Shown: positions 1 through 26,325 of the stretch, piece after piece | How the letters are laid out: each line of letters begins with the position of its first letter | Position numbering within the stretch: position 1 is the stretch's first letter | From: a virus | Lineage: Duplodnaviria > Heunggongvirae > Uroviricota > Caudoviricetes | Virus record (IMG/VR): IMGVR_UViG_2648501669_000017 | Length of the DNA: 26,325 nt | Reading direction: 5' to 3' (one strand) | The notes under the pieces: generated by a model | Database searches by the model: none | What the model was told of the DNA's origin: nothing | The model's input: only the letters and a program-made list of their open reading frames with translations | Made by a program: the position numbers and the translations under genes

Positions 1-335
<335 letters not shown>

Positions 336-469
336 TAAGGGGTGCTTCTTTTCTGGACAGAACTTCATGTAACCCCTTGATTTATTTGGTGGGCTGGCAG
401 TGACTGAATTGGTGCTGTAATTGGTTGAAATATTTCATCTAATGTCTGGTTCAACTTTCCTTAGCTGCC

Positions 470-803
470 TGAAAGTTTTTTGATCTTACCCAGCAATAAC
501 AGCGTTACGGTGCACCACGCCTGACTGAAGAACTGCGTGCTCAGGGTTACCACTTCAACGTAAAACCGTGGCAGGAGGTCCGGACTGAAAAAACTGGTCA
601 GGACATCATCGGCAGGGAACGCACTGCTAGTCTGTAAACTGAACCGACTGGGGCGCAGTATGTGGCATCTTGTCGTGCTGTTGGAGGAGCTGTGCGAACG
701 TGGTATTAACTTTCGTGCTCTGGCCCAATCTATATTTGCCCAACAATGGGGGGACGAATGCTGTAAAAGTAAAACAATCTGCGATCTCAAAGTTATTGTG
801 TGA
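470..803 (+). pseudogene. Pin/Hin-family serine DNA invertase remnant (pinH-like), frameshifted and truncated
   Basis: Frame reading 564-803 gives ...[38 protein letters not shown]..., matching the conserved VWKLDRLGRS...L..ERGI.F.SL core of Pin/Hin invertases; no intact N-terminus or start codon; C-terminus diverged. Confidence 0.5.
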
Positions 804-1141
804 TTTTTATGTGAGCAGAAGATATTCATCAGAAACGATTATGTAAATCATTTTATTTTGCCAACGGCCTCATTGTCGAAAGAAAAGAATACGCCCGTAT
901 TTCCTGAATGGATTGACTTTTTTATCCAACCACACTTCAGCGCACTGCGTTTAAAAAATGCCTCATTCTTATGCGGAATATCATCATTTCATCATGATGT
1001 CTTTGATGAGCGGTGAACACAATACACTTGCGCTGTCTCTTCAGGATGAATCCCCTGGTCTGGTGCCTGTGGGCTGATGTTGCAGCAAAGCTAAGGTCGC
1101 TTAAACGCTACTCAGTATTCACTTTTCAGAGGATGAAATTT

Positions 1142-4100
1142 ATGAACAGGACCAGTCCCTATTATTGTCGCCGCTCAGTACTTTCCTTATTGATATCTGC
1201 CTTGATATATGCCCCGCCCGGGATGGCTGCCTTCACTACTAATGTTATTGGTGTGGTAAACGATGAGACTGTAGATGGCAACCAAAAAGTGGATGAACGA
1301 GGTACAACAAATAACACTCATATTATCAACCATGGCCAGCAGAATGTTCATGGCGGGGTATCTAATGGAAGTCTTATTGAATCTGGTGGATATCAAGATA
1401 TAGGAAGTCATAACAATTTTGTGGGGCAGGCTAATAATACAACCATTAACGGTGGCAGACAGTCAATTCATGACGGGGGTATTTCCACAGGTACGACAAT
1501 CGAGAGTGGCAATCAGGACGTTTATAAAGGGGGTATCAGCAATGGAACGACAATTAAGGGCGGTGCTTCACGCGTAGAGGGAGGGAGTGCGAATGGAATA
1601 CTCATTGATGGTGGTAGCCAGATAGTAAAAGTTCAAGGGCATGCTGATGGTACAACGATAAATAAGTCTGGCTCTCAGGACGTAGTACAAGGAAGTCTGG
1701 CAACGAACACAACCATAAATGGTGGTCGACAGTATGTTGAACAGAGCACAGTAGAAACAACAACCATTAAAAATGGCGGTGAGCAAAGAGTATATGAGAG
1801 CCGTGCGCTGGACACGACGATTGAAGGCGGAACTCAGTCTCTGAATAGTAAGTCAACGGCAAAAAATACGCATATCTATTCTGGTGGCACGCAAATTGTT
1901 GATAACACCAGCACCTCGGATGTTATTGAAGTTTATTCTGGTGGCGTGCTTGATGTTAGTGGTGGTACGGCAACAAATGTTACCCAGCACGATGGTGCAA
2001 TTTTAAAAACTAACACTAACGGTACGACGGTGAGCGGTACGAATAGTGAAGGTGCATTCTCCATCCACAATCACGTGGCAGACAATGTGTTGCTGGAAAA
2101 CGGTGGTCATTTAGACATAAACGCATATGGTTCGGCAAACAAGACGATTATTAAAGATAAAGGAACAATGTCAGTTTTAACCAATGCTAAAGCTGATGCG
2201 ACCCGAATAGATAATGGCGGGGTTATGGATGTTGCAGGAAACGCGACAAATACCATAATTAATGGTGGCACACAGAATATTAATAATTATGGCATAGCCA
2301 CAGGCACCAATATCAACAGCGGAACGCAAAATATCAAAAGCGGCGGGAAAGCTGACACAACAATTATATCCTCCGGGAGCCGGCAGGTTGTTGAGAAAGA
2401 TGGTACGGCAATTGGCAGCAATATTAGCGCCGGAGGCTCGCTGATTGTCTATACCGGCGGTATTGCACATGGGGTTAACCAGGAGACGGGCAGTGCTTTA
2501 GTTGCCAACACGGGTGCAGGGACTGATATCGAAGGATACAACAAGCTCTCTCACTTCACTATTACCGGAGGGGAGGCTAATTATGTTGTGCTGGAAAATA
2601 CCGGCGAACTGACGGTAGTGGCTAAAACCTCGGCGAAAAATACTACCATTGATACTGGCGGTAAGCTGATTGTCCAGAAGGAGGCTAAAACAGATAGCAC
2701 CAGACTTAATAATGGCGGCGTTCTGGAGGTTCAGGACGGTGGTGAGGCTAAGCATGTTGAGCAACAATCCGGCGGCGCATTAATTGCTTCCACGACCTCC
2801 GGAACACTTATCGAAGGAACCAACAGTTATGGTGATGCTTTCTACATCAGGAATTCAGAAGCTAAAAATGTAGTGCTGGAAAACGCTGGCTCATTAACAG
2901 TCGTCACTGGTTCCCGCGCAGTTGACACGATTATTAATGCCAACGGCAAAATGGATGTTTATGGAAAAGATGTTGGCACTGTACTCAATAGTGCTGGCAC
3001 CCAAACAATATATGCCAGTGCCACTTCTGATAAAGCAAATATCAAAGGTGGCAAGCAAACGGTATATGGTTTAGCCACTGAAGCAAATATCGAAAGTGGT
3101 GAACAAATTGTTGATGGTGGGTCAACAGAGAAAACACACATCAATGGTGGCACGCAAACCGTTCAGAATTATGGTAAGGCAATCAATACCGATATCGTCT
3201 CTGGCCTACAACAAATTATGGCAAACGGGACAGCGGAAGGTTCCATTATTAATGGGGGTTCACAGGTAGTTAATGAGGGCGGTCTGGCTGAAAACTCGGT
3301 GCTTAATGACGGCGGCACACTCGATGTGCGGGAGAAAGGCAGCGCAACGGGGATACAGCAGAGTAGCCAGGGCGCTTTGGTTGCAACCACCAGGGCGACG
3401 CGGGTCACAGGAACACGCGCGGATGGCGTCGCGTTCAGCATCGAGCAGGGTGCGGCGAACAATATCCTGCTGGCAAATGGCGGCGTGTTAACCGTGGAGT
3501 CAGACACCTCTTCTGACAAAACACAGGTCAATATGGGCGGACGGGAGATCGTCAAAACAAAAGCCACTGCGACAGGCACGACGCTCACCGGCGGTGAACA
3601 AATTGTCGAGGGTGTGGCGAATGAGACAACAATTAACGACGGCGGAATACAAACAGTTTCAGCTAACGGAGAGGCAATAAAAACAAAGATCAATGAAGGC
3701 GGTACGCTGACAGTCAACGATAATGGCAAAGCGACAGATATCGTCCAGAACAGCGGTGCCGCTCTCCAGACGAGCACGGCTAACGGTATTGAAATCAGCG
3801 GTACTCACCAGTACGGTACTTTTTCCATTTCCGGCAATTTAGCGACCAATATGTTGCTGGAAAATGGCGGTAATTTATTGGTATTAGCAGGTACCGAAGC
3901 TCGCGACTCCACGGTTGGCAAGGGTGGGGCAATGCAAAACCTGGGTCAGGACTCCGCCACAAAGGTTAACTCTGGCGGGCAATATACCCTTGGGCGGTCA
4001 AAAGATGAGTTTCAGGCTCTGGCCCGGGCAGAAGATCTCCAGGTCGCTGGCGGTACGGCAATCGTCTACGCAGGTACGCTGGCGGATGCATCGGTCAGTG

Positions 4101-5722
4101 GCGCGACAGGAAGCCTGTCGTTAATGACGCCACGGGATAATGTTACGCCAGTTAAACTCGAAGGGGCGGTCCGGATTACCGATAGCGCGACATTGACTCT
4201 GGGAAATGGCGTCGATACCACGCTTGCCGACCTGACGGCTGCCAGCCGGGGCAGTGTCTGGCTTAACAGCAATAATTCCTGTGCAGGTACCAGCAACTGC
4301 GAATATAGAGTAAACAGTTTGCTACTCAACGACGGTGATGTTTATTTGTCAGCACAAACAGCAGCGCCTGCCACAACTAACGGTATCTACAATACGCTGA
4401 CAACCAATGAACTTTCCGGTAGCGGTAATTTCTACCTGCATACCAACGTTGCAGGCTCCCGGGGCGATCAACTGGTCGTCAACAACAACGCCACTGGTAA
4501 TTTTAAAATCTTTGTTCAGGATACCGGCGTCAGCCCACAGTCTGACGACGCGATGACGCTGGTGAAAACAGGGGGAGGGGATGCTTCGTTTACGCTGGGC
4601 AATACCGGCGGTTTCGTTGATCTTGGGACCTATGAGTATGTCCTGAAAAGTGACGGCAACAGCAACTGGAACCTGACCAATGATGTCAAACCCAACCCGG
4701 ACCCCATCCCAAATCCAAAGCCAGACCCAAAACCCGATCCAAAGCCAGACCCAAATCCAAAACCAGACCCTACTCCCGATCCAACGCCGACACCCGTTCC
4801 GGAGAAACGCATTACGCCTTCTACGGCAGCCGTACTCAATATGGCAGCAACATTACCGTTGGTATTTGATGCTGAGCTAAACAGTATTCGCGAGCGGTTG
4901 AACATAATGAAAGCGAGTCCACACAACAATAATGTCTGGGGGGCGACGTATAACACCCGTAATAATGTCACCACCGATGCGGGTGCCGGGTTTGAGCAGA
5001 CGCTGACCGGAATGACAGTGGGGATCGACAGCCGTAATGATATTCCTGAAGGAATTACCACGCTAGGCGCTTTTATGGGCTATTCCCATTCACATATCGG
5101 TTTTGATCGCGGAGGACATGGCAGTGTGGGCAGTTATTCTCTGGGCGGCTATGCCAGTTGGGAACATGAAAGTGGTTTCTATCTGGACGGTGTCGTGAAG
5201 CTGAACCGTTTTAAAAGTAACGTAGCAGGTAAAATGAGCAGCGGTGGAGCCGCCAATGGCAGTTACCACAGCAACGGGCTGGGCGGTCACATTGAAACCG
5301 GGATGCGATTTACCGATGGTAACTGGAACCTGACGCCGTATGCATCGTTAACGGGGTTCACCGCTGATAACCCCGAATATCATTTATCCAATGGCATGAA
5401 ATCGAAATCAGTCGATACCCGCAGTATATATCGTGAACTGGGCGCAACGCTGAGTTACAACATGCGTCTGGGGAACGGTATGGAAGTTGAGCCGTGGCTG
5501 AAGGCGGCTGTGCGCAAAGAATTTGTCGATGATAACCGGGTGAAAGTGAATAGTGACGGTAATTTCGTCAATTATTTGTCGGGCAGACGTGGAATATACC
5601 AGGCAGGTATTAAAGCCTCATTCAGCAGTACGTTAAGCGGGCATCTTGGGGTGGGGTATAGCCATAGTGCCGGTGTGGAATCCCCGTGGAACGCGGTAGC
5701 TGGTGTGAACTGGTCGTTCTGA
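1142..5722 (+). CDS. ypjA: Adhesin-like autotransporter (type Va): signal peptide, long repetitive beta-helical passenger domain, Pro-rich linker, C-terminal beta-barrel translocator
   Basis: ORF 1013-5722; ATG at 1142 sits 9 nt after AGAGGA and gives MNRTSPYYCRRSVLSLLISALIYAPPGMAAF (signal-peptide-like), total 1526 aa; iterative ~19-aa GG-x-Q/T-rich passenger repeats; PNPKPDPKPDP linker; C-terminal aromatic-rich barrel ending ...NWSF. Symbol assigned from length plus the adjacent invertase remnant and ssrA-att context, as recalled for E. coli K-12 ypjA. Confidence 0.8.
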   Translation: MNRTSPYYCRRSVLSLLISALIYAPPGMAAFTTNVIGVVNDETVDGNQKVDERGTTNNTHIINHGQQNVHGGVSNGSLIESGGYQDIGSHNNFVGQANNTTINGGRQSIHDGGISTGTTIESGNQDVYKGGISNGTTIKGGASRVEGGSANGILIDGGSQIVKVQGHADGTTINKSGSQDVVQGSLATNTTINGGRQYVEQSTVETTTIKNGGEQRVYESRALDTTIEGGTQSLNSKSTAKNTHIYSGGTQIVDNTSTSDVIEVYSGGVLDVSGGTATNVTQHDGAILKTNTNGTTVSGTNSEGAFSIHNHVADNVLLENGGHLDINAYGSANKTIIKDKGTMSVLTNAKADATRIDNGGVMDVAGNATNTIINGGTQNINNYGIATGTNINSGTQNIKSGGKADTTIISSGSRQVVEKDGTAIGSNISAGGSLIVYTGGIAHGVNQETGSALVANTGAGTDIEGYNKLSHFTITGGEANYVVLENTGELTVVAKTSAKNTTIDTGGKLIVQKEAKTDSTRLNNGGVLEVQDGGEAKHVEQQSGGALIASTTSGTLIEGTNSYGDAFYIRNSEAKNVVLENAGSLTVVTGSRAVDTIINANGKMDVYGKDVGTVLNSAGTQTIYASATSDKANIKGGKQTVYGLATEANIESGEQIVDGGSTEKTHINGGTQTVQNYGKAINTDIVSGLQQIMANGTAEGSIINGGSQVVNEGGLAENSVLNDGGTLDVREKGSATGIQQSSQGALVATTRATRVTGTRADGVAFSIEQGAANNILLANGGVLTVESDTSSDKTQVNMGGREIVKTKATATGTTLTGGEQIVEGVANETTINDGGIQTVSANGEAIKTKINEGGTLTVNDNGKATDIVQNSGAALQTSTANGIEISGTHQYGTFSISGNLATNMLLENGGNLLVLAGTEARDSTVGKGGAMQNLGQDSATKVNSGGQYTLGRSKDEFQALARAEDLQVAGGTAIVYAGTLADASVSGATGSLSLMTPRDNVTPVKLEGAVRITDSATLTLGNGVDTTLADLTAASRGSVWLNSNNSCAGTSNCEYRVNSLLLNDGDVYLSAQTAAPATTNGIYNTLTTNELSGSGNFYLHTNVAGSRGDQLVVNNNATGNFKIFVQDTGVSPQSDDAMTLVKTGGGDASFTLGNTGGFVDLGTYEYVLKSDGNSNWNLTNDVKPNPDPIPNPKPDPKPDPKPDPNPKPDPTPDPTPTPVPEKRITPSTAAVLNMAATLPLVFDAELNSIRERLNIMKASPHNNNVWGATYNTRNNVTTDAGAGFEQTLTGMTVGIDSRNDIPEGITTLGAFMGYSHSHIGFDRGGHGSVGSYSLGGYASWEHESGFYLDGVVKLNRFKSNVAGKMSSGGAANGSYHSNGLGGHIETGMRFTDGNWNLTPYASLTGFTADNPEYHLSNGMKSKSVDTRSIYRELGATLSYNMRLGNGMEVEPWLKAAVRKEFVDDNRVKVNSDGNFVNYLSGRRGIYQAGIKASFSSTLSGHLGVGYSHSAGVESPWNAVAGVNWSF
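4687..4800 (+). repeat. Proline-rich linker encoded by an imperfect tandem DNA repeat (CCAAAGCCAGACCCAAA-type units) inside the autotransporter gene
   Basis: Direct reading: ...cccaacccggaccccatcccaaatccaaagccagacccaaaacccgatccaaagccagacccaaatccaaaaccagaccc...; protein PNPDPIPNPKPDPKPDPKPDPNPKPDPTPDPTPTPVP. Confidence 0.8.
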
Positions 5723-5733
5723 CCATCAACGAA

Positions 5734-5755
5734 AAAGCCCACATCTGTGGGCTTT
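5734..5755 (+). terminator. Hairpin immediately after the autotransporter stop codon (putative terminator, weak U-tract)
   Basis: AAAGCCCAC-atct-GTGGGCTTT perfect 9-bp stem with 4-nt loop, 12 nt downstream of the TGA at 5720-5722. Confidence 0.5.
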
Positions 5756-5883
5756 CATGTTACCAGGAGCCGCGGCTCCTTTGCGTATCCTTTTATGTCT
5801 CCTCACCGTCTGGTCGGTGTTTTGCTGAGACTTCTAACTTCCTGTTTTTGTTGGTGTTGTCCTTACACCGTCCAATCATGATT

Positions 5884-5910
5884 GGTGGGCTGGCGGGAGT
5901 TGAACCCGCG
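5884..5910 (-). other. ssrA (tmRNA) 3'-end fragment, i.e. an att-core-like copy; not a complete RNA gene
   Basis: Minus strand reads CGCGGGTTCAACTCCCGCCAGCCCACCA, matching the T-arm/acceptor 3' end of E. coli tmRNA as I recall it (GCGGGTTCAACTCCCGCCAGCTCCACCA) apart from one missing T; sequence 5' of it on the minus strand has no tmRNA/tRNA character. A perfect 14-bp palindrome CCAATCATGATTGG (5872-5885) abuts it. Confidence 0.6.
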
Positions 5911-6052
5911 TATGATTGAATTTATGTGTATGAAAAATAAAGTTTAATTTCTTCCTGCAATCTTTGCGTATCAAAAACGTGCACTTCGTCATTATTTTAT
6001 AGTAATTTATTTTGCTCATTTTTGACTAGACAGATTTGGCTGAGGTGTCGCC

Positions 6053-6976
6053 ATGGAACTGTTGATTTCCCCAAAAAGATTGTGCCTTTATAATGATTCT
6101 GATCGCCGTGTTACAGCTAAGTTTTTGAACTCAGTTGATAACACCCTTGCGAGAGCATCTGGACAAGTGGTTATAGACTTTTCGACAGTAGAATATGCAG
6201 GTGCTGCAGCTAGCGTAAGGTTGTTTGCTATCATCAGTAGGGCTTATTTTATGGCATTCGGCACAAGTAGTCTTCGATTTATTTGGCCGAAAAAAGAAAA
6301 TAATCCGTATGGGCATCGATATATTGTTGGGACGGGGTTATCGATTGCTCTAATGGCAAATACAGTTGATAAATTAGATGTTCTTACTAAGGAACGCAGG
6401 TACTTTCAGTCTGCTGTGGAACCGTATGAACATTGGGCTAAAACGATGGAATTTATTGATTCAAAAGCAATTCTCACATTTGAGCAATATCTTTTGGTCT
6501 CCTCAGCCCTTAGTGAGGCAATGCTGAATGTTTCATATCATGCATATGAACATCCAGACTTTGCTGGTGCTACAGAGCATATGCAAGGGAAACGATGGTG
6601 GCAGAGTTGTTGGTACAACCCTGACACAGACAAGGTTGTCTTTATTATTTATGATCTTGGGCTTGGCATACATAAATCATTTACTTCAGCCTCTCCGTTG
6701 TTTACTGGGTATGACGACGTGACATCTGTGTCAACAGCCCTGACAGGAGGACAGTCCAGATATGTTAACGCTGGACGTGGTAATGGTTCTGAGGATATAA
6801 AGAGACCTATAGGGTCTGGCTGTGCGAATTCAGAATCACTTTTGGTGTTCACAGGGAATGTTAAGTACAGCTATAATTCAAGAAATGAGGTTCCCAAATG
6901 CGAGTGGATACCTGAGTACATGCCGGGAACATTGATTGAATGGTCATTAGTTCCGAGGAGAGGAGAAGATGGTTAA
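6053..6976 (+). CDS. Hypothetical protein with STAS-like N-terminal region and GHKL/HATPase_c-like ATP-binding C-terminal region (anti-sigma-factor-kinase-like)
   Basis: ATG 6053 preceded by TGAGGTG; 307 aa; by-eye motifs EAMLNVSYHA (N-box E-x3-N-x3-HA, aa 155-164), DLGLG (G1, aa 201-205), GRGNGS (G2, aa 241-246), GSG (aa 254-256); N-terminal QVVIDFSTVEYAGAAASVRLF resembles STAS/anti-sigma-antagonist folds. Confidence 0.6.
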   Translation: MELLISPKRLCLYNDSDRRVTAKFLNSVDNTLARASGQVVIDFSTVEYAGAAASVRLFAIISRAYFMAFGTSSLRFIWPKKENNPYGHRYIVGTGLSIALMANTVDKLDVLTKERRYFQSAVEPYEHWAKTMEFIDSKAILTFEQYLLVSSALSEAMLNVSYHAYEHPDFAGATEHMQGKRWWQSCWYNPDTDKVVFIIYDLGLGIHKSFTSASPLFTGYDDVTSVSTALTGGQSRYVNAGRGNGSEDIKRPIGSGCANSESLLVFTGNVKYSYNSRNEVPKCEWIPEYMPGTLIEWSLVPRRGEDG

Positions 6977-7310
6977 CATCGTCATAGCAAGGGATTTCTC
7001 AAAGATGCCATTTGGAAGGTTCAAGTCTGACAGCCCGAACAGTGCTGAGCGTTTTCGTAAGGACTTTCTGGTTCCTGCATTAAAATCTGGTGAGCGTGAG
7101 GTTGTCGTAGATTTTACGGGTATAAATCATGGGATTGGTTCTTCGTTTCTAGAGGAGGCCTTTGGAGGGCTTGTTAGGAAGGAAGGTGTACCTAAGGCTG
7201 ACATTAAGGCAAAACTAATTATAAAAAGTGATTTGCCGTTCTATAAAGATCAAATTTTTAGATATATTGAAATGGCTAATCCAGAAAGGAAGCCTTTCCA
7301 AAGGAGTTGA
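6969..7310 (+). CDS. Small STAS-like protein (DUF4325-like), candidate partner of the upstream ATPase
   Basis: ATG 6969 overlaps the upstream stop (6974-6976) and follows AGGAGAGGAGAAG; 113 aa; EVVVDFTGINHGIGSSFLEEAF is paralogous in pattern to the N-terminal segment of ORF 6053-6976. Confidence 0.55.
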   Translation: MVNIVIARDFSKMPFGRFKSDSPNSAERFRKDFLVPALKSGEREVVVDFTGINHGIGSSFLEEAFGGLVRKEGVPKADIKAKLIIKSDLPFYKDQIFRYIEMANPERKPFQRS

Positions 7311-7311
7311 T

Positions 7312-7941
7312 TTGAACACCGTTGATATTAAGGACACCCTTGCAGGGGTGTCCACTTACGCATGGATGTTTAGTGTTGTGAGTATTATCTTAGTGTTTAT
7401 TGGATGGTTTGTTACTTACAATAATTCACTGAAGATTGCTACTCGCTCTGAATCTAAATCGATTATAGATGCGATTGCTAAAATTTTAAACGAAATATCG
7501 GATTTGTCTCTGGATTACTGGGTTAATAAGTCAACACCACCAGATTCTAATCCATTTAAGAAAAAAAGTTTTAAGAACTCTAATGGATTGCATACTCAGT
7601 CGGCGAAAATATATTTAACGGCAATTCATGGAAAAGCCATACAAATAAATAAATACATTAATCTTCTCGATGAGAGGGGGATAAAAATAACAATTTCGTA
7701 TTTTTCTAATATTATAGATGAAGCTACTATGGAATGTGAGAAATCATATTGTTTTAATAAGTCATATAGGGTTTTTCGCGCTCAGAATGTATCTAGTGCT
7801 TGTATCGATTTCATAATGCATTTATATGATTCTTTTCAAAAAAATCATCCTCCACGTAAGCCTGTATATGTATTGAAAACATTAAAACAATTGGATTGTT
7901 ACTTGGATAAATGGCATAATGAATTATGTGGGCGGCAATAA
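7312..7941 (+). CDS. Hypothetical membrane-anchored protein, AT-rich; start uncertain (TTG 7312 after AAGGAG, or ATG 7366)
   Basis: ORF 7228-7941; the GTG at 7228 would overlap the upstream gene by 83 nt; AAGGAG (7301-7306) + 5 nt + TTG 7312 sits directly after the upstream stop; single N-terminal hydrophobic helix MFSVVSIILVFIGWFVTY; Lys/Asn-rich, visibly low GC. Confidence 0.5.
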   Translation: MNTVDIKDTLAGVSTYAWMFSVVSIILVFIGWFVTYNNSLKIATRSESKSIIDAIAKILNEISDLSLDYWVNKSTPPDSNPFKKKSFKNSNGLHTQSAKIYLTAIHGKAIQINKYINLLDERGIKITISYFSNIIDEATMECEKSYCFNKSYRVFRAQNVSSACIDFIMHLYDSFQKNHPPRKPVYVLKTLKQLDCYLDKWHNELCGRQ

Positions 7942-7949
7942 ATGCCGCC
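7931..7949. terminator. Hairpin between the convergent 3' ends of ORF 7312-7941 and int (putative bidirectional terminator)
   Basis: GGCGGCA-ataaa-TGCCGCC; stop codons of both flanking genes lie within or beside it. Confidence 0.45.
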
Positions 7950-7953
7950 ATAA

Positions 7954-9120
7954 TCATTGTATAATGTATTTGATGGAGCTTTTTCCGTCGTATTCTTTGA
8001 GATATCGACCATAGTGCCTGAAAAGCATCTCCGGCCCTTTATGCCCCATTTGAGCTGCAAGCCAAAACAGGTTTGCTCCTCGGCTGATATGGCTGGTGGC
8101 GAATGTATGCCTGGTTTGATATGGGTTTCTGTAACGAATACCTGCTTTTCGCAATGTTGGCACCCATGCTTTTTTCCTAATTGCATCAGCACTTGCCCAA
8201 GGCTTATTGGTCTTTGGATCTTCAAAGACAGTAGTATCCTTCATGAATGTAAATGGCTTCTGATTTATCAGCGCCAACATTGCCTCTTCTGTCAGTTCAA
8301 CTTTCCGAGTACCTGCTTTTGTCTTTGTCCCTTTGATAACACCGACAACACTTGCGCTCTGGACATAGGCAGTTTTTCCAACAAAGTCGATATCACGCCA
8401 TCGAAGGGCACATAATTCAGAACTACGCAGGCCTGTATGTATAGCGAACCGGAACAGATTTTCCCATTGTTTGTTTCCGGCTGCTGCTAGTAATGCATCA
8501 ACTTCTGCTGGTGATAGCGGATCAACTACGTAGCTGCTTTCTGCTTCTGACTTATCACTTTGGTAGCGCGAAGCTGTTACTAACGATACGGGGTTAATTT
8601 GAAGTACCCCATCGGTCACGGCTTCATCAAGTGCTGACCGCAGGAAAGATAACTGGTTGCGAATTGTTTTTAAGGTCGTTTTCTGATTTTGAATCCACGC
8701 TTTCAGGGTTGCTGGTGTTAATTCACTTGCAGGGCAAATGTGAAGTGAGGCTAACGCACTACGGCATTTTTTATAGCCACCAATCGTAGAGGGTGAAAGT
8801 TTTCTTGTTTCGCAGATTTCAAGATATTCGTCCAGGTACATCTTTACCGTTTTGCCTGCAGCAGCATTACCAAAAATTTTCAAACGAGCAGAACGGGGAA
8901 AATATTCTGCATAAATGAATGTTCCCCTTTCGATCTTATTATGGATTTCGCCGAGTGTACGCTCGGCGTATTTAATGTTCTTTGGTGTTACTTCCAGATT
9001 GGAAAGCGGCTCACGACATCTAACTCCTTTGTAGGTGAAAGTTATATTGATCGTTTCTCCCTGGCGGTGTTTCCTGATTGTTACGCCGCGCGGTAGTTTG
9101 AGCAGTTTTGTCTGGCCCAT
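7954..9120 (-). CDS. int: Phage integrase, tyrosine recombinase family with N-terminal arm-binding domain
   Basis: 388 aa; ATG at 9120 after GTGAGGT; C-terminal catalytic signature ...TRHTFATSHISRGANLFWLAAQMGHKGPEMLFRHYGRY (R...H-x-x-R...Y); N-terminal LPRGVTIRKHRQGETINITFTYKGVRCRE arm-type domain. Confidence 0.9.
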   Translation of the reverse strand: MGQTKLLKLPRGVTIRKHRQGETINITFTYKGVRCREPLSNLEVTPKNIKYAERTLGEIHNKIERGTFIYAEYFPRSARLKIFGNAAAGKTVKMYLDEYLEICETRKLSPSTIGGYKKCRSALASLHICPASELTPATLKAWIQNQKTTLKTIRNQLSFLRSALDEAVTDGVLQINPVSLVTASRYQSDKSEAESSYVVDPLSPAEVDALLAAAGNKQWENLFRFAIHTGLRSSELCALRWRDIDFVGKTAYVQSASVVGVIKGTKTKAGTRKVELTEEAMLALINQKPFTFMKDTTVFEDPKTNKPWASADAIRKKAWVPTLRKAGIRYRNPYQTRHTFATSHISRGANLFWLAAQMGHKGPEMLFRHYGRYLKEYDGKSSIKYIIQ

Positions 9121-9299
9121 TTTGCAACCTCACTAAGATCAATCCACCTCTCCTTAACGCCTTCAACCTTTAAAACCTGAACACCTTCACGCCAAACACC
9201 GCGCTGTACACGTTTGTTTATTGCTTCAGGAGTTTCGCCAGTTTCTTTGCAATAAGTTGAGATAGGAACACAATCGAGGTTCAGCATACGTTTCTCCAT
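9084..9299 (-). CDS. xis: Excisionase-like protein (Xis), overlapping the int start
   Basis: MEKRMLNLDCVPISTYCKETGETPEAINKRVQRGVWREGVQVLKVEGVKERWIDLSEVAKW; small winged-helix excisionase pattern; 3' end overlaps int 5' end by ~37 nt as in lambda. Confidence 0.65.
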
Positions 9300-9328
9300 T
9301 ATCCCGTCTGCACACGGGAGCAACATTA

Positions 9329-10195
9329 TTAACGAATAGTGTCGTTACTTTGAAGTACAGCAAATGCCATTAATACTTCTAAAGTATATCTTCTATAAAA
9401 TTTAACAAAACCAACATAGAAAACATAGACGAAGAAAAAGCTAAGCATTATTGAAAGTAAACTATAAAGATAATCACTATGAGTACATAATCGATAAATA
9501 AAGGTTGGAACTGATACCCAAAATGAAATTATAAAGATTAAACATATGTTTCTGCAAAAACCATATAATGCAACATAGTTTTGAATTTTTGTTTGATGTT
9601 GTTTTGAAAACTCATAAACATAATGATATGCCAATCTGAAGAGATCATCATCAAGTCCGTTTTTATCTTGTAATAATTGGCGATTTGTTATGAACTTTTT
9701 CTCATAACCTTCTTTGATCATTAACCATGTTGTATTAGCTAAATGAAATGGTAGAGATTGAGAATAACATAGTTTTTGTGTTGTAAAATCCCATAGTATT
9801 ATTGGGCATAATACGCATTTGATTATGCGATTCTTTATTTTTGTTTTTTTATCAGCGCTTCTCTCATCGCATGATGGGCTACAAATGCTTTCTGAGGTAT
9901 CTATCAATTTTTTAAATAGATATTTGGAAGGATATCCTAATTCTTTATTCATGTGTTTTTCGATAAAAAATGCTGACGTGATAGAAATAAAATGTCCAGC
10001 TATATAAGATATAATAACTATTGAAGCGTAGTTCAAAATGCCAAAGATTTGACTTTGACCTCTGAGCAATTCACTTAAGTCAATAACAATATCTAGATCG
10101 AATGTCAAACCACAGAAATACATTAATAGGATAAAAAAACCACCTGGTATTAAATATCCAAGAAAGTCATAGAATGAGAATGGATTTTGATTCAT
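9329..10195 (-). CDS. Hypothetical polytopic membrane protein (about 4 TM helices, two at each end), very AT-rich cargo gene
   Basis: ORF 9329-10219; the first in-frame ATG is at 10195 with GGAGAG 6 nt upstream; hydrophobic segments FLGYLIPGGFFILLMYFCGLTF, IFGILNYASIVIISYIAGHFISI, ICLIFIISFWVSVPTFIY, LYSLLSIMLSFFFVYVFYVGFV; no motif recognised. Confidence 0.6.
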   Translation of the reverse strand: MNQNPFSFYDFLGYLIPGGFFILLMYFCGLTFDLDIVIDLSELLRGQSQIFGILNYASIVIISYIAGHFISITSAFFIEKHMNKELGYPSKYLFKKLIDTSESICSPSCDERSADKKTKIKNRIIKCVLCPIILWDFTTQKLCYSQSLPFHLANTTWLMIKEGYEKKFITNRQLLQDKNGLDDDLFRLAYHYVYEFSKQHQTKIQNYVALYGFCRNICLIFIISFWVSVPTFIYRLCTHSDYLYSLLSIMLSFFFVYVFYVGFVKFYRRYTLEVLMAFAVLQSNDTIR

Positions 10196-10303
10196 TGTTG
10201 CTCTCCAATAATTGTTCAATTTGTAATATAACCTATATCTATATGTTAATAAATTACTTATATGTTCTTTTATGGCAGAGTTTGAATTCGTACGTGCTGA
10301 TTT

Positions 10304-10828
10304 TTACGACTCAGTTAACTCTTTAAAGCGTTCCATAAACATCCCATAGGTATGGCCTGGCGACAGTGGAATAACTTTGAACATCTCTGTTGCCGGGATA
10401 CCTTCCAGTACGGGCCAGAAAGAGCCATCATCAAGCCCGAGATCGCGGCGTTCGGTTGCCAGCATGATGAGATCGGCATATTTCACGGGCGTACTCATAA
10501 CCGGGGGTAACCCGTATTTCTCACGGATTACGGCGTCTATTTTTTCTTCCATCCGTTTATAGTCAGGAAGAAGGCGTTTCAGTGGAGCCGGGATATCCTG
10601 GCAATACGCTTCTGTTGCATCATGCATTAACGCTTCAAAAGCAAATTCCTGCGGTACCAGCTGGCTGCAAAGCACCGCATGTTGGGCGACGCTGTAGAAG
10701 TGTGAAAGATGGCCGGCAAAGCGACAGATATTTGAAAGGGAAACCGCGATATCGTTAATATCGATGTTGTCTTTATTTATCCTGTCATAATAAAAATGTT
10801 TCCCGGAAAAAGTTTTAATAAATGACAT
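10304..10828 (-). CDS. HD-domain phosphohydrolase, YfdR-like putative 5'-deoxynucleotidase
   Basis: ATG 10828 with GGAG 8 nt upstream (track start 10840 is GTG); H...HD metal-binding motifs (FYSVAQHAV, LMHDATEAY); size and motifs match my recollection of CPS-53 prophage YfdR. Confidence 0.7.
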   Translation of the reverse strand: MSFIKTFSGKHFYYDRINKDNIDINDIAVSLSNICRFAGHLSHFYSVAQHAVLCSQLVPQEFAFEALMHDATEAYCQDIPAPLKRLLPDYKRMEEKIDAVIREKYGLPPVMSTPVKYADLIMLATERRDLGLDDGSFWPVLEGIPATEMFKVIPLSPGHTYGMFMERFKELTES

Positions 10829-10956
10829 TTTATTCTCCACGTTATATGCGCTGCATCGCGCTGAATTTTGGTTAAAGAAAACCCTCGCCTTCAGGCGATT
10901 ATTGAGTCAATTACGTTTCCATAAATGCCCCCGCAGGGGCATTTGCAGTAATGAAA

Positions 10957-11781
10957 TCAGGCGGTGAAAGTCCCAATAAAGGTTTCTACTTTGCTGTCCT
11001 TGAATTTCTCAACAAGCAGATCACGAAATTCGTTAGCCATATCTTCCTGCACCGCTTCCAGCTGAATAATGCGCAGAACCAGTACAGGACGATCGCCAGT
11101 GATAATGCTGAGGCGTAATTTAAACGGACGTTCTTTCAGACCTTCAAACGGAACGCATTTAAACTCAAATGCCACTGGCATAATGTCTTTGGTCTTCGCT
11201 TCGACAGACTCCATCAGGGAGCGTTTGCCGCTGAAGTCATTATCTTCAAAATCAGCTGTCTGGTTTGCTTCAATCGTGATTTTACGGACCGCCGCAGCCG
11301 CTTTTGTTGCCTGAATGGTGTCACCATTAGCATCAAAGCCCACAAGATAGTCGGCCCAGTCTTCAATCCATTCTGCCAGTGACTTCTGGGAGTTACGCTC
11401 GCCGTTAACAGACAACAGAGCAGAGAACGGTGCTGTCTTTTTCAGTTTGAGTGTGGCGGTGTTATCTGCGTGACCTGGTTCATCAATAGTACCCAGGTTA
11501 AGCACACTGACGGCACGCATATTATCAGCATCGATAAAGCAGCGGGTGCCTTCATCTGCAAGATCTTTAGAATAACGGGTAAAGTCATCGATGCTGGCAG
11601 TGGAAAGCGCACCACGGAAACGGAAGCGATTTAAATTAAATTTTTCCAGATCATGAATGCGGAAATTCTCAGGCAATGCCACAGCATCGGCACCAATCTT
11701 ACTGATAATTTCATTAACACCCTGAGCAGAAATAAGGGCATGGATTTGATTAATTGCGGTTGCGTCTAAGTTCTGAGACAT
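10957..11781 (-). CDS. Conserved phage protein, YfdQ-like (DUF2303-type), 274 aa
   Basis: ATG 11781 with GAGGA 7 nt upstream; length and position upstream of the YfdR-like gene match the CPS-53 yfdP-yfdQ-yfdR arrangement as recalled; no catalytic motif identified. Confidence 0.6.
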
Positions 11782-11846
11782 AATAAGTCCTCACTATATA
11801 AAGATATTCAGTGATGAGATAAATAATCAGTTAATTAAGAACGATA

Positions 11847-12209
11847 TTAATGACCTGCTGCGCGGAGTTTTCCGTCAGGTTCACCGGCAAGAGTCAGTAA
11901 TTGTCCCTGGTCTTCCTGCAGAATAGTCAGGCGACCACCGCGATTGACATACATCGGCGTTTCGGTGGTGTCTTCTTCGGAAATTTTCCCGCGGTTAGTC
12001 GGGCGAACATATGAGAGTTTGTGTTTGATTTTCACACGGTTCTCATCAAACGGTTCGATTTCCAGGTTGAGCGAGACCTTACCTTTGGTTTTCGTGTTCA
12101 TCACACCGGAAGCGACTTCACTGAGAACTGCGCCGATTTTGGTTTCAAATACGCCGCCGTCCAGCTCCCCGATAAATGCCTGCACATCAGTACTGCGTTC
12201 GCTAGCCAT
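11847..12209 (-). CDS. Hypothetical phage protein (first gene of the leftward early operon; yfdP-position)
   Basis: ORF 11847-12440 on the track, but the credible start is ATG 12209 (MASERSTDVQAFIGEL...) with GGGAG 7 nt upstream; the upstream extension is low-complexity. Confidence 0.5.
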   Translation of the reverse strand: MASERSTDVQAFIGELDGGVFETKIGAVLSEVASGVMNTKTKGKVSLNLEIEPFDENRVKIKHKLSYVRPTNRGKISEEDTTETPMYVNRGGRLTILQEDQGQLLTLAGEPDGKLRAAGH

Positions 12210-12257
12210 TTTGCTGCTCCCCATCATATCGACCCTGCAAGGTCGGTTGGTTTCTCC

Positions 12258-12346
12258 ACAAAACAGAGAAGAACACCTGCGGTGACTGCCGCCCGGATGG
12301 ATTGGGTTATGAGCCCGTCGTCCGGTGATGCTCTTCTCTGTTTTGT
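12258..12346. repeat. Perfect 15-bp inverted repeat (ACAAAACAGAGAAGA / TCTTCTCTGTTTTGT) flanking a 59-nt GC-rich spacer in the leader of the leftward early operon
   Basis: Direct reading: arms at 12258-12272 and 12332-12346. Confidence 0.7.
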
Positions 12347-12817
12347 AAAAAGAGCGGTACCAGCCGGAAGCAAGGGTACAAACTGGTACCGCCAAAGCAG
12401 TGGCTGTTGTGGTGGGGTTGTCACTCAGGCGTATGGTCAACCTGACAATCCGGTGTCCTCAACGGGGAAAGAGTAACCCCGCCATACTTACCGCCGCGCC
12501 ATTTCGCGGATTACCACAACGCTGAGAGCACTTAGCCAGTTACGGCACCACACTTTGTCGCGGCTCCATAAATGCCCTCATCGTTGCACCCTGGTCTCTT
12601 CCCAGGCGTCAAACCGAATCGCCACGCTGGTTAGGCGTCTTATCAGCATCATCATTGACTTGCACATTCCGGCTACCTGGTTTGTTTGCCCGAGCAAGGA
12701 GTGGATTGTCCCCTTTAACGTCCCCAGACCGCTAACGACGCATGTGCCATACGCCGTGTTACAACCAAATTTTGTTAGTACCTTGTTTGTTTGTCTGGAA
12801 AGAAAGATAAAATGAAG

Positions 12818-12856
12818 TTGCGCATTATGCAAGTGTTTTTGTTGCGAGATATGCAA
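12818..12856. promoter_or_regulatory. Putative oL operators / pL region: two 15-bp sites TTGCGCATTATGCAA and TTGCGAGATATGCAA
   Basis: Both share the TTGCG-N4-WWGCAA pattern with a site in the cI-cro intergenic region (13625-13639); they lie downstream of the cI terminator and upstream of the leftward operon. Confidence 0.45.
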
Positions 12857-12873
12857 TTTAAAGGGTAATGAAA

Positions 12874-12891
12874 AGCCACCTTTGGGTGGCT
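12874..12891 (-). terminator. Rho-independent terminator downstream of cI (minus strand)
   Basis: AGCCACC-tttg-GGTGGCT stem-loop followed on the minus strand by a U-rich tract (TTTTCATTACCCTTTAAATT). Confidence 0.6.
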
Positions 12892-12911
12892 AATTGATGA
12901 GGAGGTAAGGG

Positions 12912-13604
12912 TTAATTGTGTCGCTTAAGGGTTTGTGACTGGCTGATTAAGACCTTTCCAAAGACCATAAACCGGTGTTCATTTTCGCTGGTAATTCCCC
13001 ATTCACGGTAAATCTGGTTATCAGAAATCACCAGTAGTTTGTCAGGTATCATTTGCAGTCGTTTGACATAAATTTTATCATCAAAACCAAATACATAGAT
13101 ACCATCTCCATCAAACTGATTGATACTGACATCAACGAAGATGAGATCTCCTGGCTCAATGGTTGGACACATACTGTCCCCACGAACGTTGATAACTTTA
13201 ATGTGATTGGCTGGCCGTCCGCCAAACATCGATACAGCATTATCAGTTCTGTATTCAATGGCATGAATCACATCAATGACATCACCGCCCTGGATAAGGC
13301 CATTTCCCGCACTGGCACTGACATCCAGCATTTCAATACGGAATACATCCTTCACCTGCGCAACATCCTCACTAATACTGTTTTTACATACAGTATTACT
13401 TTTGACGTCTGAGGTAAAGAGATCAGCAATATCAACACCTAAGCTCCTGGCAATATTACTCAGGGCTTGTTCAGTGAATTGTTTCTGCTTACCTGTTTCC
13501 AGGCGTGAGATATTCGCCGCATCCACTCCTATTGCTTCAGCGAGATCGGCGATTTTCATGTTCTTCGCCTGGCGAAGTTGTCTGACTCGGTTTCCTATGT
13601 TCAT
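12912..13604 (-). CDS. cI: CI-type prophage repressor: N-terminal HTH (XRE family) + C-terminal S24 LexA-like autopeptidase domain
   Basis: 230 aa; HTH IADLAEAIGVDAANISRLETG; Ala-Gly at ...SASAGNG; Ser/Lys dyad motifs GDSM and YVKRL; divergent from cro; no Shine-Dalgarno before the ATG. Confidence 0.9.
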   Translation of the reverse strand: MNIGNRVRQLRQAKNMKIADLAEAIGVDAANISRLETGKQKQFTEQALSNIARSLGVDIADLFTSDVKSNTVCKNSISEDVAQVKDVFRIEMLDVSASAGNGLIQGGDVIDVIHAIEYRTDNAVSMFGGRPANHIKVINVRGDSMCPTIEPGDLIFVDVSINQFDGDGIYVFGFDDKIYVKRLQMIPDKLLVISDNQIYREWGITSENEHRFMVFGKVLISQSQTLKRHN

Positions 13605-13701
13605 GCGTTTATTACATTTCTTTATTGCGCGTTAAGCAAATCAACTTGCGCAAAATATTTGCGTGAAATAATATGCTCATCACGCAATATGTGGAGGTCA
13701 T
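13605..13701. promoter_or_regulatory. Immunity-region operator/promoter block (oR with PR and PRM)
   Basis: Clustered TTGCG / CGCAA half-sites (TTGCGCGTTAAGCAA at 13625-13639; TTGCGCAAAATATTTGCGTG at 13646-13665; CACGCAA at 13681-13687); candidate PR -35 TTGCGC (13646-13651) and -10 ATAATA (13669-13674) with 17-nt spacing upstream of the cro RBS GGAGG. Confidence 0.55.
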
Positions 13702-13962
13702 ATGCAATCACCATTACGGAATGTGCGTAAGGCGCACGGATTTACTTTGCAGCATGTTGCTGCTGGCGTTCAGGTCAATCCAGCGACGCTGAGTCGTATT
13801 GAAAGACTGGAACAAATTCCATCTATCGATCTTGCAGAACGTCTGGCCAATTTTTTTAAGGGTGAAATCAGCGAAATGCAGATTCTTTATCCGGCACGTT
13901 TTCAATCTAGCCAAAACCAGAATGGGTTTAAACCACAGGAACAGGAGGTAAGCCGTGGGTAA
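13702..13962 (+). CDS. cro: Cro-like HTH regulator (XRE family)
   Basis: 86 aa, HTH TLQHVAAGVQVNPATLSRIE; divergently transcribed from cI across the operator region; GGAGG 4 nt before the ATG. Confidence 0.8.
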   Translation: MQSPLRNVRKAHGFTLQHVAAGVQVNPATLSRIERLEQIPSIDLAERLANFFKGEISEMQILYPARFQSSQNQNGFKPQEQEVSRG

Positions 13963-14512
13963 TCATCACTGGAAAGTGGAAAAACAGCCTGAGTGGTACG
14001 TGAAAGCTGTCAGAAAAACTATCGCGGCGTTGCCGGGGGGTTACGCTGAAGCTGCTGAGTGGCTGGATGTAACAGAGAACGCATTATTTAACCGCCTTCG
14101 TGCCGATGGCGATCAGATTTTCCCGCTGGGATGGGCAATGATTTTACAACGTGCTGGTGGCACTCACTTCATTGCCGACGCTGTGGCGCAGTCTGCAAAT
14201 GGCGTCTTTGTGTCTCTTCCTGACGTCGAGGATGTGGACAATGCCGATATTAACCAGCGTTTACTGGAAGTCATTGAACAGATCGGCAGTTATTCAAAAC
14301 AGATTCGTTCGGCAATCGAAGACGGTGTAGTGGAACCGCATGAGAAGACAGCAATTAACGACGAGCTGTACCTCTCAATTTCGAAGCTGCAGGAGCATGC
14401 AGCACTTGTCTACAAAATTTTTTGCGTTTCAGAAAGTAATGACGCCCGCGAGTGTGCAGCTCCGGGCGTCGTGGCGTCGATTGCTTCTGGTTGTGGAGAA
14501 ACTAACGCATGA
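13955..14512 (+). CDS. CII-like / YdaT-type phage regulatory protein (putative)
   Basis: GTG 13955 preceded by AGGAGGT (5-nt spacing); 185 aa; occupies the cII position after cro; family assignment is by position and general resemblance only. Confidence 0.5.
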
Positions 14513-14847
14513 ACAGTTTAACAACACACTACCGTCGCTCGCAACTGATTGCGCTTCCTGTACCGGGTGGAAAAGCGAAGGTGGAGTATTGCTATGCAGT
14601 AAATGTACCAGGTGACAGGGAAATTGTAACCCACAGCTTTGCTGAGTGGGCTGTGGGGGATTTCAACCGGCAGAAGGAGACAGTCCTTTGCGACAAGTTA
14701 ACCGCTGGTTCAAAGATCACTACGGAGTGCCCGTCAGAGTCATTCGTTGGGAGCCGGAAACACAACGGGTTATCTACCTCCGTGAAGGCTATGAGCATGA
14801 GTGCTTCAGCCCGCTCGAACAGTTTCGTCGTAAATTCAGGGAAATAG
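14509..14847 (+). CDS. Hypothetical protein; frame ambiguity with the overlapping ORF 14646-14867 (possible frameshift or a separate small gene starting at TTG 14688)
   Basis: ATG 14509 overlaps the upstream stop (ATGA coupling); the C-terminal half of this frame is Ser-rich and low-complexity, while the overlapping frame encodes protein-like ...[56 protein letters not shown] ending 11 nt into the O-like gene. Confidence 0.4.
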
Positions 14848-14856
14848 AGGTCGGTC

Positions 14857-15798
14857 ATGAGCACTAAATTAACCGGCTATGTATGGGATGGTTGCGCTGC
14901 GTCAGGCATGAAATTATCCAGCGTGGCAATTATGGCCCGCCTGGCTGATTTCAGTAATGACGAAGGTGTGTGCTGGCCATCAATTGAAACTATTGCCCGT
15001 CAGATTGGCGCGGGGATGAGTACCGTCAGAACGGCTATCGCACGGCTGGAAGCAGAAGGCTGGTTAACGCGTAAGGCGCGTCGCCAGGGTAACCGCAATG
15101 CGTCGAATGTTTATCAGCTTAACGTTGCGAAGCTTCAGGCAGTGGCATTTTCTCAACTGTCAGATTCTGACCCGTCAAAATCTGACGCATCAAAATCTGA
15201 CACGTCAAAATTTGATGCGTCGAAATCTGGCAAAAAAGCGGGTTTTCACCCGTCAGAATCTGGCGGGGATCCGTCAGTAAAATCAAAACATGATCCGTCA
15301 GATAAAAAACCTTCTCGTCCGGACGCTTCGCAACCGGACACGCAGACGGCTGAACAGGATTTTTTAACTCGCCATCCTGATGCGGTTGTATTCAGCCCTA
15401 AAAAGCGCCAGTGGGGAACGCAGGATGATTTGACCTGCGCACAGTGGCTCTGGAAAAAAATCATTGCCCTGTACGAGCAGGCCGCCGAATGTGACGGCGA
15501 GGTGGTTCGTCCCAAAGAACCGAACTGGACAGCCTGGGCAAACGAAATTCGCCTGATGTGTGTGCAGGATGGTCGTACTCACAAACAAATCTGCGAGATG
15601 TACAGCCGCGTCAGCCGCGATCCGTTCTGGTGCCGTAACGTGCTCAGCCCGTCGAAGCTGCGGGAAAAATGGGATGAGCTTTCCCTGCGCTTATCGCCGT
15701 CCATCAGCACATACACAGAAAAACGCGAAGACCCGTATTTCAAATCCAGTTACGACAACGTGGACTACAGCCAGATCCCGGCAGGATTCAGGGGGTGA
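14857..15798 (+). CDS. Replication initiation protein (lambda O-like: N-terminal HTH iteron-binding domain, internal repeat region, C-terminal replisome-organiser domain)
   Basis: 313 aa; ATG 14857 after AGAGG; N-terminal wHTH (SSVAIMARLADFSNDEGVCWPSIETIARQIGAGMSTVRTAIARLEAEGW); internal SKSDx peptide repeats encoded by DNA iterons; position after cro/cII. Confidence 0.8.
   Translation: MSTKLTGYVWDGCAASGMKLSSVAIMARLADFSNDEGVCWPSIETIARQIGAGMSTVRTAIARLEAEGWLTRKARRQGNRNASNVYQLNVAKLQAVAFSQLSDSDPSKSDASKSDTSKFDASKSGKKAGFHPSESGGDPSVKSKHDPSDKKPSRPDASQPDTQTAEQDFLTRHPDAVVFSPKKRQWGTQDDLTCAQWLWKKIIALYEQAAECDGEVVRPKEPNWTAWANEIRLMCVQDGRTHKQICEMYSRVSRDPFWCRNVLSPSKLREKWDELSLRLSPSISTYTEKREDPYFKSSYDNVDYSQIPAGFRG
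15161..15263. repeat. Putative phage origin of replication: about four 14-15-bp iterons (consensus GTCAAAATCTGAC, each an internal GTCA...TGAC inverted repeat) inside the O-like gene
   Basis: Direct reading: GTCAAAATCTGAC (15174), ATCAAAATCTGAC (15189), GTCAAAATTTGAT (15203), GTCGAAATCTGGC (15218), flanked by degenerate copies, followed by an A-rich stretch. Confidence 0.6.
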
Positions 15799-16289
15799 GC
15801 ATGAGTCTTTTGAATGACGTTCAGAAATTCATTGAAGCCCATCCGGGGTGTACTTCCGGAGACATTGCGGATGCTTTTGCAGGTTACTCACGGCAGCGCG
15901 TTCTGCAGTCTGCAAGCAAGTTACGTCAGAGTGGGCGTGTGGCTCACCGTTGTGAAGGAGATACACGCAGACATTTCCCGCGCCTGACTGAGAGAGCGCA
16001 GGAGCCGGAACCACAACCAGTTCGTGAAACCAGACCTGTGCGCAATTTCTATGTCGGCACTAACGACCCGCGGGTGATTTTGTGCCTGACCCGCCAGGCG
16101 GAAGAACTGGAGTCCAGGGGCTTATACCGTCGTGCTGCAACGGTGTGGATGGCGGCATTCCGTGAAAGCCACTCCCAGCCAGAACGAAACAATTTTCTGG
16201 CGCGTCGTGAACGGTGTTTACGGAAAAGCAGTAAGCGGGCTGCATCAGGTGAAGAGTGGTATCTCTCAGGGAATTACGTGGGGGCTTAA
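15795..16289 (+). CDS. PerC-family-like transcriptional regulator with N-terminal winged-helix region
   Basis: 164 aa; start ATG overlaps the O-like stop; segment LESRGLYRRAATVWMAAF...ERNNFLARRERC resembles the conserved core of PerC/Pch activators as I recall them (QQGLWRRAARRW...C..RR.FC). Confidence 0.5.
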   Translation: MSMSLLNDVQKFIEAHPGCTSGDIADAFAGYSRQRVLQSASKLRQSGRVAHRCEGDTRRHFPRLTERAQEPEPQPVRETRPVRNFYVGTNDPRVILCLTRQAEELESRGLYRRAATVWMAAFRESHSQPERNNFLARRERCLRKSSKRAASGEEWYLSGNYVGA

Positions 16290-16942
16290 TGAGTAATAAA
16301 TATTGCCAGGCGCTGGCGGAACTGCGGAACAAACCAGCCCATGAACTGAAGGAAGTGGGCGATCAGTGGCGCACGCCGGACAACATTTTCTGGGGAATTA
16401 ACACTCTGTTTGGCCCGTTTGTTCTGGATCTGTTTACTGACGGTGATAACGCCAAATGTGCTGCGTATTACACGGCGGAAGACAACGCGCTGGCGCATGA
16501 CTGGTCAGAACGCCTTGCGGAGCTTAAAGGTGCTGCCTTTGGTAATCCCCCATACAGCCGCGCCAGTCAGCATGAGGGGCAATACATCACCGGCATGCGT
16601 TACATCATGAAGCATGCCAGTGCCATGCGTGATAAAGGCGGGCGCTATGTTTTCCTGATCAAAGCTGCCACCAGCGAAGTGTGGTGGCCGGAAGATGCAG
16701 ATCATATTGCTTTTATTCGCGGGCGTATTGGTTTTGAACTGCCTGCCTGGTTTATCCCGAAGGATGAGAAGCAGGTGCCGACAGGCGCTTTCTTCGCTGG
16801 TGCTATTGCTGTTTTCGACAAGACCTGGAAGGGACCGGCAATCAGCTACATCGGGCGCTATGAACTTGAGGCATGTGGTGAGGCCTTTCTGGCGCAGGTT
16901 CGCCAGCAGGCAGAAAAACTGGTCAGGGAGATGGCGGCATGA
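16289..16942 (+). CDS. Phage Dam-family N6-adenine DNA methyltransferase (YfdM-type)
   Basis: Start ATG 16289 overlaps the upstream TAA (TAATG); catalytic motif FGNPPYS; conserved WRTPD and DLFTDG segments typical of the phage N-6-adenine-methyltransferase family. Confidence 0.8.
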   Translation: MSNKYCQALAELRNKPAHELKEVGDQWRTPDNIFWGINTLFGPFVLDLFTDGDNAKCAAYYTAEDNALAHDWSERLAELKGAAFGNPPYSRASQHEGQYITGMRYIMKHASAMRDKGGRYVFLIKAATSEVWWPEDADHIAFIRGRIGFELPAWFIPKDEKQVPTGAFFAGAIAVFDKTWKGPAISYIGRYELEACGEAFLAQVRQQAEKLVREMAA

Positions 16943-17265
16943 CGACGTTAACTCAATGCCAGCAGCAGGTGCTGGATATGCTGATTTCTTATCAGAAAGA
17001 ACGTGGCTTCCCGCCAACCAATCAGGAGGTGGCAACCATGCTGGGATACCGTTCAGTGAATGCAGCGGTGGAGCATCTTCGCGCACTGGAGAAAAAAGGC
17101 GTCATCACGATAAAGCGTGGCGTGGCCCGGGGCATCACGCTTCATACCGCGGTGAAGGACGACGACAGCGAGGCGGTCGGGATTATCCGCTCACTGCTTG
17201 CCGGTGAGGAAAACGCAAGGCTGCGTGCAGCCCACTGGTTACATGAGAGGGGCCTGAAAGTATGA
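16939..17265 (+). CDS. LexA N-terminal DNA-binding-domain-like protein (winged helix), lacking a peptidase domain
   Basis: 108 aa; QQQVLDMLISYQKERGFPPTNQEVATMLGYRSVNAAVEHLRALEKKGVI parallels the LexA N-terminus ([50 protein letters not shown]); ATGA overlap with the upstream gene. Confidence 0.7.
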   Translation: MTTLTQCQQQVLDMLISYQKERGFPPTNQEVATMLGYRSVNAAVEHLRALEKKGVITIKRGVARGITLHTAVKDDDSEAVGIIRSLLAGEENARLRAAHWLHERGLKV

Positions 17266-17652
17266 AGCTGATCCTGCCTTTTCCGCCCAGCGTGAACACG
17301 TACTGGCGACACCCCAACAAAGGGGCGTTTGCTGGTAAGAGCCTGATAAGCGCGGCTGGGCGAAAATTCCAGAGCGCGGCGTGCGCAGCAATAGTTGAGC
17401 AGTTACGTCGTCTGCCGAAACCAACGTCGGCACCTGCTTCAGTGGAGATCGTGTTGTTTCCTCCGGATAACAGGATCCGCGATCTGGACAACTATAACAA
17501 GGCGCTGTTTGACGCCCTGACCCACGCGGGGGGTGTGGGAAGACGACAGTCAGGTGAAAAGAATGCTGGTGGAGTGGGGACCGGTTATCCCGGAAGGGAA
17601 GGTCGAGATCACTATCAGTAAGTACGAGAAAACGGCGGGTGCAGCTGCCTGA
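17262..17652 (+). pseudogene. rusA: rusA Holliday-junction resolvase with a +1 frameshift in a G6 homopolymer (intact frame would end at 17652)
   Basis: N-terminal 90 aa are RusA-like (...RIRDLDNYNKALFDALTHAG); after the GGGGGG run at 17528-17533 the annotated frame gives nonsense (GVGRRQSGEKNAGGVGTGYPGREGRDHYQ), while the +1 frame gives RusA-like ...VWEDDSQVKRMLVEWGPVIPEGKVEITISKYE. Confidence 0.75.
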
Positions 17653-17671
17653 TTAAGAGGAGAAACGAAGT

Positions 17672-18481
17672 ATGAATAATCTGATGGTCATTGATGGTAT
17701 TGAAGTTCGTCGTGATGCTTATGGGCGTTACAGCCTGAACGATCTGCATCGCGCAGCAGTAGCATCTGGTGCAAATGCCAGAACCAAGGAGCCAGGAAAG
17801 TTTCTTTCCAGCCAACAAACTGTTGAGCTTGTTCATGAATTGACCAACACCCAGAATTTGGGTGTTGACCCGGTGAGTGTGATTCATGGGGGAAATGAAC
17901 GGGGAACGTATGTCTGTAAGGAACTGGTGTATGCCTATGCAATGTGGATCAGCCCGTCATTCCATCTGAAGGTGATCCGTACTTTCGACAAGGTAACCAG
18001 CGCACCGGAAAAATTATCCGGACTGGCTGCTGACAAGATGCAGGCTGGTGTGATTCTGCTGGACTTTATGCGCCGGGAGTTAAACCTGTCTAACTCATCA
18101 GTGCTTGGTGCCTGTCAGAAACTCCAGGAGGCTGTTGGCTTACCGAATCTGGCACCGCGCTATGCCATTGATGCTCCTGCTGACGCGCCTGATGGCTCAA
18201 GCCGCCCCACGCTGTCACTGAGTGCACTGCTGAAGCAGTATGGTATCCGCCTGACAGCTAATCAGGCATATCACCAGATGGTGAAACTGGGGATCGTCGA
18301 GCAGCGCGAACGATACAGCCGTACCGCGATTAACAACATCAAAAAATTCTGGTCGCTGACAGCGAAAGGCTGCATGTTCGGCAAGAACATCACCAGTCCC
18401 GCAAATCCGCGCGAGACGCAGCCGCACTTCTTCGAATCCCGATTCCCTGAGCTGTTAAAGCTGCTCGATACCGTTCATTGA
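17672..18481 (+). CDS. KilA-N domain protein (antirepressor/Bro-like family)
   Basis: ATG 17672 after AAGAGGAG; N-terminal ~100 aa fit the KilA-N pattern (...LNDLHRAAVASGANARTKEPGKFLSSQQTVELVHEL...VIHGGNERGTYVCKELVYAYAMWISPSFHLKVIRTFD). Confidence 0.7.
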   Translation: MNNLMVIDGIEVRRDAYGRYSLNDLHRAAVASGANARTKEPGKFLSSQQTVELVHELTNTQNLGVDPVSVIHGGNERGTYVCKELVYAYAMWISPSFHLKVIRTFDKVTSAPEKLSGLAADKMQAGVILLDFMRRELNLSNSSVLGACQKLQEAVGLPNLAPRYAIDAPADAPDGSSRPTLSLSALLKQYGIRLTANQAYHQMVKLGIVEQRERYSRTAINNIKKFWSLTAKGCMFGKNITSPANPRETQPHFFESRFPELLKLLDTVH

Positions 18482-18482
18482 G

Positions 18483-19478
18483 GTGACCGTGAGAGCACTA
18501 CTGACCCCTGAAATTGCCCCGCGTATGGGGATCGTATTGTTCAGACCAGGTTCAGAGCTGATGCCCCTGTTTATGCAGGGGCGTGTCCTGCTGGAGCCTG
18601 AGCCGGAACGTTATTCATCTTTCGCCAGTGGTGCTGTTCCGGCGGCATCACAACCGCTGGTGGATGATCCTGCCGTTCGGGCCGTGTTCCGCAATGAGGC
18701 AGTGATCCGTCGTGCTGGTGGCGTGGAATGTCTTGAAAGCTGGTTACTTTGTGAAAAAGGCTGCCAGTGGCCTCATTCCGACTGGCACAGCGAGAACATG
18801 ACCACAATGCGACACGCTCCGGGCGCAATCCGTCTGTGCTGGCACTGCGATAACCAGCTGCGCGATCAGTTCACGGAACGGCTGGAATCAATGGCAACGG
18901 ATAACTGTGCCCGCTGGGTGTTGTCTGTTGTGCGTCGGGATCTCGGTTTTGATGACAGTCACGTTGTGACAATGCCGGAACTGTGCTGGTGGCTGATTCG
19001 TAATGACCTGGCGGATGCCTTACCGGAAAGTGCAGCCCGTAAGGCACTGAGATTACCGAAGCCTGTTGTGCCGTCTGTCACCCGGGAAAGTGACCTTGTG
19101 CCTTCGGTTCCTGCCACCAGCATCATCCAGGATAAGGCGAAAAAGGTGCTGGCGCTGAAAGTGGATCCGGAGTCGCCGGAGTCTTTTATGTTACGCCCAA
19201 AACGTCGCCGCTGGGTTAATGAAAAGTACACGCGCTGGGTTAAGACACAGCCGTGTGCATGTTGTGGAAAGCCCGCTGATGATCCCCACCACCTGATAGG
19301 CCACGGTCAAGGGGGAATGGGTACAAAAGCGCATGACCTCTTTGTGTTGCCTTTGTGCAGAAAGCATCACGACGAGCTGCATGCGGATACCGTGGCATTT
19401 GAAGAGAAGTATGGCTCCCAGCTGGAGCTGATATTTCGTTTTATCGATCGTGCGCTGGCAATTGGCGTGCTGGCCTGA
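18483..19478 (+). CDS. DUF968-type phage protein with C-terminal Cys/His-rich (zinc-finger/HNH-like) motif
   Basis: GTG start (18483 or 18489); C-terminal ...[49 protein letters not shown] pattern as recalled for DUF968 proteins in the nin regions of lambdoid prophages. Confidence 0.65.
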
Positions 19479-19495
19479 TTTTGTGGAGGAAGTTG

Positions 19496-19867
19496 ATGCG
19501 TGATATTCAAATGGTTCTTGAACGTTGGGGGGCATGGGCGGCTAATAATCATGAGGATGTGACCTGGTCGTCCATTGCTGCCGGTTTTAAGGGATTACTT
19601 CCTTCAAAAGTAAAATCCCGTCCGCAATGTTGTGACGATGACGCGATGATCATTTGCGGGTGCATGGCCCGTCTGAAAAAGAACAACAGCGATTTGCACG
19701 ATTTATTAGTAGATTATTATGTAGGTGGTATGACGTTTATGGCGCTTGCCCGTAAACATGGGCGTTCTGATTGCTGGGTTGGGCGCTTATTGCAAAAGGC
19801 AGAAGGCATCATTGAAGGTATGTTGATAATGTTAGAAATAGAATTGGAAATGGACTCAAATATCTAG
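19496..19867 (+). CDS. Q: Late-gene antiterminator Q (QuuD / phage-82-type Q family)
   Basis: ATG 19496 with GGAGGA 5 nt upstream (track start 19481 is TTG); [34 protein letters not shown]...[17 protein letters not shown] matches my recollection of DLP12 QuuD; sits just before the late region. Confidence 0.8.
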
Positions 19868-19994
19868 AAAGATATTTTATGAGTATCTGGATTTTTAATT
19901 TGTATTGTTAGCATGAAATTAAGGAGGGTGGACTGTTTGTGCTTTATATTAATGTTTTTGTGGGGATTTAATAACCACTGATTTATTTGAGGGT

Positions 19995-20029
19995 GGCGCT
20001 AATGTACAAGGTTTTTAGTAATTAGCGCC
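19995..20029. terminator. 9-bp inverted repeat GGCGCTAAT...ATTAGCGCC (17-nt loop) with a downstream T-rich tract on the plus strand: candidate tR'-type late terminator and/or terminator of the minus-strand gene 20040-21491
   Basis: Direct reading; located between the Q stop and the 3' end of the convergent ATPase gene. Confidence 0.4.
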
Positions 20030-20039
20030 TGCTGGTTTG

Positions 20040-21491
20040 TTATTTTATTTTGCTTACTATATTTGTAATAAGTGGGTCAAATTTCTCATCAATAATTTCA
20101 ATATATTTTTTTATTGCTAAAGTTCTAATTACTTCCTCCTCACATTCTGCTTCTTTAGCAATTGCTTGAGTGTAATTGTGATGATCACTAATCCCTTCCT
20201 TTTTTATTAACCAATCAAAATCAATATGATACTCCTTGTAGAGGAATTTTTTTACTTCCTCATGTTGAAATACTTCTACTTCTGGTGGCCTATTGCCAGG
20301 GAAAGAAAATAAATCATCTTTAATGTTTTCTCCAACATCTGCATCTCTTACGGCAATAACATTAAGGCCTGCTTTCTTGAATACCTCGACTGCTTGTCGG
20401 ACTGCATCTTTATCTCCAATATCAGTGATTTGAATGGATTTAAGAATGTCTCTCCGCTTTGCTCTAATTACTTCACTAAGTAAAACTTTTGCAAACTGGT
20501 CTTCTACGCAAATATGCAGCCCTTTAAACTGCCCATCAGACAGTATTGATCTCACATGAGTTGTTGAAATTCCATCTTTGATATAGACACCAGTCTGATC
20601 TCTAATAAGTAATTTTCGTGCATCAGGAGGTAAAGCATTTAATATCACACTTGAGTGTGTTGATAATATTATTTGATGTTTTCTACGTTGACATACTTCC
20701 ATTAAATATTTTGCAAATTCATACTGTGCGCTTTCATGAAGAGATGTTTCTGGTTCTTCTAGTACGAAAAGACTTTGCTCTGGAGCTGTTTCAAGCATAT
20801 CAACCGTATAAAGAACTCTTCCTTCGCCAAACCCCATGTTATTTTCAGAATAAGAATACCCAAGTCTTTCAACAATACCAATTTCTGAACGACGTGCTCT
20901 ATGAGAAATTCCTTGGAATGCGATATCATCATATGGATGACCTATTATTTTTGCCATCTTCAATATTACTGAATGGTCGACGCTTCTTCTCTCTGTTAAA
21001 TCAAAGTCTTTACCGCCATAAACACTTATATCTCTACGTTCTACTTTTGGAATATAGACAGTAAAACCAATGTAAAAACAGTGTCTTTCTGGTTGTCTTT
21101 TATATCCAGACCAAGAAGACTTTATGCGAGTGACAGTCACATCTTGTGTTTTCGTTGAATCATTTGTTTCATATTTATAAATGACACTGGCGTCATTATC
21201 GAAAGGGGCTGGATCGGCTTTAGATACAGGGAAAAAATCTTTAATATATAATCTCTTATATTCACGGGCTGTAACTGGTTTTTTATATGCGCATATTGCT
21301 AACTGCCCAAGAGTGCTTTTCCCAGCGCCGTTTAGCCCTGATATTGCAGTTACCGGAAAATTTATATTTAATGTTAGTTTTTTTATTCCTCGAAATCCAT
21401 TTATCTCTAGACTTTTAATTACGGAGCCAAAGTTTGAGTATCTATTTTTATCAAAGTACATGCATTTTAGTATATTTTTTATGTCTGACAT
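20040..21491 (-). CDS. OLD-family-like ATPase-nuclease: N-terminal ABC-type ATPase + C-terminal TOPRIM-like domain (candidate anti-phage defence protein)
   Basis: 483 aa; ATG 21491 with AGGAAAG 8 nt upstream; Walker A GLNGAGKST (aa 52-60), signature-like SENNMGFGEG (aa 214-223), Walker B LFVLEEPE (aa 241-248), H-loop LSTHS (aa 276-280); TOPRIM-like acidic motifs HICVEDQ (E330) and IAVRDADVGEN (D383/D385); visibly AT-rich; transcribed against the late operon. Confidence 0.75.
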   Translation of the reverse strand: MSDIKNILKCMYFDKNRYSNFGSVIKSLEINGFRGIKKLTLNINFPVTAISGLNGAGKSTLGQLAICAYKKPVTAREYKRLYIKDFFPVSKADPAPFDNDASVIYKYETNDSTKTQDVTVTRIKSSWSGYKRQPERHCFYIGFTVYIPKVERRDISVYGGKDFDLTERRSVDHSVILKMAKIIGHPYDDIAFQGISHRARRSEIGIVERLGYSYSENNMGFGEGRVLYTVDMLETAPEQSLFVLEEPETSLHESAQYEFAKYLMEVCQRRKHQIILSTHSSVILNALPPDARKLLIRDQTGVYIKDGISTTHVRSILSDGQFKGLHICVEDQFAKVLLSEVIRAKRRDILKSIQITDIGDKDAVRQAVEVFKKAGLNVIAVRDADVGENIKDDLFSFPGNRPPEVEVFQHEEVKKFLYKEYHIDFDWLIKKEGISDHHNYTQAIAKEAECEEEVIRTLAIKKYIEIIDEKFDPLITNIVSKIK

Positions 21492-21755
21492 TTTTTATCT
21501 TTCCTGATATGAATGAGAGTTATCTTTAGAAAAACAATAAATTTATAACATTTAGAGATGTATTCATCAATGATTGGGTAAATATCGTGCATTTGTTGTT
21601 TTAAAATCAACCAAGAATGATTTTTATAATTATGTCAATTGCCTTATTATCAATATGGTAATGTTTTCTCAATCTAATTATTGGGGGGAATATATTATTT
21701 ACAATCGTAAATAATCAGATATGCTCTCAAGAGTGGTTACTTCGCCACACAACTT

Positions 21756-21781
21756 AAACCCGCCGTCGAGCGGGTTTTTTT
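21756..21781 (+). terminator. Rho-independent terminator (plus strand) in the AT-rich region upstream of the small wHTH gene
   Basis: AAACCCGC-cgtcga-GCGGGTTT followed by T-run (tttttttg). Confidence 0.6.
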
Positions 21782-21903
21782 GTACCTGTAAACCTGGTGC
21801 AGTACGGTAAACACGCTGGTGGTCGTGAATACTGACTTTTTATCTTGCTGGCTTTTTAGACAAGAGTTATTGGTATGTCATGTTAACCAGAAGGAAAAAA
21901 GAC

Positions 21904-22098
21904 ATGCTAAAACAGCAAGATATGACAGAAACGGCGAAAGTTGTTTTTAATGAATTAAGCATCGAACCGGCAACAGTCGGGGAGATTGCACAAAACACAT
22001 ATCTTTCACGCGAACGCTGTCAGTTAATACTGACCCAGTTGGTTATGGCGGGGCTGGCAGATTACCAGTTCGGCTGTTACAGACGCCTTCAGCAATGA
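21904..22098 (+). CDS. Small winged-helix DNA-binding-like protein (hypothetical)
   Basis: ORF 21880-22098; the ATG at 21904 follows AGGAAAAAAG; ...ATVGEIAQNTYLSRERCQLILTQLVMAGL resembles a wHTH recognition helix + wing. Confidence 0.45.
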   Translation: MLKQQDMTETAKVVFNELSIEPATVGEIAQNTYLSRERCQLILTQLVMAGLADYQFGCYRRLQQ

Positions 22099-22124
22099 AG
22101 GACTTTTAATTTGTGAAAATGGGC

Positions 22125-22155
22125 GGCTGGTGGGTGTTGGTAGCACCTGCCAGCC
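22125..22155 (+). other. 12-bp stem RNA hairpin (two G-U pairs) upstream of the methyltransferase gene; no U-tract
   Basis: GGCTGGTGGGTG-ttggtag-CACCTGCCAGCC read directly. Confidence 0.4.
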
Positions 22156-22247
22156 ATTCGCTCATGCTTACTGGTCACAAGCGAACCACGGCCCACTGCT
22201 TTAGCGCAAAAGCATAGTGAGCCTACCAGAGTTACGCTTACTGATCC

Positions 22248-23300
22248 ATGAAAAATACTGTAAAAATAAACAGTGTTGATTTAATCAACGCTGATTGCCT
22301 GCATTTTATTCAGTCCCTGCCTGATGATTCCATTGACCTGATTGTTACCGATCCGCCTTACTTCAAGGTGAAACCCAACGGTTGGGACAATCAGTGGAAA
22401 GGGGACGAAGATTACCTTAAGTGGCTGGACCACTGTCTGGCCCAGTTCTGGCGGGTGTTGAAACCTGCCGGAAGCCTTTACCTGTTCTGTGGGCATCGCC
22501 TGGCATCTGATATTGAGATCATGATGCGTGAACGTTTCAACGTGCTTAACCATATCATCTGGGCGAAGCCGTCCGGACGTTGGAATGGGTGTAATAAAGA
22601 AAGTCTGCGCGCATATTTTCCTGCCACAGAGCGCGTTCTGTTTGCTGAACATTACCAGGGGCCATATCGCGGCAAAAGTGACGACTATGCGGCAAAAGAA
22701 AGGGAACTCAAACAGCACATAATGGCACCGCTGATATCGTATTTCAGGGATGCTCGTGCCGAACTGGGTATAACGGCAAAACAAATTGCCGAAGCCACAG
22801 ATAAGAAAAATATGGTTTCCCACTGGTTTGGTGCCAGTCAGTGGCAGTTGCCGAATGAGGCTGACTATCGGAAGTTACAGGCACTGTTTTCCCGTATAGC
22901 GGCAGAGAAGTTTCAGGAACAACAACTGGAACAACCACACCACCAGCTGGTGGCATCTTATGATTCACTGAATCGCAAATATTCTGAATTGCTGGATGAG
23001 TTTAAATCTCTCCGGCGCTATTTCTCCGTATCAGTCTCTGTGCCTTATACCGATGTCTGGACGCATAAGCCCGTTCAGTTCTACCCGGGTAAACATCCGT
23101 GCGAGAAACCGGCGGATATGCTCCGGCAAATAATCAATGCCAGTAGTCGACCTGGTGATCTGGTTGCTGATTTCTTTATGGGATCCGGTTCCACAATAAA
23201 AGCAGCAATGGCGCTGGGGCGTCGGGCGTTAGGTGTTGAACTTGAGTCAGAGCGGTTTAATCAGACGGTGAAAGAGGTAAGTGAACTGGTGGGGAAATAA
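22248..23300 (+). CDS. Orphan DNA methyltransferase, beta-class (motif IV DPPY N-terminal, motif I FxGxG C-terminal); N6-adenine or N4-cytosine specific
   Basis: 350 aa; IVTDPPYF (aa 32-39) and ADFFMGSGST (aa ~308-317); central insertion with an HTH-like segment (ITAKQIAEATD); no adjacent restriction endonuclease recognisable. Confidence 0.85.
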   Translation: MKNTVKINSVDLINADCLHFIQSLPDDSIDLIVTDPPYFKVKPNGWDNQWKGDEDYLKWLDHCLAQFWRVLKPAGSLYLFCGHRLASDIEIMMRERFNVLNHIIWAKPSGRWNGCNKESLRAYFPATERVLFAEHYQGPYRGKSDDYAAKERELKQHIMAPLISYFRDARAELGITAKQIAEATDKKNMVSHWFGASQWQLPNEADYRKLQALFSRIAAEKFQEQQLEQPHHQLVASYDSLNRKYSELLDEFKSLRRYFSVSVSVPYTDVWTHKPVQFYPGKHPCEKPADMLRQIINASSRPGDLVADFFMGSGSTIKAAMALGRRALGVELESERFNQTVKEVSELVGK

Positions 23301-23307
23301 TTCTGGT

Positions 23308-23330
23308 GGCCACGTTGCGTGGCCTTTTTA
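23308..23330 (+). terminator. Rho-independent terminator after the methyltransferase gene, upstream of the lysis cassette
   Basis: GGCCACG-ttg-CGTGGCC followed by TTTTTA. Confidence 0.6.
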
Positions 23331-23376
23331 TTTCCAACACAGCACCCGCAAATATCGCGAGGTGAGAGATGACGAA

Positions 23377-23703
23377 ATGCCTCATAACCCAAATACCTGG
23401 CTGGAGTTGGTACAGAGCTGGTGGCGTGGAGACACACCACTGGGCGCAGTAATTATGTCGATCGTTATGGCTGGTTTACGTATTGCCTATTTTGGTGGCG
23501 GTGGCGGCTGGAAGCGAAAAACGCTCGAGATTTTGCTCTGTGGCGCTCTGACACTGACCTTTGCATCCGCGCTTGAGTATGTCGGATGGCCTAAATCACT
23601 TTCTGTTGCTATTGGTGGTGGGGTGGGGCTGATCGGGGTCGATGCTATTCGTGGTGCGGCAATGAGAGTAATCGGTAACAAGTTTGGTAGCTCGAAGGAG
23701 TAA
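23377..23703 (+). CDS. Putative holin (about 3 TM helices), not lambda-S-like
   Basis: Sits immediately before endolysin R with 3-nt spacing; hydrophobic helices LGAVIMSIVMAGLRIAYF, LEILLCGALTLTFASALEYVGW, SVAIGGGVGLIGVDAI; charged C-terminus; start ambiguous (ATG 23377 or GTG 23362). Confidence 0.55.
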   Translation: MPHNPNTWLELVQSWWRGDTPLGAVIMSIVMAGLRIAYFGGGGGWKRKTLEILLCGALTLTFASALEYVGWPKSLSVAIGGGVGLIGVDAIRGAAMRVIGNKFGSSKE

Positions 23704-23706
23704 TTT

Positions 23707-24183
23707 ATGCAGGAACTAAATCCTCAGCGTAAAGCTTTCCTTGATATGGTGGCCTGGTCAGAAGGAACGGATAACGGGCGACAACCGACACGTAACCACG
23801 GTTATGATGTTATTGTTGGTGGTGAACTGTTCACTGATTACTCCGATCACCCTCGCAAACTTGTCACGCTAAACCCCAAACTCAAATCAACAGCCGCCGG
23901 ACGTTACCAGCTTCTTTCACGCTGGTGGGATGCTTACCGTAAACAGCTTGGCCTGAAAGATTTTTCTCCAGAAAGCCAGGACGCTGTAGCTCTGCAGCAG
24001 ATTAAAGAGCGTGGCGCTTTACCGATGATTGACCGCGGCAATATTCGTCAGGCAATCGACCGTTGCAGCAATATCTGGGCTTCACTGCCGGGCGCTGGTT
24101 ATGGTCAGTTCGAGCATAAGGCTGACAGCCTGATTGCAAAATTCAAAGAAGCGGGCGGAACGGTCAGAGAGATTGAGGTATGA
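23707..24183 (+). CDS. R: Endolysin R (lambda-type lytic transglycosylase)
   Basis: 158 aa; near-identical to lambda R as recalled (...[80 protein letters not shown]...). Confidence 0.95.
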
Positions 24184-24641
24184 ACAGATTAACCGCGATT
24201 ATCTCCGCTCTGGTTATCTGCATCATCGTCTGTCTGTCATGGGCGGTTAATCATTACCGTGATAACGCCATTACCTACAAAGCCCAGCGCGACAAAAATG
24301 CCAGAGAACTGAAGCTGGCGAACTCGACAATTACTGACATGCAGGTGCGCCAACGTGATGTTGCTGCGCTCGATGCAAAATACACGAAGGAGTTAGCTGA
24401 TGCGAAAGCTGAAAATGATGCTCTGCGTGATGATGTCGCCGCTGGTCGTCGTCGGTTGCACATCAAAGCAGTCTGTCAGTCAGTGCGTGAAGCCACCACC
24501 GCCTCCGGCGTGGATAATGCAGCCTCCCCCCGACTGGCAGACACCGCTGAACGGGATTATTTCACCCTCAGAGAGAGGCTGATCACTATGCAAAAACAAC
24601 TGGAAGGAACCCAGAAGTATATTAATGAGCAGTGCAGATAG
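24180..24641 (+). CDS. Rz: Rz i-spanin
   Basis: 153 aa; near-identical to lambda Rz as recalled ([44 protein letters not shown]...); ATGA overlap with R. Confidence 0.95.
24400..24582 (+). CDS. Rz1: Rz1 o-spanin lipoprotein, embedded in the +1 frame of Rz
   Basis: 60 aa; [60 protein letters not shown], lipobox + Pro-rich, as in lambda Rz1; AAGGAG 8 nt upstream. Confidence 0.9.
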
Positions 24642-24672
24642 AGCTGCCCATATCGATGGGCAACTCATGCAA

Positions 24673-24966
24673 TTATTGTGAGCAATACACACGCGCTTCC
24701 AGCGGAGTATAAATGCCTAAAGTAATAAAACCGAGCAATCCATTTACGAATGTTTGCTGGGTTTCTGTTTTAACAACATTTTCTGCGCCGCCACAAATTT
24801 TGGCTGCATCAACAGTTTTCTCCTGTCCAATTCCCGAAACGAAGAAGTGATGGGTGATGGTTTCCTTTGGTGTTACTGCTGTCGGTTTGTTTCCAACAGT
24901 AAACGTCTGTTGAGCACATCCTGTAATAAGCATTGCCAGAGCGGCAGAAAACAACATTTTTTTCAT
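24673..24966 (-). CDS. bor: Bor lipoprotein (serum-resistance-associated outer-membrane lipoprotein)
   Basis: Credible start ATG 24966 (MKKMLFSAALAMLITGCAQQTF...), 97 aa, near-identical to lambda Bor as recalled; track ORF extends further upstream. Confidence 0.9.
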   Translation of the reverse strand: MKKMLFSAALAMLITGCAQQTFTVGNKPTAVTPKETITHHFFVSGIGQEKTVDAAKICGGAENVVKTETQQTFVNGLLGFITLGIYTPLEARVYCSQ

Positions 24967-25328
24967 CTTATTATCCTGCATTGTTAAAAACGGCAGAATC
25001 CTATGTGACAACAATTAAACGATAGTTAAATGGATTGATGAAAATTAAAACTATATAGGTGTACGCTCAGACTATTGGAGGAAGTTGGGGACACTCAGAA
25101 TCCTGTGGAATGAAATAAACCGGTCTATCCGTCTATTACCCTTTTAGCTGCGCTGTATCGTCGCCGTATTCCCGCATTAACCATGACCGTAGCCCGACGG
25201 GGAATTCCTTCTGCGTGAGTGTGCGGGAATAATCAAAAACGATGCACACCGGGTTTTACTGTGCTGACAGACGCAGGGTTACCCTCATAGTCGCTTTTCC
25301 GGTGCGATGGTGGAAGAAACCGGGATGT

Positions 25329-25523
25329 TCATCCATCATCACTCTGGATTGATGTATATGCTCTCTTTTCTGACGTTAGTCTCCGACGGCAGGCTTCAAT
25401 GACCCAGGCTGAGAAATTCCCAGACCCTTTTTGCTCAAGAGCGATGTTAATTTGTTCAATCATTTGGTTAGGAAAGCGGATGTTGCGGGTTGTTGTTCTG
25501 CGGGTTTTGTTCTTCGTTGACAT
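25329..25523 (-). CDS. Small hypothetical protein, possible ribbon-helix-helix fold, in the lambda-like region between bor and cos
   Basis: 64 aa, ATG 25523; ...RNIRFPNQMIEQINIALEQKGSGNFSAWVIEACRRRL resembles Arc/MetJ/CopG-type RHH; the surrounding DNA matches the lambda right end as recalled. Confidence 0.4.
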   Translation of the reverse strand: MSTKNKTRRTTTRNIRFPNQMIEQINIALEQKGSGNFSAWVIEACRRRLTSEKRAYTSIQSDDG

Positions 25524-25722
25524 GAGGTTGCCCCGTATTCAGTGTCGCTGATTTGTATTGTCTGAAGTTGTTTTTACGTTAAGTTGATGCAGATCAATTA
25601 ATACGATATCTGCGTCATAATTGATTATTTGACGTGGTTTGATTGCGTAGATGCACGTTGTGACATGCAGATGATAATTATTATCATTTTGCGGGTCCTT
25701 TCCGGCGATCCGACAGGTTACG

Positions 25723-25734
25723 GGGCGGCGACCT
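25723..25734. other. cosN cohesive-end site (GGGCGGCGACCT) of a lambda-type cos
   Basis: ...CCGACAGGTTACG|GGGCGGCGACCTCGCGGGTTTTCGCTATTTATGAAAATTTTCCGG... matches the junction of lambda's right and left ends as recalled; cosB-like R-site sequence (CGTTTCCTTTCT) lies between it and nu1. Confidence 0.8.
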
Positions 25735-25911
25735 CGCGGGTTTTCGCTATTTATGAAAATTTTCCGGTTTAAGGCGTTTCCGTTCTTCTTCGTCGTAACT
25801 TAATGTTTTTATTTAAAATACCCCCTGAAAAGAAAGGAAACGACAGGTGCTGAAAACGAACTTTTGGGCCTTTGTCGTTTCCTTTCTCTGTTTTTGGCCG
25901 TGGAATGAACA

Positions 25912-26325
25912 ATGGAAGTCAACAAAAAGCAGCTGGCTGACATTTTCGGTGCGAGTATCCGTACCATTCAGAACTGGCAGGAACAGGGAATGCCCGTTCT
26001 GCGAGGCGGTGGCAAGGGTAATGAGGTGCTTTATGACTCTGCCGCCGTTATAAAATGGTATGCCGAAAGGGATGCTGAAATTGAGAACGAAAAGCTGCGC
26101 CGGGAGGTTGAAGAACTGCGCCAGGCCAGCGAGGCAGATCTCCAGCCAGGGACTATTGAGTACGAACGCCATCGACTTACGCGTGCGCAGGCCGACGCAC
26201 AGGAACTGAAGAATGCCAGAGACTCAGCTGAAGTGGTGGAAACCGCATTCTGTACTTTCGTGCTGTCGCGGATCGCAGGTGAAATTGCCAGTATTCTCGA
26301 CGGGATCCCCCTGTCGGTGCAGCGG
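25912..26325 (+). CDS. nu1: Terminase small subunit Nu1, N-terminal part (3' end lies outside the window)
   Basis: MEVNKKQLADIFGASIRTIQNWQEQGMPVLRGGGKGNEVLYDSAAVIKWYAERDAEIENEKLRREVEELRQ... matches lambda Nu1 as recalled; ORF runs to the window edge. Confidence 0.9.
   Translation, partial: MEVNKKQLADIFGASIRTIQNWQEQGMPVLRGGGKGNEVLYDSAAVIKWYAERDAEIENEKLRREVEELRQASEADLQPGTIEYERHRLTRAQADAQELKNARDSAEVVETAFCTFVLSRIAGEIASILDGIPLSVQR

Follow-up and report, generated by a model that had tools for sequence, protein, structure and literature searches.

Introduction

The paradigm of Int and attP is said to stem from Landy's work on lambda, and the sublocations at which elements integrate in tRNA and tmRNA genes were reportedly treated by Williams in 2002 and 2003 ('Traffic at the tmRNA gene'). 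Excision of CP4-57, an element in the tmRNA gene (ssrA) of Escherichia coli K-12, was reportedly the subject of a study by Wang in 2009.

Excision of CP4-57 yields ssrAΔT357, an allele that is inactive in trans-translation, and ribosome rescue has been shown for this element to switch to ArfA thereafter (PMC10107115). The outcome is the same in Shewanella, where ssrA is inactivated on prophage excision (PMC5148205); the ssrA prophage CP4So of Shewanella oneidensis has an attR copy lacking the U of a G·U wobble, and its excision gives SsrA-delU (ISME J 2016, PMC5148205). For Escherichia phage LLS, integration in ssrA was deduced by the authors from 29 bp of identity, and the IntA of CP4-57 was described as only 17% identical to LLS Int (PMC12315714).

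Here we analyzed a stretch of viral DNA of 26,325 nucleotides (the window, in its full length), in which an earlier note made from the letters alone had pointed to a copy of the ssrA 3' end some 2 kb away from an integrase gene. The feature is of a known kind and is for the most part a textbook att junction, with two modest extras, namely that this lambdoid attR holds a ΔT357 remnant, and that ssrA is followed by a 150-nt trailer which is conserved and structured.

Results

Window positions 5872-5910 read ccaatcatgattggtgggctggcgggagttgaacccgcg, and on the minus strand 5883-5910 read CGCGGGTTCAACTCCCGCCAGCCCACCA, as compared to the 3' terminus of K-12 ssrA, which is ...GGACGCGGGTTCAACTCCCGCCAGCTCCACCA. 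The tmRNA tail with one base absent that the earlier note had described on the minus strand is thus present, and identity to ssrA reaches 5911, one base beyond what had been recognized. The copy (ACGCGGG...CCACCA) is 29 nt long and equals the final 30 nt of ssrA less one T. This match is far beyond chance, and the identical junction was found again in other genomes. The remark that no tmRNA body lies upstream of the copy was confirmed by both programs used: ARAGORN reported zero tRNAs and zero tmRNAs over the window, and Rfam gave no match on the window at the gathering score. At a permissive Rfam threshold, positions 186-374 of the tmRNA model, that is the 3' part only, matched 5883-6060 on the minus strand with 16 bits versus a gathering score of 47 (E=1.4e-4), and the match was flagged as cut at its 5' end. 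A functional, intact or decayed tmRNA gene at 5883-5911 is ruled out by the ARAGORN result and by this sub-threshold, 3'-only match, and the fragment is no part of an intact ssrA.

The surroundings of the copy in other genomes located the boundary. In 10 complete genomes identity to the window begins at 5883/5884 and continues through the cassette into int; homology starts exactly at the CCA end, beside at least four different left flanks. The left flank is glaH in strain 2A and a P4-type integrase island in CFSAN064035, and IMG/VR contigs supplied a fourth left flank as well as one contig (L036, only 26 kb long) with the exact junction of the window. At this junction the P arm of a phage lies on one side and a K-12-type flank with ypjA on the other, the body of the gene being absent. 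The best coverage of the window by any complete E. coli genome is 72%, and both ends of the prophage were read in relatives only. In these relatives (CFSAN064035, AB104 and UMNF18) the second copy of the core sits at the far prophage end, within a full ssrA. In CFSAN064035 a lambdoid prophage of about 46 kb spans the distance from the full ssrA to the copy, and AB104 and UMNF18 have the same arrangement with ypjA at attR; the Ints of the relatives with both ends are the same as, or 96-97% identical to, that of the window. The UMNF18 prophage is heavily decayed.

The empty site in related strains was searched for with a reconstruction of ssrA, the 160-bp flank and ypjA (650 nt, required to be contiguous), and turned up in 1386 of the 5426 complete E. 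coli genomes, in many of them at 100% identity to the reconstruction. A free or circular attP with this P arm was found neither in the phage collection nor among the IMG/VR viral contigs. An attP as a single contiguous stretch is seen in the free phage LLS, in the order flank homologue, tmRNA pseudogene, cargo gene 31 and int. Taken together, the boundaries in relatives, both prophage ends and the empty sites support the suggestion that the copy is an att core left by integration into ssrA, and we are highly confident that 5883-5911 is the attR core of a lambdoid prophage that inserted at the 3' end of the gene. The prophage boundary then falls at window 5883/5912, and ypjA and the 160-bp flank are chromosome. 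The prophage itself may be defective. Coordinates are given in Table 1.

Table 1. Features of the attR junction and its surroundings in the window.
Feature	Position	Strand	Remarks
ypjA, adhesin-like autotransporter YpjA/EhaD, resident chromosomal gene left of the junction	1013..5722	+	1569-aa ORF; RefSeq annotation of matches
160-bp block after the ssrA CCA end ('flankP'); resident B' arm, K-12 allele	5723..5882	-	Seen in K-12 and empty sites
Bidirectional terminator hairpin AAAGCCCACA..TGTGGGCTTT	5732..5757		Ends ypjA on + and the ssrA trailer on -
16-bp palindrome AGGAGCCGCGGCTCCT within the flank, conserved hairpin	5765..5780		Palindrome search
CTTTGCGTATC, candidate arm-type Int-binding site, B'/P' arm	5779..5789	+	Inferred; 11-mer direct repeat with 5962-5972
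14-bp palindrome CCAATCATGATTGG	5872..5885		11 bp of resident trailer plus TGG, complementing the CCA end
ssrA 3'-end copy, att core at attR	5883..5911	-	T-arm, 3' acceptor strand and CCA, with ΔT357
T-loop TTCAACT, candidate 7-bp overlap (crossover)	5898..5904	-	Lies between inverted T-stem arms (5893-5897, 5905-5909)
P arm of the phage att site	5912..6052		100% common to CFSAN064035 and 2A from the core onward
CTTTGCGTATC, candidate arm-type Int-binding site, P arm	5962..5972	+	Inferred from the repeat and the GCGTATC motif
Cargo gene 1, 307 aa, putative	6053..6976	+	phrog_3364; annotated hypothetical in relatives
Cargo gene 2, 113 aa, STAS-like DUF4325	6969..7310	+	Pfam PF14213, E=8e-15
Cargo gene 3, 209 aa, putative	7312..7941	+	phrog_30059, PHROG profile match
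Tyrosine integrase with N-terminal arm-binding domain, transcribed toward att	7954..9120	-	Pfam PF12167, PF00589, PF13102
Excisionase	9081..9326	-	phrog_2917 'excisionase', E=8e-45

In K-12, the stretch that separates psaA from ypjA is identical to the 160-bp flank. The flank follows the full ssrA in the 1386 empty sites, in phage LLS and in 17 species of Enterobacterales, and its homologues form the P' arm of ssrA-targeting phages. Several parts of the flank are structured: the terminator is the last hairpin in the RNA fold and is kept as a hairpin despite sequence changes in the alignment, and the 16-bp palindrome is helix 5 of the trailer alignment, with 99% of cells paired. Within the flank, GGAGCCGCGGCTCC is conserved in LLS, phiNP and Ayreon. 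Rfam gave no RNA family for the flank at E values up to 10. This conserved and structured 150-nt trailer, common to hosts and ssrA phages, may have a function within the tmRNA precursor and be something that such phages have to bring along.

The occurrence of the flank in phages raises the question of its origin. It could be argued that the junction is P-core-P', with 5723-5882 as the fossil P' arm of an earlier ssrA phage and ypjA and pinH as its leftovers, as homologues of the flank are phage-borne in LLS and phiNP and at the attL ends of prophages, a candidate arm-type motif is located at -117 as in the P' arms of phages, and an invertase pseudogene (pinH, 'recombinase family protein') lies just past ypjA. 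We consider this unlikely: the flank directly follows ssrA in 1386 element-free genomes, in E. whittamii it is followed by apparent lhgO and gabD (judged from the N-terminal sequences of the ORFs only), and the window has the chromosomal K-12 allele, unlike the phage allele at the attL of AB104 and UMNF18. Moreover, such a history would alter the deep past only and not the present-day junction. That the flank is today a phage P' arm and the junction attP-like, as the match to LLS had raised, was rejected because 1386 sites are empty and because attL and attR differ in their allele; as the deep origin of the flank, a phage P' arm is possible.

The perfect 14-bp palindrome overlapping the CCA end is where the earlier note had placed it; its proposed role as a binding site for a recombinase or host factor is unsupported. 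Three perfect 14-bp palindromes were found in the window versus 1.65 expected, which is at the level of chance, and CCAATCATGATTGG belongs to the resident trailer and is present at empty sites. A function as a binding site for Int, Xis or a host factor at the att boundary could be read from its position adjoining the core, from its conservation in E. coli, Klebsiella, Leclercia and phage LLS, and from the fact that two of the three 14-bp palindromes of the window are inside the 160-bp flank. However, at this position the sequence is unrelated in PhiR12 and in phiNP with its 92% identical Int, the palindrome is likewise missing from the remaining trailers of this type, and nothing related is found there in the flanks of CP4-57 and the P4-type island. 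The helix shows no covariation and no compensatory change, and is broken in 5 of 21 sequences. Core sites of the lambda type flank an overlap of 6-8 bp, unlike this palindrome, which has no spacer. A binding function is therefore very improbable, and the palindrome is resident chromosomal sequence, real but unremarkable.

Int has the domains Arm-DNA-bind_2 and Phage_integrase, and is 92% identical to the Int of phiNP by tblastn (91.5% by global alignment) and 86% identical to that of LLS (85.6% by global alignment). The P arm, which probably also carries the promoter of the cassette, is unrelated in sequence to the P arms that go with near-identical Ints, with the exception of one motif, GCGTATC, which recurs in the otherwise unrelated P arm of UMNF18. 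This short motif and one 11-mer repeat suggest the two candidate arm-type sites of Table 1. In addition, a TTTRCG motif is found at -116/-117 in all five att variants compared, and in PhiR12 it changes together in both arms.

To the right of the T-stem, phage and host remain identical over about 180 bp, which narrows the crossover no further than the interval from the 5' T-stem to about +49 of the trailer. Its left limit comes from AB104: at attR of this strain the P side retains a mismatch located in the 5' T-stem, placing the crossover 3' of this stem strand. From the geometry of the inverted stem arms, strand exchange would most likely take place across the 7-nt T-loop.

The distance between the copy and int amounts to 2043 bp, int ending at 7954 as had been reported. 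To account for the three genes in this interval, the earlier note had offered either phage cargo between attP and int or a prophage in tandem with the remnant of an older ssrA island. The former is correct: homology of the cassette together with int and xis starts at the CCA end beside at least four varied left flanks, and we therefore regard the 2 kb as phage cargo, which travels with int and the core. Phages LLS, phiNP and PhiR12 likewise carry cargo in this slot, and a gene also separates att from int in the P2-like prophage of KL53. The tandem idea fails for the cassette and holds across the junction, where the ΔT357 end and the flank are the same as the attR remnant of CP4-57 in K-12.

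In its full form, with the fragment as the scar of an older, unrelated ssrA island that owns the cassette and with the prophage ending beside int, the tandem explanation is highly unlikely. Arrays in ssrA do exist, as in CFSAN064035 where the lambdoid prophage is followed by a P4-type integrase island, and the ΔT357 end and flank are indeed an old remnant common to the CP4-57 attR. Against this, the cassette lies on the phage side of the core and is joined to int at 98.7-100% identity across four contexts, all three of its proteins belong to phage protein families, related phages also have cargo between att and int, and no second att-like repeat is found near 7950.

The product of cargo gene 2 also matches phrog_5816, across the C-terminal part of the profile only. 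PADLOC gave no match for cargo proteins 1 and 2 and only a weak '2TM effector' match for protein 3 (E=0.007), and NCBIfam gave no match to a defence system in the cassette; neither search thus recognized a known defence system, there being no match beyond that at E=0.007. The slot contains DarT-NADAR in UMNF18, two hypothetical genes in AB104 and EcE.CRE.COL, an AAA ATPase in phiNP and three small genes in PhiR12, and these contents differ although UMNF18, EcE.CRE.COL and AB104 have Ints that are 95.6-97.4% identical to that of the window. Evidently, the cassette occupies a variable, swap-prone slot between attP and int, the content of which changes among prophages that are nearly the same in other respects. 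Since relatives hold DarT-NADAR in the slot, the cassette may reasonably be regarded as a candidate anti-phage or lysogenic-conversion module.

The one-base gap relative to E. coli ssrA is genuine and no slip of memory. Given that K-12 ssrA ends as shown above, the absent base is the T of CAGC-T-CC, between window 5888 and 5889. By comparison with the description in PMC10107115 this is ΔT357, the loss of the U of the acceptor-stem G·U pair. The identical deletion is present at the attR of CP4-57 in K-12 (psaA), together with the identical 160-bp flank, it adjoins the same flank at an attR in 17 natural isolates, and the IMG/VR contig also carries it. Across three element types ΔT357 tracks the ypjA flank whatever element is inserted, for example lambdoid in UMNF18 and P2-like in KL53 and NMBU-W12E19. 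In UMNF18 the working ssrA has T357 and attR has ΔT357, and full-length ssrA with ΔT357 was found in the lab strain DTU-1 only and in 0 natural genomes. While mutations can build up in a copy that is not selected as a gene, it is extremely improbable that a sequencing error, or a private decay mutation lacking both history and consequence, accounts for the missing base, as the identical deletion recurs in K-12 psaA, the 17 isolates and the IMG/VR contig, and the loss hits exactly the U of the G·U identity pair, like the published CP4-57 and CP4So.

Discussion

The displaced end at this junction is the ΔT357 allele that is also found at the CP4-57 attR of K-12, and the copy is therefore a hybrid, in which a T-arm from the phage side is fused to an old chromosomal remnant. 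As a heterobivalent tyrosine recombinase, Int would recombine attP with ssrA. The attP would consist of the P arm (5912 to about 6052, followed by the cargo slot and int/xis), a core that duplicates the final 30 nt of ssrA (T-arm, 3' acceptor strand and CCA), and a P' arm homologous to the approximately 150-bp trailer that follows the gene. After integration, the working ssrA would end in phage-supplied sequence at the far end, outside the window, and the displaced chromosomal 3' end would remain between the P arm and ypjA.

Two routes could lead to the present state. The phage may have integrated into a host with ssrAΔT357 and thereby repaired the gene, or integration may have occurred in tandem with a CP4-57-like island that was subsequently lost. 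If the crossover at excision takes place 5' of T357, ΔT357 would be brought into ssrA and the tmRNA would become inactive.

The missing base ties this junction to the published inactivation of tmRNA by ssrAΔT357. In a more speculative joint reading, which we hold to be possible but less likely than not, the ΔT357 remnant acts as a conditional 'lock' on trans-translation and the trailer is a functional part of the tmRNA precursor. According to this reading, the working ssrA relies on a 3' end from the phage, and precise excision by Int and Xis would install ΔT357 and shift ribosome rescue to ArfA; the lysogen itself may have arisen as integration of the phage repaired an ssrAΔT357 host. If the lock is real, E. 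coli lineages with the remnant must always keep some element in ssrA. Such obligate occupancy fits the counts, because ΔT357 was seen at an attR in 17 natural genomes and within a full-length ssrA in no natural genome. Should the crossover made by the lambdoid Int lie 5' of T357, the switch is not peculiar to CP4-57, and would instead be a property of the chromosomal remnant that is passed to whichever element occupies ssrA.

Among described systems, Escherichia phage LLS (PQ299149; Genome Res 2025, PMC12315714) resembles the locus in being lambdoid with an Int 86% identical, in its ssrA 3'-end copy of about 29 bp (annotated as tmRNA pseudogene/attP), behind which comes a homologue of the 160-bp flank with the palindrome in it, and in having one cargo gene in the slot between attP and int. 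It differs in its P arm and cargo, a single 271-aa gene as compared to three genes in the window, and in that its similarity to tmRNA reaches further into the body of ssrA. Its copy also has T357, and LLS was isolated as a free phage, whereas the window shows an integrated junction. Citrobacter phage phiNP (OR565852) has the closest phage Int (92% identical) and the same order of xis, int, cargo (AAA ATPase), att and flank homologue, but is myovirus-like with another host, and its trailer starts with CTTTAGACAGG and is thus without the palindrome.

The attR of CP4-57 in K-12, the psaA pseudogene, shares the ΔT357 remnant with the window, its 160-bp flank is identical as far as ypjA, and the lab strain DTU-1, with ΔT357 in ssrA, shows the state after CP4-57 excision. 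CP4-57 is by contrast a P4-type island with int at the ssrA-proximal end, and its core comprises only 15 nt from the end of ssrA (14 given the deletion), whereas the copy in the window, which takes in the T-arm, corresponds to 30 nt (29 given the deletion). CP4So likewise has an attR copy without the U of the G·U pair. It belongs to another genus and is P4-like, and its excision was demonstrated experimentally, whereas the prophage of the window is known from sequence alone.

In a wider sense the locus follows the lambda Int/attP paradigm, with the arm-binding domain of Int and with int beside xis and transcribed toward att, as well as that of integration into tRNA genes, in which the core is part of a stem-loop whose loop has 7 nt and the phage supplies a replacement 3' end. 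It departs from both in the roughly 2 kb of cargo between int and the P arm, and in the homology of the phage and host sites, which extends about 150 bp past the gene.

The ssrA copy marks the end of a prophage

The minus strand of window 5883-5911 reads ACGCGGGTTCAACTCCCGCCAGCCCACCA (window 5872-5910, ccaatcatgattggtgggctggcgggagttgaacccgcg), which corresponds to the last 30 nt of ssrA, the tmRNA gene (3' terminus in K-12, ...GGACGCGGGTTCAACTCCCGCCAGCTCCACCA), less one T, with the gap between 5888 and 5889. The copy includes the T-arm, the 3' acceptor strand and the CCA. A tmRNA gene body at this position was ruled out, as ARAGORN called neither a tRNA nor a tmRNA anywhere in the window and Rfam gave no match there at gathering score; at a permissive threshold the tmRNA model matched with its 3' part only (5883-6060, minus strand, 16 bits, E=1.4e-4, flagged 5'-cut). 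The layout of the region is given in the table.

Features of the window around the ssrA copy and in the prophage
Feature	Coordinates	Strand	Remarks
ypjA	1013-5722	+	left of the copy
Trailer block (flankP)	5723-5882		160 bp, non-coding; between ypjA and the copy
Candidate arm-type repeat, first	5779-5789		direct repeat
Palindrome	5872-5885		perfect, 14 bp
ssrA copy (core)	5883-5911	-	3'-end fragment
Non-coding stretch			140 bp; right of the copy, precedes the cassette
Candidate arm-type repeat, second	5962-5972		direct repeat
Three-gene cassette	6053-7941	+	right of the copy, before int
Genes of cargo proteins 1 and 2	6053-7310	+	protein 1 (307 aa) directly upstream of protein 2; 8-nt overlap
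int	7954-9120	-	arm-binding domain PF12167 and tyrosine-recombinase catalytic domain
Excisionase (xis)	9081-9326	-	phrog_2917; adjoins int
296-aa protein	9329-10219	-	adjoins xis
Antiterminator Q	19481-19867
483-aa ATPase	20040-21491	-	AAA_15/AAA_21; opposite strand to neighbours

When window 5000-9000 was compared by megablast with 5426 complete E. coli genomes, the cassette and int were found at 98.7-100% identity in 10 genomes. In nine of these the match starts at 5883 or 5884, i.e. at the CCA end, and the left neighbour of the boundary is glaH in strain 2A and an island with a P4-type integrase in CFSAN064035; the alignments place the switch point between the unlike flanks at the CCA. IMG/VR was also scanned for the P arm (5912 to 6052) together with the core. 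Four contigs matched. The left flank is of the CFSAN type in two of them and of a fourth, distinct kind in another, and contig L036 has the exact window junction, missing base included. Since identity starts at the CCA while the left flanks vary, the cassette is part of the int/core element and not of the ypjA side.

The far end of the prophage falls outside the window, and coverage of the window by any complete E. coli genome is at most 72%. The second core copy that the earlier note expected at the far end was found inside full ssrA in the relatives CFSAN064035, AB104 and UMNF18. In CFSAN064035, ~46 kb separate the copy from a full 363-nt ssrA, and a complete lambdoid prophage occupies this interval (int, xis, repressor, replication, Q, lysis, terminase, head, tail and tail fibre genes, and also a type II restriction-modification pair), and the ssrA 3' end is a direct repeat common to both prophage ends. 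AB104 and UMNF18 show the same layout, with ypjA at the int end. The empty site anticipated in related strains was likewise recovered: when an unoccupied site was predicted by joining the last 250 nt of K-12 ssrA to flankP and the ypjA 3' end, 1386 of the 5426 genomes had this 650-nt sequence uninterrupted, many of them with 100% identity along its full length. Taken together, the variable flanks, the two ends in relatives and the empty sites support the reading of the copy as the att core of a prophage in ssrA; the junction is the attR of a lambdoid prophage, with cargo between attP and int.

The ssrA locus of CFSAN064035 is a tandem array, in which the lambdoid prophage is followed by a second core copy and then by the P4-type-integrase island (L002 6606-7835, L003). 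At the ssrA-proximal end of this prophage lie genes for a type II restriction endonuclease and a cytosine methyltransferase and a GIY-YIG gene, which are also present in AB104 and UMNF18.

The missing base belongs to the chromosomal remnant

The single-base gap in the copy, which the earlier note had pointed out, is genuine, as the deletion recurs in K-12 psaA, the annotated 14-nt ssrA remnant at the attR of CP4-57. The 160 bp that come next in K-12, up to ypjA, are identical to the window flank. Strain 2A and CFSAN064035, with the same type of phage, retain the T in their copies. Because the window combines the K-12-type deletion and flank with a phage whose copies in 2A and CFSAN064035 retain the T, its copy is, on this comparison, a hybrid of a phage-side T-arm joined to a K-12-type remnant.

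A stringent search found the flank with the deletion-bearing core in 18 of the 5426 genomes, 17 of them natural isolates with the copy lacking gene annotation. Among the natural isolates inspected, the deletion copy is always an attR-type fragment beside ypjA, and the element next to it is lambdoid in UMNF18 and P2-like in KL53 and NMBU-W12E19; the ETEC17xx strains match the lambdoid genes of the window. In UMNF18 the working ssrA has T357 followed by a phage-allele trailer, and the attR has the deletion followed by the K-12-allele trailer. All natural empty sites have T357. A full-length ssrA with ΔT357 was found, among the 5426 complete genomes, only in the 18th genome, the lab strain DTU-1 (362 nt, L029 3044-3405), with no element at the site. 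As the deletion accompanies the ypjA flank whatever the element, it belongs, in the genomes compared, to the chromosomal remnant, which retains it under the various occupants of ssrA.

The P2-like prophages of KL53 (L030 6001-8260) and NMBU-W12E19 (L031 6001-8236) end with the ΔT357 copy and T-arm beside ypjA. Both encode integrase, CI, CII, Fil and ogr, and each has its own ~1-kb gene between att and int.

In agreement with this, published work shows that excision of CP4-57 deletes T357, the U of the G·U pair in the tmRNA acceptor stem, and that tmRNAΔU357 has no trans-translation activity (PMC10107115); the same deletion event is described for Shewanella CP4So (PMC5148205). Two histories could have led to the window junction. 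The phage may have integrated into a host carrying ssrAΔT357, by which the gene would have been repaired, or a CP4-57-like island may have been lost after a tandem integration.

Crossover and candidate arm-type sites

The 5' T-stem is where identity to ssrA starts. With GCGGG TTCAACT CCCGC, the T-arm has a 7-nt loop between inverted repeats, as is usual for the sites of integrases that target tRNA-type genes. In AB104 a 5' T-stem mismatch remains on the phage side at attR and the first trailer allele difference is at ~+49, which suggests that the crossover falls between these two points; both sides of T357 fit. If the crossover is in the T-loop, prophage excision would install ΔT357 in ssrA.

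The sequence CTTTGCGTATC is repeated on both sides of the core, and we estimate the chance expectation of an 11-mer repeat within 400 bp at ~0.02. All five att variants compared have a TTTRCG motif at -116/-117, counted from the T-loop, and four of them have it at +67 to +79 as well; both copies in PhiR12 read GCATTTTACGTGCAT. Apart from GCGTATC, the P arms of the window and of UMNF18 have nothing in common. These are candidate arm-type sites that would fit an Int with an arm-binding domain.

A conserved trailer and the palindrome

FlankP follows the ssrA 3' end in 17 Enterobacterales species representatives, in 12 of them after a full tmRNA gene, and homologues are also found at prophage attL ends, in empty E. 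coli sites and in phage LLS. Erwinia and Mixta have a phiNP-type trailer and then a phiNP-like hicB-type ORF, and in E. whittamii the trailer precedes apparent lhgO and gabD (identified from ORF N-terminal sequences only). In the ssrA sense (5723-5882, minus strand) the trailer RNA is predicted to fold into five hairpins, the last a terminator (z=-3.5). Across 21 aligned sequences, pairing holds in 92% of cells and six pairs have two-sided changes; the covariation score was reached by none of 500 shuffles, the sequences being related and few. G·U occurs in 21 cells in this sense vs 3 A·C cells (G·U on the opposite strand). The trailer has no match to an Rfam family. These data are suggestive of a tmRNA precursor with a structured 3' trailer that ssrA-targeting phages bring along. 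Phage Ayreon (L007 ~3001-3107) has a trailer homologue without an adjoining ssrA core, beside a different integrase.

The palindrome CCAATCATGATTGG is unremarkable as such, since the window contains three perfect 14-bp palindromes vs 1.65 expected. It is composed of 11 bases of the resident-trailer start and three that complement the CCA, and is present in empty sites, LLS and many Enterobacteriaceae. It is absent from phiNP, whose Int is closer to that of the window than the LLS Int is, from PhiR12 and from the trailers supplied by CP4-57 and the P4-type island; its helix is disrupted in 5 of the 21 sequences, and compensatory changes are lacking. A role in recombination, as the binding site for a recombinase or host factor proposed earlier, finds no support.

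Other prophage genes

The 483-aa ATPase, between Q and the methylase/lysis genes, matches the PADLOC candidate defence family HEC-04 (E=4e-47). It is a probable second defence or accessory gene of the prophage. The 296-aa protein belongs to no Pfam family; its PADLOC match, to Csx27, is weak (E=2.6e-6).

The cargo slot and related phages

With the Ints of UMNF18, EcE.CRE.COL and AB104, the window Int shares 95.6-97.4% identity overall and 99-100% over the first 80 residues (arm-binding domain), yet the DNA from core to int in these genomes is unrelated to that of the window from the first post-core base. The slot contains DarT and a NADAR antitoxin in UMNF18 and two hypothetical genes in AB104 and EcE.CRE.COL. 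The cassette proteins fall in phage families phrog_3364, phrog_5816 and phrog_30059, none with an assigned function; the phrog_5816 match covers the C-terminal part of the profile only, with a STAS-like DUF4325 domain. None of the three matches a known defence system in PADLOC or NCBIfam. From these comparisons we treat the cassette as phage cargo in a swap-prone slot. Cargo protein 2 (DUF4325, 113 aa) aligns only to positions 340-438 of the 441-aa profile phrog_5816, and proteins 1 and 2 may be a split form of one longer phage protein.

By tblastn, the window Int is 92% identical to that of Citrobacter phage phiNP, 86% to that of Escherichia phage LLS and 68% to that of PhiR12 phages. LLS was isolated as a free phage. 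A 'tmRNA pseudogene' and an attP are annotated in its record at a distance of ~900 bp from int, and gene 31 lies in the interval; its integration into ssrA was deduced by its authors from 29 bp of identity (PMC12315714). The int-att interval holds an AAA ATPase gene in phiNP and three small genes in PhiR12. As all three carry genes there, cargo between attP and int, the first alternative of the earlier note, is normal for this phage group. CP4-57 and Stx phages are other known users of ssrA as integration site. An attR in ssrA is an ordinary feature of known type; what the window adds, modestly, is ΔT357 at a lambdoid attR, together with the conserved trailer.

What the first reader, a model, noticed from the sequence alone, without database searches (positions are those of the whole stretch)
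6053..7941. Tightly coupled three-gene cassette between the att-core fragment and int: STAS-like + GHKL-ATPase protein, free STAS-like protein, membrane protein
Three same-strand ORFs are packed with overlapping or abutting stop/start codons and strong RBSs (AGGAGAGGAGAAG before 6969; AAGGAG before 7312), which argues for a single operon. ORF1 carries by-eye GHKL/HATPase_c motifs (EAMLNVSYHA, DLGLG, GRGNG) behind an N-terminal STAS-like segment (QVVIDFSTVEYAGAAASVRLF). ORF2 is a small protein whose core (EVVVDFTGINHGIGSSFLEEAF) looks paralogous to that segment. ORF3 is an AT-rich single-pass membrane protein. The combination recalls RsbW/RsbV- or SpoIIAB/SpoIIAA-type partner-switching kinases, but here it is prophage-borne, sits in a cargo position between att and int, and is coupled to a membrane protein. 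I do not recognise it as a named phage-defence or toxin system, which makes it the most plausible candidate in this window for an undescribed accessory (defence, abortive-infection or exclusion) module.
Basis: partly seen in the sequence, partly recalled or inferred. Interest (0 to 1): 0.8.

Follow-up and report, generated by a model that had tools for sequence, protein, structure and literature searches.

The report
Prophage kinase–STAS–membrane protein defence-like cassette
A prophage in this E. coli carries a conserved three-gene operon (a serine-kinase-like sensor, a small switch protein it probably phosphorylates, and a membrane-anchored protein) that is built like the recently described VapKSC anti-phage toxin–antitoxin system, except that an uncharacterised membrane protein replaces the RNase toxin.

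Summary
There are three co-oriented genes: ORF1 6053-6976, ORF2 6969-7310 and ORF3 7312-7941. They overlap by 8 nt or are separated by 1 nt, and they lie between a tmRNA 3'-end att fragment and the integrase of a lambdoid prophage.

- **ORF2** is a Pfam DUF4325 STAS-like protein with an invariant GSSF motif.
- **ORF3** has one N-terminal transmembrane helix and a cytoplasmic four-helix bundle. It matches no Pfam or PADLOC family.

The gene order is conserved in every locus I inspected across many Gammaproteobacteria, including loci reached through very distant ORF3 relatives.

The closest described system is VapKSC (Chambers et al., EMBO J 2026). There an ssDNA-activated STAS-GHKL kinase phosphorylates a DUF4325 antitoxin and releases a PIN toxin. 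ORF1 is a remote full-length homologue of VapK (hhalign E 1.8e-5). ORF2 Ser58 aligns with the VapS phospho-serine. ORF3 is unrelated to VapC.

My verdict is a new variant of a known kind: a kinase–STAS switch coupled to a membrane effector, most likely an abortive-infection or exclusion module. Function has not been tested. About 2.5% of complete E. coli genomes carry a member, including UTI89 and APEC O1.

The parts
5893..5910 (-). att core: an 18-nt copy of the 3' end of tmRNA (ssrA), marking the prophage/chromosome junction next to ypjA
   Evidence: Rfam tmRNA match to model positions 346-363, E 2.7e-5. ARAGORN finds no intact tRNA or tmRNA in the window.
5911..6052 (+). AT-rich upstream region with the presumed promoter and 5' UTR of the cassette. 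It holds a 13-nt imperfect inverted repeat (5971-5983 / 6013-6025) and a GAGG ribosome-binding site 7 nt before the ATG.
   Evidence: The consensus scan found no sigma-70 site here. The block TTGCG(T/G)ATC...ACGT is shared with the diverged E. coli variant. Promoter function is inferred only.
6053..6976 (+). ORF1 ('K'), 307 aa. It has an N-terminal STAS-like domain (about residues 1-120) and a C-terminal SpoIIAB/RsbW-like GHKL serine-kinase domain. Box positions: N box 6515-6529, G1 6653-6667, G2 6776-6787, G3 6926-6931.
6969..7310 (+). ORF2 ('S'), 113 aa. It is a DUF4325 STAS-like protein with a short C-terminal tail. The candidate phospho-acceptor is Ser58 (7140-7142) in the invariant GSSFLEE motif.
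   Evidence: Pfam DUF4325 at E 8e-15. G57-S58-S59-F60-L61-E62 is invariant in 10 genera. S58 aligns with the VapS phospho-site S48. VapS is also DUF4325, at E 2.7e-17.
7312..7941 (+). ORF3 ('T'), 209 aa, starting at TTG. It has a transmembrane helix at residues 17-36 (7360-7419), a juxtamembrane motif ATRSESKS with invariant R45 and E47, and then a four-helix bundle predicted to be cytoplasmic. It is the putative effector.
7931..7949 (.). Hairpin GGCGGC-aataaat-GCCGCC spanning the ORF3 stop codon, between the convergent ORF3 and int genes. It is a possible bidirectional terminator.
   Evidence: Read directly from the sequence. The terminator scan did not call it because there is no T-run. This is inference.
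7954..9120 (-). Prophage tyrosine integrase (context). It is convergent with the cassette and fixes the cargo slot between att and int.
   Evidence: Pfam Arm-DNA-bind_2 plus Phage_integrase. RefSeq annotates it as 'site-specific integrase'.

Best explanation
The cassette is a three-component, phosphorylation-gated module of the VapKSC type, carried as prophage cargo.

Proposed mechanism:
1. ORF1 (K) is a STAS-GHKL serine kinase that acts as the sensor. [quoted passage not shown]
2. ORF2 (S) is its DUF4325 STAS substrate. In resting cells it binds the cytoplasmic four-helix bundle of the membrane-anchored ORF3 (T) and holds it inactive.
3. When K is activated it phosphorylates S on Ser58. S then lets go, and T compromises the inner membrane. 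This stops growth or kills the infected lysogen before the superinfecting phage completes its cycle (abortive infection or exclusion).

Shown here:
- the domain identities of the three proteins;
- intact catalytic boxes in K;
- an invariant serine in S at the VapS phospho-position;
- strict K-S-T gene linkage over large evolutionary distance;
- the mobile-element and prophage cargo location.

Inferred, not shown:
- kinase activity;
- the activating signal;
- binding of S to T;
- toxicity of T;
- any anti-phage phenotype.
For: **K (ORF1)**
- The N, G1, G2 and G3 boxes are invariant in 43 of 43 homologues.
- It aligns collinearly over its full length with the VapK family (hhalign E 1.8e-5, 268 columns). 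It has the same size and the same box positions, and VapK F54, the putative ssDNA contact, falls on Y48.
- The ORF1-family profile scores VapK higher (22 bits, E 6e-4) than it scores RsbW, the best hit in the PDB (13 bits), at the same database size.
- A bridging K protein, from locus L026, scores on both profiles.

**S (ORF2)**
- It belongs to the same Pfam family as VapS.
- S58 in the invariant GSSF motif aligns with VapS S48, the residue whose phosphomimetic mutant releases VapC (PMC13373217).

**T (ORF3)**
- All 162 representatives among 1.84 billion proteins are small standalone proteins.
- In all four distant cases with readable flanks, a DUF4325 gene and an ORF1-family K gene lie directly upstream.

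**Context**
- The cassette sits in the att-int slot of a second, different lambdoid prophage in Klebsiella, and beside a tRNA 3' end followed by an integrase-like ORF in Pluralibacter.
- It also occurs in a Yersinia prophage and next to a type I R-M hsdR gene.
- Sister E. coli prophages carry other cargo in the same slot.
- The same prophage carries a HEC-04-like ATPase-Toprim defence candidate.
- VapKSC itself protects E. coli against phage Bas42.
Against: - There is no experimental datum for this cassette.
- Homology of K to VapK is remote: 14% identity and hhalign probability 78%. The VapK-family HMM does not detect ORF1 in the reverse direction.
- The aromatic residue equivalent to VapK F54 is aromatic in only 28 of 43 family members, so the activating signal may differ.
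- ORF3 has no recognisable toxin or pore fold, only a generic four-helix bundle. Its toxicity is conjecture.
- I could not run a complex prediction for S with T or for K with S.
- None of the three proteins has a significant PADLOC match (ORF3 only E 0.007 to a 2TM effector model). There is no tblastn match to sequenced phage genomes.
- No clear promoter was found upstream.
Confidence: 0.5

Rival explanations
1. The cassette is a classical partner-switching regulator rather than a toxin system. ORF1 would act like SpoIIAB or RsbW and sequester a host or phage protein, such as a sigma factor or a prophage regulator. ORF2 would be the antagonist that frees that target. ORF3 would be a membrane input or anchor that reports envelope status. 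The output would be transcriptional, for example control of lysogeny or induction.
For: The best structural matches for ORF1 are true anti-sigma factors. The ORF2 profile weakly matches RsbS and STAS antagonists. In the sporulation system the third partner, SpoIIE, is also membrane-bound (established knowledge).
Against: No sigma factor, PP2C phosphatase or DNA-binding domain is encoded in or next to the cassette in any locus. The module moves between unrelated prophages and chromosomal islets as a self-contained three-gene unit, so its target must be either universal or internal to the unit. ORF3 has no phosphatase fold.
Confidence: 0.15
2. The cassette is a plain addiction or stabilisation toxin-antitoxin module, or a superinfection-exclusion membrane protein with two regulators. 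It would benefit the prophage by post-segregational killing or by blocking DNA entry, without any DNA-damage sensing or abortive infection.
For: The cassette sits at the att-int junction of prophages. The membrane protein is small like SieB or Imm-type exclusion factors (established knowledge). ORF3 gives a weak hit to PADLOC's '2TM effector' model at E 0.007.
Against: A fully conserved ATP-binding kinase and an invariant phospho-acceptor motif argue for signal-dependent switching rather than constitutive exclusion. The cassette also occurs outside prophages, in a Pseudoalteromonas chromosomal islet and beside a type I restriction-modification (R-M) gene.
Confidence: 0.2
3. ORF1 is an ATPase rather than a protein kinase, and ORF2 and ORF3 are its clients or adaptors. 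On this reading the similarity to VapKSC is only architectural convergence.
For: Foldseek's best PDB hits are Hsp90, GyrB and topoisomerase II ATPase domains at weak E-values of about 1e-3. The Pfam HATPase_c_2 hit is below threshold.
Confidence: 0.1

Closest known systems
VapKSC (VapK kinase, VapS STAS antitoxin, VapC PIN toxin; Chambers et al., EMBO J 2026, PMC13373217)
   Same: - The three-gene operon has the same order and almost the same sizes: 297-302, 116 and 203 aa, against 307, 113 and 209 aa here.
- K has the same STAS plus GHKL architecture without an HTH domain. The N, G1, G2 and G3 boxes sit at nearly the same residue numbers, and the full-length profile-profile match has E 1.8e-5.
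- S is in the same Pfam family, DUF4325, with a short C-terminal tail and a conserved serine at the aligned phospho-position.
- Both occur in E. coli and on mobile or defence-associated DNA.
   Different: - The third gene is not a PIN nuclease. It is a membrane-anchored four-helix-bundle protein with no detectable similarity to VapC (hhalign probability 0.1%).
- K shares only about 14% identity with VapK and forms a separate, much smaller family restricted to Gammaproteobacteria: 149 clusters against at least 990 for VapK.
- The ssDNA-contact aromatic residue is only partly conserved.
- This family is absent from the paper's locus list, which required a vapC gene.
CapK/CapS, DNA-damage-responsive regulators of CBASS, Bub and Thoeris operons (same paper)
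   Same: A STAS-GHKL kinase is followed directly by a STAS-domain substrate. The association with immune or mobile DNA is also shared.
   Different: ORF1 lacks CapK's N-terminal HTH domain. ORF2 lacks CapS's C-terminal winged-helix DNA-binding domain. No downstream immune operon is present, only ORF3 and then the convergent int gene.
SpoIIAB/SpoIIAA and RsbW/RsbV partner-switching modules
   Different: The kinase carries its own fused STAS domain. There is no sigma factor and no PP2C phosphatase. The module is prophage cargo coupled to a membrane protein.
Defence systems with transmembrane effectors (for example CBASS or Pycsar TM effectors, and PADLOC '2TM effector' models)
   Same: A small membrane protein is encoded last in a sensor-first operon on mobile DNA. 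ORF3 gives a weak PADLOC 2TM-effector hit at E 0.007.
   Different: There is no significant sequence or fold match to any of them. No nucleotide-signalling enzyme is present. Control would be by a protein kinase and STAS switch.

Membership tests
VapKSC | K protein of about 300 aa with an N-terminal STAS domain and a C-terminal GHKL kinase domain, without an HTH | tested here: met
VapKSC | K is a sequence homologue of VapK | tested here: inconclusive
   hhalign of family against family gives probability 78% and E 1.8e-5 over 268 collinear columns. The ORF1 profile scores VapK at 22 bits (E 6e-4), but the VapK-family profile does not detect ORF1. One bridging sequence exists. This is remote homology, not membership of the same sequence family.
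VapKSC | S protein is a STAS (DUF4325) domain plus a short C-terminal region, with a conserved Ser/Thr phospho-acceptor | tested here: met
   Pfam DUF4325 scores E 8e-15 for ORF2 and 2.7e-17 for VapS. S58 is invariant and aligns with VapS S48.
VapKSC | The third gene encodes a VapC-like PIN-domain nuclease toxin | tested here: not met
   ORF3 has no PIN hit. Its model is all-helical with a transmembrane anchor. hhalign against E. coli VapC gives probability 0.1%.
VapKSC | Kinase activated by ssDNA through a conserved aromatic residue (VapK F54) | tested here: inconclusive
   The aligned position is Y48. It is aromatic in 28 of 43 homologues and otherwise mostly L, V or M. DNA binding cannot be tested with these tools.
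VapKSC | Protects against phage, and the toxin is neutralised by unphosphorylated S | not testable with these tools
   This needs plaque and toxicity assays.
CapK/CapS regulators | HTH on the kinase, a wHTH on the STAS protein, and a position upstream of an immune operon | tested here: not met
   No HTH or wHTH domain is found in ORF1 or ORF2. Only ORF3 follows, and then the convergent int gene.
SpoIIAB/RsbW-type partner switching | GHKL serine-kinase fold of the anti-sigma factor type, plus a STAS antagonist | tested here: met
SpoIIAB/RsbW-type partner switching | A cognate sigma factor and a PP2C phosphatase in the module | tested here: not met
   Neither is encoded in the cassette or conserved in its neighbourhood in the loci examined.
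Pfam DUF4325 (STAS-like) | Score above the Pfam gathering threshold | tested here: met
   ORF2 scores 54.7 bits against a cutoff of 23.
Catalogued defence systems (PADLOC-DB 2.0.0) | A significant match of any component to a system model | tested here: not met
   There are no hits for ORF1 or ORF2. ORF3 gives only E 0.007 to a generic 2TM effector model.

The most novel reading that the evidence does not exclude
The STAS-GHKL kinase plus DUF4325 pair is a general, portable 'sensor-and-latch' unit that evolution has plugged onto unrelated outputs: a repressor domain in CapS, a PIN RNase in VapKSC, and here a membrane-anchored four-helix-bundle protein. The present triad would then be an undescribed abortive-infection system in which serine phosphorylation of a STAS latch unleashes a new type of membrane-disrupting effector. 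It is carried by prophages of clinically important E. coli such as UTI89 and APEC O1.
Probability: 0.35. Interest if true: 0.7.

Novelty: new variant of a known kind. Interest (0 to 1): 0.6.

Why it matters
If the model is right, this would be a second, independent effector class controlled by the newly discovered kinase/STAS phospho-switch. That would show the switch is a modular immune sensor rather than a peculiarity of one toxin–antitoxin family.

It would also define a new family of membrane effectors: 162 representative clusters, all of unknown function. It would assign a function to three 'hypothetical' genes present in about 2.5% of complete E. coli genomes, including model uropathogenic and avian-pathogenic strains.

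The compact 1.9-kb cassette, the predicted catalytic residues (N159, D201) and the predicted phospho-site (S58) make the hypothesis directly testable.

Tried and rejected
- **Weak family hits for ORF1.** Pfam and NCBIfam gave only sub-threshold hits (HATPase_c_2 E 0.028, SpoIIAB E 0.055). These are not enough on their own.
- **PDB sequence searches.** The ORF1 profile found only RsbW's N box at E 0.34. A single-sequence search with ORF2 found nothing. The ORF2 profile found only marginal STAS hits. The VapS-VapC entry 9Z7O did not surface in these searches.
- **Structure prediction for ORF3.** An 18-sequence alignment was used instead.
- **ORF2 against the ORF1 N-terminus.** hhalign gave probability 2%, so I rejected the sequence-paralogy claim.
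- **First comparison with VapK.** hhalign of the ORF1 family against the single VapK sequence shifted the STAS domain by one beta-alpha unit. The family-against-family alignment supersedes it.
- **Promoter and terminator scan.** No consensus promoter lies upstream of ORF1, and no canonical terminator follows ORF3.
- **Sequenced phages.** tblastn of ORF1 against 50,697 phage records found no match.
- **Alternative cargo in the same slot.** PADLOC and Pfam scans of the genes that occupy the att-int slot in sister prophages found no known system. They show the slot is variable but do not prove it is a defence hotspot.
- **Literature.** Searches for DUF4325, 'STAS-like' with phage, and STAS with prophage and kinase found nothing besides the Chambers et al. 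paper.
- **ORF3 juxtamembrane serines as an alternative kinase target.** I considered S46, S48 and S50 and rejected them, because they are replaced by N, A or D in distant homologues.
Full report
**1. What is in the sequence**

The window is E. coli chromosome.
- The autotransporter gene ypjA/ehaD (1013-5722, + strand) is followed by an 18-nt copy of the tmRNA 3' end on the minus strand (5893-5910; Rfam E 2.7e-5).
- Next come three plus-strand ORFs.
- Then comes a convergent tyrosine integrase (7954-9120, minus strand; Arm-DNA-bind_2 plus Phage_integrase).
- The rest is a lambdoid prophage with xis-like, yfdPQR, a cI-type repressor, replication genes, Q, lysis and terminase.

- ORF1 (6053-6976) and ORF2 (6969-7310) overlap by 8 nt, with AGGAGAGGAGAAG upstream of the ORF2 ATG.
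- ORF3 starts at TTG 7312, one base after the ORF2 stop and 5 nt after AAGGAG. RefSeq annotation uses the same starts.
- GC content falls along the cassette (41.8%, 40.6%, 32.4%) against 46% for the whole window.
- A GGCGGC-N7-GCCGCC hairpin (7931-7949) spans the ORF3 stop, between the convergent genes.
- The simple scan found no consensus sigma-70 promoter upstream of ORF1. The two E. coli variants of the cassette share a short upstream block.

**2. The three proteins**

*ORF1.* Library HMMs see it only weakly (HATPase_c_2 E 0.028; SpoIIAB E 0.055). Homologue conservation and the predicted structure are much clearer.
- It has 149 homologous clusters, all about 305 aa, in Enterobacterales, Vibrio, Pseudoalteromonas, Aeromonas and others.
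- In an alignment of 43 of them, the GHKL boxes are invariant: E155/N159, D201-x-G203-x-G205, R242-G-N-G245 and G292-T293. Family-specific motifs HAY and G-x-RWWQ are also invariant.
- The AlphaFold2 model is confident (pLDDT 89.6, pTM 0.89).
- Foldseek alone gave only weak GHKL ATPase hits.

*ORF2.* It is Pfam DUF4325, 'STAS-like', at E 8e-15.
- Across ten genera, G57-S58-S59-F60-L61-E62 is invariant. An N-terminal motif PFGR is also invariant.

*ORF3.*
- It has one strong hydrophobic helix at residues 17-36. The basic juxtamembrane flank (K40, R45, K49) places the C-terminal 170 residues in the cytoplasm by the positive-inside rule.
- The AlphaFold2 model (pLDDT 80) is a long transmembrane-plus-stalk helix followed by a helical bundle.
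- No Pfam family matches any of 27 members. PADLOC gives only E 0.007 to a '2TM effector' model.
- W32, R45, E47, R122 and P181 are invariant.

PHROGs places all three proteins in families of unknown function.

**3. Is the triad real?**

Yes. Every locus I inspected has the same order and tight spacing.
- Nine loci from Pluralibacter, Budvicia, Rouxiella, Serratia, Cognaticolwellia, Enterobacter, an Oceanospirillaceae MAG, Aeromonas and a diverged E. coli allele.
- Klebsiella, Yersinia and Pseudoalteromonas. The third genes there match the ORF3 profile at E 4e-65 to 7.5e-38.

I then approached from the other side. An exhaustive profile search with ORF3 against 1.84 billion representative proteins found 162 relatives. 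All are standalone proteins of 65-289 aa.
- I looked up five distant relatives (E 3e-16 down to 3.5e-4). The four with readable flanks all have a DUF4325 gene directly upstream, preceded by an ORF1-family kinase gene. The kinase profile scores are E 5e-118 to 1.8e-35. The fifth lies on a 990-bp contig with no flanking genes.
- In one phage-like contig the kinase gene is split into a 100-aa STAS part and a 179-aa kinase part.

So ORF3-family genes appear to exist only as the third member of this triad. That is strong evidence for a functional, and probably physical, connection.

**4. Where it lives**

- In E. coli the exact allele is in 10 of 5,426 complete genomes. A variant at about 68% nucleotide identity is in 127 more, including UTI89, NU14 and APEC O1. 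It is always chromosomal and single-copy.
- Sister prophages with the same int, xis and yfdR genes carry different cargo in the att-int slot. One has a two-gene pair and another has a ParA-family gene plus two hypothetical genes. None of these is a catalogued system.
- In Klebsiella the triad again sits between a tRNA 3' end and the integrase of a different lambdoid prophage. In Pluralibacter it follows a tRNA 3' end and precedes an integrase-like ORF.
- In Yersinia it lies beside prophage tail genes.
- In one metagenomic contig it lies next to a type I restriction hsdR gene.
- In Pseudoalteromonas it is a small chromosomal islet.
- The same prophage in this window also carries a HEC-04-like ATPase-Toprim gene (PADLOC E 3.9e-47).

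This is the behaviour of mobile accessory cargo.

**5. Closest known system**

A full-text search led to Chambers et al., EMBO J 2026 (PMC13373217). The paper describes two systems.
- CapK (HTH-STAS-GHKL kinase) is activated by ssDNA and phosphorylates the STAS-wHTH repressor CapS.
- In the three-gene VapKSC system, VapK (STAS-GHKL) is proposed to phosphorylate VapS on S48. VapS is a STAS domain with a short C-terminal tail. Phosphorylation would release the PIN toxin VapC. VapKSC gives about 2 logs of protection against phage Bas42.

I transcribed VapK and VapS from the paper's supplementary AlphaFold file and compared them with the cassette.
- VapS is DUF4325 (E 2.7e-17), the same Pfam family as ORF2. 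hhalign places ORF2 S58 on VapS S48.
- I built a 26-sequence VapK-family alignment. It aligns with the ORF1 family collinearly over 268 columns (probability 78%, E 1.8e-5). The STAS domains are in register, so VapK F54 falls on ORF1 Y48. That column is aromatic in 28 of 43 members.
- At equal database size the ORF1 profile scores VapK at 22 bits, against 13 bits for RsbW, the best hit in the PDB. The reverse search, VapK profile against ORF1, finds nothing. One K protein bridges both profiles.
- The E. coli vapKSC locus has gene sizes of 297, 116 and 203 aa, almost the same as 307, 113 and 209 aa here.
- Its third gene is a PIN protein. ORF3 is unrelated to it (hhalign probability 0.1%).
- The paper's locus table required a vapC gene, and the accessions of this cassette are not in it.

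**6. Most likely mechanism**

I propose the VapKSC logic with a swapped output.
1. K senses an infection or DNA-damage cue.
2. K phosphorylates S on Ser58.
3. S releases the cytoplasmic bundle of T.
4. T damages the membrane and aborts the infection or excludes the incoming phage.

What is shown: the folds, the intact catalytic boxes, the conserved phospho-site position, the obligate K-S-T linkage and the mobile cargo context. What is inferred: kinase activity, the signal, S-T binding, T toxicity and any defence phenotype. My confidence is about 0.5.

Rival explanations:
- A transcription-type partner switch. No sigma factor, phosphatase or DNA-binding domain travels with the module.
- A constitutive exclusion or addiction module. 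This is hard to reconcile with a perfectly conserved kinase and phospho-site.

**7. Verdict**

This triad fails the defining 'VapC PIN toxin' test and is only a remote sequence relative of VapK. I therefore file it as a new variant of a known kind: it works like VapKSC but is not a member of that family. It is worth an experiment because it is compact, has clear point-mutant predictions, and would define a new membrane effector family and broaden the kinase/STAS switch into a modular immune sensor.

Noticed in passing
window 20040-21491 (-): A 483-aa AAA_15/AAA_21 ATPase lies between the Q antiterminator region and the lysis genes. It matches PADLOC HEC-04 (E 3.9e-47) and ATPase-Toprim, AriA and GajA-like models. 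It is a second, catalogued candidate defence gene carried as accessory cargo (a moron) in the same prophage.
   Followed up: partly
window 9329-10219 (-): A very AT-rich gene (GC 0.29) just inside the prophage, next to the xis-like gene, encodes a 296-aa multi-pass membrane protein. It belongs to phrog_12528 (E 2.5e-172, unknown function) and weakly resembles the type VI-B CRISPR-associated membrane protein Csx27 (PADLOC E 2.6e-6). It is conserved in sister prophages.
   Followed up: partly
L011 2143-3331; L013 1801-3723 (same att-int slot in sister E. coli prophages): The slot occupied by the cassette holds other uncharacterised cargo in closely related prophages. One has overlapping 271-aa and 127-aa genes, the second with a weak HEPN-like hit. 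Another has a ParA-family ATPase plus two hypothetical genes on the opposite strand. This is a variable cargo hotspot worth mining.
   Followed up: partly
L029 2468-4166 and L030 2761-4459: In a phage-like contig the kinase gene of the triad is split into a 100-aa STAS protein and a 179-aa GHKL protein. These are followed by DUF4325 and a short (152-aa) ORF3 relative, directly downstream of a cI-type repressor.
   Followed up: partly
L026 4001-4603; L028 1928-2530: Distant ORF3 relatives carry a second hydrophobic helix at the extreme C-terminus, giving two membrane anchors. This suggests the helical bundle is tethered at both ends in some lineages.
   Followed up: no
L001 2611-6079 (E. coli CFSAN064035, island next to the cassette): In that strain the neighbouring integrase-bounded island carries a HEF_HK/HATPase_c protein (572 aa) followed by a Response_reg_2 'response receiver' protein (582 aa). 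This is another kinase-type two-gene conflict-system candidate with no PADLOC match.
   Followed up: no
PHROG phrog_5816: ORF2 matches only positions 340-438 of a 441-position PHROG profile. So in some phages the DUF4325 domain sits at the C-terminus of a much longer protein, possibly a fused kinase-STAS form.
   Followed up: no
window 16256-16942 (+) and 22248-23300 (+): The prophage encodes two DNA methyltransferases (PADLOC MTase_II, E 9e-157 and 2e-150) with no adjacent restriction endonuclease. They are probably orphan, anti-restriction-type methylases.
   Followed up: no

Follow-up and report, generated by a model that had tools for sequence, protein, structure and literature searches.

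What is the function of an AT-rich membrane-protein gene that lies between the excisionase gene and the early-left genes of an Escherichia coli prophage? The gene occupies positions 9329-10195 on the minus strand of the 26,325-nt stretch of viral DNA analyzed here (the window), with an ATG at 10195-10193, a TAA at 9331-9329 and a Shine-Dalgarno sequence, GGAG, at 10206-10203, 7 nt before the ATG. Its 288-aa product is identical to WP_072015484.1 (exact database match), and its GC content is 0.287 (GC3 0.218), compared to 0.443 for int, 0.467 for xis, 0.458 for yfdR, 0.461 for yfdQ and 0.462 for the whole window. By simple arithmetic over 867 bp, this is about 10 binomial standard deviations under the window mean. 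The coordinates, length and low GC reported in a first-pass annotation of this DNA are all borne out, as is the foreign composition of the gene relative to its neighbors (0.287 versus 0.44-0.47). The reading frame is coding, as indicated by dN/dS values of 0.16-0.24 in comparisons with alleles of 77-85% identity to the window gene and by hundreds of full-length homologues; the full-length frame is kept in all 11 enterobacterial alleles compared (275-288 aa). Taken jointly, it is very probable that this is a real gene, that it encodes a membrane protein of the Csx27 superfamily, and that it is swappable prophage cargo.

The identification of the host element as a CPS-53/KplE1-like lambdoid prophage of E. 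coli is well supported. On the gene's strand, the early-left order is yfdP-yfdQ-yfdR-gene-xis-int, all co-directional: the conserved early-left genes end, ahead of the cassette, with yfdR, encoding an HD-domain 5'-deoxynucleotidase (10304-10840, minus strand; Pfam YfdR-like, phrog_318, RefSeq annotation), and directly downstream follow the excisionase gene xis (9081-9287, minus strand; phrog_2917, E 8e-45; RefSeq CDS coordinates) and the tyrosine integrase gene int (7954-9120, minus strand; RefSeq "site-specific integrase"). Comparison with a related prophage, L002, and with E. coli genomes delimits an exchangeable cargo cassette of 990 bp (9319-10308, no strand assigned). In blastn, L002 shares homology with the region 8700-11800 only at 8700-9318 (97.1%) and 10309-11800 (98.0%), i.e., its int/xis and yfdR/yfdQ flanks are 97% and 98% identical to the window, and its equivalent slot holds two other small genes in 610 bp, one of them yfdS-like. 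Among 3012 E. coli genomes with yfdR/yfdQ, homology usually stops at about window position 10309-10319, and at least 80% of the 8700-11800 query is covered in only 201. The window gene itself was found in 205 of 5426 complete E. coli genomes, and 176 of these 205 copies are at least 99% identical. Homologues also lie directly upstream of xis-int in unrelated prophages with different integrases and upstream genes. The gene had been described as inserted between xis and the early-left genes; the variable cargo slot at this position stands, but the event, as judged from the L002 alignment, is a replacement of other small genes and not a simple insertion. A repeat search around the cassette revealed no inverted repeats and no convincing junction repeats, and an Rfam scan of the whole window gave no match. 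Against GenBank phages, Megablast found no match and tblastn only nine records.

The cassette includes an AT-rich spacer of 108 nt upstream of the gene (10196-10303, minus strand; GC 0.269), which is about 80% conserved upstream of 85%-identity alleles and differs in other prophage backbones. It had been proposed to be the gene's own AT-rich, promoter-like region. While the AT-richness holds, "promoter-like" is not confirmed, because a sigma-70 consensus scan of 10196-10303 found no promoter-like site, albeit as a crude scan that AT-rich promoters can escape; manual reading of the same interval found only poorly spaced hexamers. A terminator scan of the gene's strand found none between yfdR and the gene, and none between the stop codon (9329) and xis (9287). 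A moron in the sense of Hendrix and Juhala is additional DNA of deviant composition, with its own promoter and terminator, that separates genes which are neighbors in related phages. Of the parts that define a classical moron, the scans detected neither promoter nor terminator: the suggested moron origin keeps its deviant composition and its extra DNA in a variable slot, and loses the own terminator and the strict insertion.

By hydropathy analysis, the window protein is hydrophobic at about residues 13-35, 50-78, 207-238 and 241-267 and has a polar middle of 135 aa, which contains 20 K/R. The AlphaFold model is confident and all-helical (pLDDT 88.6, pTM 0.87), and its helices agree with the hydropathy; together they corroborate the polytopic membrane protein with two hydrophobic helices per end and a middle of about 130 aa that had been postulated. 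An inner-membrane protein with four TM helices is well supported, with both termini and the 135-aa domain predicted to be cytoplasmic; the orientation follows from the positive-inside rule only. All parts are encoded on the minus strand. TM helix 1 (about aa 13-33, 10097-10159; hydropathy, model helix 8-32) is preceded by an invariant N-terminal motif, NPFSxYDFLGYxxPG (aa 4-18), and F6, D10, F11, Y14, P17 and G18 are invariant in its vicinity. TM helix 2 (about aa 50-77, 9965-10048; hydropathy, model, family conservation) contains the invariant residues Y64, G67 and S74 and the near-invariant H68, and continues into E79 and a Y88-P89-S90 motif on the predicted cytoplasmic side. The central helical domain (about 135 aa, aa 78-212, 9560-9964; hydropathy, model, conservation), whose 20 K/R predict a cytoplasmic location by the positive-inside rule, ends in the conserved motif D-x-F-R-x-x-Y-H-Y-x-x-E...H-Q-x-K-x-Q-N-Y-V-A-L-Y-G-F-x-R. 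TM helices 3 and 4 (about aa 213-235 and 244-264, 9404-9559; hydropathy, model) are joined by a short loop and followed by a C-terminal juxtamembrane helix (9332-9403; model, conservation) with the conserved motif K-F-Y-R-R-x-x-L-E-x-x-M-A, in which K265 and E273 are invariant.

In total, 16 positions are invariant and 19 near-invariant across 49 diverse family members, and the family is homologous to Csx27; the initial statement that the protein has no conserved motif is therefore overturned. Its description as a candidate for an uncharacterized function is upheld, as the protein has no annotated function in any database searched: Pfam and NCBIfam (E<=0.01) gave no match, and PHROGs only phrog_12528, a family without known function. 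A PDB sequence search with the family profile returned nothing meaningful (best E 0.09), Foldseek of the model against BFVD gave no match at E<=0.001, and structure searches with the model matched no pore or channel fold and no known fold.

The remote-homology check that had been recommended was more informative: profile methods tie the family to Csx27, the accessory protein of type VI-B CRISPR systems. The PADLOC Csx27 model matches the window protein over residues 6-268 (E 2.3e-6, 26 bits) and 39 of the 49 family members (best 2e-10), and NCBIfam CAS_Csx27 (NF040557) matches 10 of the 49 (best E 4e-6); the window protein does not reach the NF040557 cutoff and has no match to it at E<=0.01. 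Conversely, the family HMM retrieved five small ORFs (E 2e-9 to 6e-5) from 2022 ORFs around type VI-B arrays. The four of these that were scanned score 113-209 bits on CAS_Csx27, for which the curated cutoff is 65 bits, and three adjoin Cas13b (E<=1e-224). Direct comparison of the family with Csx27 by hhalign gave a probability of 96.2% (E 2.7e-9), the aligned part beginning in the central helical domain (A2 columns 170-263). From these profile comparisons, the window protein is a well-supported stand-alone, enlarged member of the Csx27 superfamily.

The homology to Csx27 (type VI-B1 accessory, NF040557; Smargon et al., 2017) extends over the whole four-TM framework. Both proteins have an F-S-x-Y-D/E-F...P-G N-terminus, Y/x-P-S after TM2, D-x-F...Y-x-Y-x-x-E...K-x-Q-x-x-Y...F-x-R-N before TM3, and Y-R...E after TM4. 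However, the window protein has 288 aa compared to about 206-244 aa for Csx27, with a longer central helical domain, and whereas Csx27 adjoins cas13b and a VI-B array, the window gene belongs to a prophage whose bacterial host lacks type VI CRISPR. Within the window, no CRISPR-like array, no type VI-B repeat (even with 3 mismatches allowed) and no cas13b was found, the sole ORF above 1000 aa being an autotransporter. That Csx27 modulates Cas13b has been known since 2017, and the only functional datum for Csx27 is that it lowers Cas13b interference (10.1101/092577), which has no obvious counterpart for the window protein and is not obviously a defense effector activity. A literature search found no mechanism for Csx27. 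An anti-CRISPR role by analogy with Csx27 and Cas13b was considered and rejected, as type VI systems are absent from the host and most homologues lie on chromosomes.

The family is large: one search gave 593 matches, and clustering at 50% identity gave 926 clusters from many phyla; the 926 representatives reach E<=1e-3, and 204 of them E<=1e-30. Most members are chromosomal and non-phage. In an all-against-all comparison of neighbors at 80 species-level loci, the largest neighbor cluster comprised 4 loci, and a conserved partner gene was accordingly rejected.

Which function, then, does genomic context suggest? A full-length homologue (280 aa, 42-43% identical) lies between gpA and gpQ of P2-like phages, a hotspot that also holds old and tin (PMC9122126). 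Together with a DUF4760 protein, the P2 homologue forms "System #3" of this hotspot, with 1102 occurrences (Rousset et al., 2022, Table S5B), and this pair of DUF4760 and 4TM proteins is the third commonest cargo there; the P2 homologue was not among the systems tested by Rousset et al. Two systems that the study did test, "HP + 4TMs" and "RexA + 4TM", were considered as the same protein and rejected, their sequences being unrelated. The 4TM protein of System #3 and the window protein share the same motifs and are both uncharacterized prophage cargo in variable slots, but the former occupies the gpA-gpQ slot of a P2-like phage and is paired with a 165-aa, single-TM DUF4760 protein, whereas the window gene lies between yfdR and xis of a lambdoid element. 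A jackhmmer search with the DUF4760 protein, covering all ORFs of the window and of 165 loci, matched only P2-like loci; a DUF4760 partner in the window or in lambdoid loci was thus rejected, and the chromosomal loci searched were likewise without it.

Beyond prophages, some homologues lie in chromosomal defense islands, where they adjoin CBASS plus PD-Lambda-1, Shedu, a CHAT protein, an RmrA-like protein or an HNH nuclease, and also type I R-M, MADS and AbiEii-like genes. At one locus, the family member was considered as the membrane effector of the adjacent CBASS operon and rejected, because this operon has its own patatin effector. Many other chromosomal homologues have ordinary housekeeping neighbors, which counts against a defense reading. 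No validated defense model of PADLOC-DB 2.0 is matched by the window protein, its sole PADLOC matches being Csx27 and tm_4, both CRISPR VI-B associated; a few family members weakly match the PADLOC candidates PDC-M48A and PDC-S47 (E ~1e-3). In a 2026 survey, six of eight randomly chosen P4-hotspot loci without known function were protective (PMC13586616).

From genomic association, we infer superinfection exclusion or abortive infection as the best guess for the role of the protein. The argument is one of guilt by association, from the P2 hotspot, the chromosomal defense islands and the int-proximal prophage slots, and a prophage conflict gene that limits other phages at the cytoplasmic membrane by either route is plausible, if not quite probable. 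In such a mechanism, the four-helix bundle, probably oligomeric, would block incoming DNA, or would open or perturb the membrane and thereby abort the infection, under control of the cytoplasmic helical domain. The invariant polar residues D10, E79, N206, R215, K265 and E273 would cluster at the predicted cytoplasmic face, together with the near-invariant H68, H191, E195, H200 and K203, and this cluster might read a signal from inside the cell. After induction, transcription reading through from the early-left operon could express the gene; otherwise, an unrecognized promoter in the AT-rich spacer could drive it. A defense role would require expression in the lysogen, and the fact that no own promoter or terminator was detected counts against it.

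It is this transcriptional setting that also speaks for an accessory gene of the lytic cycle, which would be transcribed with the early-left genes after induction only and act on the host membrane without protecting the lysogen, e.g., by shutting the membrane to further DNA entry, by altering membrane physiology or by timing events. The gene runs in the same direction as the early-left genes and xis-int, the scans predicted neither a terminator ahead of it nor a promoter within the spacer, and in other prophage backbones a homologue is again the last gene before xis-int. However, the gene is dispensable, with only 201 of about 3000 yfdR/yfdQ-bearing E. coli genomes having the full int-to-yfdQ arrangement including the gene, its family is mostly chromosomal and non-phage in many phyla, and the P2 homologue shares its hotspot with old and tin, which act from the prophage; a purely lytic role is hence unlikely. 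A similarly low probability is assigned to a membrane-embedded enzyme or transporter for envelope modification (lysogenic conversion) or small-molecule handling, with the polar cluster as catalytic or metal-binding site. The invariant His, Glu, Asp and Arg residues would indeed also fit an enzyme, which counts against the defense reading: many of the 16 invariant and 19 near-invariant positions are His, Glu, Asp, Asn, Arg, Lys or Tyr and lie at the predicted membrane-cytoplasm interface, a pattern that fits active sites better than simple pore formers, and some chromosomal neighbors are glycosyltransferases, epimerases and sugar transferases. Yet, no sequence or fold similarity to a known enzyme or transporter was found, the neighbors come from no consistent pathway (at most 4 of 80 loci share a neighbor cluster), and the polysaccharide genes, few in number, are of a kind that variable regions typically contain.

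The homology to Csx27 brings in a further possibility, i.e., a component of a DNA-uptake or DNA-degradation channel that forms or plugs a conduit for ssDNA or dsDNA in the inner membrane. Natural transformation, in its usual sense, is not a trait of E. coli, which counts against this reading. Makarova, Gao, Zhang and Koonin reportedly described an expansive four-TM Csx27 family in 2019 and proposed such a channel component. The channel hypothesis is summarized in three later articles (PMC7642515, PMC8209922, PMC11662929), and operon links of the family to natural-transformation genes, ubiquitin-system fusion proteins and WYL-HTH regulators are reported. None of these three neighborhoods appeared among the 25 most frequent Pfam families at positions ±1/±2 of the 80 loci, and a literature search found no experimental test of the hypothesis; for the window protein, a channel component is quite improbable. 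Least credible is a decaying or neutral passenger that was acquired horizontally and has no current function in E. coli: the very low GC, the patchy distribution and occasional frameshifted or split copies (L163, L136, L152) could be explained in this way, but hardly the dN/dS of 0.16-0.24, the 11 of 11 full-length enterobacterial alleles, the near-identity (at least 99%) of 176 of 205 E. coli copies and the conservation of motifs across phyla.

Returning to exclusion or abortive infection at the membrane, P22 SieA, lambda/P22 SieB, T4 Imm, HK97 gp15 and RexB are polytopic proteins of the inner membrane, small to medium in size, that temperate phages encode in accessory genes. The window protein shares with these classical exclusion proteins the proposed action at the membrane, but no sequence relationship was detected (PADLOC, Pfam, PHROGs), and its family, unlike theirs, is mostly chromosomal and spans many phyla. 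Csx28 of type VI-B2 systems, a pore-forming, Cas13b-associated membrane protein, provides a precedent for a depolarizing CRISPR accessory effector; it has one or two TM helices and a divergent HEPN domain, and no homology to the window protein was detected. More speculatively, and rather doubtful at present, stand-alone Csx27-superfamily proteins might constitute a widespread, unrecognized single-gene anti-phage system with a cytoplasm-sensing four-helix membrane effector. If so, defense islands of many phyla would also carry the system, Csx27 would be one of these proteins that type VI-B1 CRISPR had taken over, and the E. coli prophage gene would reveal what Csx27 does.

The present analysis joins the Csx27 family, the third-commonest cargo of the P2 hotspot and a recurrent xis-int cargo of lambdoid prophages, among which a literature search found no previous connection. 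Should the protein exclude phages, a common single-gene membrane system would be added to the defense repertoire of pathogenic E. coli, with relevance for host range in phage therapy; should its function be otherwise, the assumption that hotspot cargo is defensive would be corrected. For the Csx27 superfamily, the gene provides a tractable model that is native to an E. coli prophage, in strains already under study, e.g., UTI89 and S88. The P2-type homologue is present in 289 of 5426 E. coli genomes; provided that its allele set and the lambdoid one occur in different genomes, lambdoid and P2-like prophages together may carry the family in about 9% of the species' genomes.

The gene at 9329–10195 on the minus strand consists of 288 intact codons, with a GGAG 7 bases 5' of the ATG. 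An alternative TTG start would yield a 296-aa version; the ATG is the start used by RefSeq (WP_072015484.1) and by all homologues. Its GC content is 0.287 (GC3 0.218), compared to 0.44–0.47 (GC3 0.39–0.49) for the flanking int, xis, yfdR and yfdQ, and since GC3 deviates as well, the low GC exceeds a mere effect of amino acid composition. Kyte-Doolittle hydropathy places two hydrophobic helices near the N-terminus (residues ~13–35 and 50–78) and two near the C-terminus (207–238 and 241–267), separated by a polar middle of 135 residues with 20 Lys/Arg. The AlphaFold model, computed with 49 diverse homologues as input, is all helical and confident (pLDDT 88.6, pTM 0.87), and its helices coincide with the hydropathy segments. 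By the positive-inside rule, the central domain and both termini would face the cytoplasm. With dN/dS at 0.16–0.24 against enterobacterial alleles 77–85% identical, the 288-aa reading frame is under purifying selection. This is a real, selected gene encoding a four-transmembrane (4TM) protein, and the reading frame, base composition, hydropathy, model and dN/dS bear out the first-pass annotation, which had described a 288-codon frame of lower GC than its flanks, with a helix pair at each end and a soluble middle of about 130 residues.

The same annotation had assigned the gene its own AT-rich, promoter-like upstream region. The 108-nt spacer is indeed AT-rich (GC 0.269), but a consensus scan found no sigma-70 site within it, and on the gene's strand the same scan detected nothing resembling a terminator before or after the gene. 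Transcription may thus start from an unrecognised promoter or come only by way of the early-left operon. Spacers among the neighbouring early-left genes measure 65 to 116 nt, so the length is unremarkable; conservation of the spacer is limited to the closest alleles, and Rfam gave no match anywhere in the window.

The host element is a CPS-53/KplE1-like lambdoid prophage. RefSeq annotation of a near-identical E. coli locus, backed by PHROG and Pfam matches, gives the order integrase, 68-aa excisionase-like protein, the gene, yfdR, yfdQ, yfdP, LexA/cI-type repressor and rightward early genes. Of 5426 complete E. coli genomes, 3012 carry the yfdR-yfdQ module and only 201 cover 80% or more of the query that runs from int to yfdQ; for most matches listed, homology to the window ends a few bases from the yfdR stop codon. 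The order in K-12 and numerous further strains is yfdR, yfdS (overlapping yfdR), yfdT and the excisionase gene torI. In a locus (L002) with int/xis 97% and yfdR/yfdQ 98% identical to the window, the slot between yfdR and xis holds a 71-aa gene and a yfdS-like gene instead, and homology breaks at 9318 and resumes at 10309. These breakpoints and the different slot contents define a 990-bp cassette (9319–10308) that takes the place of other small genes in a variable prophage cargo slot. The gene itself is present in 205 of the 5426 genomes (176 copies at least 99% identical, 24 at 80–90%), with UTI89, S88 and avian pathogenic strains among the carriers. A dusA-integrated prophage carries the same cassette with a different excision module, its gene copy being frameshifted. 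Copies that are frameshifted or split into two ORFs were seen among the compared loci (L163, 4001–4866; L136, about 5962–6722; L152, 6001–6833), which shows occasional decay against overall purifying selection. Enterobacterial alleles (L105, L109, L119, L124, L128, L135 and L164, the latter from a P2-like phage) all have a GC of 0.28–0.33 in hosts of 50–57% GC, even where identity has fallen to 43–50% and synonymous divergence is saturated; low GC is a lasting family property rather than the mark of one recent transfer.

A word-indexed search recovered 593 relatives, every one labelled hypothetical, from Escherichia, Salmonella, Citrobacter, Klebsiella, Enterobacter, Cronobacter and others. 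When 1.84 billion cluster representatives were searched exhaustively with a profile, 926 matched at E<=1e-3, 204 of them at E<=1e-30; the 150 matches listed are mostly ~260–400 aa long and align along nearly their full length. Among 49 diverse members (26–78% identity to the window protein), 16 positions are invariant and 19 near-invariant. These group in five motifs, all predicted from the topology to lie at or near the cytoplasmic membrane face: NPFSxYDFLGYxxPG at the N-terminus, Y-x-x-G-H...S...E at the inner end of TM2, Y-P-S just past it, D-x-F-R...Y-H-Y-x-x-E...H-x-x-K-x-Q-N-Y-V-A-L-Y-G-F-x-R leading into TM3, and K-F-Y-R-R-x-x-L-E-x-x-M-A past TM4. No relative of the window protein emerged from structure comparison with BFVD, and a PDB sequence search with the family profile returned no significant match.

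A relationship was detected with Csx27, an accessory protein of type VI-B CRISPR systems. The PADLOC Csx27 model matches the window protein (E 2.3e-6, residues 6–268) and 39 of the 49 family members (best 2e-10), and the independent NCBIfam model CAS_Csx27 (NF040557) matches ten of the 49 (best 4e-6). Because hydrophobic proteins can produce spurious profile matches, a reverse test was run: metagenome contigs were scanned with a type VI-B repeat pattern, and many of the 120 stretches obtained contain multi-copy arrays with a repeat spacing of about 66 bp. Among their 2022 ORFs, the family HMM picked out five small ones (E 2e-9 to 6e-5), three of which directly adjoin Cas13b ORFs of 1128–1131 aa (E<=1e-224); a scan of four of the five (206–244 aa) with CAS_Csx27 gave scores of 113–209 bits, the cutoff being 65. 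Profile-profile comparison of the family and Csx27 alignments gave 96.2% probability (E 2.7e-9), and the family motifs are visible in Csx27 sequences. Profile matches, reverse test and profile-profile result together show that the window protein is a Csx27 homologue and a member of the Csx27 superfamily. It is not itself a Csx27, however: it is about 45–80 residues longer, in the central domain, scores under the curated CAS_Csx27 cutoff, and has no Cas13b gene or CRISPR array nearby. It is best described as a stand-alone, enlarged variant whose genes reside in prophages and defence islands, not in CRISPR loci.

Papers citing Makarova et al. (2019) relay that Csx27 was placed in an expansive 4TM family tied to natural-transformation genes, ubiquitin-system proteins, WYL regulators and a DNA-modification system, and proposed to form ssDNA channels (PMC7642515; PMC8209922; PMC11662929). 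Natural-transformation, ubiquitin-system and WYL neighbourhoods were not seen among the most frequent neighbour families listed for 80 loci of the present subfamily. The superfamily and the P2 cargo (see below) are each already catalogued; our literature search found no paper tying prophage 4TM cargo to Csx27, and the term "Csx27-like" had no matches.

Prophage hotspots and defence islands are recurrent sites of homologues. One is present at 77 viral loci of IMG/VR; in several unrelated prophage backbones, which differ in their integrases and in the genes upstream, it lies at the end of the prophage, with no gene between it and xis-int, and in Klebsiella phage P7641 it likewise directly precedes xis-int. 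P2-like Escherichia phages encode a homologue 42–43% identical in the interval from gpA (replication) to gpQ (portal), which Rousset et al. (PMC9122126) recognised as an anti-phage hotspot, occupied in P2 by old and tin. This homologue is protein 2 of "System #3" in Table S5B of that study (1102 occurrences), its partner being a 165-aa DUF4760 protein; the pair occurs in 289 of the 5426 E. coli genomes. Neither DUF4760 nor the sequence motifs of the P2 4TM protein were found in the study's table of tested systems, DUF4760 is absent from its main text, and a literature search found essentially no studies of it. Unlike the P2 system, the window and all non-P2 loci lack the DUF4760 partner. In Escherichia phage vB_EcoM-705R2 (L164), the DUF4760 ORF beside the 4TM homologue (4458–4958, plus strand) is uncalled in GenBank (ON470623), which has small opposite-strand ORFs in its place.

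The 80 loci, recovered with one genome per species, span Gammaproteobacteria, Bacteroidota, Bacillota, Chloroflexota, Acidobacteriota, Gemmatimonadota, Spirochaetota and others. The family has no conserved partner: no neighbour gene is conserved across these loci, and the largest neighbour cluster comprises four. Neighbours are mostly co-directional (66 of 71 upstream, 54 of 74 downstream) and mix housekeeping, mobile-element (integrases, RecT, Mu-like and filamentous-phage proteins) and defence genes, the last including type I R-M subunits, MADS components, AbiEii-like ATPases, MvaI/BcnI, DNA methylases, an HNH nuclease, Shedu, a CHAT protein and an RmrA-like protein. In Flavobacterium sp. 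SUN046 (L051, 7995–12691), a complete CBASS operon (cyclase, E 7e-98; patatin-like phospholipase effector, E 2e-113) and, after it, PD-Lambda-1 (E 9e-193) come behind the homologue on the same strand, forming a compact defence island. In Serratia proteamaculans (L005), a gene for a 363-aa protein (8917–10005) lies directly downstream on the same strand after a 37-nt gap; the N-terminus of its product matches HNH and CBASS-type endonuclease effector models and also PDC-M68A, and it may be a local partner of the homologue.

The prior that such hotspot cargo is defensive is high; in a recent survey of P4 hotspots, six of eight random unknown loci were protective (PMC13586616). That this particular gene helps to exclude other phages is a possibility to which we give slightly less than an even chance. 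Such a putative defence protein would act at the membrane, either blocking entry or aborting infection, under the control of the conserved polar cluster facing the cytoplasm. The invariant His/Glu/Asp/Arg set of this protein family would fit an enzyme equally. The gene may also serve a purely lytic-cycle role, with which the lack of a detectable promoter is consistent.

A second cargo slot seems to lie on the att side of the integrase, where a three-gene cluster (6053–7941, plus strand) between an autotransporter gene and int encodes a 307-aa protein (phrog_3364, unknown), a 113-aa STAS-like DUF4325 protein (Pfam E 8e-15) and a 209-aa low-GC protein (0.32) that has a hydrophobic helix at its N-terminus and weakly matches "2TM effector" in PADLOC. 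UTI89 has a diverged trio at the corresponding place, prophages with integrases about 95% identical carry 594-aa and 299-aa genes instead, and the cluster could be an uncharacterised system. The autotransporter, a 1569-aa AIDA-I/Antigen 43-type adhesin (1013–5722, plus strand; PDB sequence matches with E down to 1e-33) with short tandem repeats at 4708–4788, probably marks the chromosomal or island flank beyond the prophage. Within the ORF at 14857–15798, four tandem 15-bp units, TCTGACACGTCAAAA (15166–15229), resemble iterons such as those of lambdoid replication origins, inside an O-like gene.

Follow-up and report, generated by a model that had tools for sequence, protein, structure and literature searches.

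The longest local inverted repeat in the 26,325-nt stretch of phage DNA analysed here (hereafter the window) is the closing helix of a conserved RNA read from the pL sense strand, and not a DNA palindrome. By prediction and covariation, this RNA folds into a three-way junction in the leader of the leftward early operon, and one of its arms ends in a stem and loop that appear to copy the anticodon arm of initiator tRNA.

The window is an Escherichia coli prophage of the mEp460 / SfII / CPS-53 type, identical copies of which occur in many E. coli genomes, and its leftward operon starts with yfdP, followed by yfdQ and yfdR and continuing to xis and int. The pL leader in front of yfdP is about 590 nt long, and the NCBI pipeline (PGAP) annotates nothing there. 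Its elements follow one another in the order pL (around 12800), a structured leader of about 400 nt that includes the sRNA-17 region, a terminator, the three-way junction, a small hairpin, the Shine-Dalgarno sequence and yfdP. The features and the evidence for each are as follows.

12912-13604, minus strand: cI
12891-12874: terminator of cI (terminator scan)
12804-12856, minus strand: probable pL, with -35 TTGCAT at 12832-12827 and -10 TATCTT at 12809-12804 (by eye)
12817-12832 and 12841-12856: two 16-bp operator repeats overlapped by pL (repeat search)
12346-12392, minus strand: terminator directly 5' of the junction, a 10-bp G+C stem (12392-12383 / 12363-12354) followed by UCUUUUU (repeat search; 3'-RACE end at 12348)
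12253-12351, minus strand: whole three-way junction (P1, P2 and P3), holding the inverted repeat (minimum-free-energy fold; covariation in 66 homologs)
12327-12351, minus strand: 5' strand of P1, UUUUUACAAAACAGAGAAGAGCAUC, including the right arm of the repeat, 12332-12346 (fold; covariation)
12293-12325, minus strand: P2 arm, made of a CCGGA/UCCGG helix, internal loops, GA/UC pairs and GGG-CUCAUAA-CCC (fold; covariation; covariance model R1)
12299-12319, minus strand: 21-nt conserved core that caps P2, GACGGGCUCAUAACCCAAUCC, that is, GAC-GGG-CUCAUAA-CCC-AAUCC (position search)
12279-12292, minus strand: P3 arm, GCGG-CAGUCA-CCGC (fold; pairs 61-64/96-99 covary)
12253-12277, minus strand: 3' strand of P1, GGUGUUCUUCUCUGUUUUGUGGAGA, including the left arm of the repeat, 12258-12272 (fold; covariation)
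12230-12245, minus strand: small hairpin CGACC-UUGCAG-GGUCG, between the junction and the ribosome-binding site
12207-12222, minus strand: Shine-Dalgarno sequence GGGGAG (12222-12217) and start codon of yfdP (12209-12207)

The repeat consists of ACAAAACAGAGAAGA (12258-12272) and its exact reverse complement (12332-12346), with a gap of 59 nt in which 38 bases are G or C by manual count. A preliminary description of the window had reported these 15-bp arms and their GC-rich spacer in a leader region of about 700 bp, and both the repeat and its location were confirmed: about 45 nt separate it from the downstream start codon of yfdP (12209), and the NCBI pipeline places no gene in the surrounding stretch of roughly 700 bp. 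A repeat search further lengthened the arms to 25 nt at 84% complementarity, and ranked the 15-nt perfect repeat above all other local inverted repeats of the window, where the expected number of perfect 15-nt inverted repeats no more than 150 nt apart is about 0.004 (26325 x 150 x 4^-15). The same description had noted the absence of an N-like gene, and indeed no N-like ORF is evident in the window, which does carry a Q-type late antiterminator at 19481-19867 (Pfam PF06530, E = 1.8e-51). Another strong hairpin, with 26-nt arms of 81% complementarity and a 5-nt loop, is located near the right end of the window (25831-25887).

Folded as minus-strand RNA, that is, on the sense strand of pL and yfdP, the two arms form a stem, P1, of 25 continuous pairs including G.U, which closes the three-way junction from 12351 to 12253. 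The predicted energy is -51.2 kcal/mol (z = -8.3), and none of 200 shuffled sequences folded equally well; the plus strand gave a weaker fold (-45.7 kcal/mol). The repeat is not an intrinsic terminator, as its flanks (GUGGAGAAAC on the minus strand, AAAAAGAG on the plus strand) bring no direct U-tract and the terminator scan does not list it.

Homologs were collected by BLAST against phage records, by a pattern scan of one genome per species and by scans of viral contigs, and 66 distinct homologs from Enterobacterales prophages were assembled in an alignment (A4). In this alignment 96.0% of the cells form a standard pair, against 40.6-50.9% when the 3' partner is slid by one to three columns, and double-sided changes occur at 10 pairs. 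These changes fill 113 cells, compared with 34.6 +/- 4.2 in shuffled alignments, none of which reached 113 in 500 trials. The P1 pairs (columns 6-25/102-121) are 95.5% paired and include six that covary; columns 9/118, for example, hold either C-G or A-U (38 vs 20 sequences), and columns 14/113 either G-C or C-G (40 vs 26 sequences). The length of P1, 20-25 bp, is maintained along with this covariation across the 66 pL-type homologs, and P3 ranges in size among relatives from 4 bp up to inserts of about 40 nt. RNAalifold independently recovered P1 and the GGG/CCC stem. Over 52 distinct flank types, the P2 helix flanking the core is 82.5% paired, as opposed to 26-54% in the slid controls, with a covariation score of 0.230 vs 0.102 +/- 0.011 after shuffling (0.230 was reached in none of 500 shuffles).

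The pairing also has a direction. Columns 24/103 are U.G in 59 of the 66 sequences, a pair formable only in minus-strand RNA, and G.U pairs are found at columns 8/119 in 19 sequences and at columns 21/106 in 17; read on the opposite strand, these conserved wobble pairs turn into C.A mismatches. Compensatory changes, together with a U.G pair specific to the minus strand, therefore indicate an RNA element rather than a DNA site. The preliminary description had suggested, among other readings, that the leftward early leader might encode an element acting as RNA, and named folding and covariation across homologous prophages as a check; the pairing turned out to be conserved with compensatory changes in the 66 homologs, and such changes across many prophages support that proposal. 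Its DNA-level readings, a protein-binding or a recombination site, are contradicted by the conserved G.U pairs and the strand-specific covariation. More generally, a site acting as DNA, be it a protein-binding palindrome, a recombination site or a miniature transposable element, would account for the perfection of the 15-bp arms, but we find it barely credible: the arms undergo compensatory substitutions around a wobble pair that has no equivalent on the other strand, the spacer has covarying helices of its own, and the copies keep the same leader context, with none scattered.

A coding origin of the conservation was likewise rejected, since homologs differ in length by amounts not divisible by three (+1, +2, +4, +23 nt and others), which breaks the frame. 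As a separate observation, the yfdP frame is open for 77 codons further upstream, through the whole hairpin and up to 12440, giving a 197-aa ORF with a TTG start (11847-12440, minus strand), and some phage records have hypothetical proteins annotated here; indels in homologs interrupt the frame.

Within the core, the 14 bases CGGGCUCAUAACCC (12304-12317) recur without a change in the anticodon stem-loop of the initiator tRNA-fMet of E. coli (K-12 metZ). They comprise three consecutive G-C pairs, the mark of initiator tRNAs, and the entire 7-nt loop CUCAUAA (12307-12313), U33 and the anticodon CAU included. The preliminary description had passed over this likeness, which stands out most among the features of the element. 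A small covariance model built on P2 (R1) found a single copy in the window (64.6 bits; next match 9.8 bits, E = 1.2), and cross-matched the anticodon stem-loops of metZ, metW and metV. Many of the homologs were retrieved with a pattern that requires the core, the invariance of which is then partly a product of construction. In a second viral scan, anchored on the P1 and P2 stems alone and not requiring the loop, YUCAU and CCCAAUC were nevertheless invariant among the true relatives, and loop positions 37 and 38 varied (AA, UA, UC, AC, AU); occasional changes of the core were GGG to GG, CCC to UCC and C32 to U.

To judge by these sequences, the resemblance to the initiator anticodon arm appears strong, although not strict at positions 37 and 38. 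True tRNAs retain a purine at position 37. Compared with the initiator tRNAs (metZ/W/V, metY), with which it shares the 14 identical bases, P2 lacks acceptor, D and T arms, and has a conserved internal loop (GAC ... AAUCC) where a real anticodon stem has its lower two pairs. Consistently, ARAGORN found no tRNA gene and the Rfam tRNA model gave no match even at E <= 10. No family of Rfam 15 matched the window at its gathering threshold, and relaxing this to E <= 10 yielded noise alone in 11700-13800. A full-text literature search for the core sequence returned papers on tRNA-fMet itself and nothing else, and a term search for initiator-tRNA mimicry in prophages returned nothing relevant. The motif, a three-armed leader RNA with an initiator-type loop, appears to be undescribed.

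Three other functions for the loops were considered and discarded: an antisense target of the P2 loop in the window, as GGGTTATGAGCCC has 7 matches where 5.2 are expected by chance; pairing of the loop extended to the start-codon context, which by eye was inconsistent across relatives; and mimicry of an anti-Shine-Dalgarno sequence by the P3 loops, which is unsupported in this window.

Lying downstream of the terminator at 12392-12346, the junction is made only on read-through transcripts, and the first bases of the P1 5' strand overlap the terminator U-tract. In relatives the terminator stem has a wholly different sequence, with a G+C hairpin and a U-tract always kept. A likeness to boxA (CGCUCUUUUUACAA) corresponds to the end of the terminator stem and its U-tract, and is lost in relatives with different stems; an ops-like GGCGGTA in the 5' arm of the terminator is GGCGGC in many relatives. 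Both candidates were dropped. The promoter scan did not call pL.

In E. coli K1 RS218, 5'/3' RACE and Northern blotting have defined a 193-nt RNA, sRNA-17, that comes from an mEp460-like prophage (Sun et al., 2020; PMC7719688). Its 'full length F' primer maps to 12348-12379 of the window (plus strand, one mismatch) and its antisense 5'-RACE primer to 12395-12413 (plus strand), which places sRNA-17 on the minus strand with its 3' end at 12348, in the terminator U-tract. The RACE end confirms that the hairpin 12392-12354 is a working terminator (PMC7719688). sRNA-17 therefore comes from the same prophage leader and strand as the element and its terminator U-tract overlaps the base of P1, whereas the middle module of the region differs between RS218 and the window. 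Reads of yfdP numbered about 0 in the wild-type lysogen, and replacement of sRNA-17 by a cassette raised yfdP about 95-fold (PMC7719688). This rise is likely a cis effect on read-through and not an effect in trans.

The idea that the repeat might encode a small RNA, also raised beforehand, was therefore right about the neighbourhood, as a published small RNA adjoins, and wrong about the repeat, which starts 2 nt past the 3' end of sRNA-17 and lies outside it. For the junction to belong to a small RNA, it would have to form the 3' portion of sRNA-17 or else be a separate RNA released by processing, acting in trans via its CUCAUAA loop. The adjacency of sRNA-17 speaks for this reading, and a cut by RNase III in P1 could conceivably free a stable fragment of about 60-70 nt; yet the RACE-defined 3' end is upstream of the element, complements of the loop occur in the window at chance frequency and yfdP has almost no reads in the wild-type lysogen (PMC7719688), which together make it very improbable.

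The upstream leader has further modules of its own. The segment 12348-12513 (minus strand) is the sRNA-17 homolog, ending at the terminator 12392-12346, and its 5' boundary (CGUUGUGG) falls where a tRNA-Arg gene is located in phiV10-like phages; this coincidence suggests that the 5' end of sRNA-17 may be a processing site rather than a transcription start. The promoter-proximal part (12514-12770, minus strand), treated by Sun et al. as the sRNA-17 'promoter' (PMC7719688), is a second conserved structured RNA without an Rfam match, with the invariant blocks ACGGCGUAUGGCACAUGCGYCG, GGUAGCCGGAAUGUGCAAG and CGGAAGAGAC and the covarying hairpins CCUGG/CCAGG, CCGG/CCGG and CCUCG/CGAGG. It is found directly after tRNA-Ile and before ban in phages P1 and D6, directly 5' of tRNA-Arg in phiV10/epsilon15-like and Klebsiella phages and in the pL leader of mEp390; of 5426 complete E. 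coli genomes, 1833 contain it without an annotation. Between 12405 and 12480 (minus strand), a hairpin followed by (A)CCACAAC (GGGGUU...AACCCC-ACCA-CAAC) resembles a tRNA acceptor end with discriminator base and CCA. This module recurs in pL leaders, in a late-operon leader (L161 3196-3222) and just before tciA in phage P1 (L004 3500-3530, minus strand), and may be a signal for RNase P or tRNA processing.

On the other side of the junction, the small hairpin reads GGCGG-UGGCA-GCCGCC or similar in relatives. UUGCAG, GUGCAGA or UGGCAG loops recur both in this hairpin before the ribosome-binding site and in P3 of many relatives, and may represent a shared protein- or RNA-binding loop. Further along the operon, a weak terminator-like hairpin (10885-10898, minus strand; TCGCCTGAAGGCGA then GGGTTTTCTT) separates yfdQ from yfdR. 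In E. coli K-12, CPS-53 retains yfdP and lacks the whole leader, and K-12 data sets are uninformative on the element. Inverted and direct iterons (GACGGGTCAGAATCTG / GACGCATCAAAATCTGAC) that lie within the O-like replication gene of the window (15161-15262, plus strand; also L003 3380-3510), and are probably the replication origin, are fused directly upstream of yfdP in K-12 CPS-53, from which it follows that cI, cro and the whole leader were deleted there.

The capped P2 arm within a three-way junction is not confined to this leader, and was found in at least four further settings, always on the sense strand of the downstream gene. At most loci an ORF on the same strand begins about 35-115 nt downstream, with a few starting further away, and the spacing between junction and start codon thus varies. 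The families of these ORFs have no relation to one another (YfdP-like, RdgC-like, holin plus endolysin, inovirus-type Rep). The pL-type leaders, which precede YfdP-like or RdgC-like genes, are distributed over prophages of more than 12 Enterobacterales genera. At two loci (L015, L114) the element comes directly after the promoter and operators, without a long leader or terminator. Another type is found in late-operon leaders of Enterobacterales prophages (L161 3420-3640, L023, L033, L040, L162 and others), where one or two intrinsic terminators precede it and holin (PF16083) and endolysin (PF05838 + PF09374) genes follow at about 100 nt, and has a P1 of 5-6 bp. Records of cultured phages contain almost no match to this holin-type variant; the lysis region of the window itself holds no copy of the element, and a Q-like ORF upstream of one holin-type leader had no Pfam match.

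Elsewhere, the element was identified upstream of inovirus-type replication initiator genes (PF23343) in high-G+C metagenome contigs, with the loop CUCAUAC; in a MAG and a virus of Acidobacteria, in an intergenic position 37 nt ahead of the following start codon; and in gut-metagenome phages (L072 type). Phage P1 carries a divergent junction in the sense of the ban operon (L004 3636-3672, minus strand), about 175 nt upstream of tciA and with the loop UUCAUAU, scoring 19 bits (E = 0.022). This copy is followed by a segment, CGUUGCGGUGAAUGCGG, that resembles the 5' end of sRNA-17, and the combination argues that leader modules are shuffled between phages.

What might such an element do? We propose that it would act in cis on the expression of the first cistron, via an initiator-tRNA-like arm shown to the translation-initiation machinery. 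The likely partner would be the 30S P site with IF3, which together recognise initiator tRNA by its three G-C pairs and CAU anticodon, and it is from the presence of these very features in the core that we infer mimicry. The 21-nt core is near-identical across phyla, being found in more than 12 Enterobacterales genera, Acidobacteria, inovirus-like contigs and phage P1, which argues that the partner is itself universally conserved. An action in cis is suggested by the sense-strand position upstream of an ORF, whatever that ORF encodes. The element could either hold a standby 30S subunit beside the ribosome-binding site or compete with fMet-tRNA; and in the present subfamily, the P1 of 20-25 bp would probably be cut by RNase III as well, parting the yfdP message from the long leader. 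Against mimicry stand the variable positions 37 and 38, the internal loop unlike that of a tRNA and the unfixed distance to the start codon. This combined mechanism, a cis-acting mimic of the initiator anticodon arm on yfdP initiation plus an RNase III cut of P1, is therefore advanced tentatively, as an account whose chances fall clearly short of even.

The rival accounts each explain a part of these data. Cleavage of P1 by RNase III might be all there is, setting the half-life or translatability of the yfdP message, with the tRNA-like loop as a relic or a structural cap. The continuous 25-bp duplex is longer than the roughly 20 bp of nearly unbroken double-stranded RNA expected of an RNase III site, its length is preserved with covariation in the pL-type homologs, and it occupies the same place as the lambda N-leader site, behind a long leader and ahead of the first pL gene. 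The lambda hairpin, which RNase III processes, lies between nutL and the N ribosome-binding site, and is likewise long, nearly perfect and directly upstream of the first early-left gene. The element nevertheless differs from it in being a three-way junction with a sequence-invariant apical arm, in a window without a nut site or an N gene; here the RNase III cut is a prediction. Processing alone would leave the near-invariant 21-nt core across phyla unexplained, and some relatives have a P1 of 5-6 bp, too short for RNase III; with a stem of that length in the holin-type relatives, RNase III cleavage is not the common function of the family. We regard this account as unlikely, if far from negligible; that the repeat may be a processing site at all, one of the possibilities raised beforehand, is still plausible in view of the 25-bp helix. 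An alternative that does address the core is a decoy, inhibitor or sensor for an enzyme that recognises the initiator anticodon arm, such as toxins of the VapC type with a PIN domain. VapC is said, after work by Winther and Gerdes in 2011, to cut tRNA-fMet between A38 and C39. The 14-nt identity to the tRNA-fMet stem-loop would suit such bait, the relatives vary at 37 and 38, adjoining this cleavage site, and the element is found in early, late and replication operon leaders of mobile elements. Carried by the early and late transcripts that a phage makes most abundantly, it would have an anti-defence function. Action in trans, however, needs no sense-strand place immediately upstream of an ORF in every context, and one copy per transcript is a poor match for the abundance of tRNA-fMet; we consider a decoy improbable.

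Put-like antitermination, which had been suggested for this leader at the outset, found no support. In such a scheme, the nascent junction would bind RNA polymerase and let it read through downstream terminators in a phage without N. The put RNAs are present after both pL and pR, bind the zinc-binding domain of the RNA polymerase beta' subunit and suppress terminators. With HK022 put the element shares its nature as a cis-acting structured RNA and its place in the early leader of a lambdoid phage without N; further points in favour are an operon that ends with xis and int, the promoter-proximal position of the element in L015 and L114, and the weak terminator-like hairpin at 10898-10885. Its sequence, however, has no similarity to putL or putR: local alignment to HK022 putL scored 26, against 23.2 +/- 3.7 for shuffled sequences (71 of 300 at least as high), and to putR 22, against 22.0 +/- 3.1 (151 of 300). 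HK022 put consists of two adjacent stem-loops, about 70 nt in total, that adopt a V shape not closed by a long helix (PMC9378689), whereas the element is a closed three-way junction. Instead of paired copies after pL and pR, the window has one copy and none downstream of pR; the element stands downstream of the leader's own terminator, and relatives also precede inovirus rep genes and, in late leaders, a holin gene. We find a put-like function distinctly improbable.

The precedent closest in logic to the proposed initiation mimic is the thrS operator of E. coli, also an mRNA-leader hairpin that copies a tRNA anticodon stem-loop beside a ribosome-binding site. The thrS operator mimics tRNA-Thr, is bound by ThrRS and autoregulates a cellular gene, whereas here the model is the initiator tRNA and the genes are unrelated phage genes; the analogy suggests that the mechanism might be competition at the 30S-binding step. 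The element is thus no member of the lambda N-leader, thrS or put systems, of which lambda is nearest by position and shape, thrS by logic and put by genomic setting.

Whatever its function, this is a widespread RNA motif left blank by annotation pipelines, PGAP placing nothing over the leader in the records examined, and its delimitation clarifies the sRNA-17 locus, where the sRNA ends at a terminator inside the pL leader. The element may be the founding example of a class of leader RNAs of phages and mobile elements that functionally mimic the initiator anticodon arm, either for docking in cis at the 30S P site, as control or pre-loading of the first gene of early, late or replication operons, or as bait for enzymes specific for tRNA-fMet; we would place the chances of this only a little below even. 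If the mimicry is functional, temperate phages from several bacterial phyla place a copy of the initiator anticodon arm before the first gene of key operons. This would be a new coupling of phage expression to host translation initiation or to tRNA-targeting defences. Viral IRES elements mimic P-site or A-site tRNA, and the leader RNA described here would, if this holds true, be their first bacterial counterpart.

Follow-up and report, generated by a model that had tools for sequence, protein, structure and literature searches.

The isolated N-terminal fragment of LexA still binds operators specifically and dimerizes on DNA. The LexA(1–84) fragment keeps weak specific operator binding, the natural LexA(1–84) fragment is degraded by ClpXP via its new C-terminus, and with LexA Ind− alleles the SOS regulon is locked in the off state. 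The N-terminal domains of operator-bound LexA contact each other (PMC3159453), and the DNA-contact residues of LexA have been listed as S39, N41, A42, E44, and E45 (PMC3091678). A phage-encoded LexA homologue, gp6 of GIL01 (Betatectivirus), binds GaCACAnnTGTGaC and activates a late promoter; its site differs from the SOS palindrome, and Lys38 in its recognition helix is essential (PMC6182141). GIL01 gp6 is the only characterized phage protein with a LexA domain and is the closest studied analogue of the protein described here, which is encoded in a 26,325-nucleotide stretch of viral DNA (hereafter the window) and is referred to below as the LexA-like protein.

The profile search suggested in a preliminary description of this DNA assigned the LexA-like protein to PF01726 (LexA_DNA_bind) and to no other winged helix-turn-helix family. 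Residues 1 to 65 matched the complete Pfam profile (1–65 of 65; E = 2.9e-19, 69 bits, cut-off 23.7). In a phmmer search against the PDB, residues 2 to 69 of E. coli LexA (1lea) aligned without a gap to residues 2 to 69 of the LexA-like protein (E = 7e-16) with 50% identity, so the near position-by-position parallel with the LexA N-terminal winged helix that had been noticed earlier was borne out. Pfam gave no Peptidase_S24 match in the 108 residues, and the domain that carries the Ser119/Lys156 dyad and serves LexA as both S24 peptidase and dimerization domain is absent, the protein ending at residue 108. The match to the lexA equivalog TIGR00498 covered only positions 1 to 91 of 203 and scored 70.8 bits, under the cut-off of 110.95. 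These results agree with the earlier view of a LexA DNA-binding domain without the autopeptidase; as this domain is missing, the protein is not cleavable as LexA is, and LexA-type self-cleavage is not expected. Over its full length, tail included, the protein matched phrog_362, "transcriptional repressor" (residues 1–108 against profile 1–106 of 106; E = 1.4e-59), and it matched no known defense component in PADLOC. The coordinates of the gene, its domains, its neighbors, and the SOS boxes of the window are listed in Table 1.

Table 1. Positions in the window of the LexA-like gene, its domains, the adjacent genes, and the SOS boxes
Feature	Coordinates	Strand	Basis and remarks
LexA-like protein CDS	16939..17265	+	ORF list; ATG start, 108 aa, stop codon included
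LexA-type winged helix-turn-helix, residues 1–68	16939..17142	+	AlphaFold2, Foldseek, phmmer
Recognition helix, residues 40–52, within RSVNAAVEHLRAL	17056..17094	+	Alignments to LexA
Family-specific helical hairpin, residues 75–102, putative dimerization module	17161..17244	+	AlphaFold2, conservation, dN/dS
Dam-type N6-adenine methyltransferase, upstream	16289..16942	+	Pfam Dam E = 5e-45, TIGR01712 E = 9.7e-76; PGAP call carried over from L001, longest ORF begins at 16256
rusA Holliday-junction resolvase, downstream	17262..17652	+	Pfam RusA E = 1.4e-6, phrog_34 E = 1.8e-39
Strong SOS box TACTGTTTTTACATACAGTA inside cI repressor gene, codons 70–76, interdomain linker	13376..13395	.	PWM score 25.8, in the range of the best E. 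coli boxes
SOS box TACTGTAAAAATAAACAGTG, codons 3–9 of Type II DNA methyltransferase gene downstream of Q	22256..22275	.	PWM score 22.5

In the AlphaFold2 model, the N-terminal domain consists of helices at residues 6 to 22, 28 to 35, and 40 to 52 and strands at residues 56 to 58 and 66 to 68 (pLDDT ~90), and Foldseek superimposed it on DNA-bound LexA (3jso_B) with an rmsd of 1.0 Å over 68 columns (50% identity, E = 1.2e-6). Of the five LexA contact residues, the window protein has four (S39, N41, A42, and E45), with Val in place of E44, and the wing residues R64-G65-I66 of LexA are retained. S39 and N41 occur in every one of the family's 17 protein clusters, A42 in 15, E45 in 12, and E44 in none; E45 is also lost in some family members (P0207, P0172, and P0088). 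The retention of four of the five contact residues makes it plausible, at the level of sequence, that the LexA-like protein binds SOS-box half-sites. Since E44 is never retained across the family, however, its specificity or affinity may differ from that of LexA.

Like the LexA-like protein, GIL01 gp6 is a phage-encoded LexA DNA-binding domain without a peptidase, is encoded in an early operon of an SOS-tied phage, and belongs to the same Pfam family (PF01726, E = 7.9e-14). By contrast, gp6 consists of 66 residues without a C-terminal hairpin and comes from a tectivirus of Gram-positive bacteria, whereas the window protein comes from an enterobacterial lambdoid phage. BLASTP gave no alignment between the two at E ≤ 100, the recognition helix of gp6 is diverged (SHKTAHRYLMQL versus RSVNAAVEHLRAL in the window protein), and the window protein lacks a sequence relationship to gp6 that includes the essential Lys38.

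The helical hairpin beyond residue 68 has no counterpart in LexA. It was modeled as helices at residues 75 to 88 and 93 to 102 connected by a GEEN turn (pLDDT ~90, AlphaFold2), and its pattern I/L-I/L-R-x-L-L ... A-R-x-R-A-x-x-W/F-L is kept in relatives down to 39 to 52% identity, with A97 and L101 invariant in the family alignment. In the sister clade, dN/dS values were 0.16 to 0.20 for the hairpin and 0.20 for the winged helix-turn-helix, so that both domains are under purifying selection. When the tail was searched by itself, it matched no Pfam family, and the tail showed no similarity to LexA apart from an "AGE" that is itself not conserved in the family. The preliminary description of a LexA domain that simply stops at residue 108 is thus right about the missing peptidase, but residues 69 to 108 are a linker and a conserved two-helix hairpin absent from LexA. 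The conservation of this hairpin and its dN/dS of ~0.16 to 0.20 indicate that the proteins form a two-domain family of their own and are not simply a truncated LexA. The hairpin is probably a dimerization module in place of the LexA C-terminal domain.

HMMER aligned A88-G89 of the window protein to the LexA cleavage region (LLAGE versus VAAGE). At this position, relatives have AN, VG, TR, SG, ER, or DD, and across the LexA-like family there is no conserved counterpart of the Ala84-Gly85 self-cleavage site of LexA. We considered A88-G89 as a surviving cleavage site, by which the protein would be a substrate for cleavage in trans, and rejected it, because it is unconserved in the family and is modeled at a helix end or turn. 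The protein shares the winged-helix fold of LexA but differs from it in lacking the S24/dimerization domain, Ala84-Gly85, and E44, in bearing a two-helix hairpin found only in its phage family, and in the location of its gene, which lies in an early-lytic operon and not behind SOS boxes of its own.

In the early-lytic region of a lambdoid prophage, which also has the Q antiterminator for the late genes, the LexA-like gene is present as an optional insert. The stop codon of dam overlaps its start (4-bp ATGA, 16939–16942), and its own stop codon overlaps the start of rusA in the same way (4-bp ATGA, 17262–17265); rusA of the window is frameshifted by an extra T at ~17534 compared with the intact 129-aa copy in L001. 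Translational coupling to both neighbors had been proposed earlier. Both overlaps are indeed present and the link to rusA is family-wide, as relatives of 39 to 52% identity keep the order LexA-like gene to rusA, usually with the 4-bp overlap, but the upstream neighbor varies and the link to Dam is not a family feature. RusA and DUF968 were both present in six of six independent contexts, and in clade A a gene for 67 residues is located between the LexA-like gene and rusA. Modules that are otherwise identical but lack the LexA-like gene occur in ST64B and in L147–L165, and in such intact modules RusA directly follows Dam or phrog_1212. No promoter-like site was found between cro and the LexA-like gene.

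The gene is very common: 2233 of 5426 complete E. coli genomes (41%) carry it with 95 to 100% identity. Its phage carriers include SfV (orf42), SfII, SfIV, mEp460, the cdtI phage, and Stx2a/2c phages, and in these carriers 95 to 100% identical genes stand in the same Dam/LexA-like/rusA arrangement; a scan of genome contigs for relatives yielded seven loci. A number of copies in the databases are cut short or carry a frameshift. Identical copies (100%) are labeled "LexA family transcriptional regulator" (WP_000210164.1), and this entry and phrog_362 represent the same family as the window protein without any difference, so the family is already known by annotation and is not a new discovery. 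In the literature, the enterobacterial family was found in annotation tables only, and no functional study of it was found. Some database labels are wrong ("SOS-response repressor and protease LexA" and "RecA-mediated autopeptidases"), and current annotations such as "LexA repressor" and "autopeptidase" mislead.

We then consider the SOS boxes. Exact CTGT-N8-ACAG sites occur twice in the window against 0.28 expected, and CTGT-Nk-ACAG sites at spacings other than 8 are not enriched there. The cI-internal box is found at the same codon position in nine cI alleles, and 10 of 10 E. coli and Shigella phages with the allele in the phage collection also carry the LexA-like gene. In Salmonella phage ST64B, this box is present, Dam is followed directly by RusA, and the LexA-like gene is absent. 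The cI-internal box was accordingly rejected as a dedicated target, because ST64B has the box without the gene and physical linkage suffices to explain the co-occurrence. The methyltransferase-gene box recurs in loci with the LexA-like gene (L009, L098–L100, and L125) and without it (L148, L150, L151, and L153). The two boxes of the window are possible cis targets of the LexA-like protein, but as relatives lacking the gene have them too, they are no proof of a connection with it.

In a large clade of five clusters, an SOS box embedded in a promoter lies 0.4 to 1.5 kb upstream of the LexA-like gene in 28 of 30 loci, and the operon begins with this box and a DinI-like gene, sometimes with a phage RecA. 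The same dinI/phrog_1813 module, with its SOS box, is unchanged in 19 loci without the LexA-like gene; the upstream box is therefore only circumstantial for autoregulation, and autoregulation from it was rejected as a candidate because the box belongs to that module. Loci of the P0131 clade (80 loci) mostly have no SOS box within ~10 kb. Searches of the window for another candidate operator, including a site for gp6-like activation of a late promoter, found none. The SOS-themed neighborhood, namely, the dinI-type operon and the two top-scoring boxes, was counted in favor of SOS-box binding.

Our best guess from the sequence and the model, which we would put somewhat short of an even chance, is that the LexA-like protein is a RecA-insensitive binder of SOS-type boxes. 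It would be a small two-domain regulator, composed of a LexA-type winged helix, a short flexible linker, and a two-helix hairpin that most likely stands in for the LexA C-terminal domain as the dimerization element. RecA-triggered self-cleavage is excluded because there is neither an S24 domain nor a conserved Ala-Gly site, and activated RecA would be unable to inactivate the protein in this way. The gene would belong to the transcript of the rightward early operon, along with the delayed-early (nin-like) genes, and its translation would be coupled to that of rusA; from this arrangement the protein would appear in lytic growth or after induction. Its likeliest action would be to occupy LexA-type operators, CTGT-N8-ACAG in sequence and spacing, on the host chromosome and in the prophage itself. 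It would thereby act as a repressor rather than an activator, holding SOS boxes repressed, or repressing them again, as host LexA is destroyed, from which the phage would be expected to benefit. A different dimerization module may, however, impose a different half-site spacing.

The nearest functional models of such a binder are LexA(1–84) and LexA(Ind−), which represent the LexA DNA-binding unit in a form that RecA* cannot remove; unlike the fragment, which has no dimerization module, the phage protein has a conserved tail and the C-terminus ...GLKV. A far-reaching form of the same idea, which we consider unlikely, is an "SOS lock", in which a RecA-proof LexA surrogate re-silences every LexA operator during lytic growth as a means of competition among mobile elements. 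In the SOS lock, the helical hairpin would itself supply the dimerization that LexA gets from its peptidase domain. The targets would include host SOS functions and chiefly rivals under LexA control, namely, antirepressor-dependent prophages, colicin and lysis operons, and SOS-induced toxins.

It is possible, although we are doubtful, that the protein is instead a phage-specific transcription factor in which a retuned LexA fold reads an operator of its own, with no direct action on host SOS; it could, for example, set the timing of the rusA/ant-like/DUF968/Q block or of the late genes. The truncated LexA homologue gp6, which binds GaCACAnnTGTGaC and activates a late promoter (PMC6182141), offers a precedent. 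The replacement of E44 in every member, with E45 or A42 also changed in a few, the scarcity of canonical SOS boxes near the gene in most P0131-clade phages, and the fixed position just upstream of the rusA, DUF968, and Q block point in the same direction. Against it, the recognition helix RSVNAAVEHLRAL is much nearer to that of LexA than to that of gp6 (SHKTAHRYLMQL), and the window has neither an enriched palindrome at another spacing nor another candidate operator. A gene that is optional in otherwise identical modules (ST64B; L147–L165) is also a poor fit for a core timing regulator. The persistent adjacency to rusA, usually with the 4-bp overlap and down to 39 to 52% identity while the upstream neighbor changes, together with the joint presence of RusA and DUF968 in all six independent contexts, could alternatively reflect a DNA-binding accessory of RusA or of the DUF968 HNH-like nuclease that modulates or targets junction resolution and not transcription. 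This role seems improbable, because intact Dam to RusA and phrog_1212 to RusA modules exist without the LexA-like gene, the 67-aa gene intervenes in clade A, a winged helix-turn-helix with conserved base-contact residues reads sequence, and common descent of a mosaic nin module is enough to account for the two genes lying side by side.

The protein might also antagonize host LexA through half-site capture, mixed complexes, or a heterodimer, weakening repression and increasing SOS expression and induction. Mixed occupancy of a box is conceivable, since LexA N-terminal domains touch each other on the operator (PMC3159453), but a DNA-binding domain sitting on a promoter would still repress, and the LexA-like protein would be made after induction, when LexA is already under cleavage. 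The heterodimer with host LexA raised in the preliminary description is unlikely, because LexA dimerizes through its C-terminal domain, which the LexA-like protein lacks, and its tail has no LexA similarity beyond the non-conserved "AGE"; we regard antagonism as a whole as very improbable. That the gene is a decaying remnant without function, left over from a full-length lexA of phage or host, is hardly credible. It is shorter than LexA, the HMMER alignment reaches the cleavage-site region (LLAGE versus VAAGE), and some of the database copies are damaged by truncation or frameshift, but clades of 39 to 52% identity keep the same length and architecture, 2233 genomes carry the gene at 95 to 100% identity, and the selection analysis (dN/dS ~0.2 in both domains) disfavors a remnant. 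The tail, moreover, is a confidently modeled hairpin, and the Ala-Gly pair is unconserved.

If the LexA-like protein does bind SOS boxes, the response of the host to DNA damage would be rewired during induction by a very common prophage gene, with consequences for toxin release, induction triggered by antibiotics, mutagenesis, and the competition between co-resident prophages; the carriers at stake include Shiga-toxin, cytolethal-distending-toxin, and Shigella serotype-converting phages. Were the "SOS lock" true, ~40% of complete E. coli genomes would carry a RecA-resistant LexA surrogate. If the protein has its own operator instead, it would represent a second, independent recruitment of the LexA fold by a phage as a private regulator, after GIL01 gp6.

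The LexA-like feature at 16939 to 17265 is real. Residues 1 to 65 of its product matched the full LexA_DNA_bind profile of Pfam (positions 1–65 of 65; E = 2.9e-19; score 69 bits, gathering threshold 23.7), and the second-best winged-helix family, HTH_Crp_2, stayed under its own threshold. A HMMER comparison with PDB sequences aligned residues 2 to 69 with residues 2 to 69 of E. coli LexA (1lea) without gaps (E = 7e-16), and an AlphaFold2 model built from an 18-sequence family alignment (mean pLDDT of 85.8) superposed on DNA-bound LexA (3jso) with 1.0 Å across 68 residues at 50% identity. The preliminary description had proposed a LexA DNA-binding domain without the autopeptidase domain, with a profile search as the check, and this search bore out both points: Peptidase_S24 gave no match, and the lexA equivalog model of NCBIfam was matched only at positions 1 to 91 of 203 (70.8 against a cut-off of 110.95). 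Its sequence places the protein in PF01726 and in the phage protein family phrog_362; strictly, it does not count as a LexA repressor because the S24 domain is absent, no cleavage site is conserved, and the equivalog score is below threshold. An apparent alignment with the LexA cleavage region in the HMMER extension (LLAGE versus VAAGE) is not meaningful; the Ala-Gly pair is AN, VG, TR, SG, ER, or DD in relatives.

The 108-residue length was described correctly, but the protein is no bare stump that stops after the LexA part, and residues 69 to 108 are a domain rather than a mere leftover. In the model, a disordered linker (residues 71–75, pLDDT <50) is followed by two confident helices (75–88 and 93–102, pLDDT of about 90). 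When 1.84 billion representatives were searched exhaustively with HMMER, the yield included full-length relatives of 105 to 135 residues with 39 to 52% identity (P0125, P0126, P0129, P0131, P0137, P0159, P0172, P0207, and P0220), all of which share the tail pattern hydrophobic-hydrophobic-R/K/Q-x-L/M-L/V, turn, A-R-x-x-A-x-x-W/F/L-L, with A97 and L101 invariant. Among 73 unique alleles of a sister clade, dN/dS was 0.20 for the winged helix and 0.16 to 0.20 for the tail; therefore, selection maintains both. No Pfam family matched the tail. For a hairpin of two helices whose hydrophobic face is conserved, pairing to give a four-helix bundle is the most plausible arrangement; we therefore infer that it is a putative dimerization module in place of the LexA C-terminal domain. 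Among the representatives there are also proteins in which two LexA_DNA_bind stretches stand in tandem and a peptidase domain is absent (P0132, P0133, P0148, P0152, P0153, P0156, and P0160).

The DNA-contacting residues of LexA in helix 3 are Ser39, Asn41, Ala42, Glu44, and Glu45 (PMC3091678). The corresponding stretch of the LexA-like protein, RSVNAAVEHLRAL, keeps four of the five and has Val in place of Glu44. Across the 17 protein clusters of the family, Ser39 and Asn41 are invariant, Ala42 is kept in 15, and Glu45 is kept in 12 (Asp in two), whereas Glu at position 44 occurs in none. The helix is far nearer to that of LexA than is SHKTAHRYLMQL, the much less LexA-like recognition helix of gp6, a truncated LexA homolog of Betatectivirus GIL01 and the closest studied analog. 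Recognition of a CTGT-type half-site is plausible because of this closeness to LexA, but with the systematic loss of Glu44 and the different dimerization module, affinity and spacing may differ from those of LexA.

The window represents a lambdoid E. coli prophage of SfV/CPS-53 type that adjoins ypjA. ATGA overlaps were read in the sequence at both ends of the LexA-like gene (16939–16942 with Dam, 17262–17265 with rusA), and the starts of the LexA-like gene and rusA each have a GGAG-type ribosome-binding site some 9 nt on their 5′ side. The plus strand between cro and the LexA-like gene yielded no sigma-70-like promoter; the simplest reading is therefore that the gene belongs to the delayed-early part of the rightward operon and is expressed in lytic growth. 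Compared with the intact 129-aa copy in E. coli F5505-C1 (locus L001), rusA of the window has one extra T after a G run at about 17534 and encodes a 119-aa product with an aberrant C terminus; this is either a true frameshift, making rusA a pseudogene, or a sequencing error in the homopolymer. The 483-aa ATPase, which runs against the gene flow, matches the PADLOC candidate defense family HEC-04 (E = 5e-47), with weaker matches to AriA/GajA-type ATPases, and is probably a prophage-borne anti-phage defense moron.

Features of the prophage in gene order, with SOS-box scores
Feature	Position	Strand	Remarks
Integrase and yfdT-yfdP block			First in gene order
cI	12912–13604	minus	HTH and S24-like C-terminal domain; after yfdT-yfdP block
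SOS box TACTGTTTTTACATACAGTA	13376–13395		Score 25.8; near-consensus; codons 70–76 of cI, HTH/S24-like interdomain linker
cro, ymfL, O-like replication protein, PerC-like activator			After cI, in this order
Dam methyltransferase	16289–16942		After PerC-like activator
LexA-like CDS	16939–17265	plus	ATG start, 108 aa
rusA	17262–17652		After LexA-like gene
KilA-N protein, DUF968, Q			After rusA, in this order
Defense-like ATPase	20040–21491	minus	Opposite strand; between Q and methyltransferase/lysis genes
DNA methyltransferase	22248–23300		Type II-like N6/N4; downstream of Q
SOS box TACTGTAAAAATAAACAGTG	22256–22275		Score 22.5; codons 3–9 of the methyltransferase
Lysis genes			After the methyltransferase

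The translational coupling first described stands for the window, but coupling to Dam is not a property of the family. In six divergent relatives, the gene 5′ of the LexA-like gene varies (Dam, a C5-type methylase, or a replication protein), whereas the order LexA-like gene, rusA, optional Ant-like or KilA-N gene, DUF968, and Q is kept, usually with the 4-bp overlap into rusA. The LexA-like gene is an accessory insert in a fixed slot directly 5′ of rusA because equivalent modules lack it, both in Salmonella phage ST64B, where Dam runs straight into rusA, and in 19 loci where phrog_1813, phrog_1212, and rusA are contiguous. A short conserved intergenic sequence before the slot gene (loci L006, 5960–6000; L009, 5955–6000; L102, about 2040–2120; L157, about 4185–4260) follows phrog_1813, reads ...HSRHRPEQPIPAA... 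in an alternative frame, and stands before phrog_1212 at some loci and before the LexA-like gene at others; it resembles a module boundary where the LexA-like gene swaps in and out.

SOS boxes were scored with a position weight matrix made from E. coli boxes of the literature, which serves as a scoring device only; exactly two sites in the window reached 12 or more, both very high. Exact CTGT-N8-ACAG likewise occurs twice, against 0.28 expected. The box in cI occupies the same codon position in nine diverged alleles and in Salmonella phage ST64B while the flanking linker residues vary, which suggests that selection acts on the DNA site. Candidate roles for a LexA operator inside cI are a roadblock or an internal or antisense promoter; we found no paper on such an operator. 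A near-identical box is found at the methyltransferase gene of many unrelated loci, whether or not these carry the LexA-like gene, which suggests that this methyltransferase is an SOS-controlled moron.

Among 130 loci with tail-bearing homologs, a strong box lies 0.4 to 1.5 kb upstream in 28 of the 30 loci of five protein clusters (P0137 and P0207 type), and in L006 and L009 it lies within a promoter 3′ of a terminator. The genes under this SOS-box promoter are, in order, DinI-like (Pfam E = 1e-23), phrog_1813, LexA-like, phrog_1212, and rusA. At some such loci there is also a phage RecA (E = 2.7e-135) together with a short UmuD′-like ORF, each behind its own box. A nin-like-region SOS module recurs in L006, L009, L097–L123, and L147–L165 (e.g., L119, 8837–10530; L148, 3686–4955), in the order promoter-embedded SOS box, DinI-like gene, phrog_1813 (75–100 aa), optional LexA-like gene, phrog_1212 (67 aa), rusA, DUF968, and Q. 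Because cI of L006 has no S24 domain, phrog_1813 may act as an antirepressor under LexA control. Suggestive as this SOS-themed setting is, controls weaken it: the identical SOS-box/dinI/phrog_1813 module lacks the LexA-like gene in 19 loci, ST64B carries the cI-internal box and no LexA-like gene, the methyltransferase box also occurs in loci without the gene, and most of the 80 P0131-clade loci lack any SOS box within about 10 kb. Since boxes thus occur without the LexA-like gene, they are best read as host-LexA operators. If the LexA-like protein binds SOS boxes, these would be its natural targets; the boxes themselves are no demonstration.

The LexA-like gene is present in 2233 of 5426 complete E. 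coli genomes, in up to four copies each and at 95 to 100% identity by megablast, with the PGAP label "LexA family transcriptional regulator." Fifty phage records carry it, including SfV (orf42), SfII, SfIV, mEp460, the cdtI phage, Stx2a, Stx2c, and Stx2k phages, 1720a-02, Ayreon, and Kati. The label of phrog_362 is "transcriptional repressor," and some public records mislabel the 108-aa protein as "SOS-response repressor and protease LexA" or "RecA-mediated autopeptidases." RefSeq phage entries often give the neighboring Dam methyltransferase the wrong name "phosphoadenosine phosphosulfate reductase." Comparative papers on Stx phages list the gene in annotation tables (PMC8136144, PMC8044961), and full-text mentions were confined to such tables, with no functional study of the family found. 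The family is already catalogued and extremely common but apparently uncharacterized in function. New here are the hairpin domain, conserved and subject to purifying selection, the family-wide recognition-helix pattern in which Glu44 is always lost and the other contacts are kept, the fixed slot upstream of rusA with the LexA-like gene as an optional insert, and the negative controls, which show that SOS boxes in the vicinity have no specific tie to the gene.

In the best-supported model, which we favor tentatively, the protein is a RecA-insensitive, hairpin-dimerized LexA-type DNA binder of lytic growth that keeps LexA operators repressed. It would be made in lytic growth, dimerize through the hairpin, and occupy LexA operators insensitively to RecA, and these would stay repressed during cleavage of host LexA. 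The main rival, a regulator private to the phage that reads a retuned operator, is possible but somewhat less likely; its precedent is GIL01 gp6, which activates the late promoter P3 at GaCACAnnTGTGaC (PMC6182141). Although gp6 is likewise a lone LexA DNA-binding domain encoded by a phage, it gives no BLASTP alignment with the LexA-like protein, and only the latter has the hairpin and a LexA-like recognition helix.

An accessory role in RusA/DUF968 recombination functions, which synteny alone suggests, is improbable, and a LexA antagonist is more doubtful still. The heterodimer with host LexA proposed in the preliminary description is unlikely because the dimer interface of LexA lies in the C-terminal domain, which is missing here. 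That the gene is a decaying remnant is contradicted by the dN/dS values and the conserved architecture, and we regard this as very improbable. The function of the LexA-like protein bears on Stx, Cdt, and Shigella-converting phages.

What the first reader, a model, noticed from the sequence alone, without database searches (positions are those of the whole stretch)
17521..17652. rusA interrupted by a single-base expansion in a G6 homopolymer
The RusA-like reading frame is intact up to ...ALFDALTHAG, then a run of six G at 17528-17533 shifts the frame; the +1 frame continues with a RusA-like C-terminus (...VWEDDSQVKRMLVEWGPVIPEGKVEITISKYE) to a stop at 17650-17652. This is either a sequencing or assembly error in a homopolymer, a genuine inactivating mutation, or a slippage-prone tract that could allow switchable expression of a Holliday-junction resolvase.
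Basis: seen in the sequence. Interest (0 to 1): 0.5.

Follow-up and report, generated by a model that had tools for sequence, protein, structure and literature searches.

The report
Frameshifted prophage rusA pseudogene
A Holliday-junction resolvase gene (rusA) in an E. coli lambdoid prophage is broken by one extra base in a run of G's; the same break recurs in independent isolates, so it is a real but ordinary inactivating mutation rather than an error or a switch.

Summary
Window 17528-17533 is G6, followed by TG. Frame 0 (17262-17621) gives RusA residues 1-90 plus 29 junk residues. The +1 frame (17533-17652) gives the RusA C-terminus. Deleting one G restores a 129-aa RusA found on at least 1000 public contigs.

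The frameshift removes the equivalent of catalytic Asp91 and the C-terminal 39 residues, so the product should be inactive.

The same GGGGGGTG allele occurs in at least 3 other independent assemblies, two of them with private SNPs nearby. An assembly error is therefore unlikely.

The tract is a mutational hotspot across the wider allele family:
- In frame: G5TG (commonest) and G7.
- Frameshifted: G4TG, G6, G8 and G6TG.

Over 5.2 kb the window differs from one G8 allele only at 17534 (T versus G). All close haplotypes carry G7 or G8. The window's allele is therefore more likely G7 to G8 slippage followed by a G-to-T change than a simple G5-to-G6 expansion, though the latter is not excluded.

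In-frame alleles predominate wherever the tract could be typed, including all 30 listed phage records. This argues against programmed recoding. The interrupted G6 run shows no length variation among its carriers.

Verdict: an ordinary, already annotated kind of prophage pseudogene. Interest is low.

The parts
17262..17652 (+). Whole rusA pseudogene (391 nt; intact alleles are 390 nt).
   Evidence: PGAP annotates the equivalent 391-nt gene in two complete genomes as 'RusA family crossover junction endodeoxyribonuclease, frameshifted'. The one-G-deleted translation equals P0013, a 129-aa RusA found on at least 1000 contigs.
17262..17621 (+). Frame-0 ORF of 119 aa: RusA residues 1-90 (including the Asp74/Asp76/Lys80 equivalents of E. 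coli D70/D72/K76), then 29 out-of-frame residues and TAA.
   Evidence: The exact product P0001 is on 71 public contigs.
17528..17535 (+). The polymorphic tract GGGGGGTG: a G6 run at 17528-17533, then T 17534 and G 17535. Alleles seen elsewhere are GGGTGTG and GGGGGTG (in frame, Val), GGGGGGG (in frame, Gly), and GGGGTG, GGGGGG and GGGGGGGG (frameshifted).
17534..17534 (+). The T that interrupts the run. It is the only difference between the window and the G8 allele of locus L005 across window 14262-19461.
17533..17652 (+). The +1-frame remainder of 39 codons from GTG. It holds RusA residues 91-129, including the WEDD motif with the Asp95 equivalent of catalytic D91, and ends at TGA 17650-17652.
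   Evidence: PMC1636454.
16939..17265 (+). Upstream LexA_DNA_bind-domain gene. Its stop overlaps the rusA start (ATGA), so the two lie in the same operon.
17672..18481 (+). Downstream KilA-N gene with its own AAGAGGAG ribosome-binding site. The frameshift moves the upstream stop from 19 nt to 50 nt before its ATG.

Best explanation
This is a genuine, inherited +1 frameshift that has turned the rusA gene of a CPS-53/KpLE1-type lambdoid prophage into a pseudogene. The shift falls after Gly90. The product keeps two of the three metal-binding aspartates but loses the third (the equivalent of E. coli RusA Asp91) and the last 39 residues of the fold, so no active resolvase should be made. The mutation sits in a short G-rich tract (codons Ala-Gly-Val/Gly-Trp) that behaves as a replication-slippage hotspot across this allele family. 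The longer the run, the more often it is found frameshifted. The most likely history for this window (inferred, about 60%) has three steps: a Val-to-Gly T>G change made a G7 run; slippage made it G8, causing the frameshift; then a G>T change, or a short gene-conversion patch from a G5TG allele, gave GGGGGGTG. The alternative (about 40%) is a direct G5TG to G6TG insertion from an unsampled parent. rusA lies in the nin-like region of a repressed prophage and is dispensable to a ruvABC+ host, so the loss is expected to be neutral and simply persists in the lineage.
For: SHOWN, the break and its consequence:
- The frame break is present, and both halves are RusA.
- The cation site of RusA is D70/D72/D91 (PMC1636454). 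The alignment places the break between G86 and the W-x-D-D motif.

SHOWN, the allele is reproducible:
- GGGGGGTG occurs in L006, L007, L013 and the IMG/VR locus L024.
- L006 and L013 each carry one private SNP, so they are independent isolates.
- L007 and L024 match the window 100% over 6.4 kb and 11.7 kb.

SHOWN, the hotspot pattern in complete E. coli genomes with identical 30-nt flanks:
- G5TG: 258 records. G4TG: 2. G6TG: 0. G7: 13. G8: 2.
- A G6 (-1) allele sits on a G7 backbone in L111.
- G8 is found on three rusA backbones.
- A G7 locus and a G8 locus are identical over 6360 nt apart from the tract.
- The G4TG product is on 94 + 40 contigs, the G6TG/G8 product on 71, and the G7 product on 121.

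SHOWN, haplotypes:
- The window differs from L005 (G8) at one position, 17534, in 5200 nt.
- The nearest G7 is 15 differences away and the nearest G5TG 36-43, over 2517 aligned columns.
- The synonymous T96 marker is linked to G7/G8/G6TG and is present in only 1 of 72 G5TG alleles.

SHOWN, other evidence of decay:
- Relatives have rusA broken in unrelated ways: an IS insertion, a deletion, and a +A frameshift.

ESTABLISHED KNOWLEDGE:
- Indel rate in E. coli depends on homopolymer run length, and 8-bp G.C runs are hot spots (PMC8510543).
- rusA of prophage DLP12 is normally silent and matters only when activated in ruv mutants (PMC10956419).
Against: - No read data were available, so a systematic miscall at this motif cannot be formally excluded.
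- The direction G8 to G6TG is inferred from haplotype proximity and diversity, not proven. It requires the new T to land exactly where the common allele has T. One G5TG allele carrying T96 exists (L025), though its flanks are distant.
- The only G7 on the T96 backbone comes from a single assembly (F5505-C1). PGAP also flags its ymfL as frameshifted, so its G7 could be a homopolymer miscall.
- Loss of function is inferred from the alignment, not measured.
- Counts by contig are inflated by clonal sampling.
Confidence: 0.85

Rival explanations
1. Sequencing or assembly error: the true sequence has G5 and rusA is intact.
For: Homopolymers are classic error sites. No complete RefSeq E. coli genome has this allele. 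One long-read assembly in the family (F5505-C1) has another frameshift nearby.
Against: The identical allele is present in at least 3 assemblies from different projects, two of them with private SNPs. Up to six further 'similar places' were not shown. A 6-base run is short for a systematic short-read indel error. The sister G8 allele is also seen in MEGAHIT, Logan and isolate assemblies.
Confidence: 0.04
2. Phase-variable (contingency) tract: slippage in the G run reversibly switches RusA on and off in the population.
For: Length polymorphism (G6, G7, G8) occurs in sister alleles, including G7 versus G8 on a 6.36-kb identical haplotype and G8 on several backbones. About 13% of G7-class alleles in complete genomes are shifted, against about 0.8% of G5-class alleles.
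Against: The window's run is only G6 and is interrupted by T. All four typed carrier loci (L006, L007, L013, L024; L007 and L024 are probably one assembly) have the same length as the window. The in-frame G5TG state is by far the commonest allele wherever the tract could be typed. No selective reason for switching a silent prophage resolvase is known. Run-length-dependent neutral decay explains the same data (PMC8510543). rusA is also broken by an IS element, a deletion and another frameshift elsewhere.
Confidence: 0.06
3. Recoding: a +1 ribosomal slip of tRNA-Gly on GGG_G, or RNA polymerase slippage, restores some full-length RusA from the shifted gene.
For: A +1 shift on GGG-G (17529-17532) would give exactly the wild-type sequence ...THAG-VWEDD. 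The G run is Shine-Dalgarno-like, and the rare codons AGA and CGA follow in frame 0 (read directly; inference only).
Against: The shifted architecture is not conserved. 258 complete E. coli genome records carry exact in-frame G5TG against 4 with a shifted allele, and all 30 listed phage records are in frame at 390 nt. The A-site codon at the would-be shift is the common GGT, so no pause is expected. G/C runs are not known sites of efficient transcriptional slippage in E. coli (own knowledge).
Confidence: 0.03

Closest known systems
RusA Holliday-junction resolvase of lambdoid phages and prophages (E. coli DLP12 RusA, PDB 1Q8R/2H8C; phage 82, SfII, SfV and mEp460 rusA)
   Different: The reading frame is broken after residue 90. 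The D91-equivalent Asp and the C-terminal 39 residues are out of frame, so this is a pseudogene rather than a functional member.
PGAP-annotated 'frameshifted' RusA pseudogenes in E. coli S1-IND-02-A (NZ_CP145646.1) and ETEC E1441 (NZ_LR883012.1)
   Same: Same gene, same 391-nt length, same 119-aa frame-0 product, same rusA backbone and the same neighbouring genes.
   Different: Those carry an uninterrupted G8. The window has GGGGGGTG, which differs by one base (17534 T).
Homopolymeric-tract phase-variable (contingency) genes, e.g. poly-G tracts in Neisseria or Haemophilus surface and restriction-modification genes (own knowledge)
   Same: A frameshift caused by length change in a mononucleotide G run, with several lengths seen among relatives.
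   Different: The run is short (5-8, and 6 here) and interrupted. The gene is a silent prophage recombination function. No within-strain heterogeneity or reversibility has been shown, and the in-frame state dominates.

Membership tests
RusA (PF05866) Holliday-junction resolvase | Sequence match to the family profile over its full length | tested here: met
   The one-G-deleted sequence scores 56.4 bits (cutoff 22.8) over profile positions 1-123 of 124. As it stands, the ORF covers only 1-94 of 124 at 29.4 bits.
RusA (PF05866) Holliday-junction resolvase | Three acidic metal-site residues (E. coli D70, D72, D91) in one polypeptide | tested here: not met
   The alignment to 1Q8R/2H8C puts D74/D76 in the frame-0 ORF, but the D91 equivalent (D95) lies only in the +1 frame. 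The role of these residues is described in PMC1636454.
RusA (PF05866) Holliday-junction resolvase | Uninterrupted reading frame of about 120-130 codons | tested here: not met
   The frame breaks at 17528-17535. Relatives with the same length are annotated as frameshifted pseudogenes.
RusA (PF05866) Holliday-junction resolvase | Junction-specific endonuclease activity / suppression of ruv mutants | not testable with these tools
   This needs a biochemical or genetic assay.
Phase-variable homopolymeric contingency locus | Uninterrupted mononucleotide tract long enough for frequent slippage (typically 7-8 or more) | tested here: not met
   The window has G6 followed by T. Sister alleles have G7 or G8.
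Phase-variable homopolymeric contingency locus | Tract-length polymorphism between otherwise identical haplotypes | tested here: inconclusive
   Met for G7 versus G8 (L003 versus L004: 0 mismatches and 1 gap in 6360 nt), although the G7 comes from a single assembly that has another frameshift nearby. Not met for the window's allele: all GGGGGGTG carriers have the same length.
Phase-variable homopolymeric contingency locus | Within-culture length heterogeneity and reversible ON/OFF expression | not testable with these tools
   No read data or cultures were available.
Programmed +1 ribosomal frameshift gene (prfB-like) | The shifted two-frame architecture is conserved across homologues | tested here: not met
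   In-frame alleles dominate: 258 exact G5TG and 13 G7 against 4 shifted alleles in complete genomes, 116 of 118 IMG/VR loci, and all 30 listed phage records at 390 nt.
Programmed +1 ribosomal frameshift gene (prfB-like) | A slow or stop codon in the A site at the shift site | tested here: not met
   The A-site codon after GGG is GGT, a common Gly codon (codon usage from own knowledge).
Assembly artefact | The variant is absent from independent assemblies of related strains | tested here: not met
   The same allele is present in GCA_030467065.1, GCA_000754845.1, GCA_946411915.1 and IMG 2740892423.

The most novel reading that the evidence does not exclude
The G-rich tract of this rusA allele family (G5TG, G7, G8, G6, G4) could be a true contingency tract. 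It would let a prophage population toggle its Holliday-junction resolvase on and off. The window's G-to-T interruption would then be a 'locked-off' derivative.
Probability: 0.05. Interest if true: 0.5.

Novelty: already known. Interest (0 to 1): 0.13.

Why it matters
In practice it matters little. It tells an annotator to call 17262-17652 a rusA pseudogene rather than two small ORFs or an assembly error, and not to correct the base. The modest wider point is that one short G tract in a very common prophage gene accounts for several recurrent, independently arising frameshift alleles. It is therefore a handy natural marker of run-length-dependent slippage and of prophage lineage. It is also a caution that 'expected G5' depends on which allele family is the true parent.

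Tried and rejected
- Scans of JGI metagenome contigs and of GTDB species-representative genomes for the tract pattern found nothing, so they gave no independent census.
- A look-up of the hypothetical G9 product (typed by mistake for the G6 product) and of the true G6 (-1) product found neither in the protein collection. The G6 allele is known only from IMG/VR locus L111.
- I looked for a G5TG allele on the window's exact backbone. None exists among complete E. coli genomes; the best is 1 SNP away. The one IMG/VR G5TG allele with the T96 marker (L025) has another SNP and distant flanks, so it does not settle the parentage.
- The literature search for rusA with frameshift or homopolymer found no report of this tract. 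The PRFect paper's mention of 'RusA/RuvC' traces to a ruvC paper and is not evidence of programmed frameshifting in rusA.
- A split-gene reading, with the 39-codon GTG ORF at 17533 as a separate functional gene, was rejected. It has no Pfam match of its own and no properly spaced ribosome-binding site. It overlaps the frame-0 ORF, and in other genomes the same ORF is simply the leftover of rusA genes broken by an IS element or a deletion.
- Structure prediction was not run because the PDB alignment already locates the break.

Full report
**1. The observation**

The window reads ...GACGCCCTGACCCACGC-GGGGGG-TG-TGGGAAGACGAC.... The six G's are at 17528-17533, T is at 17534 and G at 17535.

- The ORF from ATG 17262 runs in frame 0 through ...NYNKALFDALTHAG. 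It then reads 29 unrelated residues to TAA 17619-17621, giving 119 aa.
- The +1 frame is open from 17521. It reads VWEDDSQVKRMLVEWGPVIPEGKVEITISKYEKTAGAAA to TGA 17650-17652.
- Deleting one G gives a 129-aa protein. It matches Pfam RusA end to end (56.4 bits against a 22.8 cutoff). It aligns to E. coli RusA structures 1Q8R/2H8C at E=4e-18.
- The ORF as it stands matches only the first three-quarters of the profile.

The description is therefore accurate in every detail. A G6 run is not rare in itself: there are six in the window. The significant feature is the frame break inside a recognisable gene.

**2. Context**

- The left 7.9 kb of the window is chromosome. It includes a 1569-aa AIDA/pertactin autotransporter.
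- From the integrase (7954-9120, minus strand) rightwards lies a lambdoid prophage of the CPS-53/KpLE1 type, with yfdP/Q/R/N-like genes.
- Its gene order is: cI-like repressor, cro, ymfL, an HTH_36 replication protein, PerC, Dam, a LexA_DNA_bind protein, rusA, KilA-N, DUF968/HNH, Q, a minus-strand AAA_15 ATPase, a type II methylase, holin, a 158-aa ORF with no Pfam match in the endolysin position, and Rz.
- rusA starts in an ATGA overlap with the upstream gene. It is followed by KilA-N, which has its own ribosome-binding site.
- The neighbouring ORFs checked here have intact reading frames.

**3. Consequence for the protein**

- By alignment, D74, D76 and K80 of this RusA correspond to E. coli D70, D72 and K76. 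They lie upstream of the break.
- D95, in the WEDD motif, corresponds to D91 and lies downstream, in the other frame.
- D70, D72 and D91 form the cation-binding site, and D70N alone abolishes catalysis (PMC1636454).
- The 119-aa product thus lacks one metal ligand and the last 39 residues of the fold. Loss of resolvase activity is a strong inference, but it has not been measured.

**4. Real or artefact**

- The exact 119-aa product is on 71 public contigs.
- The DNA of 13 such loci (L001-L013; L008 is the same record as L002) shows that two different tracts encode it: GGGGGGGG (G8) and GGGGGGTG, the window's allele.
- The window's allele is in GCA_030467065.1 (L006), GCA_000754845.1 (L007) and GCA_946411915.1 (L013). 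It is also in IMG/VR UViG 2740892423_000015 (L024).
- L007 and L024 are 100% identical to the window over 6.4 kb and 11.7 kb, and are probably the same or a sister assembly.
- L006 and L013 each carry one private SNP, and L006 has a different Q/late region. They are independent isolates.
- An assembly error recurring identically at a 6-base run across different projects is unlikely. I put that explanation at about 4%.

**5. The tract is polymorphic across the allele family**

In-frame alleles:
- GGGTGTG and GGGGGTG, which encode Ala-Gly-Val-Trp.
- GGGGGGG, which encodes Ala-Gly-Gly-Trp.

Frameshifted alleles:
- GGGGTG (-1), GGGGGG (-1 from G7), GGGGGGGG (+1 from G7) and GGGGGGTG.

Counts in the 5,426 complete RefSeq E. 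coli genomes, using the window's exact 30-nt flanks:

| Tract | Records |
|---|---|
| G5TG | 258 |
| G4TG | 2 |
| G6TG | 0 |
| G7 | 13 (about 6 strains) |
| G8 | 2 |

- The two G8 records are both annotated 'frameshifted' by PGAP.
- About 0.8% of G5-class alleles are shifted, against about 13% of G7-class alleles.
- In the large protein collection the G4TG product is on 94 + 40 contigs, the G8/G6TG product on 71, and the G7 product on 121.
- In IMG/VR, 116 of 118 sampled loci are G5TG. Only three contigs in the whole collection have six or more G's.
- G8 sits on three different rusA backbones, and G6 sits on a G7 backbone.
- One G7 locus and one G8 locus are identical over 6360 nt apart from the tract.

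This is the pattern expected from replication slippage whose rate rises with run length. That dependence is documented for E. coli, where 8-bp G.C runs are indel hot spots (PMC8510543).

**6. Where the window's allele came from**

- Across window 14262-19461, locus L005 (G8) differs from the window at a single position, 17534 (G instead of T). L001 and L009 (G8) differ at three positions.
- Over 2517 gap-free aligned columns the nearest G7 haplotype is 15 differences away. The nearest G5TG haplotypes are 36-43 away.
- No complete E. coli genome has G5TG on the window's rusA backbone; the best is one SNP away.
- The synonymous marker T96 is found with G7, G8 and G6TG, but in only 1 of 72 G5TG alleles.
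- The G6TG carriers are nearly invariant, whereas G8 carriers span several haplotypes.

Together these favour the path G5TG to G7 (T>G, Val to Gly), then G8 (slippage, frameshift), then GGGGGGTG. The last step would be a G>T change, or a short conversion patch from a co-resident G5TG allele. In the shifted frame it is silent (GGG to GGT).

The direct path, G5TG plus one G, is not excluded for three reasons:
- It avoids the coincidence of T reappearing at the ancestral position.
- The only T96 G7 comes from one assembly, which has another frameshift nearby.
- A T96 G5TG allele exists (L025), though on distant flanks.

I put the split at about 60:40. Either way the gene is out of frame by +1.

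**7. Switch or recoding?**

Points against a switch at this allele:
- The run is short and interrupted, and its carriers show no length variation.
- The in-frame state dominates everywhere.
- All 30 listed matches in isolated phage genomes are 390 nt and in frame.
- rusA in relatives is also destroyed by an IS insertion at nt 251-254, by a deletion, and by a +A frameshift at another site. This is what neutral decay of a dispensable prophage gene looks like.
- RusA in K-12's DLP12 prophage is itself silent, and matters only when activated in ruv mutants (PMC10956419).

On recoding:
- A +1 ribosomal slip on GGG-G would regenerate the wild-type sequence exactly.
- However, the A-site codon is a common GGT, and the shifted architecture is derived and rare rather than conserved.
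- I give the switch reading about 6% and recoding about 3%.

**8. Comparison with what is known, and verdict**

This is a RusA-family gene by sequence and position, but it fails the family's functional requirements. It does not have a single intact frame, and the three acidic residues are not in one chain. It is a pseudogene.

Equivalent frameshifted rusA genes are already flagged in RefSeq genomes, and the truncated product is already in NCBI nr. The kind of event, a homopolymer frameshift in a prophage accessory gene, is textbook. The only added value is the finer picture: a recurrently hit G tract with at least four frameshift alleles, and the window's allele as a one-base neighbour of a G8 allele.

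- Novelty: already known.
- Interest: low (about 0.13).

Noticed in passing
window 20040-21491 (- strand): A 483-aa AAA_15/AAA_21 ATPase sits as a reverse-strand moron between the Q antiterminator and the lysis genes. Its best PADLOC match is the candidate defence protein HEC-04 (E=3.9e-47), with weaker matches to ATPase-Toprim, AriA and GajA. Related prophages carry different cargo at this position (an NYN protein, a 339-aa ORF, a porin), so it looks like a variable defence or moron slot.
   Followed up: partly
window 22248-23300 (+): A 350-aa N6/N4 type II DNA methyltransferase lies just upstream of the holin (PADLOC MTase_II, E=2e-150). It is in addition to the Dam-like methylase at about 16289-16942. 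No partner endonuclease was looked for.
   Followed up: no
window 1013-5722 (+): A 1569-aa AIDA-repeat / pertactin / autotransporter beta-domain adhesin lies on the chromosomal side of the prophage.
   Followed up: no
window 6053-7941 (+): Three ORFs lie between the autotransporter and the integrase: 307 aa with no Pfam hit, 113 aa with a DUF4325 STAS-like domain, and 237 aa with no hit. None matches PADLOC. They are absent from most related genomes (query coverage). This may be an unrecognised cargo module at the prophage end.
   Followed up: partly
L144 1470-3120; L145 about 2934-3120; L147 2730-3120: In other E. coli genomes the same rusA is destroyed in other ways: an IS3-family insertion at rusA nt about 251-254 (L144), a deletion of the 5' part (L145), and a +A frameshift at AACAA(A)GG (L147). 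These alleles carry the GGT form of the tract (GCGGGTGTGTGG).
   Followed up: yes
E. coli 6409 (NZ_CP010371.1) and EC26 (NZ_CP060880.1); proteins P0028, P0030: A -1 allele of the same tract (GGGGTG, product ...THAGCGKTTVR*, 97 aa) is found in two complete genomes and on 94 + 40 contigs of the large collection. It is at least as common as the +1 alleles.
   Followed up: partly
L003 (F5505-C1, NZ_CP024257.1) versus L004 (GCA_049979345.1): The two loci are identical over 6360 nt except G7 versus G8 in rusA. F5505-C1 also has ymfL annotated as frameshifted. Either this is very recent slippage, or there are homopolymer miscalls in that assembly.
   Followed up: partly
window 19481-20000 versus L005, L006, L010: The same, almost identical early-region haplotype (14262-19461) is joined to different Q genes and late regions in different genomes: Q of 113-127 aa, or a 250-aa Antiterm-family protein. 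This shows a mosaic recombination joint just downstream of DUF968.
   Followed up: no
window 9329-10219 (- strand): A 296-aa early-left-operon ORF has no Pfam match and a weak PADLOC hit to Csx27 (E=2.6e-6). The hit is probably spurious.
   Followed up: no

Follow-up and report, generated by a model that had tools for sequence, protein, structure and literature searches.

An antisense cargo gene beside antiterminator Q

The stretch of DNA analyzed here, which we call the window, comprises 26,325 nucleotides of a Caudoviricetes virus (IMG/VR record IMGVR_UViG_2648501669_000017). On its minus strand, an ATG-initiated open reading frame at positions 20040-21491, stop codon included, encodes a 483-aa protein that is labelled 'ATP-dependent nuclease' in RefSeq (WP_032083250.1) and that we assign, from the ORF listing, PADLOC, Pfam and RefSeq, to the HEC-04 family of ABC-ATPase/TOPRIM proteins. 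A Shine-Dalgarno core (GGA) can be read 11-13 nt 5′ of the start codon. The GC content of this region is 0.33-0.36 (about 34% for the gene), as opposed to 0.50-0.57 in the flanks, and a chance reading frame can be dismissed, because it extends over 1.45 kb of 34%-GC DNA and has hundreds of full-length homologues. Its neighbors are Q, a small ORF, an orphan methyltransferase and the lysis genes. The Q gene (19481-19867, plus strand, 128 aa; PF06530, E = 1.8e-51) is of the QuuD type, is annotated as 'antiterminator Q family protein' and forms the left neighbor of the cargo cassette, while the holin and lysozyme genes lie to the right (23281-24183); the nuclease gene runs antisense to both. The initial annotation had described an AT-rich antisense gene of 483 codons between Q and the lysis genes, and the ORF listing, the GC content and the PF06530 match agree with that description.

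On the plus strand, at 21698-21785, scanning, folding and locus comparison point to a probable pR′-tR′-like late promoter/terminator module. It consists of a pR′-like site (TTTACA-16 nt-TATGCT, 21698-21725), a short leader, and a strong, intrinsic tR′-like terminator at 21756-21785, made up of the hairpin AAACCCGCCGTCGAGCGGGTTT and a T run (fold z = -3.0). Identity with a related, porin-bearing locus resumes exactly at 21698, and the leader string is present in 5/5 QuuD-type loci, always just 3′ of the variable cargo. The module co-varies with Q type: SfV, which carries another type of Q, has common sequence from the terminator onward only, and its terminator lies ~107 bp after its Q gene. The window Q is only a distant relative of Q21 (E = 2.6e-8), too distant for a known qut/pR′ sequence to be transferred to this locus, and a literature search on the quuD/nmpC late promoter returned nothing useful. 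We consider that 21698-21785 is probably the late promoter/terminator and the right edge of the cargo cassette. Since the nuclease gene sits between Q and this probable pR′, it would lie outside the late transcript. The earlier suggestion that the gene opposes the late operon and is silenced by late read-through does not agree with the comparison of loci, in which the pR′/tR′-like module is found past the variable cargo in all five; only read-through of the early-right operon beyond Q would converge on the nuclease gene.

Two further elements frame the gene. Ten nt past its stop codon, at 19995-20029, a hairpin (GGCGCTAAT...ATTAGCGCC) folds on the minus strand at -15.6 kcal/mol (z = -5.5, with 0/200 shuffles as stable) and is followed by a T-rich run on the plus strand. 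It may act as a 3′ end, or insulate the cargo gene from Q read-through. Upstream, positions 21492-21697 (minus strand) make up an AT-rich, cargo-specific 5′ region that is common neither to the porin locus nor to homologues in other genera. Candidate sigma-70 sites occur here on the minus strand (21704->21677 and 21653->21626), but the promoter scan yielded 12 sites where 9.0 are expected by chance, and we therefore do not single out any of them as the gene's own promoter.

In related phages, the slot between Q and pR′ is taken up by a porin gene or by other cargo in antisense orientation, and the initial reading of the gene as a prophage moron is supported. The other occupants encode a 308-aa protein, a 148-aa protein and a 147-aa protein paired with a DUF6731 protein, and none of them gave a PADLOC match; antisense cargo of uncharacterized function is carried by mEp460_4F5, PhiR40_1 and phage cdtI. 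The initial annotation also saw no helicase partner near the gene. We find none either, and the neighborhood likewise lacks a reverse transcriptase gene, another TOPRIM/ATPase gene and any antitoxin-like partner. Neither Rfam nor the tRNA scan, both run on the whole window, returned a match, and we hence see no retron ncRNA or tRNA cargo in it. The methyltransferase at 22248-23300 was considered as a partner and rejected, because it is a phage backbone gene, present in SfV and in porin-bearing loci that have no nuclease.

Domain architecture of the 483-aa protein

Three parts make up the protein: an ABC ATPase in the N-terminal portion and, in the C-terminal portion, a TOPRIM fold and then a helical domain. 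The ATPase region (aa 1-300, 20592-21491, minus strand) is defined by its motifs and their invariance in the family, by Pfam, by an AF2 model and by Foldseek. It contains a Walker A motif, GLNGAGKST (aa 52-60, nt 21312-21338), with lysine K58; a signature-like motif, MGFGEGR (aa 219-225), 16 aa N-terminal of Walker B; the Walker B motif itself, LFVLEEPE (aa 241-248, nt 20748-20771); and an H-loop, STHS (aa 277-280), with histidine H279. The TOPRIM nuclease core (aa ~320-400, 20292-20534, minus strand) is marked by two invariant acidic motifs, CVEDQ (aa 328-332, nt 20496-20510), with E330 and D331, and RDADVGE (aa 382-388, nt 20328-20348), which holds D383-x-D385. Past the core, an all-helical C-terminal domain (aa 403-483, 20043-20285, minus strand) carries the invariant residues E404, W427 and H437/H438. 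All of the ATPase and TOPRIM motifs quoted here, each of which had been noted in the initial annotation, are invariant across a 63-sequence family alignment, in which mean column identity is 76% and the catalytic residues are unchanged across genera.

The OLD-like plan originally proposed for this protein is supported by the PADLOC match to HEC-04, by Pfam (AAA_15, E = 2e-19; AAA_21, E = 3e-14; also AAA_23 and SMC_N) and by structural comparison. A full-chain Foldseek search places TsOLD first (E = 1.4e-14), followed by GajA and then retron Eco8, with GajA and the Eco8 effector taking the second to fourth ranks; TsOLD is also the best full-length match in the PDB by both structure and sequence. 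The ATPase region on its own matches the heads of OLD, GajA, PtuA, SMC and Rad50. When the family profile is aligned with PDB sequences, 6p74 included, the alignment runs through the ATPase motifs only, and the TOPRIM region is consequently invisible by sequence to solved structures. In the AF2 model, the segment from Walker A to the signature carries short inserts, largely of beta-strand, with one short helix and with part of the region at low confidence; within that limit, no long helical dimerization insert is predicted in the ATPase. The model also predicts no coiled-coil.

The similarity to SMC-type heads raises the question of whether this protein might work in the DNA metabolism of the phage itself, in repair, recombination or replication after the fashion of RecF, SbcC or SMC, rather than in defense. 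The N-terminal ~100 aa do weakly match SMC_N, RecF, Rad50 and MukB heads, and the nin-region genes for RusA, KilA-N and DUF968 proteins, which are linked to recombination and repair, adjoin the locus. Against this, the matches do not extend past the generic P-loop head and do not reach family cut-offs, and no coiled-coil is predicted. The gene is antisense and dispensable, its slot being filled by a porin or unrelated cargo in close relatives, and a search of 50,697 sequenced phage records brought up nothing but one distant partial match. We regard a DNA-metabolism role as highly unlikely.

Assignment to the HEC-04 family and distribution

The top PADLOC model for the protein is HEC-04 (PDLC04149; E = 3.9e-47, 159 bits), with aa 5-410 aligned to positions 7-403 of the 494-position profile; the next-best model scores E = 2.5e-22. 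For comparison, the experimentally tested HEC-04 representative matches its own model at 5e-53, with coverage of 0.80/0.83 (Table S2), and the coverage of the window protein is similar. All ten relatives of the window protein that were examined (10/10, at 25-52% identity) are classed as HEC-04. Compared directly, the window protein and tested HEC-04 are 26% identical (E = 5e-30) over ~400 aa, a comparison that spans the first ~400 aa of the tested protein as given in Table S2 and leaves the last ~80 aa outside. In this alignment, window residues K58, E330 and D383/D385 correspond to K62, E319 and D375/D377 of tested HEC-04. Taken by itself, the C-terminal domain gives significant matches to both the HEC-04 model and the retron ATPase-Toprim models. 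The Pfam OLD-like_TOPRIM profile (PF20469) stays below threshold, at E = 0.16 with the whole chain and E = 0.077 with the isolated C-terminal domain; these matches score 13-14 bits, where the cut-off is 23.2. NCBIfam offers no equivalog, only weak partial ATPase matches far below cut-offs, and PHROGs returns a strong match (E = 1.5e-77) to phrog_3940, a family of unassigned function.

The tested HEC-04 protein (WP_044502283.1, from E. coli MOD1-EC5853), described as Hma-embedded candidate 04, restricts T4, T5 and other phages in E. coli, loses its defense activity in the K62A and E319A/D375A/D377A mutants, and is toxic when over-expressed (Payne et al. 2024, bioRxiv 10.1101/2024.01.29.577857). 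Homologues of the window protein are solo genes of 475-530 aa, which is the normal size of this already named and tested family. The view of the window protein as an unusually short OLD is accurate relative to the 500-600 aa of Class 1 OLD proteins and does not carry over to HEC-04.

The nuclease gene is present in 11 of 5,426 complete E. coli genomes (0.2%), always prophage-borne, and these copies are nearly clonal, at no less than 99.8% identity. Its homologues lie in a satellite-like element that also carries AbiC and HEPN genes, in islands flanked by integrase genes and in a small islet, and one of them adjoins a ThsB-TIR-like gene. In one Shewanella context, neither mobile-element nor defense neighbors were found. 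No flanking DNA is common to the window gene and its homologues in other genera; the similarity ends at the coding sequence.

A toxic nuclease of the selfish or addiction type, or a neutral passenger of mobile elements, would confer no useful protection against phages and could give rise to some of these observations. Induced HEC-04 is toxic, the rarity and near-identity of the E. coli copies suggest recent spread rather than long retention, and the homologues move among unrelated contexts that have no flanks in common. Such an origin would nonetheless have to accommodate the strong purifying conservation of the family and its invariant catalytic residues, the dependence of the relatives' measured defense on those same residues, the co-location with other defense genes and the lack of an antitoxin-like partner at this locus, and we judge it decidedly unlikely. 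We propose instead, with good confidence, that the window gene, exchangeable cargo of an E. coli lambdoid prophage, is a one-gene anti-phage defense system of the HEC-04 family, within a compact OLD-like branch that includes IbfA. The role in defense would be that of its relatives, HEC-04 at 26% identity and an IbfA-like protein at ~23%. The initial annotation had called it a defense gene; what can now be added is its family, for members of which activity against phages has been demonstrated by experiment and in which the window protein itself stands as a candidate.

Proposed mode of action and comparison with known systems

We suggest that the nuclease gene would be transcribed in the lysogen from its own AT-rich upstream region, and that the ATPase head, equipped with inserts particular to the family, may serve to sense or to gate an infection cue. 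Once ATP is bound or hydrolyzed, the two-metal site of the TOPRIM domain (E330, D383, D385) would be licensed for nucleic acid cleavage, and this cut would halt the superinfecting phage, probably at the cell's cost, in a manner resembling abortive infection. The lysogen population, and with it the resident prophage, would be protected as a result. By analogy with Vc OLD and GajA, the substrate may be DNA, through nicking or cleavage of replicating phage DNA, a reading to which we would give even chances; tRNA, the substrate of P2 OLD and AriB, is a serious if lesser possibility. A broader proposal would hold that the Q-pR′ interval of QuuD-type lambdoid phages is a dedicated hotspot for antisense, lysogen-expressed and late-insulated cargo, that its other occupants are also defense genes, of which the HEC-04-like nuclease would be the only recognizable one, and that this diverged HEC-04 subfamily cuts tRNA, like P2 OLD and AriB, instead of acting as a DNase. 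We entertain this combination tentatively, and rather doubt that all of it holds.

If the assignment is correct, a specific and experimentally backed defense family can be attached to a gene labelled merely 'ATP-dependent nuclease' in RefSeq, and HEC-04-type nucleases would also travel on temperate phages and satellite-like elements, beyond Hma systems and IncI plasmids. Lysogens carrying this prophage may resist T-even, T5-like and other phages, which would be of relevance to phage typing and phage therapy. The antisense slot between Q and pR′ would likewise provide a list of several uncharacterized cargo genes as defense candidates. Finally, a compact protein with no predicted dimerization insert may offer a minimal model for the gating of a TOPRIM nuclease by an ABC ATPase, and a comparison case for the choice between DNA and tRNA as target.

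Among known systems, tested HEC-04 offers the closest parallel. Both proteins are single polypeptides in which an ABC ATPase is fused to a TOPRIM domain, and the window protein keeps the Walker A lysine and the E/DxD metal site that are essential for HEC-04 defense. They differ in setting, since the tested gene lies inside a chromosomal Hma (helicase-methylase-ATPase) system, whereas the window gene is cargo of a lambdoid prophage. No Hma helicase or ATPase was found near the window gene; the HEC-04 model does not require Hma embedding, which was the setting of the original discovery. The two proteins also differ in the ATPase-head inserts, the presumed sensor, and for this reason the phage range and trigger of the window protein may depart from those of HEC-04.

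IbfA, a two-domain ATPase-TOPRIM protein of the IncI-type conjugative plasmids R64 and pUA1135, interferes with a P22-like phage in an abortive manner, affecting phage transcription without depleting ATP (PMC12111858). It resembles the window protein in its PADLOC class (HEC-04), its ATPase-TOPRIM plan and its residence on a mobile element, and the IbfA-like plasmid protein WP_000741348.1 matches the window protein at E = 2e-19 and ~23% identity, with the VED and DxD motifs aligned. IbfA is longer (518-521 aa), plasmid-borne and scores lower on the HEC-04 model (109.5 bits, against 159 for the window protein). Because IbfA alters phage transcription with no loss of ATP, simple nucleolysis may not account for the effector step.

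Class 1 OLD proteins (P2 Old, TsOLD [6P74], Vc OLD and YbjD) likewise unite an ABC ATPase and a TOPRIM domain in one partnerless gene, and P2 Old is also prophage-encoded. It could hence be argued that the window gene is a canonical Class 1 OLD, equivalent to P2 Old, which is triggered by loss of RecBCD and kills by cutting tRNA anticodon stems. The first rank of TsOLD among full-length structure and sequence matches in the PDB and the recorded ATPase-dependent cleavage of tRNA by P2 OLD are in line with this reading. In PADLOC, however, HEC-04 leads by ~25 orders of magnitude, with the Old model outside the best 25 matches, and Pfam OLD-like_TOPRIM remains sub-threshold. Class 1 OLD proteins have 500-600 aa and a helical dimerization domain inserted in the ATPase, whereas the window protein has 483 aa, no long helical insert is predicted in it, and its spacing between Walker A and Walker B is ~80 aa shorter than that of Vc OLD. 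Furthermore, tested HEC-04 gave no protection from lambda, which is the classic target of P2 Old. On balance, equivalence with P2 Old appears unlikely. Defense by P2 Old and Vc OLD needs both ATPase and TOPRIM residues, but the phenotype of YbjD, the E. coli Class 1 OLD, needs the ATPase and not the TOPRIM domain, so that the relative weight of the two domains can differ between relatives.

PARIS, Gabija and retron I-B/Eco8 are likewise defense systems that combine an ABC ATPase and a TOPRIM nuclease, and the C-terminal domain of the window protein, taken by itself, matches the retron ATPase-Toprim_I-B model (E = 3e-5). With the AriA and GajA models, the match is confined to the 60-80 aa surrounding Walker B. 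The window gene differs from PARIS in having neither an AriB-type DUF4435 partner nor a full-length AriA match, and the DUF4435/PARIS signal suggested earlier does not appear at the sequence level, as Pfam detects no DUF4435 in the window protein or in its isolated C-terminal domain. It differs from Gabija in that no UvrD/PcrA-like GajB is found near the window gene or in five homologue contexts, and from retron I-B in that its neighbors in the window include no RT gene, and Rfam detects no msr/msd ncRNA across the whole window. On these grounds, the window protein is not a canonical Class 1 OLD, nor a component of PARIS, Gabija or a retron; it leaves current concepts unchanged and extends a known kind.

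Assignment to the HEC-04 branch

The gene at 20040..21491 on the minus strand has an ATG start preceded by a Shine-Dalgarno core (GGA, 11–13 nt upstream) and encodes 483 aa in which every motif quoted in the initial annotation could be placed by motif search: a Walker A sequence GLNGAGKST (aa 52–60, with K58), a signature-like loop MGFGEGR (aa 219–225), a Walker B sequence LFVLEEPE (aa 241–248), an H-loop STHS (aa 277–280), and the acidic motifs CVEDQ (aa 328–332) and RDADVGE (aa 382–388). The segment is as AT-rich as had been claimed, with a GC content of 0.33–0.36 against 0.50–0.57 in both flanks. At the level of sequence profiles the PADLOC search is decisive for the identity of the protein. 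The best model is HEC-04 (PDLC04149; E = 3.9e-47, aa 5–410), followed by retron ATPase-Toprim_I-B (E = 2.5e-22, aa 238–470); the AriA, NsnB, MAD3, GajA and PtuA models rank lower and match the ATPase core only. Pfam AAA_15 (E = 2e-19) and AAA_21 (E = 3e-14) likewise cover the ATPase part only, an NCBIfam search returned no equivalog, and PHROG 3940, matched at E = 1.5e-77, carries no functional annotation.

HEC-04 defends E. coli from T4, T5 and other phages; defence is lost in the mutants K62A and E319A/D375A/D377A, and induction of the protein is toxic (Payne et al., 2024, bioRxiv 10.1101/2024.01.29.577857). Against the tested sequence, taken from Table S2 of that study and covering about 400 aa of the protein, residues 1–402 of the window protein show 26% identity (E = 5e-30), and K62, E319, D375 and D377 pair with K58, E330, D383 and D385, the glutamate lying within IFVEDEFAK in the tested protein and ICVEDQFAK in ours. 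An alignment of 63 sequences from relatives of the window protein shows all four residues unchanged throughout. IbfA of an IncI plasmid, a reported PADLOC HEC-04 homologue, interferes with a P22-like phage in an abortive-type fashion (PMC12111858); an IbfA-like plasmid protein is 23% identical to the window protein (E = 2e-19) and scores 109.5 bits on the HEC-04 model, versus 159 for the window protein. Judged from sequence, the HMM match, the architecture and the catalytic residues are those of HEC-04. The window protein belongs to the HEC-04 branch and would work as OLD-family nucleases do. Because this family already has a name, a PADLOC model (since 2023) and experimental validation, and because the gene itself is already annotated as a nuclease (the identical RefSeq protein, WP_032083250.1, is labelled “ATP-dependent nuclease”), the new part is a diverged (26% identity), prophage-borne member.

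The proposed ATPase-plus-TOPRIM architecture stands at the level of fold and of family-specific profiles, although the generic Pfam OLD-like_TOPRIM model does not support it, remaining below threshold on the full protein (E = 0.16). The last 188 aa alone match HEC-04 (E = 7e-7) and retron ATPase-Toprim_I-B (E = 3e-5) in PADLOC; in Pfam they return only PF20469 (E = 0.077) and no DUF4435, so that the suggested DUF4435/PARIS signal is absent at sequence level. Searched against solved structures, the family profile reached them through the ATPase motifs only, leaving the TOPRIM region unmatched. The AlphaFold2 model (pLDDT 78.7, pTM 0.73) retrieved Thermus OLD (6P74) as the top full-chain Foldseek match (E = 1.4e-14); GajA and the Eco8 retron effector came next. 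These three alignments span the whole chain, whereas those to SMC, Rad50 and PtuA span the ATPase head alone. These fold matches, together with the family-specific profiles, therefore support a predicted TOPRIM-plus-helical-domain fold. The small size, which the initial annotation had set apart from classical OLD proteins, is no peculiarity: a whole-library HMMER search gave 128 representatives (clusters at 50% identity) at E <= 1e-30, nearly all full-length ones being 475–530 aa, so that by sequence compactness is the family norm. For ten representatives, whose identity to the window protein ranges from 52% down to 25%, HEC-04 was in every case the best PADLOC model.

The cargo slot downstream of Q

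The surroundings are those of a lambdoid prophage, with an integrase (7954–9120, minus), a cI-like repressor (12912–13604, minus) and then cII, Dam-like methylase, RusA, KilA-N and DUF968 genes ahead of Q (19481–19867, plus). The nuclease gene follows Q and precedes a small ORF, an N6/N4 methyltransferase (22248–23300, plus), holin and lysozyme, in agreement with its proposed position between Q and the lysis genes. The prophage thus carries two DNA methyltransferases, the Dam-like one at 16256–16942 (plus) in the nin region and the N6/N4 type II-like orphan just ahead of holin. The latter was ruled out as a partner of the nuclease, being a backbone gene common to SfV and the porin-bearing loci.

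Many E. coli genomes have the same Q and methylase backbone with an antisense porin in place of the nuclease, and identity between the two versions restarts exactly at 21698. Promoter scanning and comparison with the porin locus place there the first base of a plus-strand promoter-like site (TTTACA–16 nt–TATGCT), which is followed by a leader of about 30 nt and a strong hairpin with a T-run terminator (21756–21785, plus; promoter scan and RNA fold). The leader string AAGAGTGGTTACTTCGCCACACA was found in five of five QuuD-type Q loci, always just downstream of variable antisense cargo; the module lies at 21698–21785 (plus) in the window, and was also placed at L001:5330-5352, at L002:2664-2686 and, in mEp460_4F5, PhiR40_1 and phage cdtI, at L018:2204-2226, L019:1290-1312 and L020:2177-2199. 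Besides nuclease and porin, this slot holds, on the minus strand, a 308-aa protein of no assigned function in mEp460_4F5 (L018:1186-2112), a 148-aa one in PhiR40_1 (L019:747-1193), and, in cdtI, a 147-aa protein (L020:683-1126) plus a 313-aa DUF6731 protein (L020:1130-2071). None of these three phages' slot genes matched a PADLOC model; by location they are candidate defence or lysogenic-conversion genes. Phage SfV, with another Q type and no cargo, has its terminator about 107 bp after Q and resembles the window only from the terminator onward, the promoter-proximal stretch being different.

Since the module co-varies with Q type and has a promoter–short leader–terminator layout, it looks like pR'/qut/tR'; known qut sequence is not transferable, as the window Q and Q21 are only distant relatives. 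With such a module downstream of the cargo, the slot would follow Q and precede pR', placing it upstream of the late promoter. Late transcripts would then miss the nuclease gene, contrary to the proposal that late read-through silences it, and the only transcription converging on it would be early-right read-through past Q. A stable hairpin at 19995–20029 (−15.6 kcal/mol, z = −5.5), 10 nt beyond the nuclease stop codon, precedes a T-rich run on the plus strand, has no U-run on the nuclease gene's strand, and may insulate the gene or terminate read-through from Q. Expression in the lysogen is plausible, since the gene has an AT-rich 5' region to itself and is oriented antisense, as nmpC is; a scan for its own promoter gave sites not above chance.

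Elsewhere in the window, three low-GC (0.31-0.39) ORFs at 6053-7941 (plus) separate an AIDA-type autotransporter gene (1013-5722) from the prophage integrase. They encode 307 aa, 113 aa (DUF4325, STAS-like) and 237 aa, the first and last without a Pfam match and all three without a PADLOC match, and may form a further cargo islet at this end of the prophage. A 296-aa ORF adjoining the integrase (9329-10219, minus), in the window's lowest-GC stretch (0.29), weakly matches Csx27 in PADLOC (E = 2.6e-6) and nothing in Pfam.

Homologues and their contexts

Close homologues, at 57–78% identity, come from Klebsiella, Vibrio, Pseudomonas, Aeromonas, Shewanella and Methylomonas, among others. In Klebsiella (contigs L004-L006:1-9452), a small integrase/AlpA/AAA_25/protease-capsid element has the 75%-identical homologue at its end; the element also bears AbiC (putAbiC), HicB-like and HEPN genes and looks like a capsid-forming phage satellite. 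One Klebsiella homologue lies within a prophage. The Pseudomonas homologue adjoins a ThsB-TIR-like gene, the Aeromonas one occupies an integrase-flanked island alongside a DUF3427/HNH gene, and the neighbours in Shewanella are uninformative. Across these contexts there is no conserved neighbour, and DNA similarity ends with the coding sequence. Among 5,426 complete E. coli genomes, 11 carry the gene, at >=99.8% identity and always on the chromosome; among 50,697 phage records it was absent but for a distant partial match in a Burkholderia phage.

Proposed activity and related systems

Architecture, conserved catalytic residues, solo-gene status and mobile-element carriage are observed for the window gene itself. 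By extension from the tested HEC-04 protein, from IbfA and from OLD proteins more widely, we posit that its ATPase head would act as a sensor or gate, that ATP binding or hydrolysis would license cleavage of nucleic acid by the TOPRIM two-metal site, and that the incoming phage would be arrested, probably with toxicity to the cell. Vc OLD nicks DNA, GajA, TsOLD and BpOLD cut it, and P2 OLD and AriB cut tRNA. The genomes of T4 and T5 carry tRNA genes, and their restriction by HEC-04 despite these leans weakly toward a DNA target. By analogy, we give DNA about an even chance of being the substrate of the window protein, with tRNA a serious candidate of lower probability.

Gabija relies on a helicase partner, and none was found at the window gene, as the initial annotation had noted; PARIS combines DUF4435 with an AriB partner, both absent here; and retron effectors accompany an RT and ncRNA, neither of which was found for the window gene. 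The protein also departs from canonical Class 1 OLDs, for which the Vc OLD source applied a length filter of 500–600 aa, in TOPRIM sequence model, length and dimerisation insert. Vc OLD has its Walker A lysine at K48, its Walker B aspartate at D313 and its DxD at 468/470, and the Walker A–Walker B interval is about 80 residues shorter in the window protein. Where TsOLD and GajA have a described helical dimerisation domain, absent from our model, the window protein is predicted to have short, mainly beta-strand inserts between Walker A and Walker B.

Follow-up and report, generated by a model that had tools for sequence, protein, structure and literature searches.

A conserved structured leader RNA before an M.EcoGII-type methyltransferase gene in a lambdoid prophage late operon

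Introduction

How is a toxic DNA methyltransferase without a partner nuclease kept in check by the prophage that carries it, and what might it do for the phage? M.EcoGII, from a prophage of E. coli O104:H4 C227-11, is sequence-non-specific, toxic under constitutive expression and unexpressed in its own lysogen, in which neither it nor M.EcoGI leaves any methylation; as to its regulation, the original paper noted only this silence and the toxicity on expression (Murray et al. 2018, PMC5778455). We analyzed a related locus in a viral sequence of 26,325 nucleotides (IMG/VR record IMGVR_UViG_2648501669_000017), referred to in full as the window, for which a first-pass annotation had proposed an orphan beta-class methyltransferase preceded by a small winged helix-turn-helix (wHTH) gene.

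Identity of the methyltransferase

The window encodes two adenine methyltransferases, as the first-pass annotation had stated:

22248–23300, + strand: M.EcoGII-family beta-class N6-adenine DNA methyltransferase, 350 aa (PF01555; identity to M.EcoGII)
16256–16942, + strand: Dam-like phage N6-adenine methyltransferase, the second in the prophage, in the early or nin region (TIGR01712)

The latter matches TIGR01712 (phage_N6A_met) above the family cutoff, with E = 9.7e-76. The former, hereafter the methylase, aligns with Pfam PF01555 (N6_N4_Mtase) over residues 29–341 (E = 1.1e-42), and its score of 147 bits against a cutoff of 26.7 places it in that family. The DPPY motif occupies residues 35–38 (nt 22350–22361) and the F-x-G-x-G motif, here FMGSG, residues 310–314 (nt 23175–23189); motif IV thus precedes motif I with the recognition domain in the center, which is the beta-class order. 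Compared with M.EcoGII (sequence from the PMC11551740 supplement, with a few OCR errors), 281 of 349 residues are identical (81%, with 90% similarity and 2 gaps), the recognition domain included. The central region aligns to the target-recognition domain of M.EcoGII, which forms a four-helix bundle with a helix-turn-helix in an AlphaFold model (PMC11551740). The orphan beta-class enzyme with an N-terminal DPPY, a C-terminal FxGxG and a central HTH domain is therefore confirmed, as is the lack of a cognate nuclease beside it: neither the open reading frames nor Pfam revealed an endonuclease gene adjoining the methylase at the locus, which is thus not of the Type II restriction–modification kind.

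Being encoded by a phage or prophage, with no partner nuclease, is also what characterizes the M.EcoGII cluster, and the methylase lies in a lambdoid late region. The methylases of SfV (orf48), cdtI and PhiR40_1 are 98% identical to that of the window, and the methylase module is present in about a quarter of the complete E. coli genomes (1383 of 5426). Judged by its sequence, the enzyme is an ordinary member of the known M.EcoGII cluster and not a new one. It is predicted to act as a beta-class dimer on the N6 of adenine, with practically no dependence on sequence context, the divergence of about 19% of residues leaving another specificity possible in principle. Reconstructed ancestors across the whole cluster retain non-specific methylation of both DNA and RNA, and the closest site-specific relative is only 27% identical (PMC11551740).

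The late-operon setting

Several features delimit the transcription unit in which the methylase gene lies:

19481–19867, + strand: Q antiterminator of the QuuD type, upstream boundary of the late operon (Pfam PF06530, 1.8e-51)
21698–21725, + strand: putative late promoter pR' (TTTACA, 16 nt, TATGCT; consensus scan)
21756–21785, + strand: intrinsic, tR'-like terminator (8-bp GC-rich stem plus T-run)
23308–23334, + strand: terminator-like hairpin between the methylase and holin genes (7-bp stem with 6 GC pairs, plus T-run)
23377–23703, + strand: lambda-family holin S, first gene of the lysis cassette and downstream boundary (PF05106, 5.7e-25)

The genes that lambdoid and Stx phages carry between pR'/tR' and S are Q-dependent. 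In near-identical E. coli genomes, the Q gene of this locus is annotated as an antiterminator Q family protein, and the holin start at 23377 was taken from the RefSeq annotation of a homologous locus; lysozyme and Rz genes lie near the methylase along with the holin. The assignment of pR' is an inference from a weak consensus match and homology boundaries: homology with other QuuD-type loci begins exactly at the putative site, and loci carrying other Q alleles have a different spacer sequence. The strong tR'-like terminator, which Q-modified polymerase would have to pass, is kept in all six aligned loci (6/6), and terminators are annotated in phage SfV at the positions homologous to both 21756–21785 and 23308–23334.

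The order Q, terminator, (small ORF), methylase, terminator, holin is shared by SfV, cdtI, PhiR40_1, mEp460, Morganella phage IME1369_02 and N15, and in one Stx2a phage the methylase lies upstream of tRNAs and stx2AB. Among related methylase loci, a Q homologue precedes the gene on the same strand in at least 62 of 83, and lysis genes follow it in at least 58 of 85, both counts being lower bounds. Since the methylase gene sits between Q and the lysis genes, behind a terminator, its expression is expected only late in lytic growth. A literature search on induction-dependent expression of M.EcoGII-type genes returned nothing relevant.

A conserved leader RNA upstream of the methylase

The interval directly 5' of the methylase contains the following elements, all on the + strand:

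22112–22247: conserved structured 5' leader RNA of the methylase gene, 136 nt (nhmmer, covariance model R1, covariation)
22119–22124 with 22160–22165: helix P1
22120–22124 with 22191–22195: helix P1', alternative to P1
22125–22136 with 22144–22155: hairpin P2
22157–22166 with 22176–22185: helix H23
22190–22223: domain C hairpin
22179–22183 with 22235–22239: helix P4
22173–22177 with 22242–22247: helix P3, ending 1 nt before the AUG

Leader identity is 63–88% across the compared loci, except for two Serratia-type loci (50–57%), and the synonymous sites of the methylase differ by 0.6–0.9 in the same comparison. The leader is far better conserved than the synonymous sites of both flanking genes, which are saturated, and as strongly as the non-synonymous sites of the protein. 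Matches were obtained with nhmmer in 68 of 88 loci, and a search of 87 related loci with the covariance model R1 gave matches in 72, N15 and Vibrio among them; each of these has a single R1 match, directly upstream of the methylase and ending at its start codon. The 15 loci without an R1 match mostly encode enzymes of 51–62% identity, from Vibrio, Aliivibrio and some Proteus and Morganella. Among viral contigs, every methylase-adjacent copy of the leader (98/98) precedes the gene with the usual spacing, and in the 16 copies that lack the methylase the match to the RNA model is absent or internally deleted.

A structured RNA in this 150-nt intergenic gap is absent from the first-pass annotation. 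Rfam 15 gave nothing overlapping 22112–22247 at E ≤ 1 in the window and nothing at E ≤ 0.1 in the N15, Proteus, Serratia and Vibrio loci, there are no tRNAs, and the sequence was not found in the literature searched; the leader is apparently an undescribed RNA. Identification with known prophage RNAs was rejected, as the AgvB/AsxR and Pas sRNAs differ from it in size, strand and place. A small peptide gene was also discarded, as the conserved AUG at 22119 opens anything from 3 to more than 43 codons, in shifting frames; this AUG owes its conservation to its place in a helix.

An initial RNAalifold run on a MAFFT alignment yielded 15 pairs only, and the structure was instead built up from folds computed independently for single sequences, each pair then being tested individually. 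Of the alignment cells, 89.5% are paired, compared with 26–46% when controls are slid, and double changes occur in 26 of the 41 pairs, with compensatory base-pair changes extending from Escherichia to Proteus, Serratia, Vibrio and phage N15. The two folds of the leader are still 78% and 86% paired in an unfitted MAFFT alignment. The minimum-energy fold is predicted at −56.9 kcal/mol (z = −3.6). Conserved structure, compensatory changes and a fixed position before the methylase together mark the element as a cis-regulatory leader.

At its 3' end, helices P3 and P4 would pair with the roughly 20 nt that precede the methylase start codon. P3 is a 5-bp helix that stops just before the AUG, which is itself unpaired; positions −18 to −2 are predicted to be unpaired with a mean probability of only 0.36, and the start codon lacks a good Shine–Dalgarno sequence. 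Because P3 and P4 cover the pre-start bases where no good Shine–Dalgarno sequence is available, folding of the leader would hold translation of the methylase down and may also switch it. We read the leader as a translation-gating RNA, possibly a switch, with two mutually exclusive folds that both find support.

The second of these folds, a three-way junction of P1', P2 and H23, is 86.3% paired, with double changes in 14 of 30 pairs. H23 is mutually exclusive with P1 and P4, and both sets covary; the H23 pair 22159–22183 occurs as four pair types (CG 25, UA 11, AU 10, UG 8), the junction nucleotides are nearly invariant, and only 4.3 kcal/mol separate the two folds in the window sequence. These properties would fit a ligand- or factor-responsive, riboswitch-like leader, in which the 5' three-way junction is the sensor and the strand 22176–22185 leaves P4, thereby freeing the ribosome-binding region. 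However, the ligand or factor is a postulate with no Rfam riboswitch match to guide it, the alternative helices are explained equally well by folding intermediates or a pseudoknot (P3 with the H23 loop), and much of the P4 covariation amounts to a single clade-level change, so that we consider such a sensor rather unlikely. Equally tentative is the broader idea that the leader represents a new class of conformational RNA switch, combining a three-way-junction sensor with start-hiding helices so that the toxic, non-specific methylase is made in one particular state only, and triggered by a small-molecule ligand, by the small upstream protein, or by feedback through the methylase's known capacity to modify RNA adenines.

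The small upstream gene

Two further features on the + strand precede the leader:

21904–22098, + strand: small 64-aa gene (SfV orf47 homologue, phrog_331), provisionally winged-helix-like (dN/dS; phrog_331 match)
22086–22111, + strand: hairpin plus U-rich tract, weakly terminator-like, overlapping the stop codon of the small ORF and directly 5' of the leader (consensus scan)

The small ORF is a real gene and not a chance frame, because its dN/dS against homologues in other genera is 0.05–0.16, with dS saturated; its product matches phrog_331 (5.9e-35). An in-frame ATG at 21880 would extend the protein to 72 aa. Of the earlier wHTH assignment, the gene itself and a wHTH-like pattern, L..L...GL.....G.Y..L, hold, but the profile matches stay below threshold, with Pfam DprA_WH at 17.2 bits (cutoff 22.9) and TrmB at 16.4 bits (cutoff 25.6). 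The AF2 model, with a moderate mean pLDDT of 65.7, has four helices and no strands, and a Foldseek search of the PDB with it gave nothing significant, the best hits being LexA and Z-alpha at E > 2. Conservation is highest in the predicted third helix, RCQLILTQLVMAGL, which is kept in all alleles, including those of Morganellaceae. We provisionally regard the protein as winged-helix-like. There is no Xre/HTH_3 match in Pfam at E ≤ 0.01, no match in NCBIfam or PADLOC, and no zinc-finger pattern, only two cysteines being conserved.

Could this protein regulate the methylase, either as a transcriptional controller resembling the C proteins or, in the manner of Mu Com, by binding the leader and opening the translation start? 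The gene adjoins the methylase on its upstream side and shares its orientation in 51 of 85 genome loci and 104 of 114 viral contigs, its end invariably lying some 150 nt ahead of the methylase, and both its strong purifying selection and the conservation of its third helix also speak for such a role. A remote homologue, gp51, was found in N15 by iterated profile, plain tblastn having found none there. Against a regulatory role, 34 of 85 related loci show no small gene; leader and methylase occur unchanged without it, with Q itself or protease-like, Bro-N or other genes in the upstream place; small-gene alleles only about 50% identical adjoin methylases 98% identical to that of the window and near-identical leaders; and the absence of an Xre-type HTH, a zinc-finger pattern and a nuclease gene, together with a fold that is neither confidently predicted nor significantly matched by Foldseek, also counts against it. 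A regulatory role is accordingly doubtful in our estimation, and the controller-like function suggested in the first-pass annotation is not confirmed; the small gene is a frequent but dispensable companion of the methylase, not a classical controller protein. As for the hairpin that overlaps its stop codon, Enterobacteriaceae loci, but not those of Morganellaceae, carry a hairpin of different stem sequence at the same position, including loci that lack the small ORF.

Proposed mechanism and remaining alternatives

We consider it probable that an M.EcoGII-type enzyme, Q-dependent late transcription, leader-gated translation and anti-restriction hypermethylation belong to one account, which is predicted for this locus from sequence comparison. 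Productive transcription of the methylase would require antitermination by Q and would thus occur only after induction, and the leader probably keeps the toxic methylase off until the lytic phase; the two would form successive layers that silence the enzyme in the lysogen. Late in infection, a burst of methylase would hypermethylate the progeny phage DNA before packaging, and such DNA would, by analogy with the family, withstand Type I, II and III restriction of the adenine-sensitive kind when it enters a new host. Of the roles first suggested for the gene, shielding of the phage DNA against restriction is the most likely one. Methylation of this type would also expose the DNA to m6A-dependent Type IV nucleases, making the benefit host-dependent.

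Orphan methylases such as Dam and CcrM act as epigenetic regulators, and a sequence-specific enzyme expressed in the lysogen could likewise regulate host or prophage genes. This role, or a discrete prophage-dependent motif, is very improbable here, since the tested members and reconstructed ancestors of the M.EcoGII cluster are non-specific, M.EcoGII and M.EcoGI leave their lysogen unmethylated, and the gene lies behind terminators in the late operon. More improbable still is the possibility that the conserved 136 nt act as DNA, that is, as a recombination boundary, promoter or operator. Many E. coli matches do start exactly at 22112, which marks a module boundary at the 5' end of the leader; however, the helices are maintained by compensatory changes, the abundant G–U pairs are valid only in the + strand transcript and become C–A mismatches on the other strand, and the consensus scan found no promoter-like site within the leader.

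Upstream of the late terminator, a further gene had been suggested as a partner of the methylase:

20040–21491, − strand: ATPase–Toprim (OLD-like) candidate defence gene, variable cargo (PADLOC HEC-04; low-GC island)

It matches PADLOC HEC-04 (3.9e-47), ATPase-Toprim_I-B (2.5e-22) and AAA_15 (2.2e-19), and has the ABC-type ATPase and Toprim domains of OLD-family/HEC-04 defence candidates. The least credible reading, that methylation marks self DNA for this divergent ATPase-nuclease, about 750 bp away in the window and likewise DNA-acting, was rejected on co-occurrence and variable cargo, as, among 5426 complete E. coli genomes, 11 carry the ATPase gene and 1383 the methylase module; the ATPase gene is missing from over 99% of methylase-carrying loci, lies on the other strand in a separate island of GC 0.34–0.37, and occupies a slot that in related phages holds an OmpC porin, unrelated ORFs or nothing. 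A functional tie to the methylase is not supported, and the gene appears as one of several interchangeable cargo genes.

Relation to known systems

M.EcoGII and M.EcoGI of E. coli O104:H4 C227-11 resemble the methylase of the window in being of the same length, beta-class, prophage-encoded and devoid of a partner nuclease, whereas a late-operon place, an upstream small gene and an RNA leader are not described in that work (Murray et al. 2018, PMC5778455). The same cassette occupies the same late position in N15 (gene 52), in SfV (orf47/orf48), and for the methylases of cdtI, mEp460, phiP27 and Stx2c phages; the cargo between Q and the cassette differs among them. N15 also has the leader and the remote small-gene homologue, although its enzyme is only 56% identical. 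The annotated start of the N15 methylase lies 234 nt too late.

In phage Mu, the start of the toxic DNA-modification gene mom is held in a stem-loop that is opened by Com, a small protein encoded just upstream. Both systems have a late, toxic anti-restriction modification gene with structured RNA at its start and a small ORF ahead of it on one mRNA. However, the two are unrelated in sequence, Com is of the zinc-finger type and the 64-aa protein provisionally winged-helix-like, the leader is much larger (136 nt, multi-helix), and it stands without the small gene in many loci. Type II C proteins likewise are small DNA-binding-type proteins encoded just upstream of a modification gene, but they are Xre-type HTH proteins that time a nuclease via C-boxes, whereas this locus has no nuclease, Xre match or obligatory linkage.

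The stx genes, bor and lom are Q-dependent late-operon inserts of lambdoid phages. The methylase cassette resembles them in lying between pR'/tR' and the lysis genes and, in one Stx2a phage, on the same late transcript upstream of stx2AB; it has no recognizable promoter of its own, and in this differs from a lysogen-expressed moron. AgvB and AsxR are also non-coding RNAs from the Q-to-S region of E. coli prophages, but they are convergent sRNAs of 51–60 nt located downstream of a moron coding sequence (PMC4104026), in contrast to the 136-nt sense leader.

Significance

Chromatin and RNA mapping make wide use of M.EcoGII as a reagent, and the enzyme has been put forward as an ancestral type among the beta-class methyltransferases. 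For its silence in lysogens, the locus offers a testable account in two layers, namely Q-dependent transcription and a structured leader. The cassette is carried by about one complete E. coli genome in four, and in some Stx phages it shares a late transcript with stx2. If confirmed, the leader would represent a widespread RNA family of enterobacterial and vibrio prophages and would provide a compact element for the tight control of toxic genes.

Gene order and identity of the methyltransferase

The window represents a lambdoid prophage whose host is of the Escherichia coli type, and a 4.2-kb stretch around the methyltransferase locus is 98.6–99.3% identical to chromosomal prophages in ten complete E. 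coli genomes. The ORF map and profile scans give the following gene order.

Features around the methyltransferase locus, in window coordinates
16256-16942: second, Dam-like methyltransferase (TIGR01712, 9.7e-76)
18483-19478: DUF968 gene
19481-19867: Q antiterminator, QuuD type (PF06530, 1.8e-51)
20040-21491, minus strand: ATPase-Toprim gene, 483 aa (PADLOC HEC-04, 3.9e-47), GC island of 34-37%
21698-21725: promoter-like site (TTTACA, 16 nt, TATGCT), just upstream of the terminator
21756-21785: strong terminator; the homologous SfV site is annotated as a terminator
21904-22098, plus strand: small ORF, 64 aa
22112-22247, plus strand: leader RNA, in the gap of 149 nt (about 150) between small ORF and methyltransferase
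22248-23300, plus strand: methyltransferase, 350 aa (PF01555, 1.1e-42)
23308-23334: second terminator-like hairpin, followed in order by holin, lysozyme, Rz and bor-like genes

A very long ORF (1569 aa, plus strand, 1013-5722) occupies the left end of the window. The Dam-like enzyme named in the first-pass annotation is real, and the description given there of the locus methyltransferase as a beta-class protein is correct, with DPPY at residues 35–38 and FMGSG at residues 310–314.

The enzyme is real, but of an already known kind. It aligns over its full length with M.EcoGII at 81% identity and 90% similarity. The alignment has two gaps of one residue each, which probably stem from OCR errors in the M.EcoGII sequence used, taken from the supplementary data accompanying the SUPREM paper (PMC11551740). 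M.EcoGII, a beta-class enzyme of 349 aa, comes from an E. coli O104:H4 prophage; it modifies adenines irrespective of the surrounding sequence, its constitutive expression is toxic, and its own lysogen does not express it (PMC5778455). Its cluster comprises 158 non-redundant sequences, all from phage-derived regions; reconstructed ancestors across the cluster all retain non-specific DNA and RNA methylation, the closest site-specific enzyme is only 27% identical, and the central domain is a four-helix bundle with a helix-turn-helix (PMC11551740). Given the M.EcoGII identity and these traits, the window methyltransferase is, judged by sequence, a member of this cluster, and we infer on good grounds that the window allele would methylate adenine non-specifically. 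In phage N15, M.EcoGII-family similarity spans 2501-3589, directly after a leader RNA at 2361-2509, while gene 52 is annotated from 2735; this start is probably placed 234 nt too far downstream.

Conservation and linkage of the leader RNA

When six loci are aligned, the gap between the small gene and the methyltransferase stands out for its conservation. The leader was found by single-sequence nhmmer in 68 of 88 related loci, many of which lack the small gene, and many matches in E. coli genomes start exactly at 22112, its 5' end. Synonymous sites of the methyltransferase differ at 0.6–0.9 between loci and the leader is 63–88% identical, the sole exceptions being two Serratia-type loci (50–57%); the leader has diverged nearly to the same extent as the methyltransferase has at non-synonymous sites. 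No conserved peptide is present in the leader, no Rfam family matches it, and its sequence was not found in the literature searched.

An exact 17-mer of the leader gave 120 matches in viral contigs, none of which represents an intact leader before any gene other than the methyltransferase. The methyltransferase follows at the standard distance in 98; six lie at contig ends, and 16 have no full-length methyltransferase downstream, including one that retains only its C-terminal fragment. The RNA model recognises seven of these 16 copies, but only with a large deletion inside the element or a 3' end that is disrupted, and gives no match to the other nine. Among contigs without a full-length methyltransferase, L107, L137, L164, L178 and L193 carry partial leaders, mainly the 5' hairpin domain (77–79 nt), L157 has lost the inner hairpin, and L106 combines a disrupted 3' end with the C-terminal fragment; all of them look like scars of cassette deletion.

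Fold and covariation

Independent minimum-energy folds for Escherichia, Salmonella, Rosenbergiella, Plesiomonas, Morganella, Proteus and Serratia give one architecture. The 5' part is a long hairpin (P1, P2), whereas the 3' domain pairs GGUCA...AAGCG with CGCUU...UGAUC immediately before the AUG (P3, P4) and encloses an inner hairpin (domain C). Compensatory changes affect entire blocks: AAGCG:CGCUU in Enterobacteriaceae is replaced by GGA:UCC in Morganellaceae, and in Serratia CAC:GUG becomes CGU:ACG and GCUUU:AAAGC becomes GCUG:CAGC, and individual positions of P2 display as many as four kinds of base pair. In an unfitted MAFFT alignment, 78% of cells are paired, compared with 30–49% in slid controls.

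A search of 87 related loci with a covariance model built from P1, P2, P3, P4 and domain C gives a match in 72, exactly one per locus and always ending at the methyltransferase start; among these 72 are phage N15, three Vibrio loci and an N15-like locus from Pseudocitrobacter. In the model-fitted alignment, which favours the structure by construction but agrees in direction with the unfitted result, 89.5% of cells are paired (26–46% in slid controls), double-sided changes occur in 26 of 41 pairs (8–16), and the covariation score is 0.233 (at most 0.086). Since G-U pairs are frequent, the functional strand is the plus strand, i.e., the mRNA.

A further helix, H23 (22157-22166 with 22176-22185), also covaries strongly; its pair 22159-22183 is CG in 25 sequences, UA in 11, AU in 10 and UG in 8, and pair 22162-22180 is UA in 49 and CG in 15. 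H23 is mutually exclusive with P1 and P4, and it forms a three-way junction with P2 and a long-range helix of UGGGC (22120-22124) with GCCCA (22191-22195), which is invariant save for one compensatory double change. This junction fold pairs 86.3% of cells in the unfitted alignment (25–47% in slid controls), lies only 4.3 kcal/mol above the minimum-energy fold of the window sequence, and occupies the strand which in the other fold masks the translation start. A switch would be expected to show such a pattern; a folding pathway, or a pseudoknot of P3 with the loop of H23, would account for it equally well.

Position in the late region

The 88 related loci come from many genera. Of 83 of them, at least 62 have a Q homologue upstream on the same strand, and of 85, at least 58 have lysis genes downstream of the methyltransferase; one Stx2a phage has the order Q, small ORF, methyltransferase, tRNAs, stx2AB. 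The promoter-like site is the exact start of homology among QuuD-type loci, and its spacer varies with the Q allele. The pR'/tR' arrangement of lambda and Stx phages is well established, and by analogy the promoter-like site and terminator may be such a pair. The cassette would then be transcribed by Q-modified polymerase only, which would explain the silence of M.EcoGII-type genes in lysogens. Between terminator and small gene, 118 nt (21786-21903) are almost invariant among six phages and detectable in about 20 of the 88 loci; they may represent an operator or else another conserved untranslated element.

The small gene

The small gene is real, because its dN/dS is 0.05–0.16 with saturated dS against homologues in Kluyvera, Citrobacter, Salmonella, Enterobacter and others. 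Among the matches listed, homologues occur solely in Enterobacterales; in 51 of 85 genome loci and 104 of 114 viral contigs, one directly precedes the methyltransferase and stops about 150 nt short of it, and iterated profiles identify N15 gp51 as another. The protein shows sub-threshold matches to DprA_WH and TrmB and a classic winged-helix pattern, a conserved third helix (RCQLILTQLVMAGL) followed by a G.Y..L wing; its AF2 model is of moderate confidence only (pLDDT 65.7) and has no significant Foldseek match.

A controller-like role had been suggested for this protein and is unproven. A C protein is ruled out, as there is neither an Xre-type HTH nor a nuclease to control. Alleles about 50% identical within flanks otherwise 98% identical (cdtI, PhiR40_1), together with loci in which Q itself, a ClpP-like protease gene, a Bro-N gene or unassigned ORFs take the place of the small gene, disfavour an obligatory partnership with the methyltransferase. 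Against two related loci (L002, 3545-3772; L003, 2659-2886), the window gene is a mosaic: the first ~11 codons and the helix-3 segment are near-identical in DNA, the remainder is ~50% identical in protein, and both flanks are 92–98% identical, which suggests allelic exchange or diversifying selection limited to part of the gene.

The cassette and the ATPase gene

The cassette of small ORF and methyltransferase is present in SfV (orf47/orf48), cdtI, mEp460, PhiR40_1, phiP27, Stx2c phages and others, and in 1383 of 5426 complete E. coli genomes. The ATPase gene occurs in just 11 of the 5426, in copies at least 99.8% identical, and the slot between Q and the cassette holds it in the window, an OmpC-type porin elsewhere, two unrelated ORFs in cdtI, one ORF in PhiR40_1 and nothing in SfV, homology with other loci resuming at 21698, 21729 or 21757 according to the Q allele. 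The ATPase gene is thus independent of the methyltransferase; this distribution refutes a link between the two, and the proposed marking of self DNA by methylation for the benefit of the ATPase-nuclease finds no support. The gene itself, a single-gene, OLD-like candidate defence gene, sits in the low-GC island between Q and the late promoter/terminator on the strand opposite late transcription; the slot (19868-21697) is a cargo hotspot, since other phages carry the porin or other ORFs there.

Cassette matches reach up to eight places per genome across the E. coli collection, and E. coli MEI008 (NZ_CP074680.1) carries two copies in two prophages, so the small protein or the methyltransferase could act in trans between prophages. 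In many Stx2a phages, such as ArgO145, VT2phi_272, PA51 and PA52, only the last ~34 codons of an M.EcoGII-type gene are left (82–85% identity), annotated as DNA methyltransferase; Stx2_14040, by contrast, has the whole cassette upstream of tRNAs and stx2AB.

Proposed mechanism and role

The 3' helices of the leader cover positions -20 to -2 of the methyltransferase start, with a mean unpaired probability of 0.36, and the start codon lacks a good Shine-Dalgarno sequence. Translation may thus be RNA-limited or RNA-switched. The closest functional analogy is com-mom of phage Mu, in which the start site of a toxic late DNA-modification gene is locked in a stem-loop until a small protein, the product of the gene immediately upstream, opens it; the two systems are not homologous, and the small gene here is dispensable in many loci.

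What the analysis adds is the leader RNA, which lies inside the coordinates of the original finding and seems to be a widespread cis-regulatory RNA, so far undescribed, that is tied specifically to M.EcoGII-family genes. Late expression of the enzyme would bring a burst of non-specific adenine methylation on progeny DNA, which would protect it against adenine-sensitive restriction in the next host; of the three roles initially proposed for the methyltransferase, anti-restriction is the likely one.
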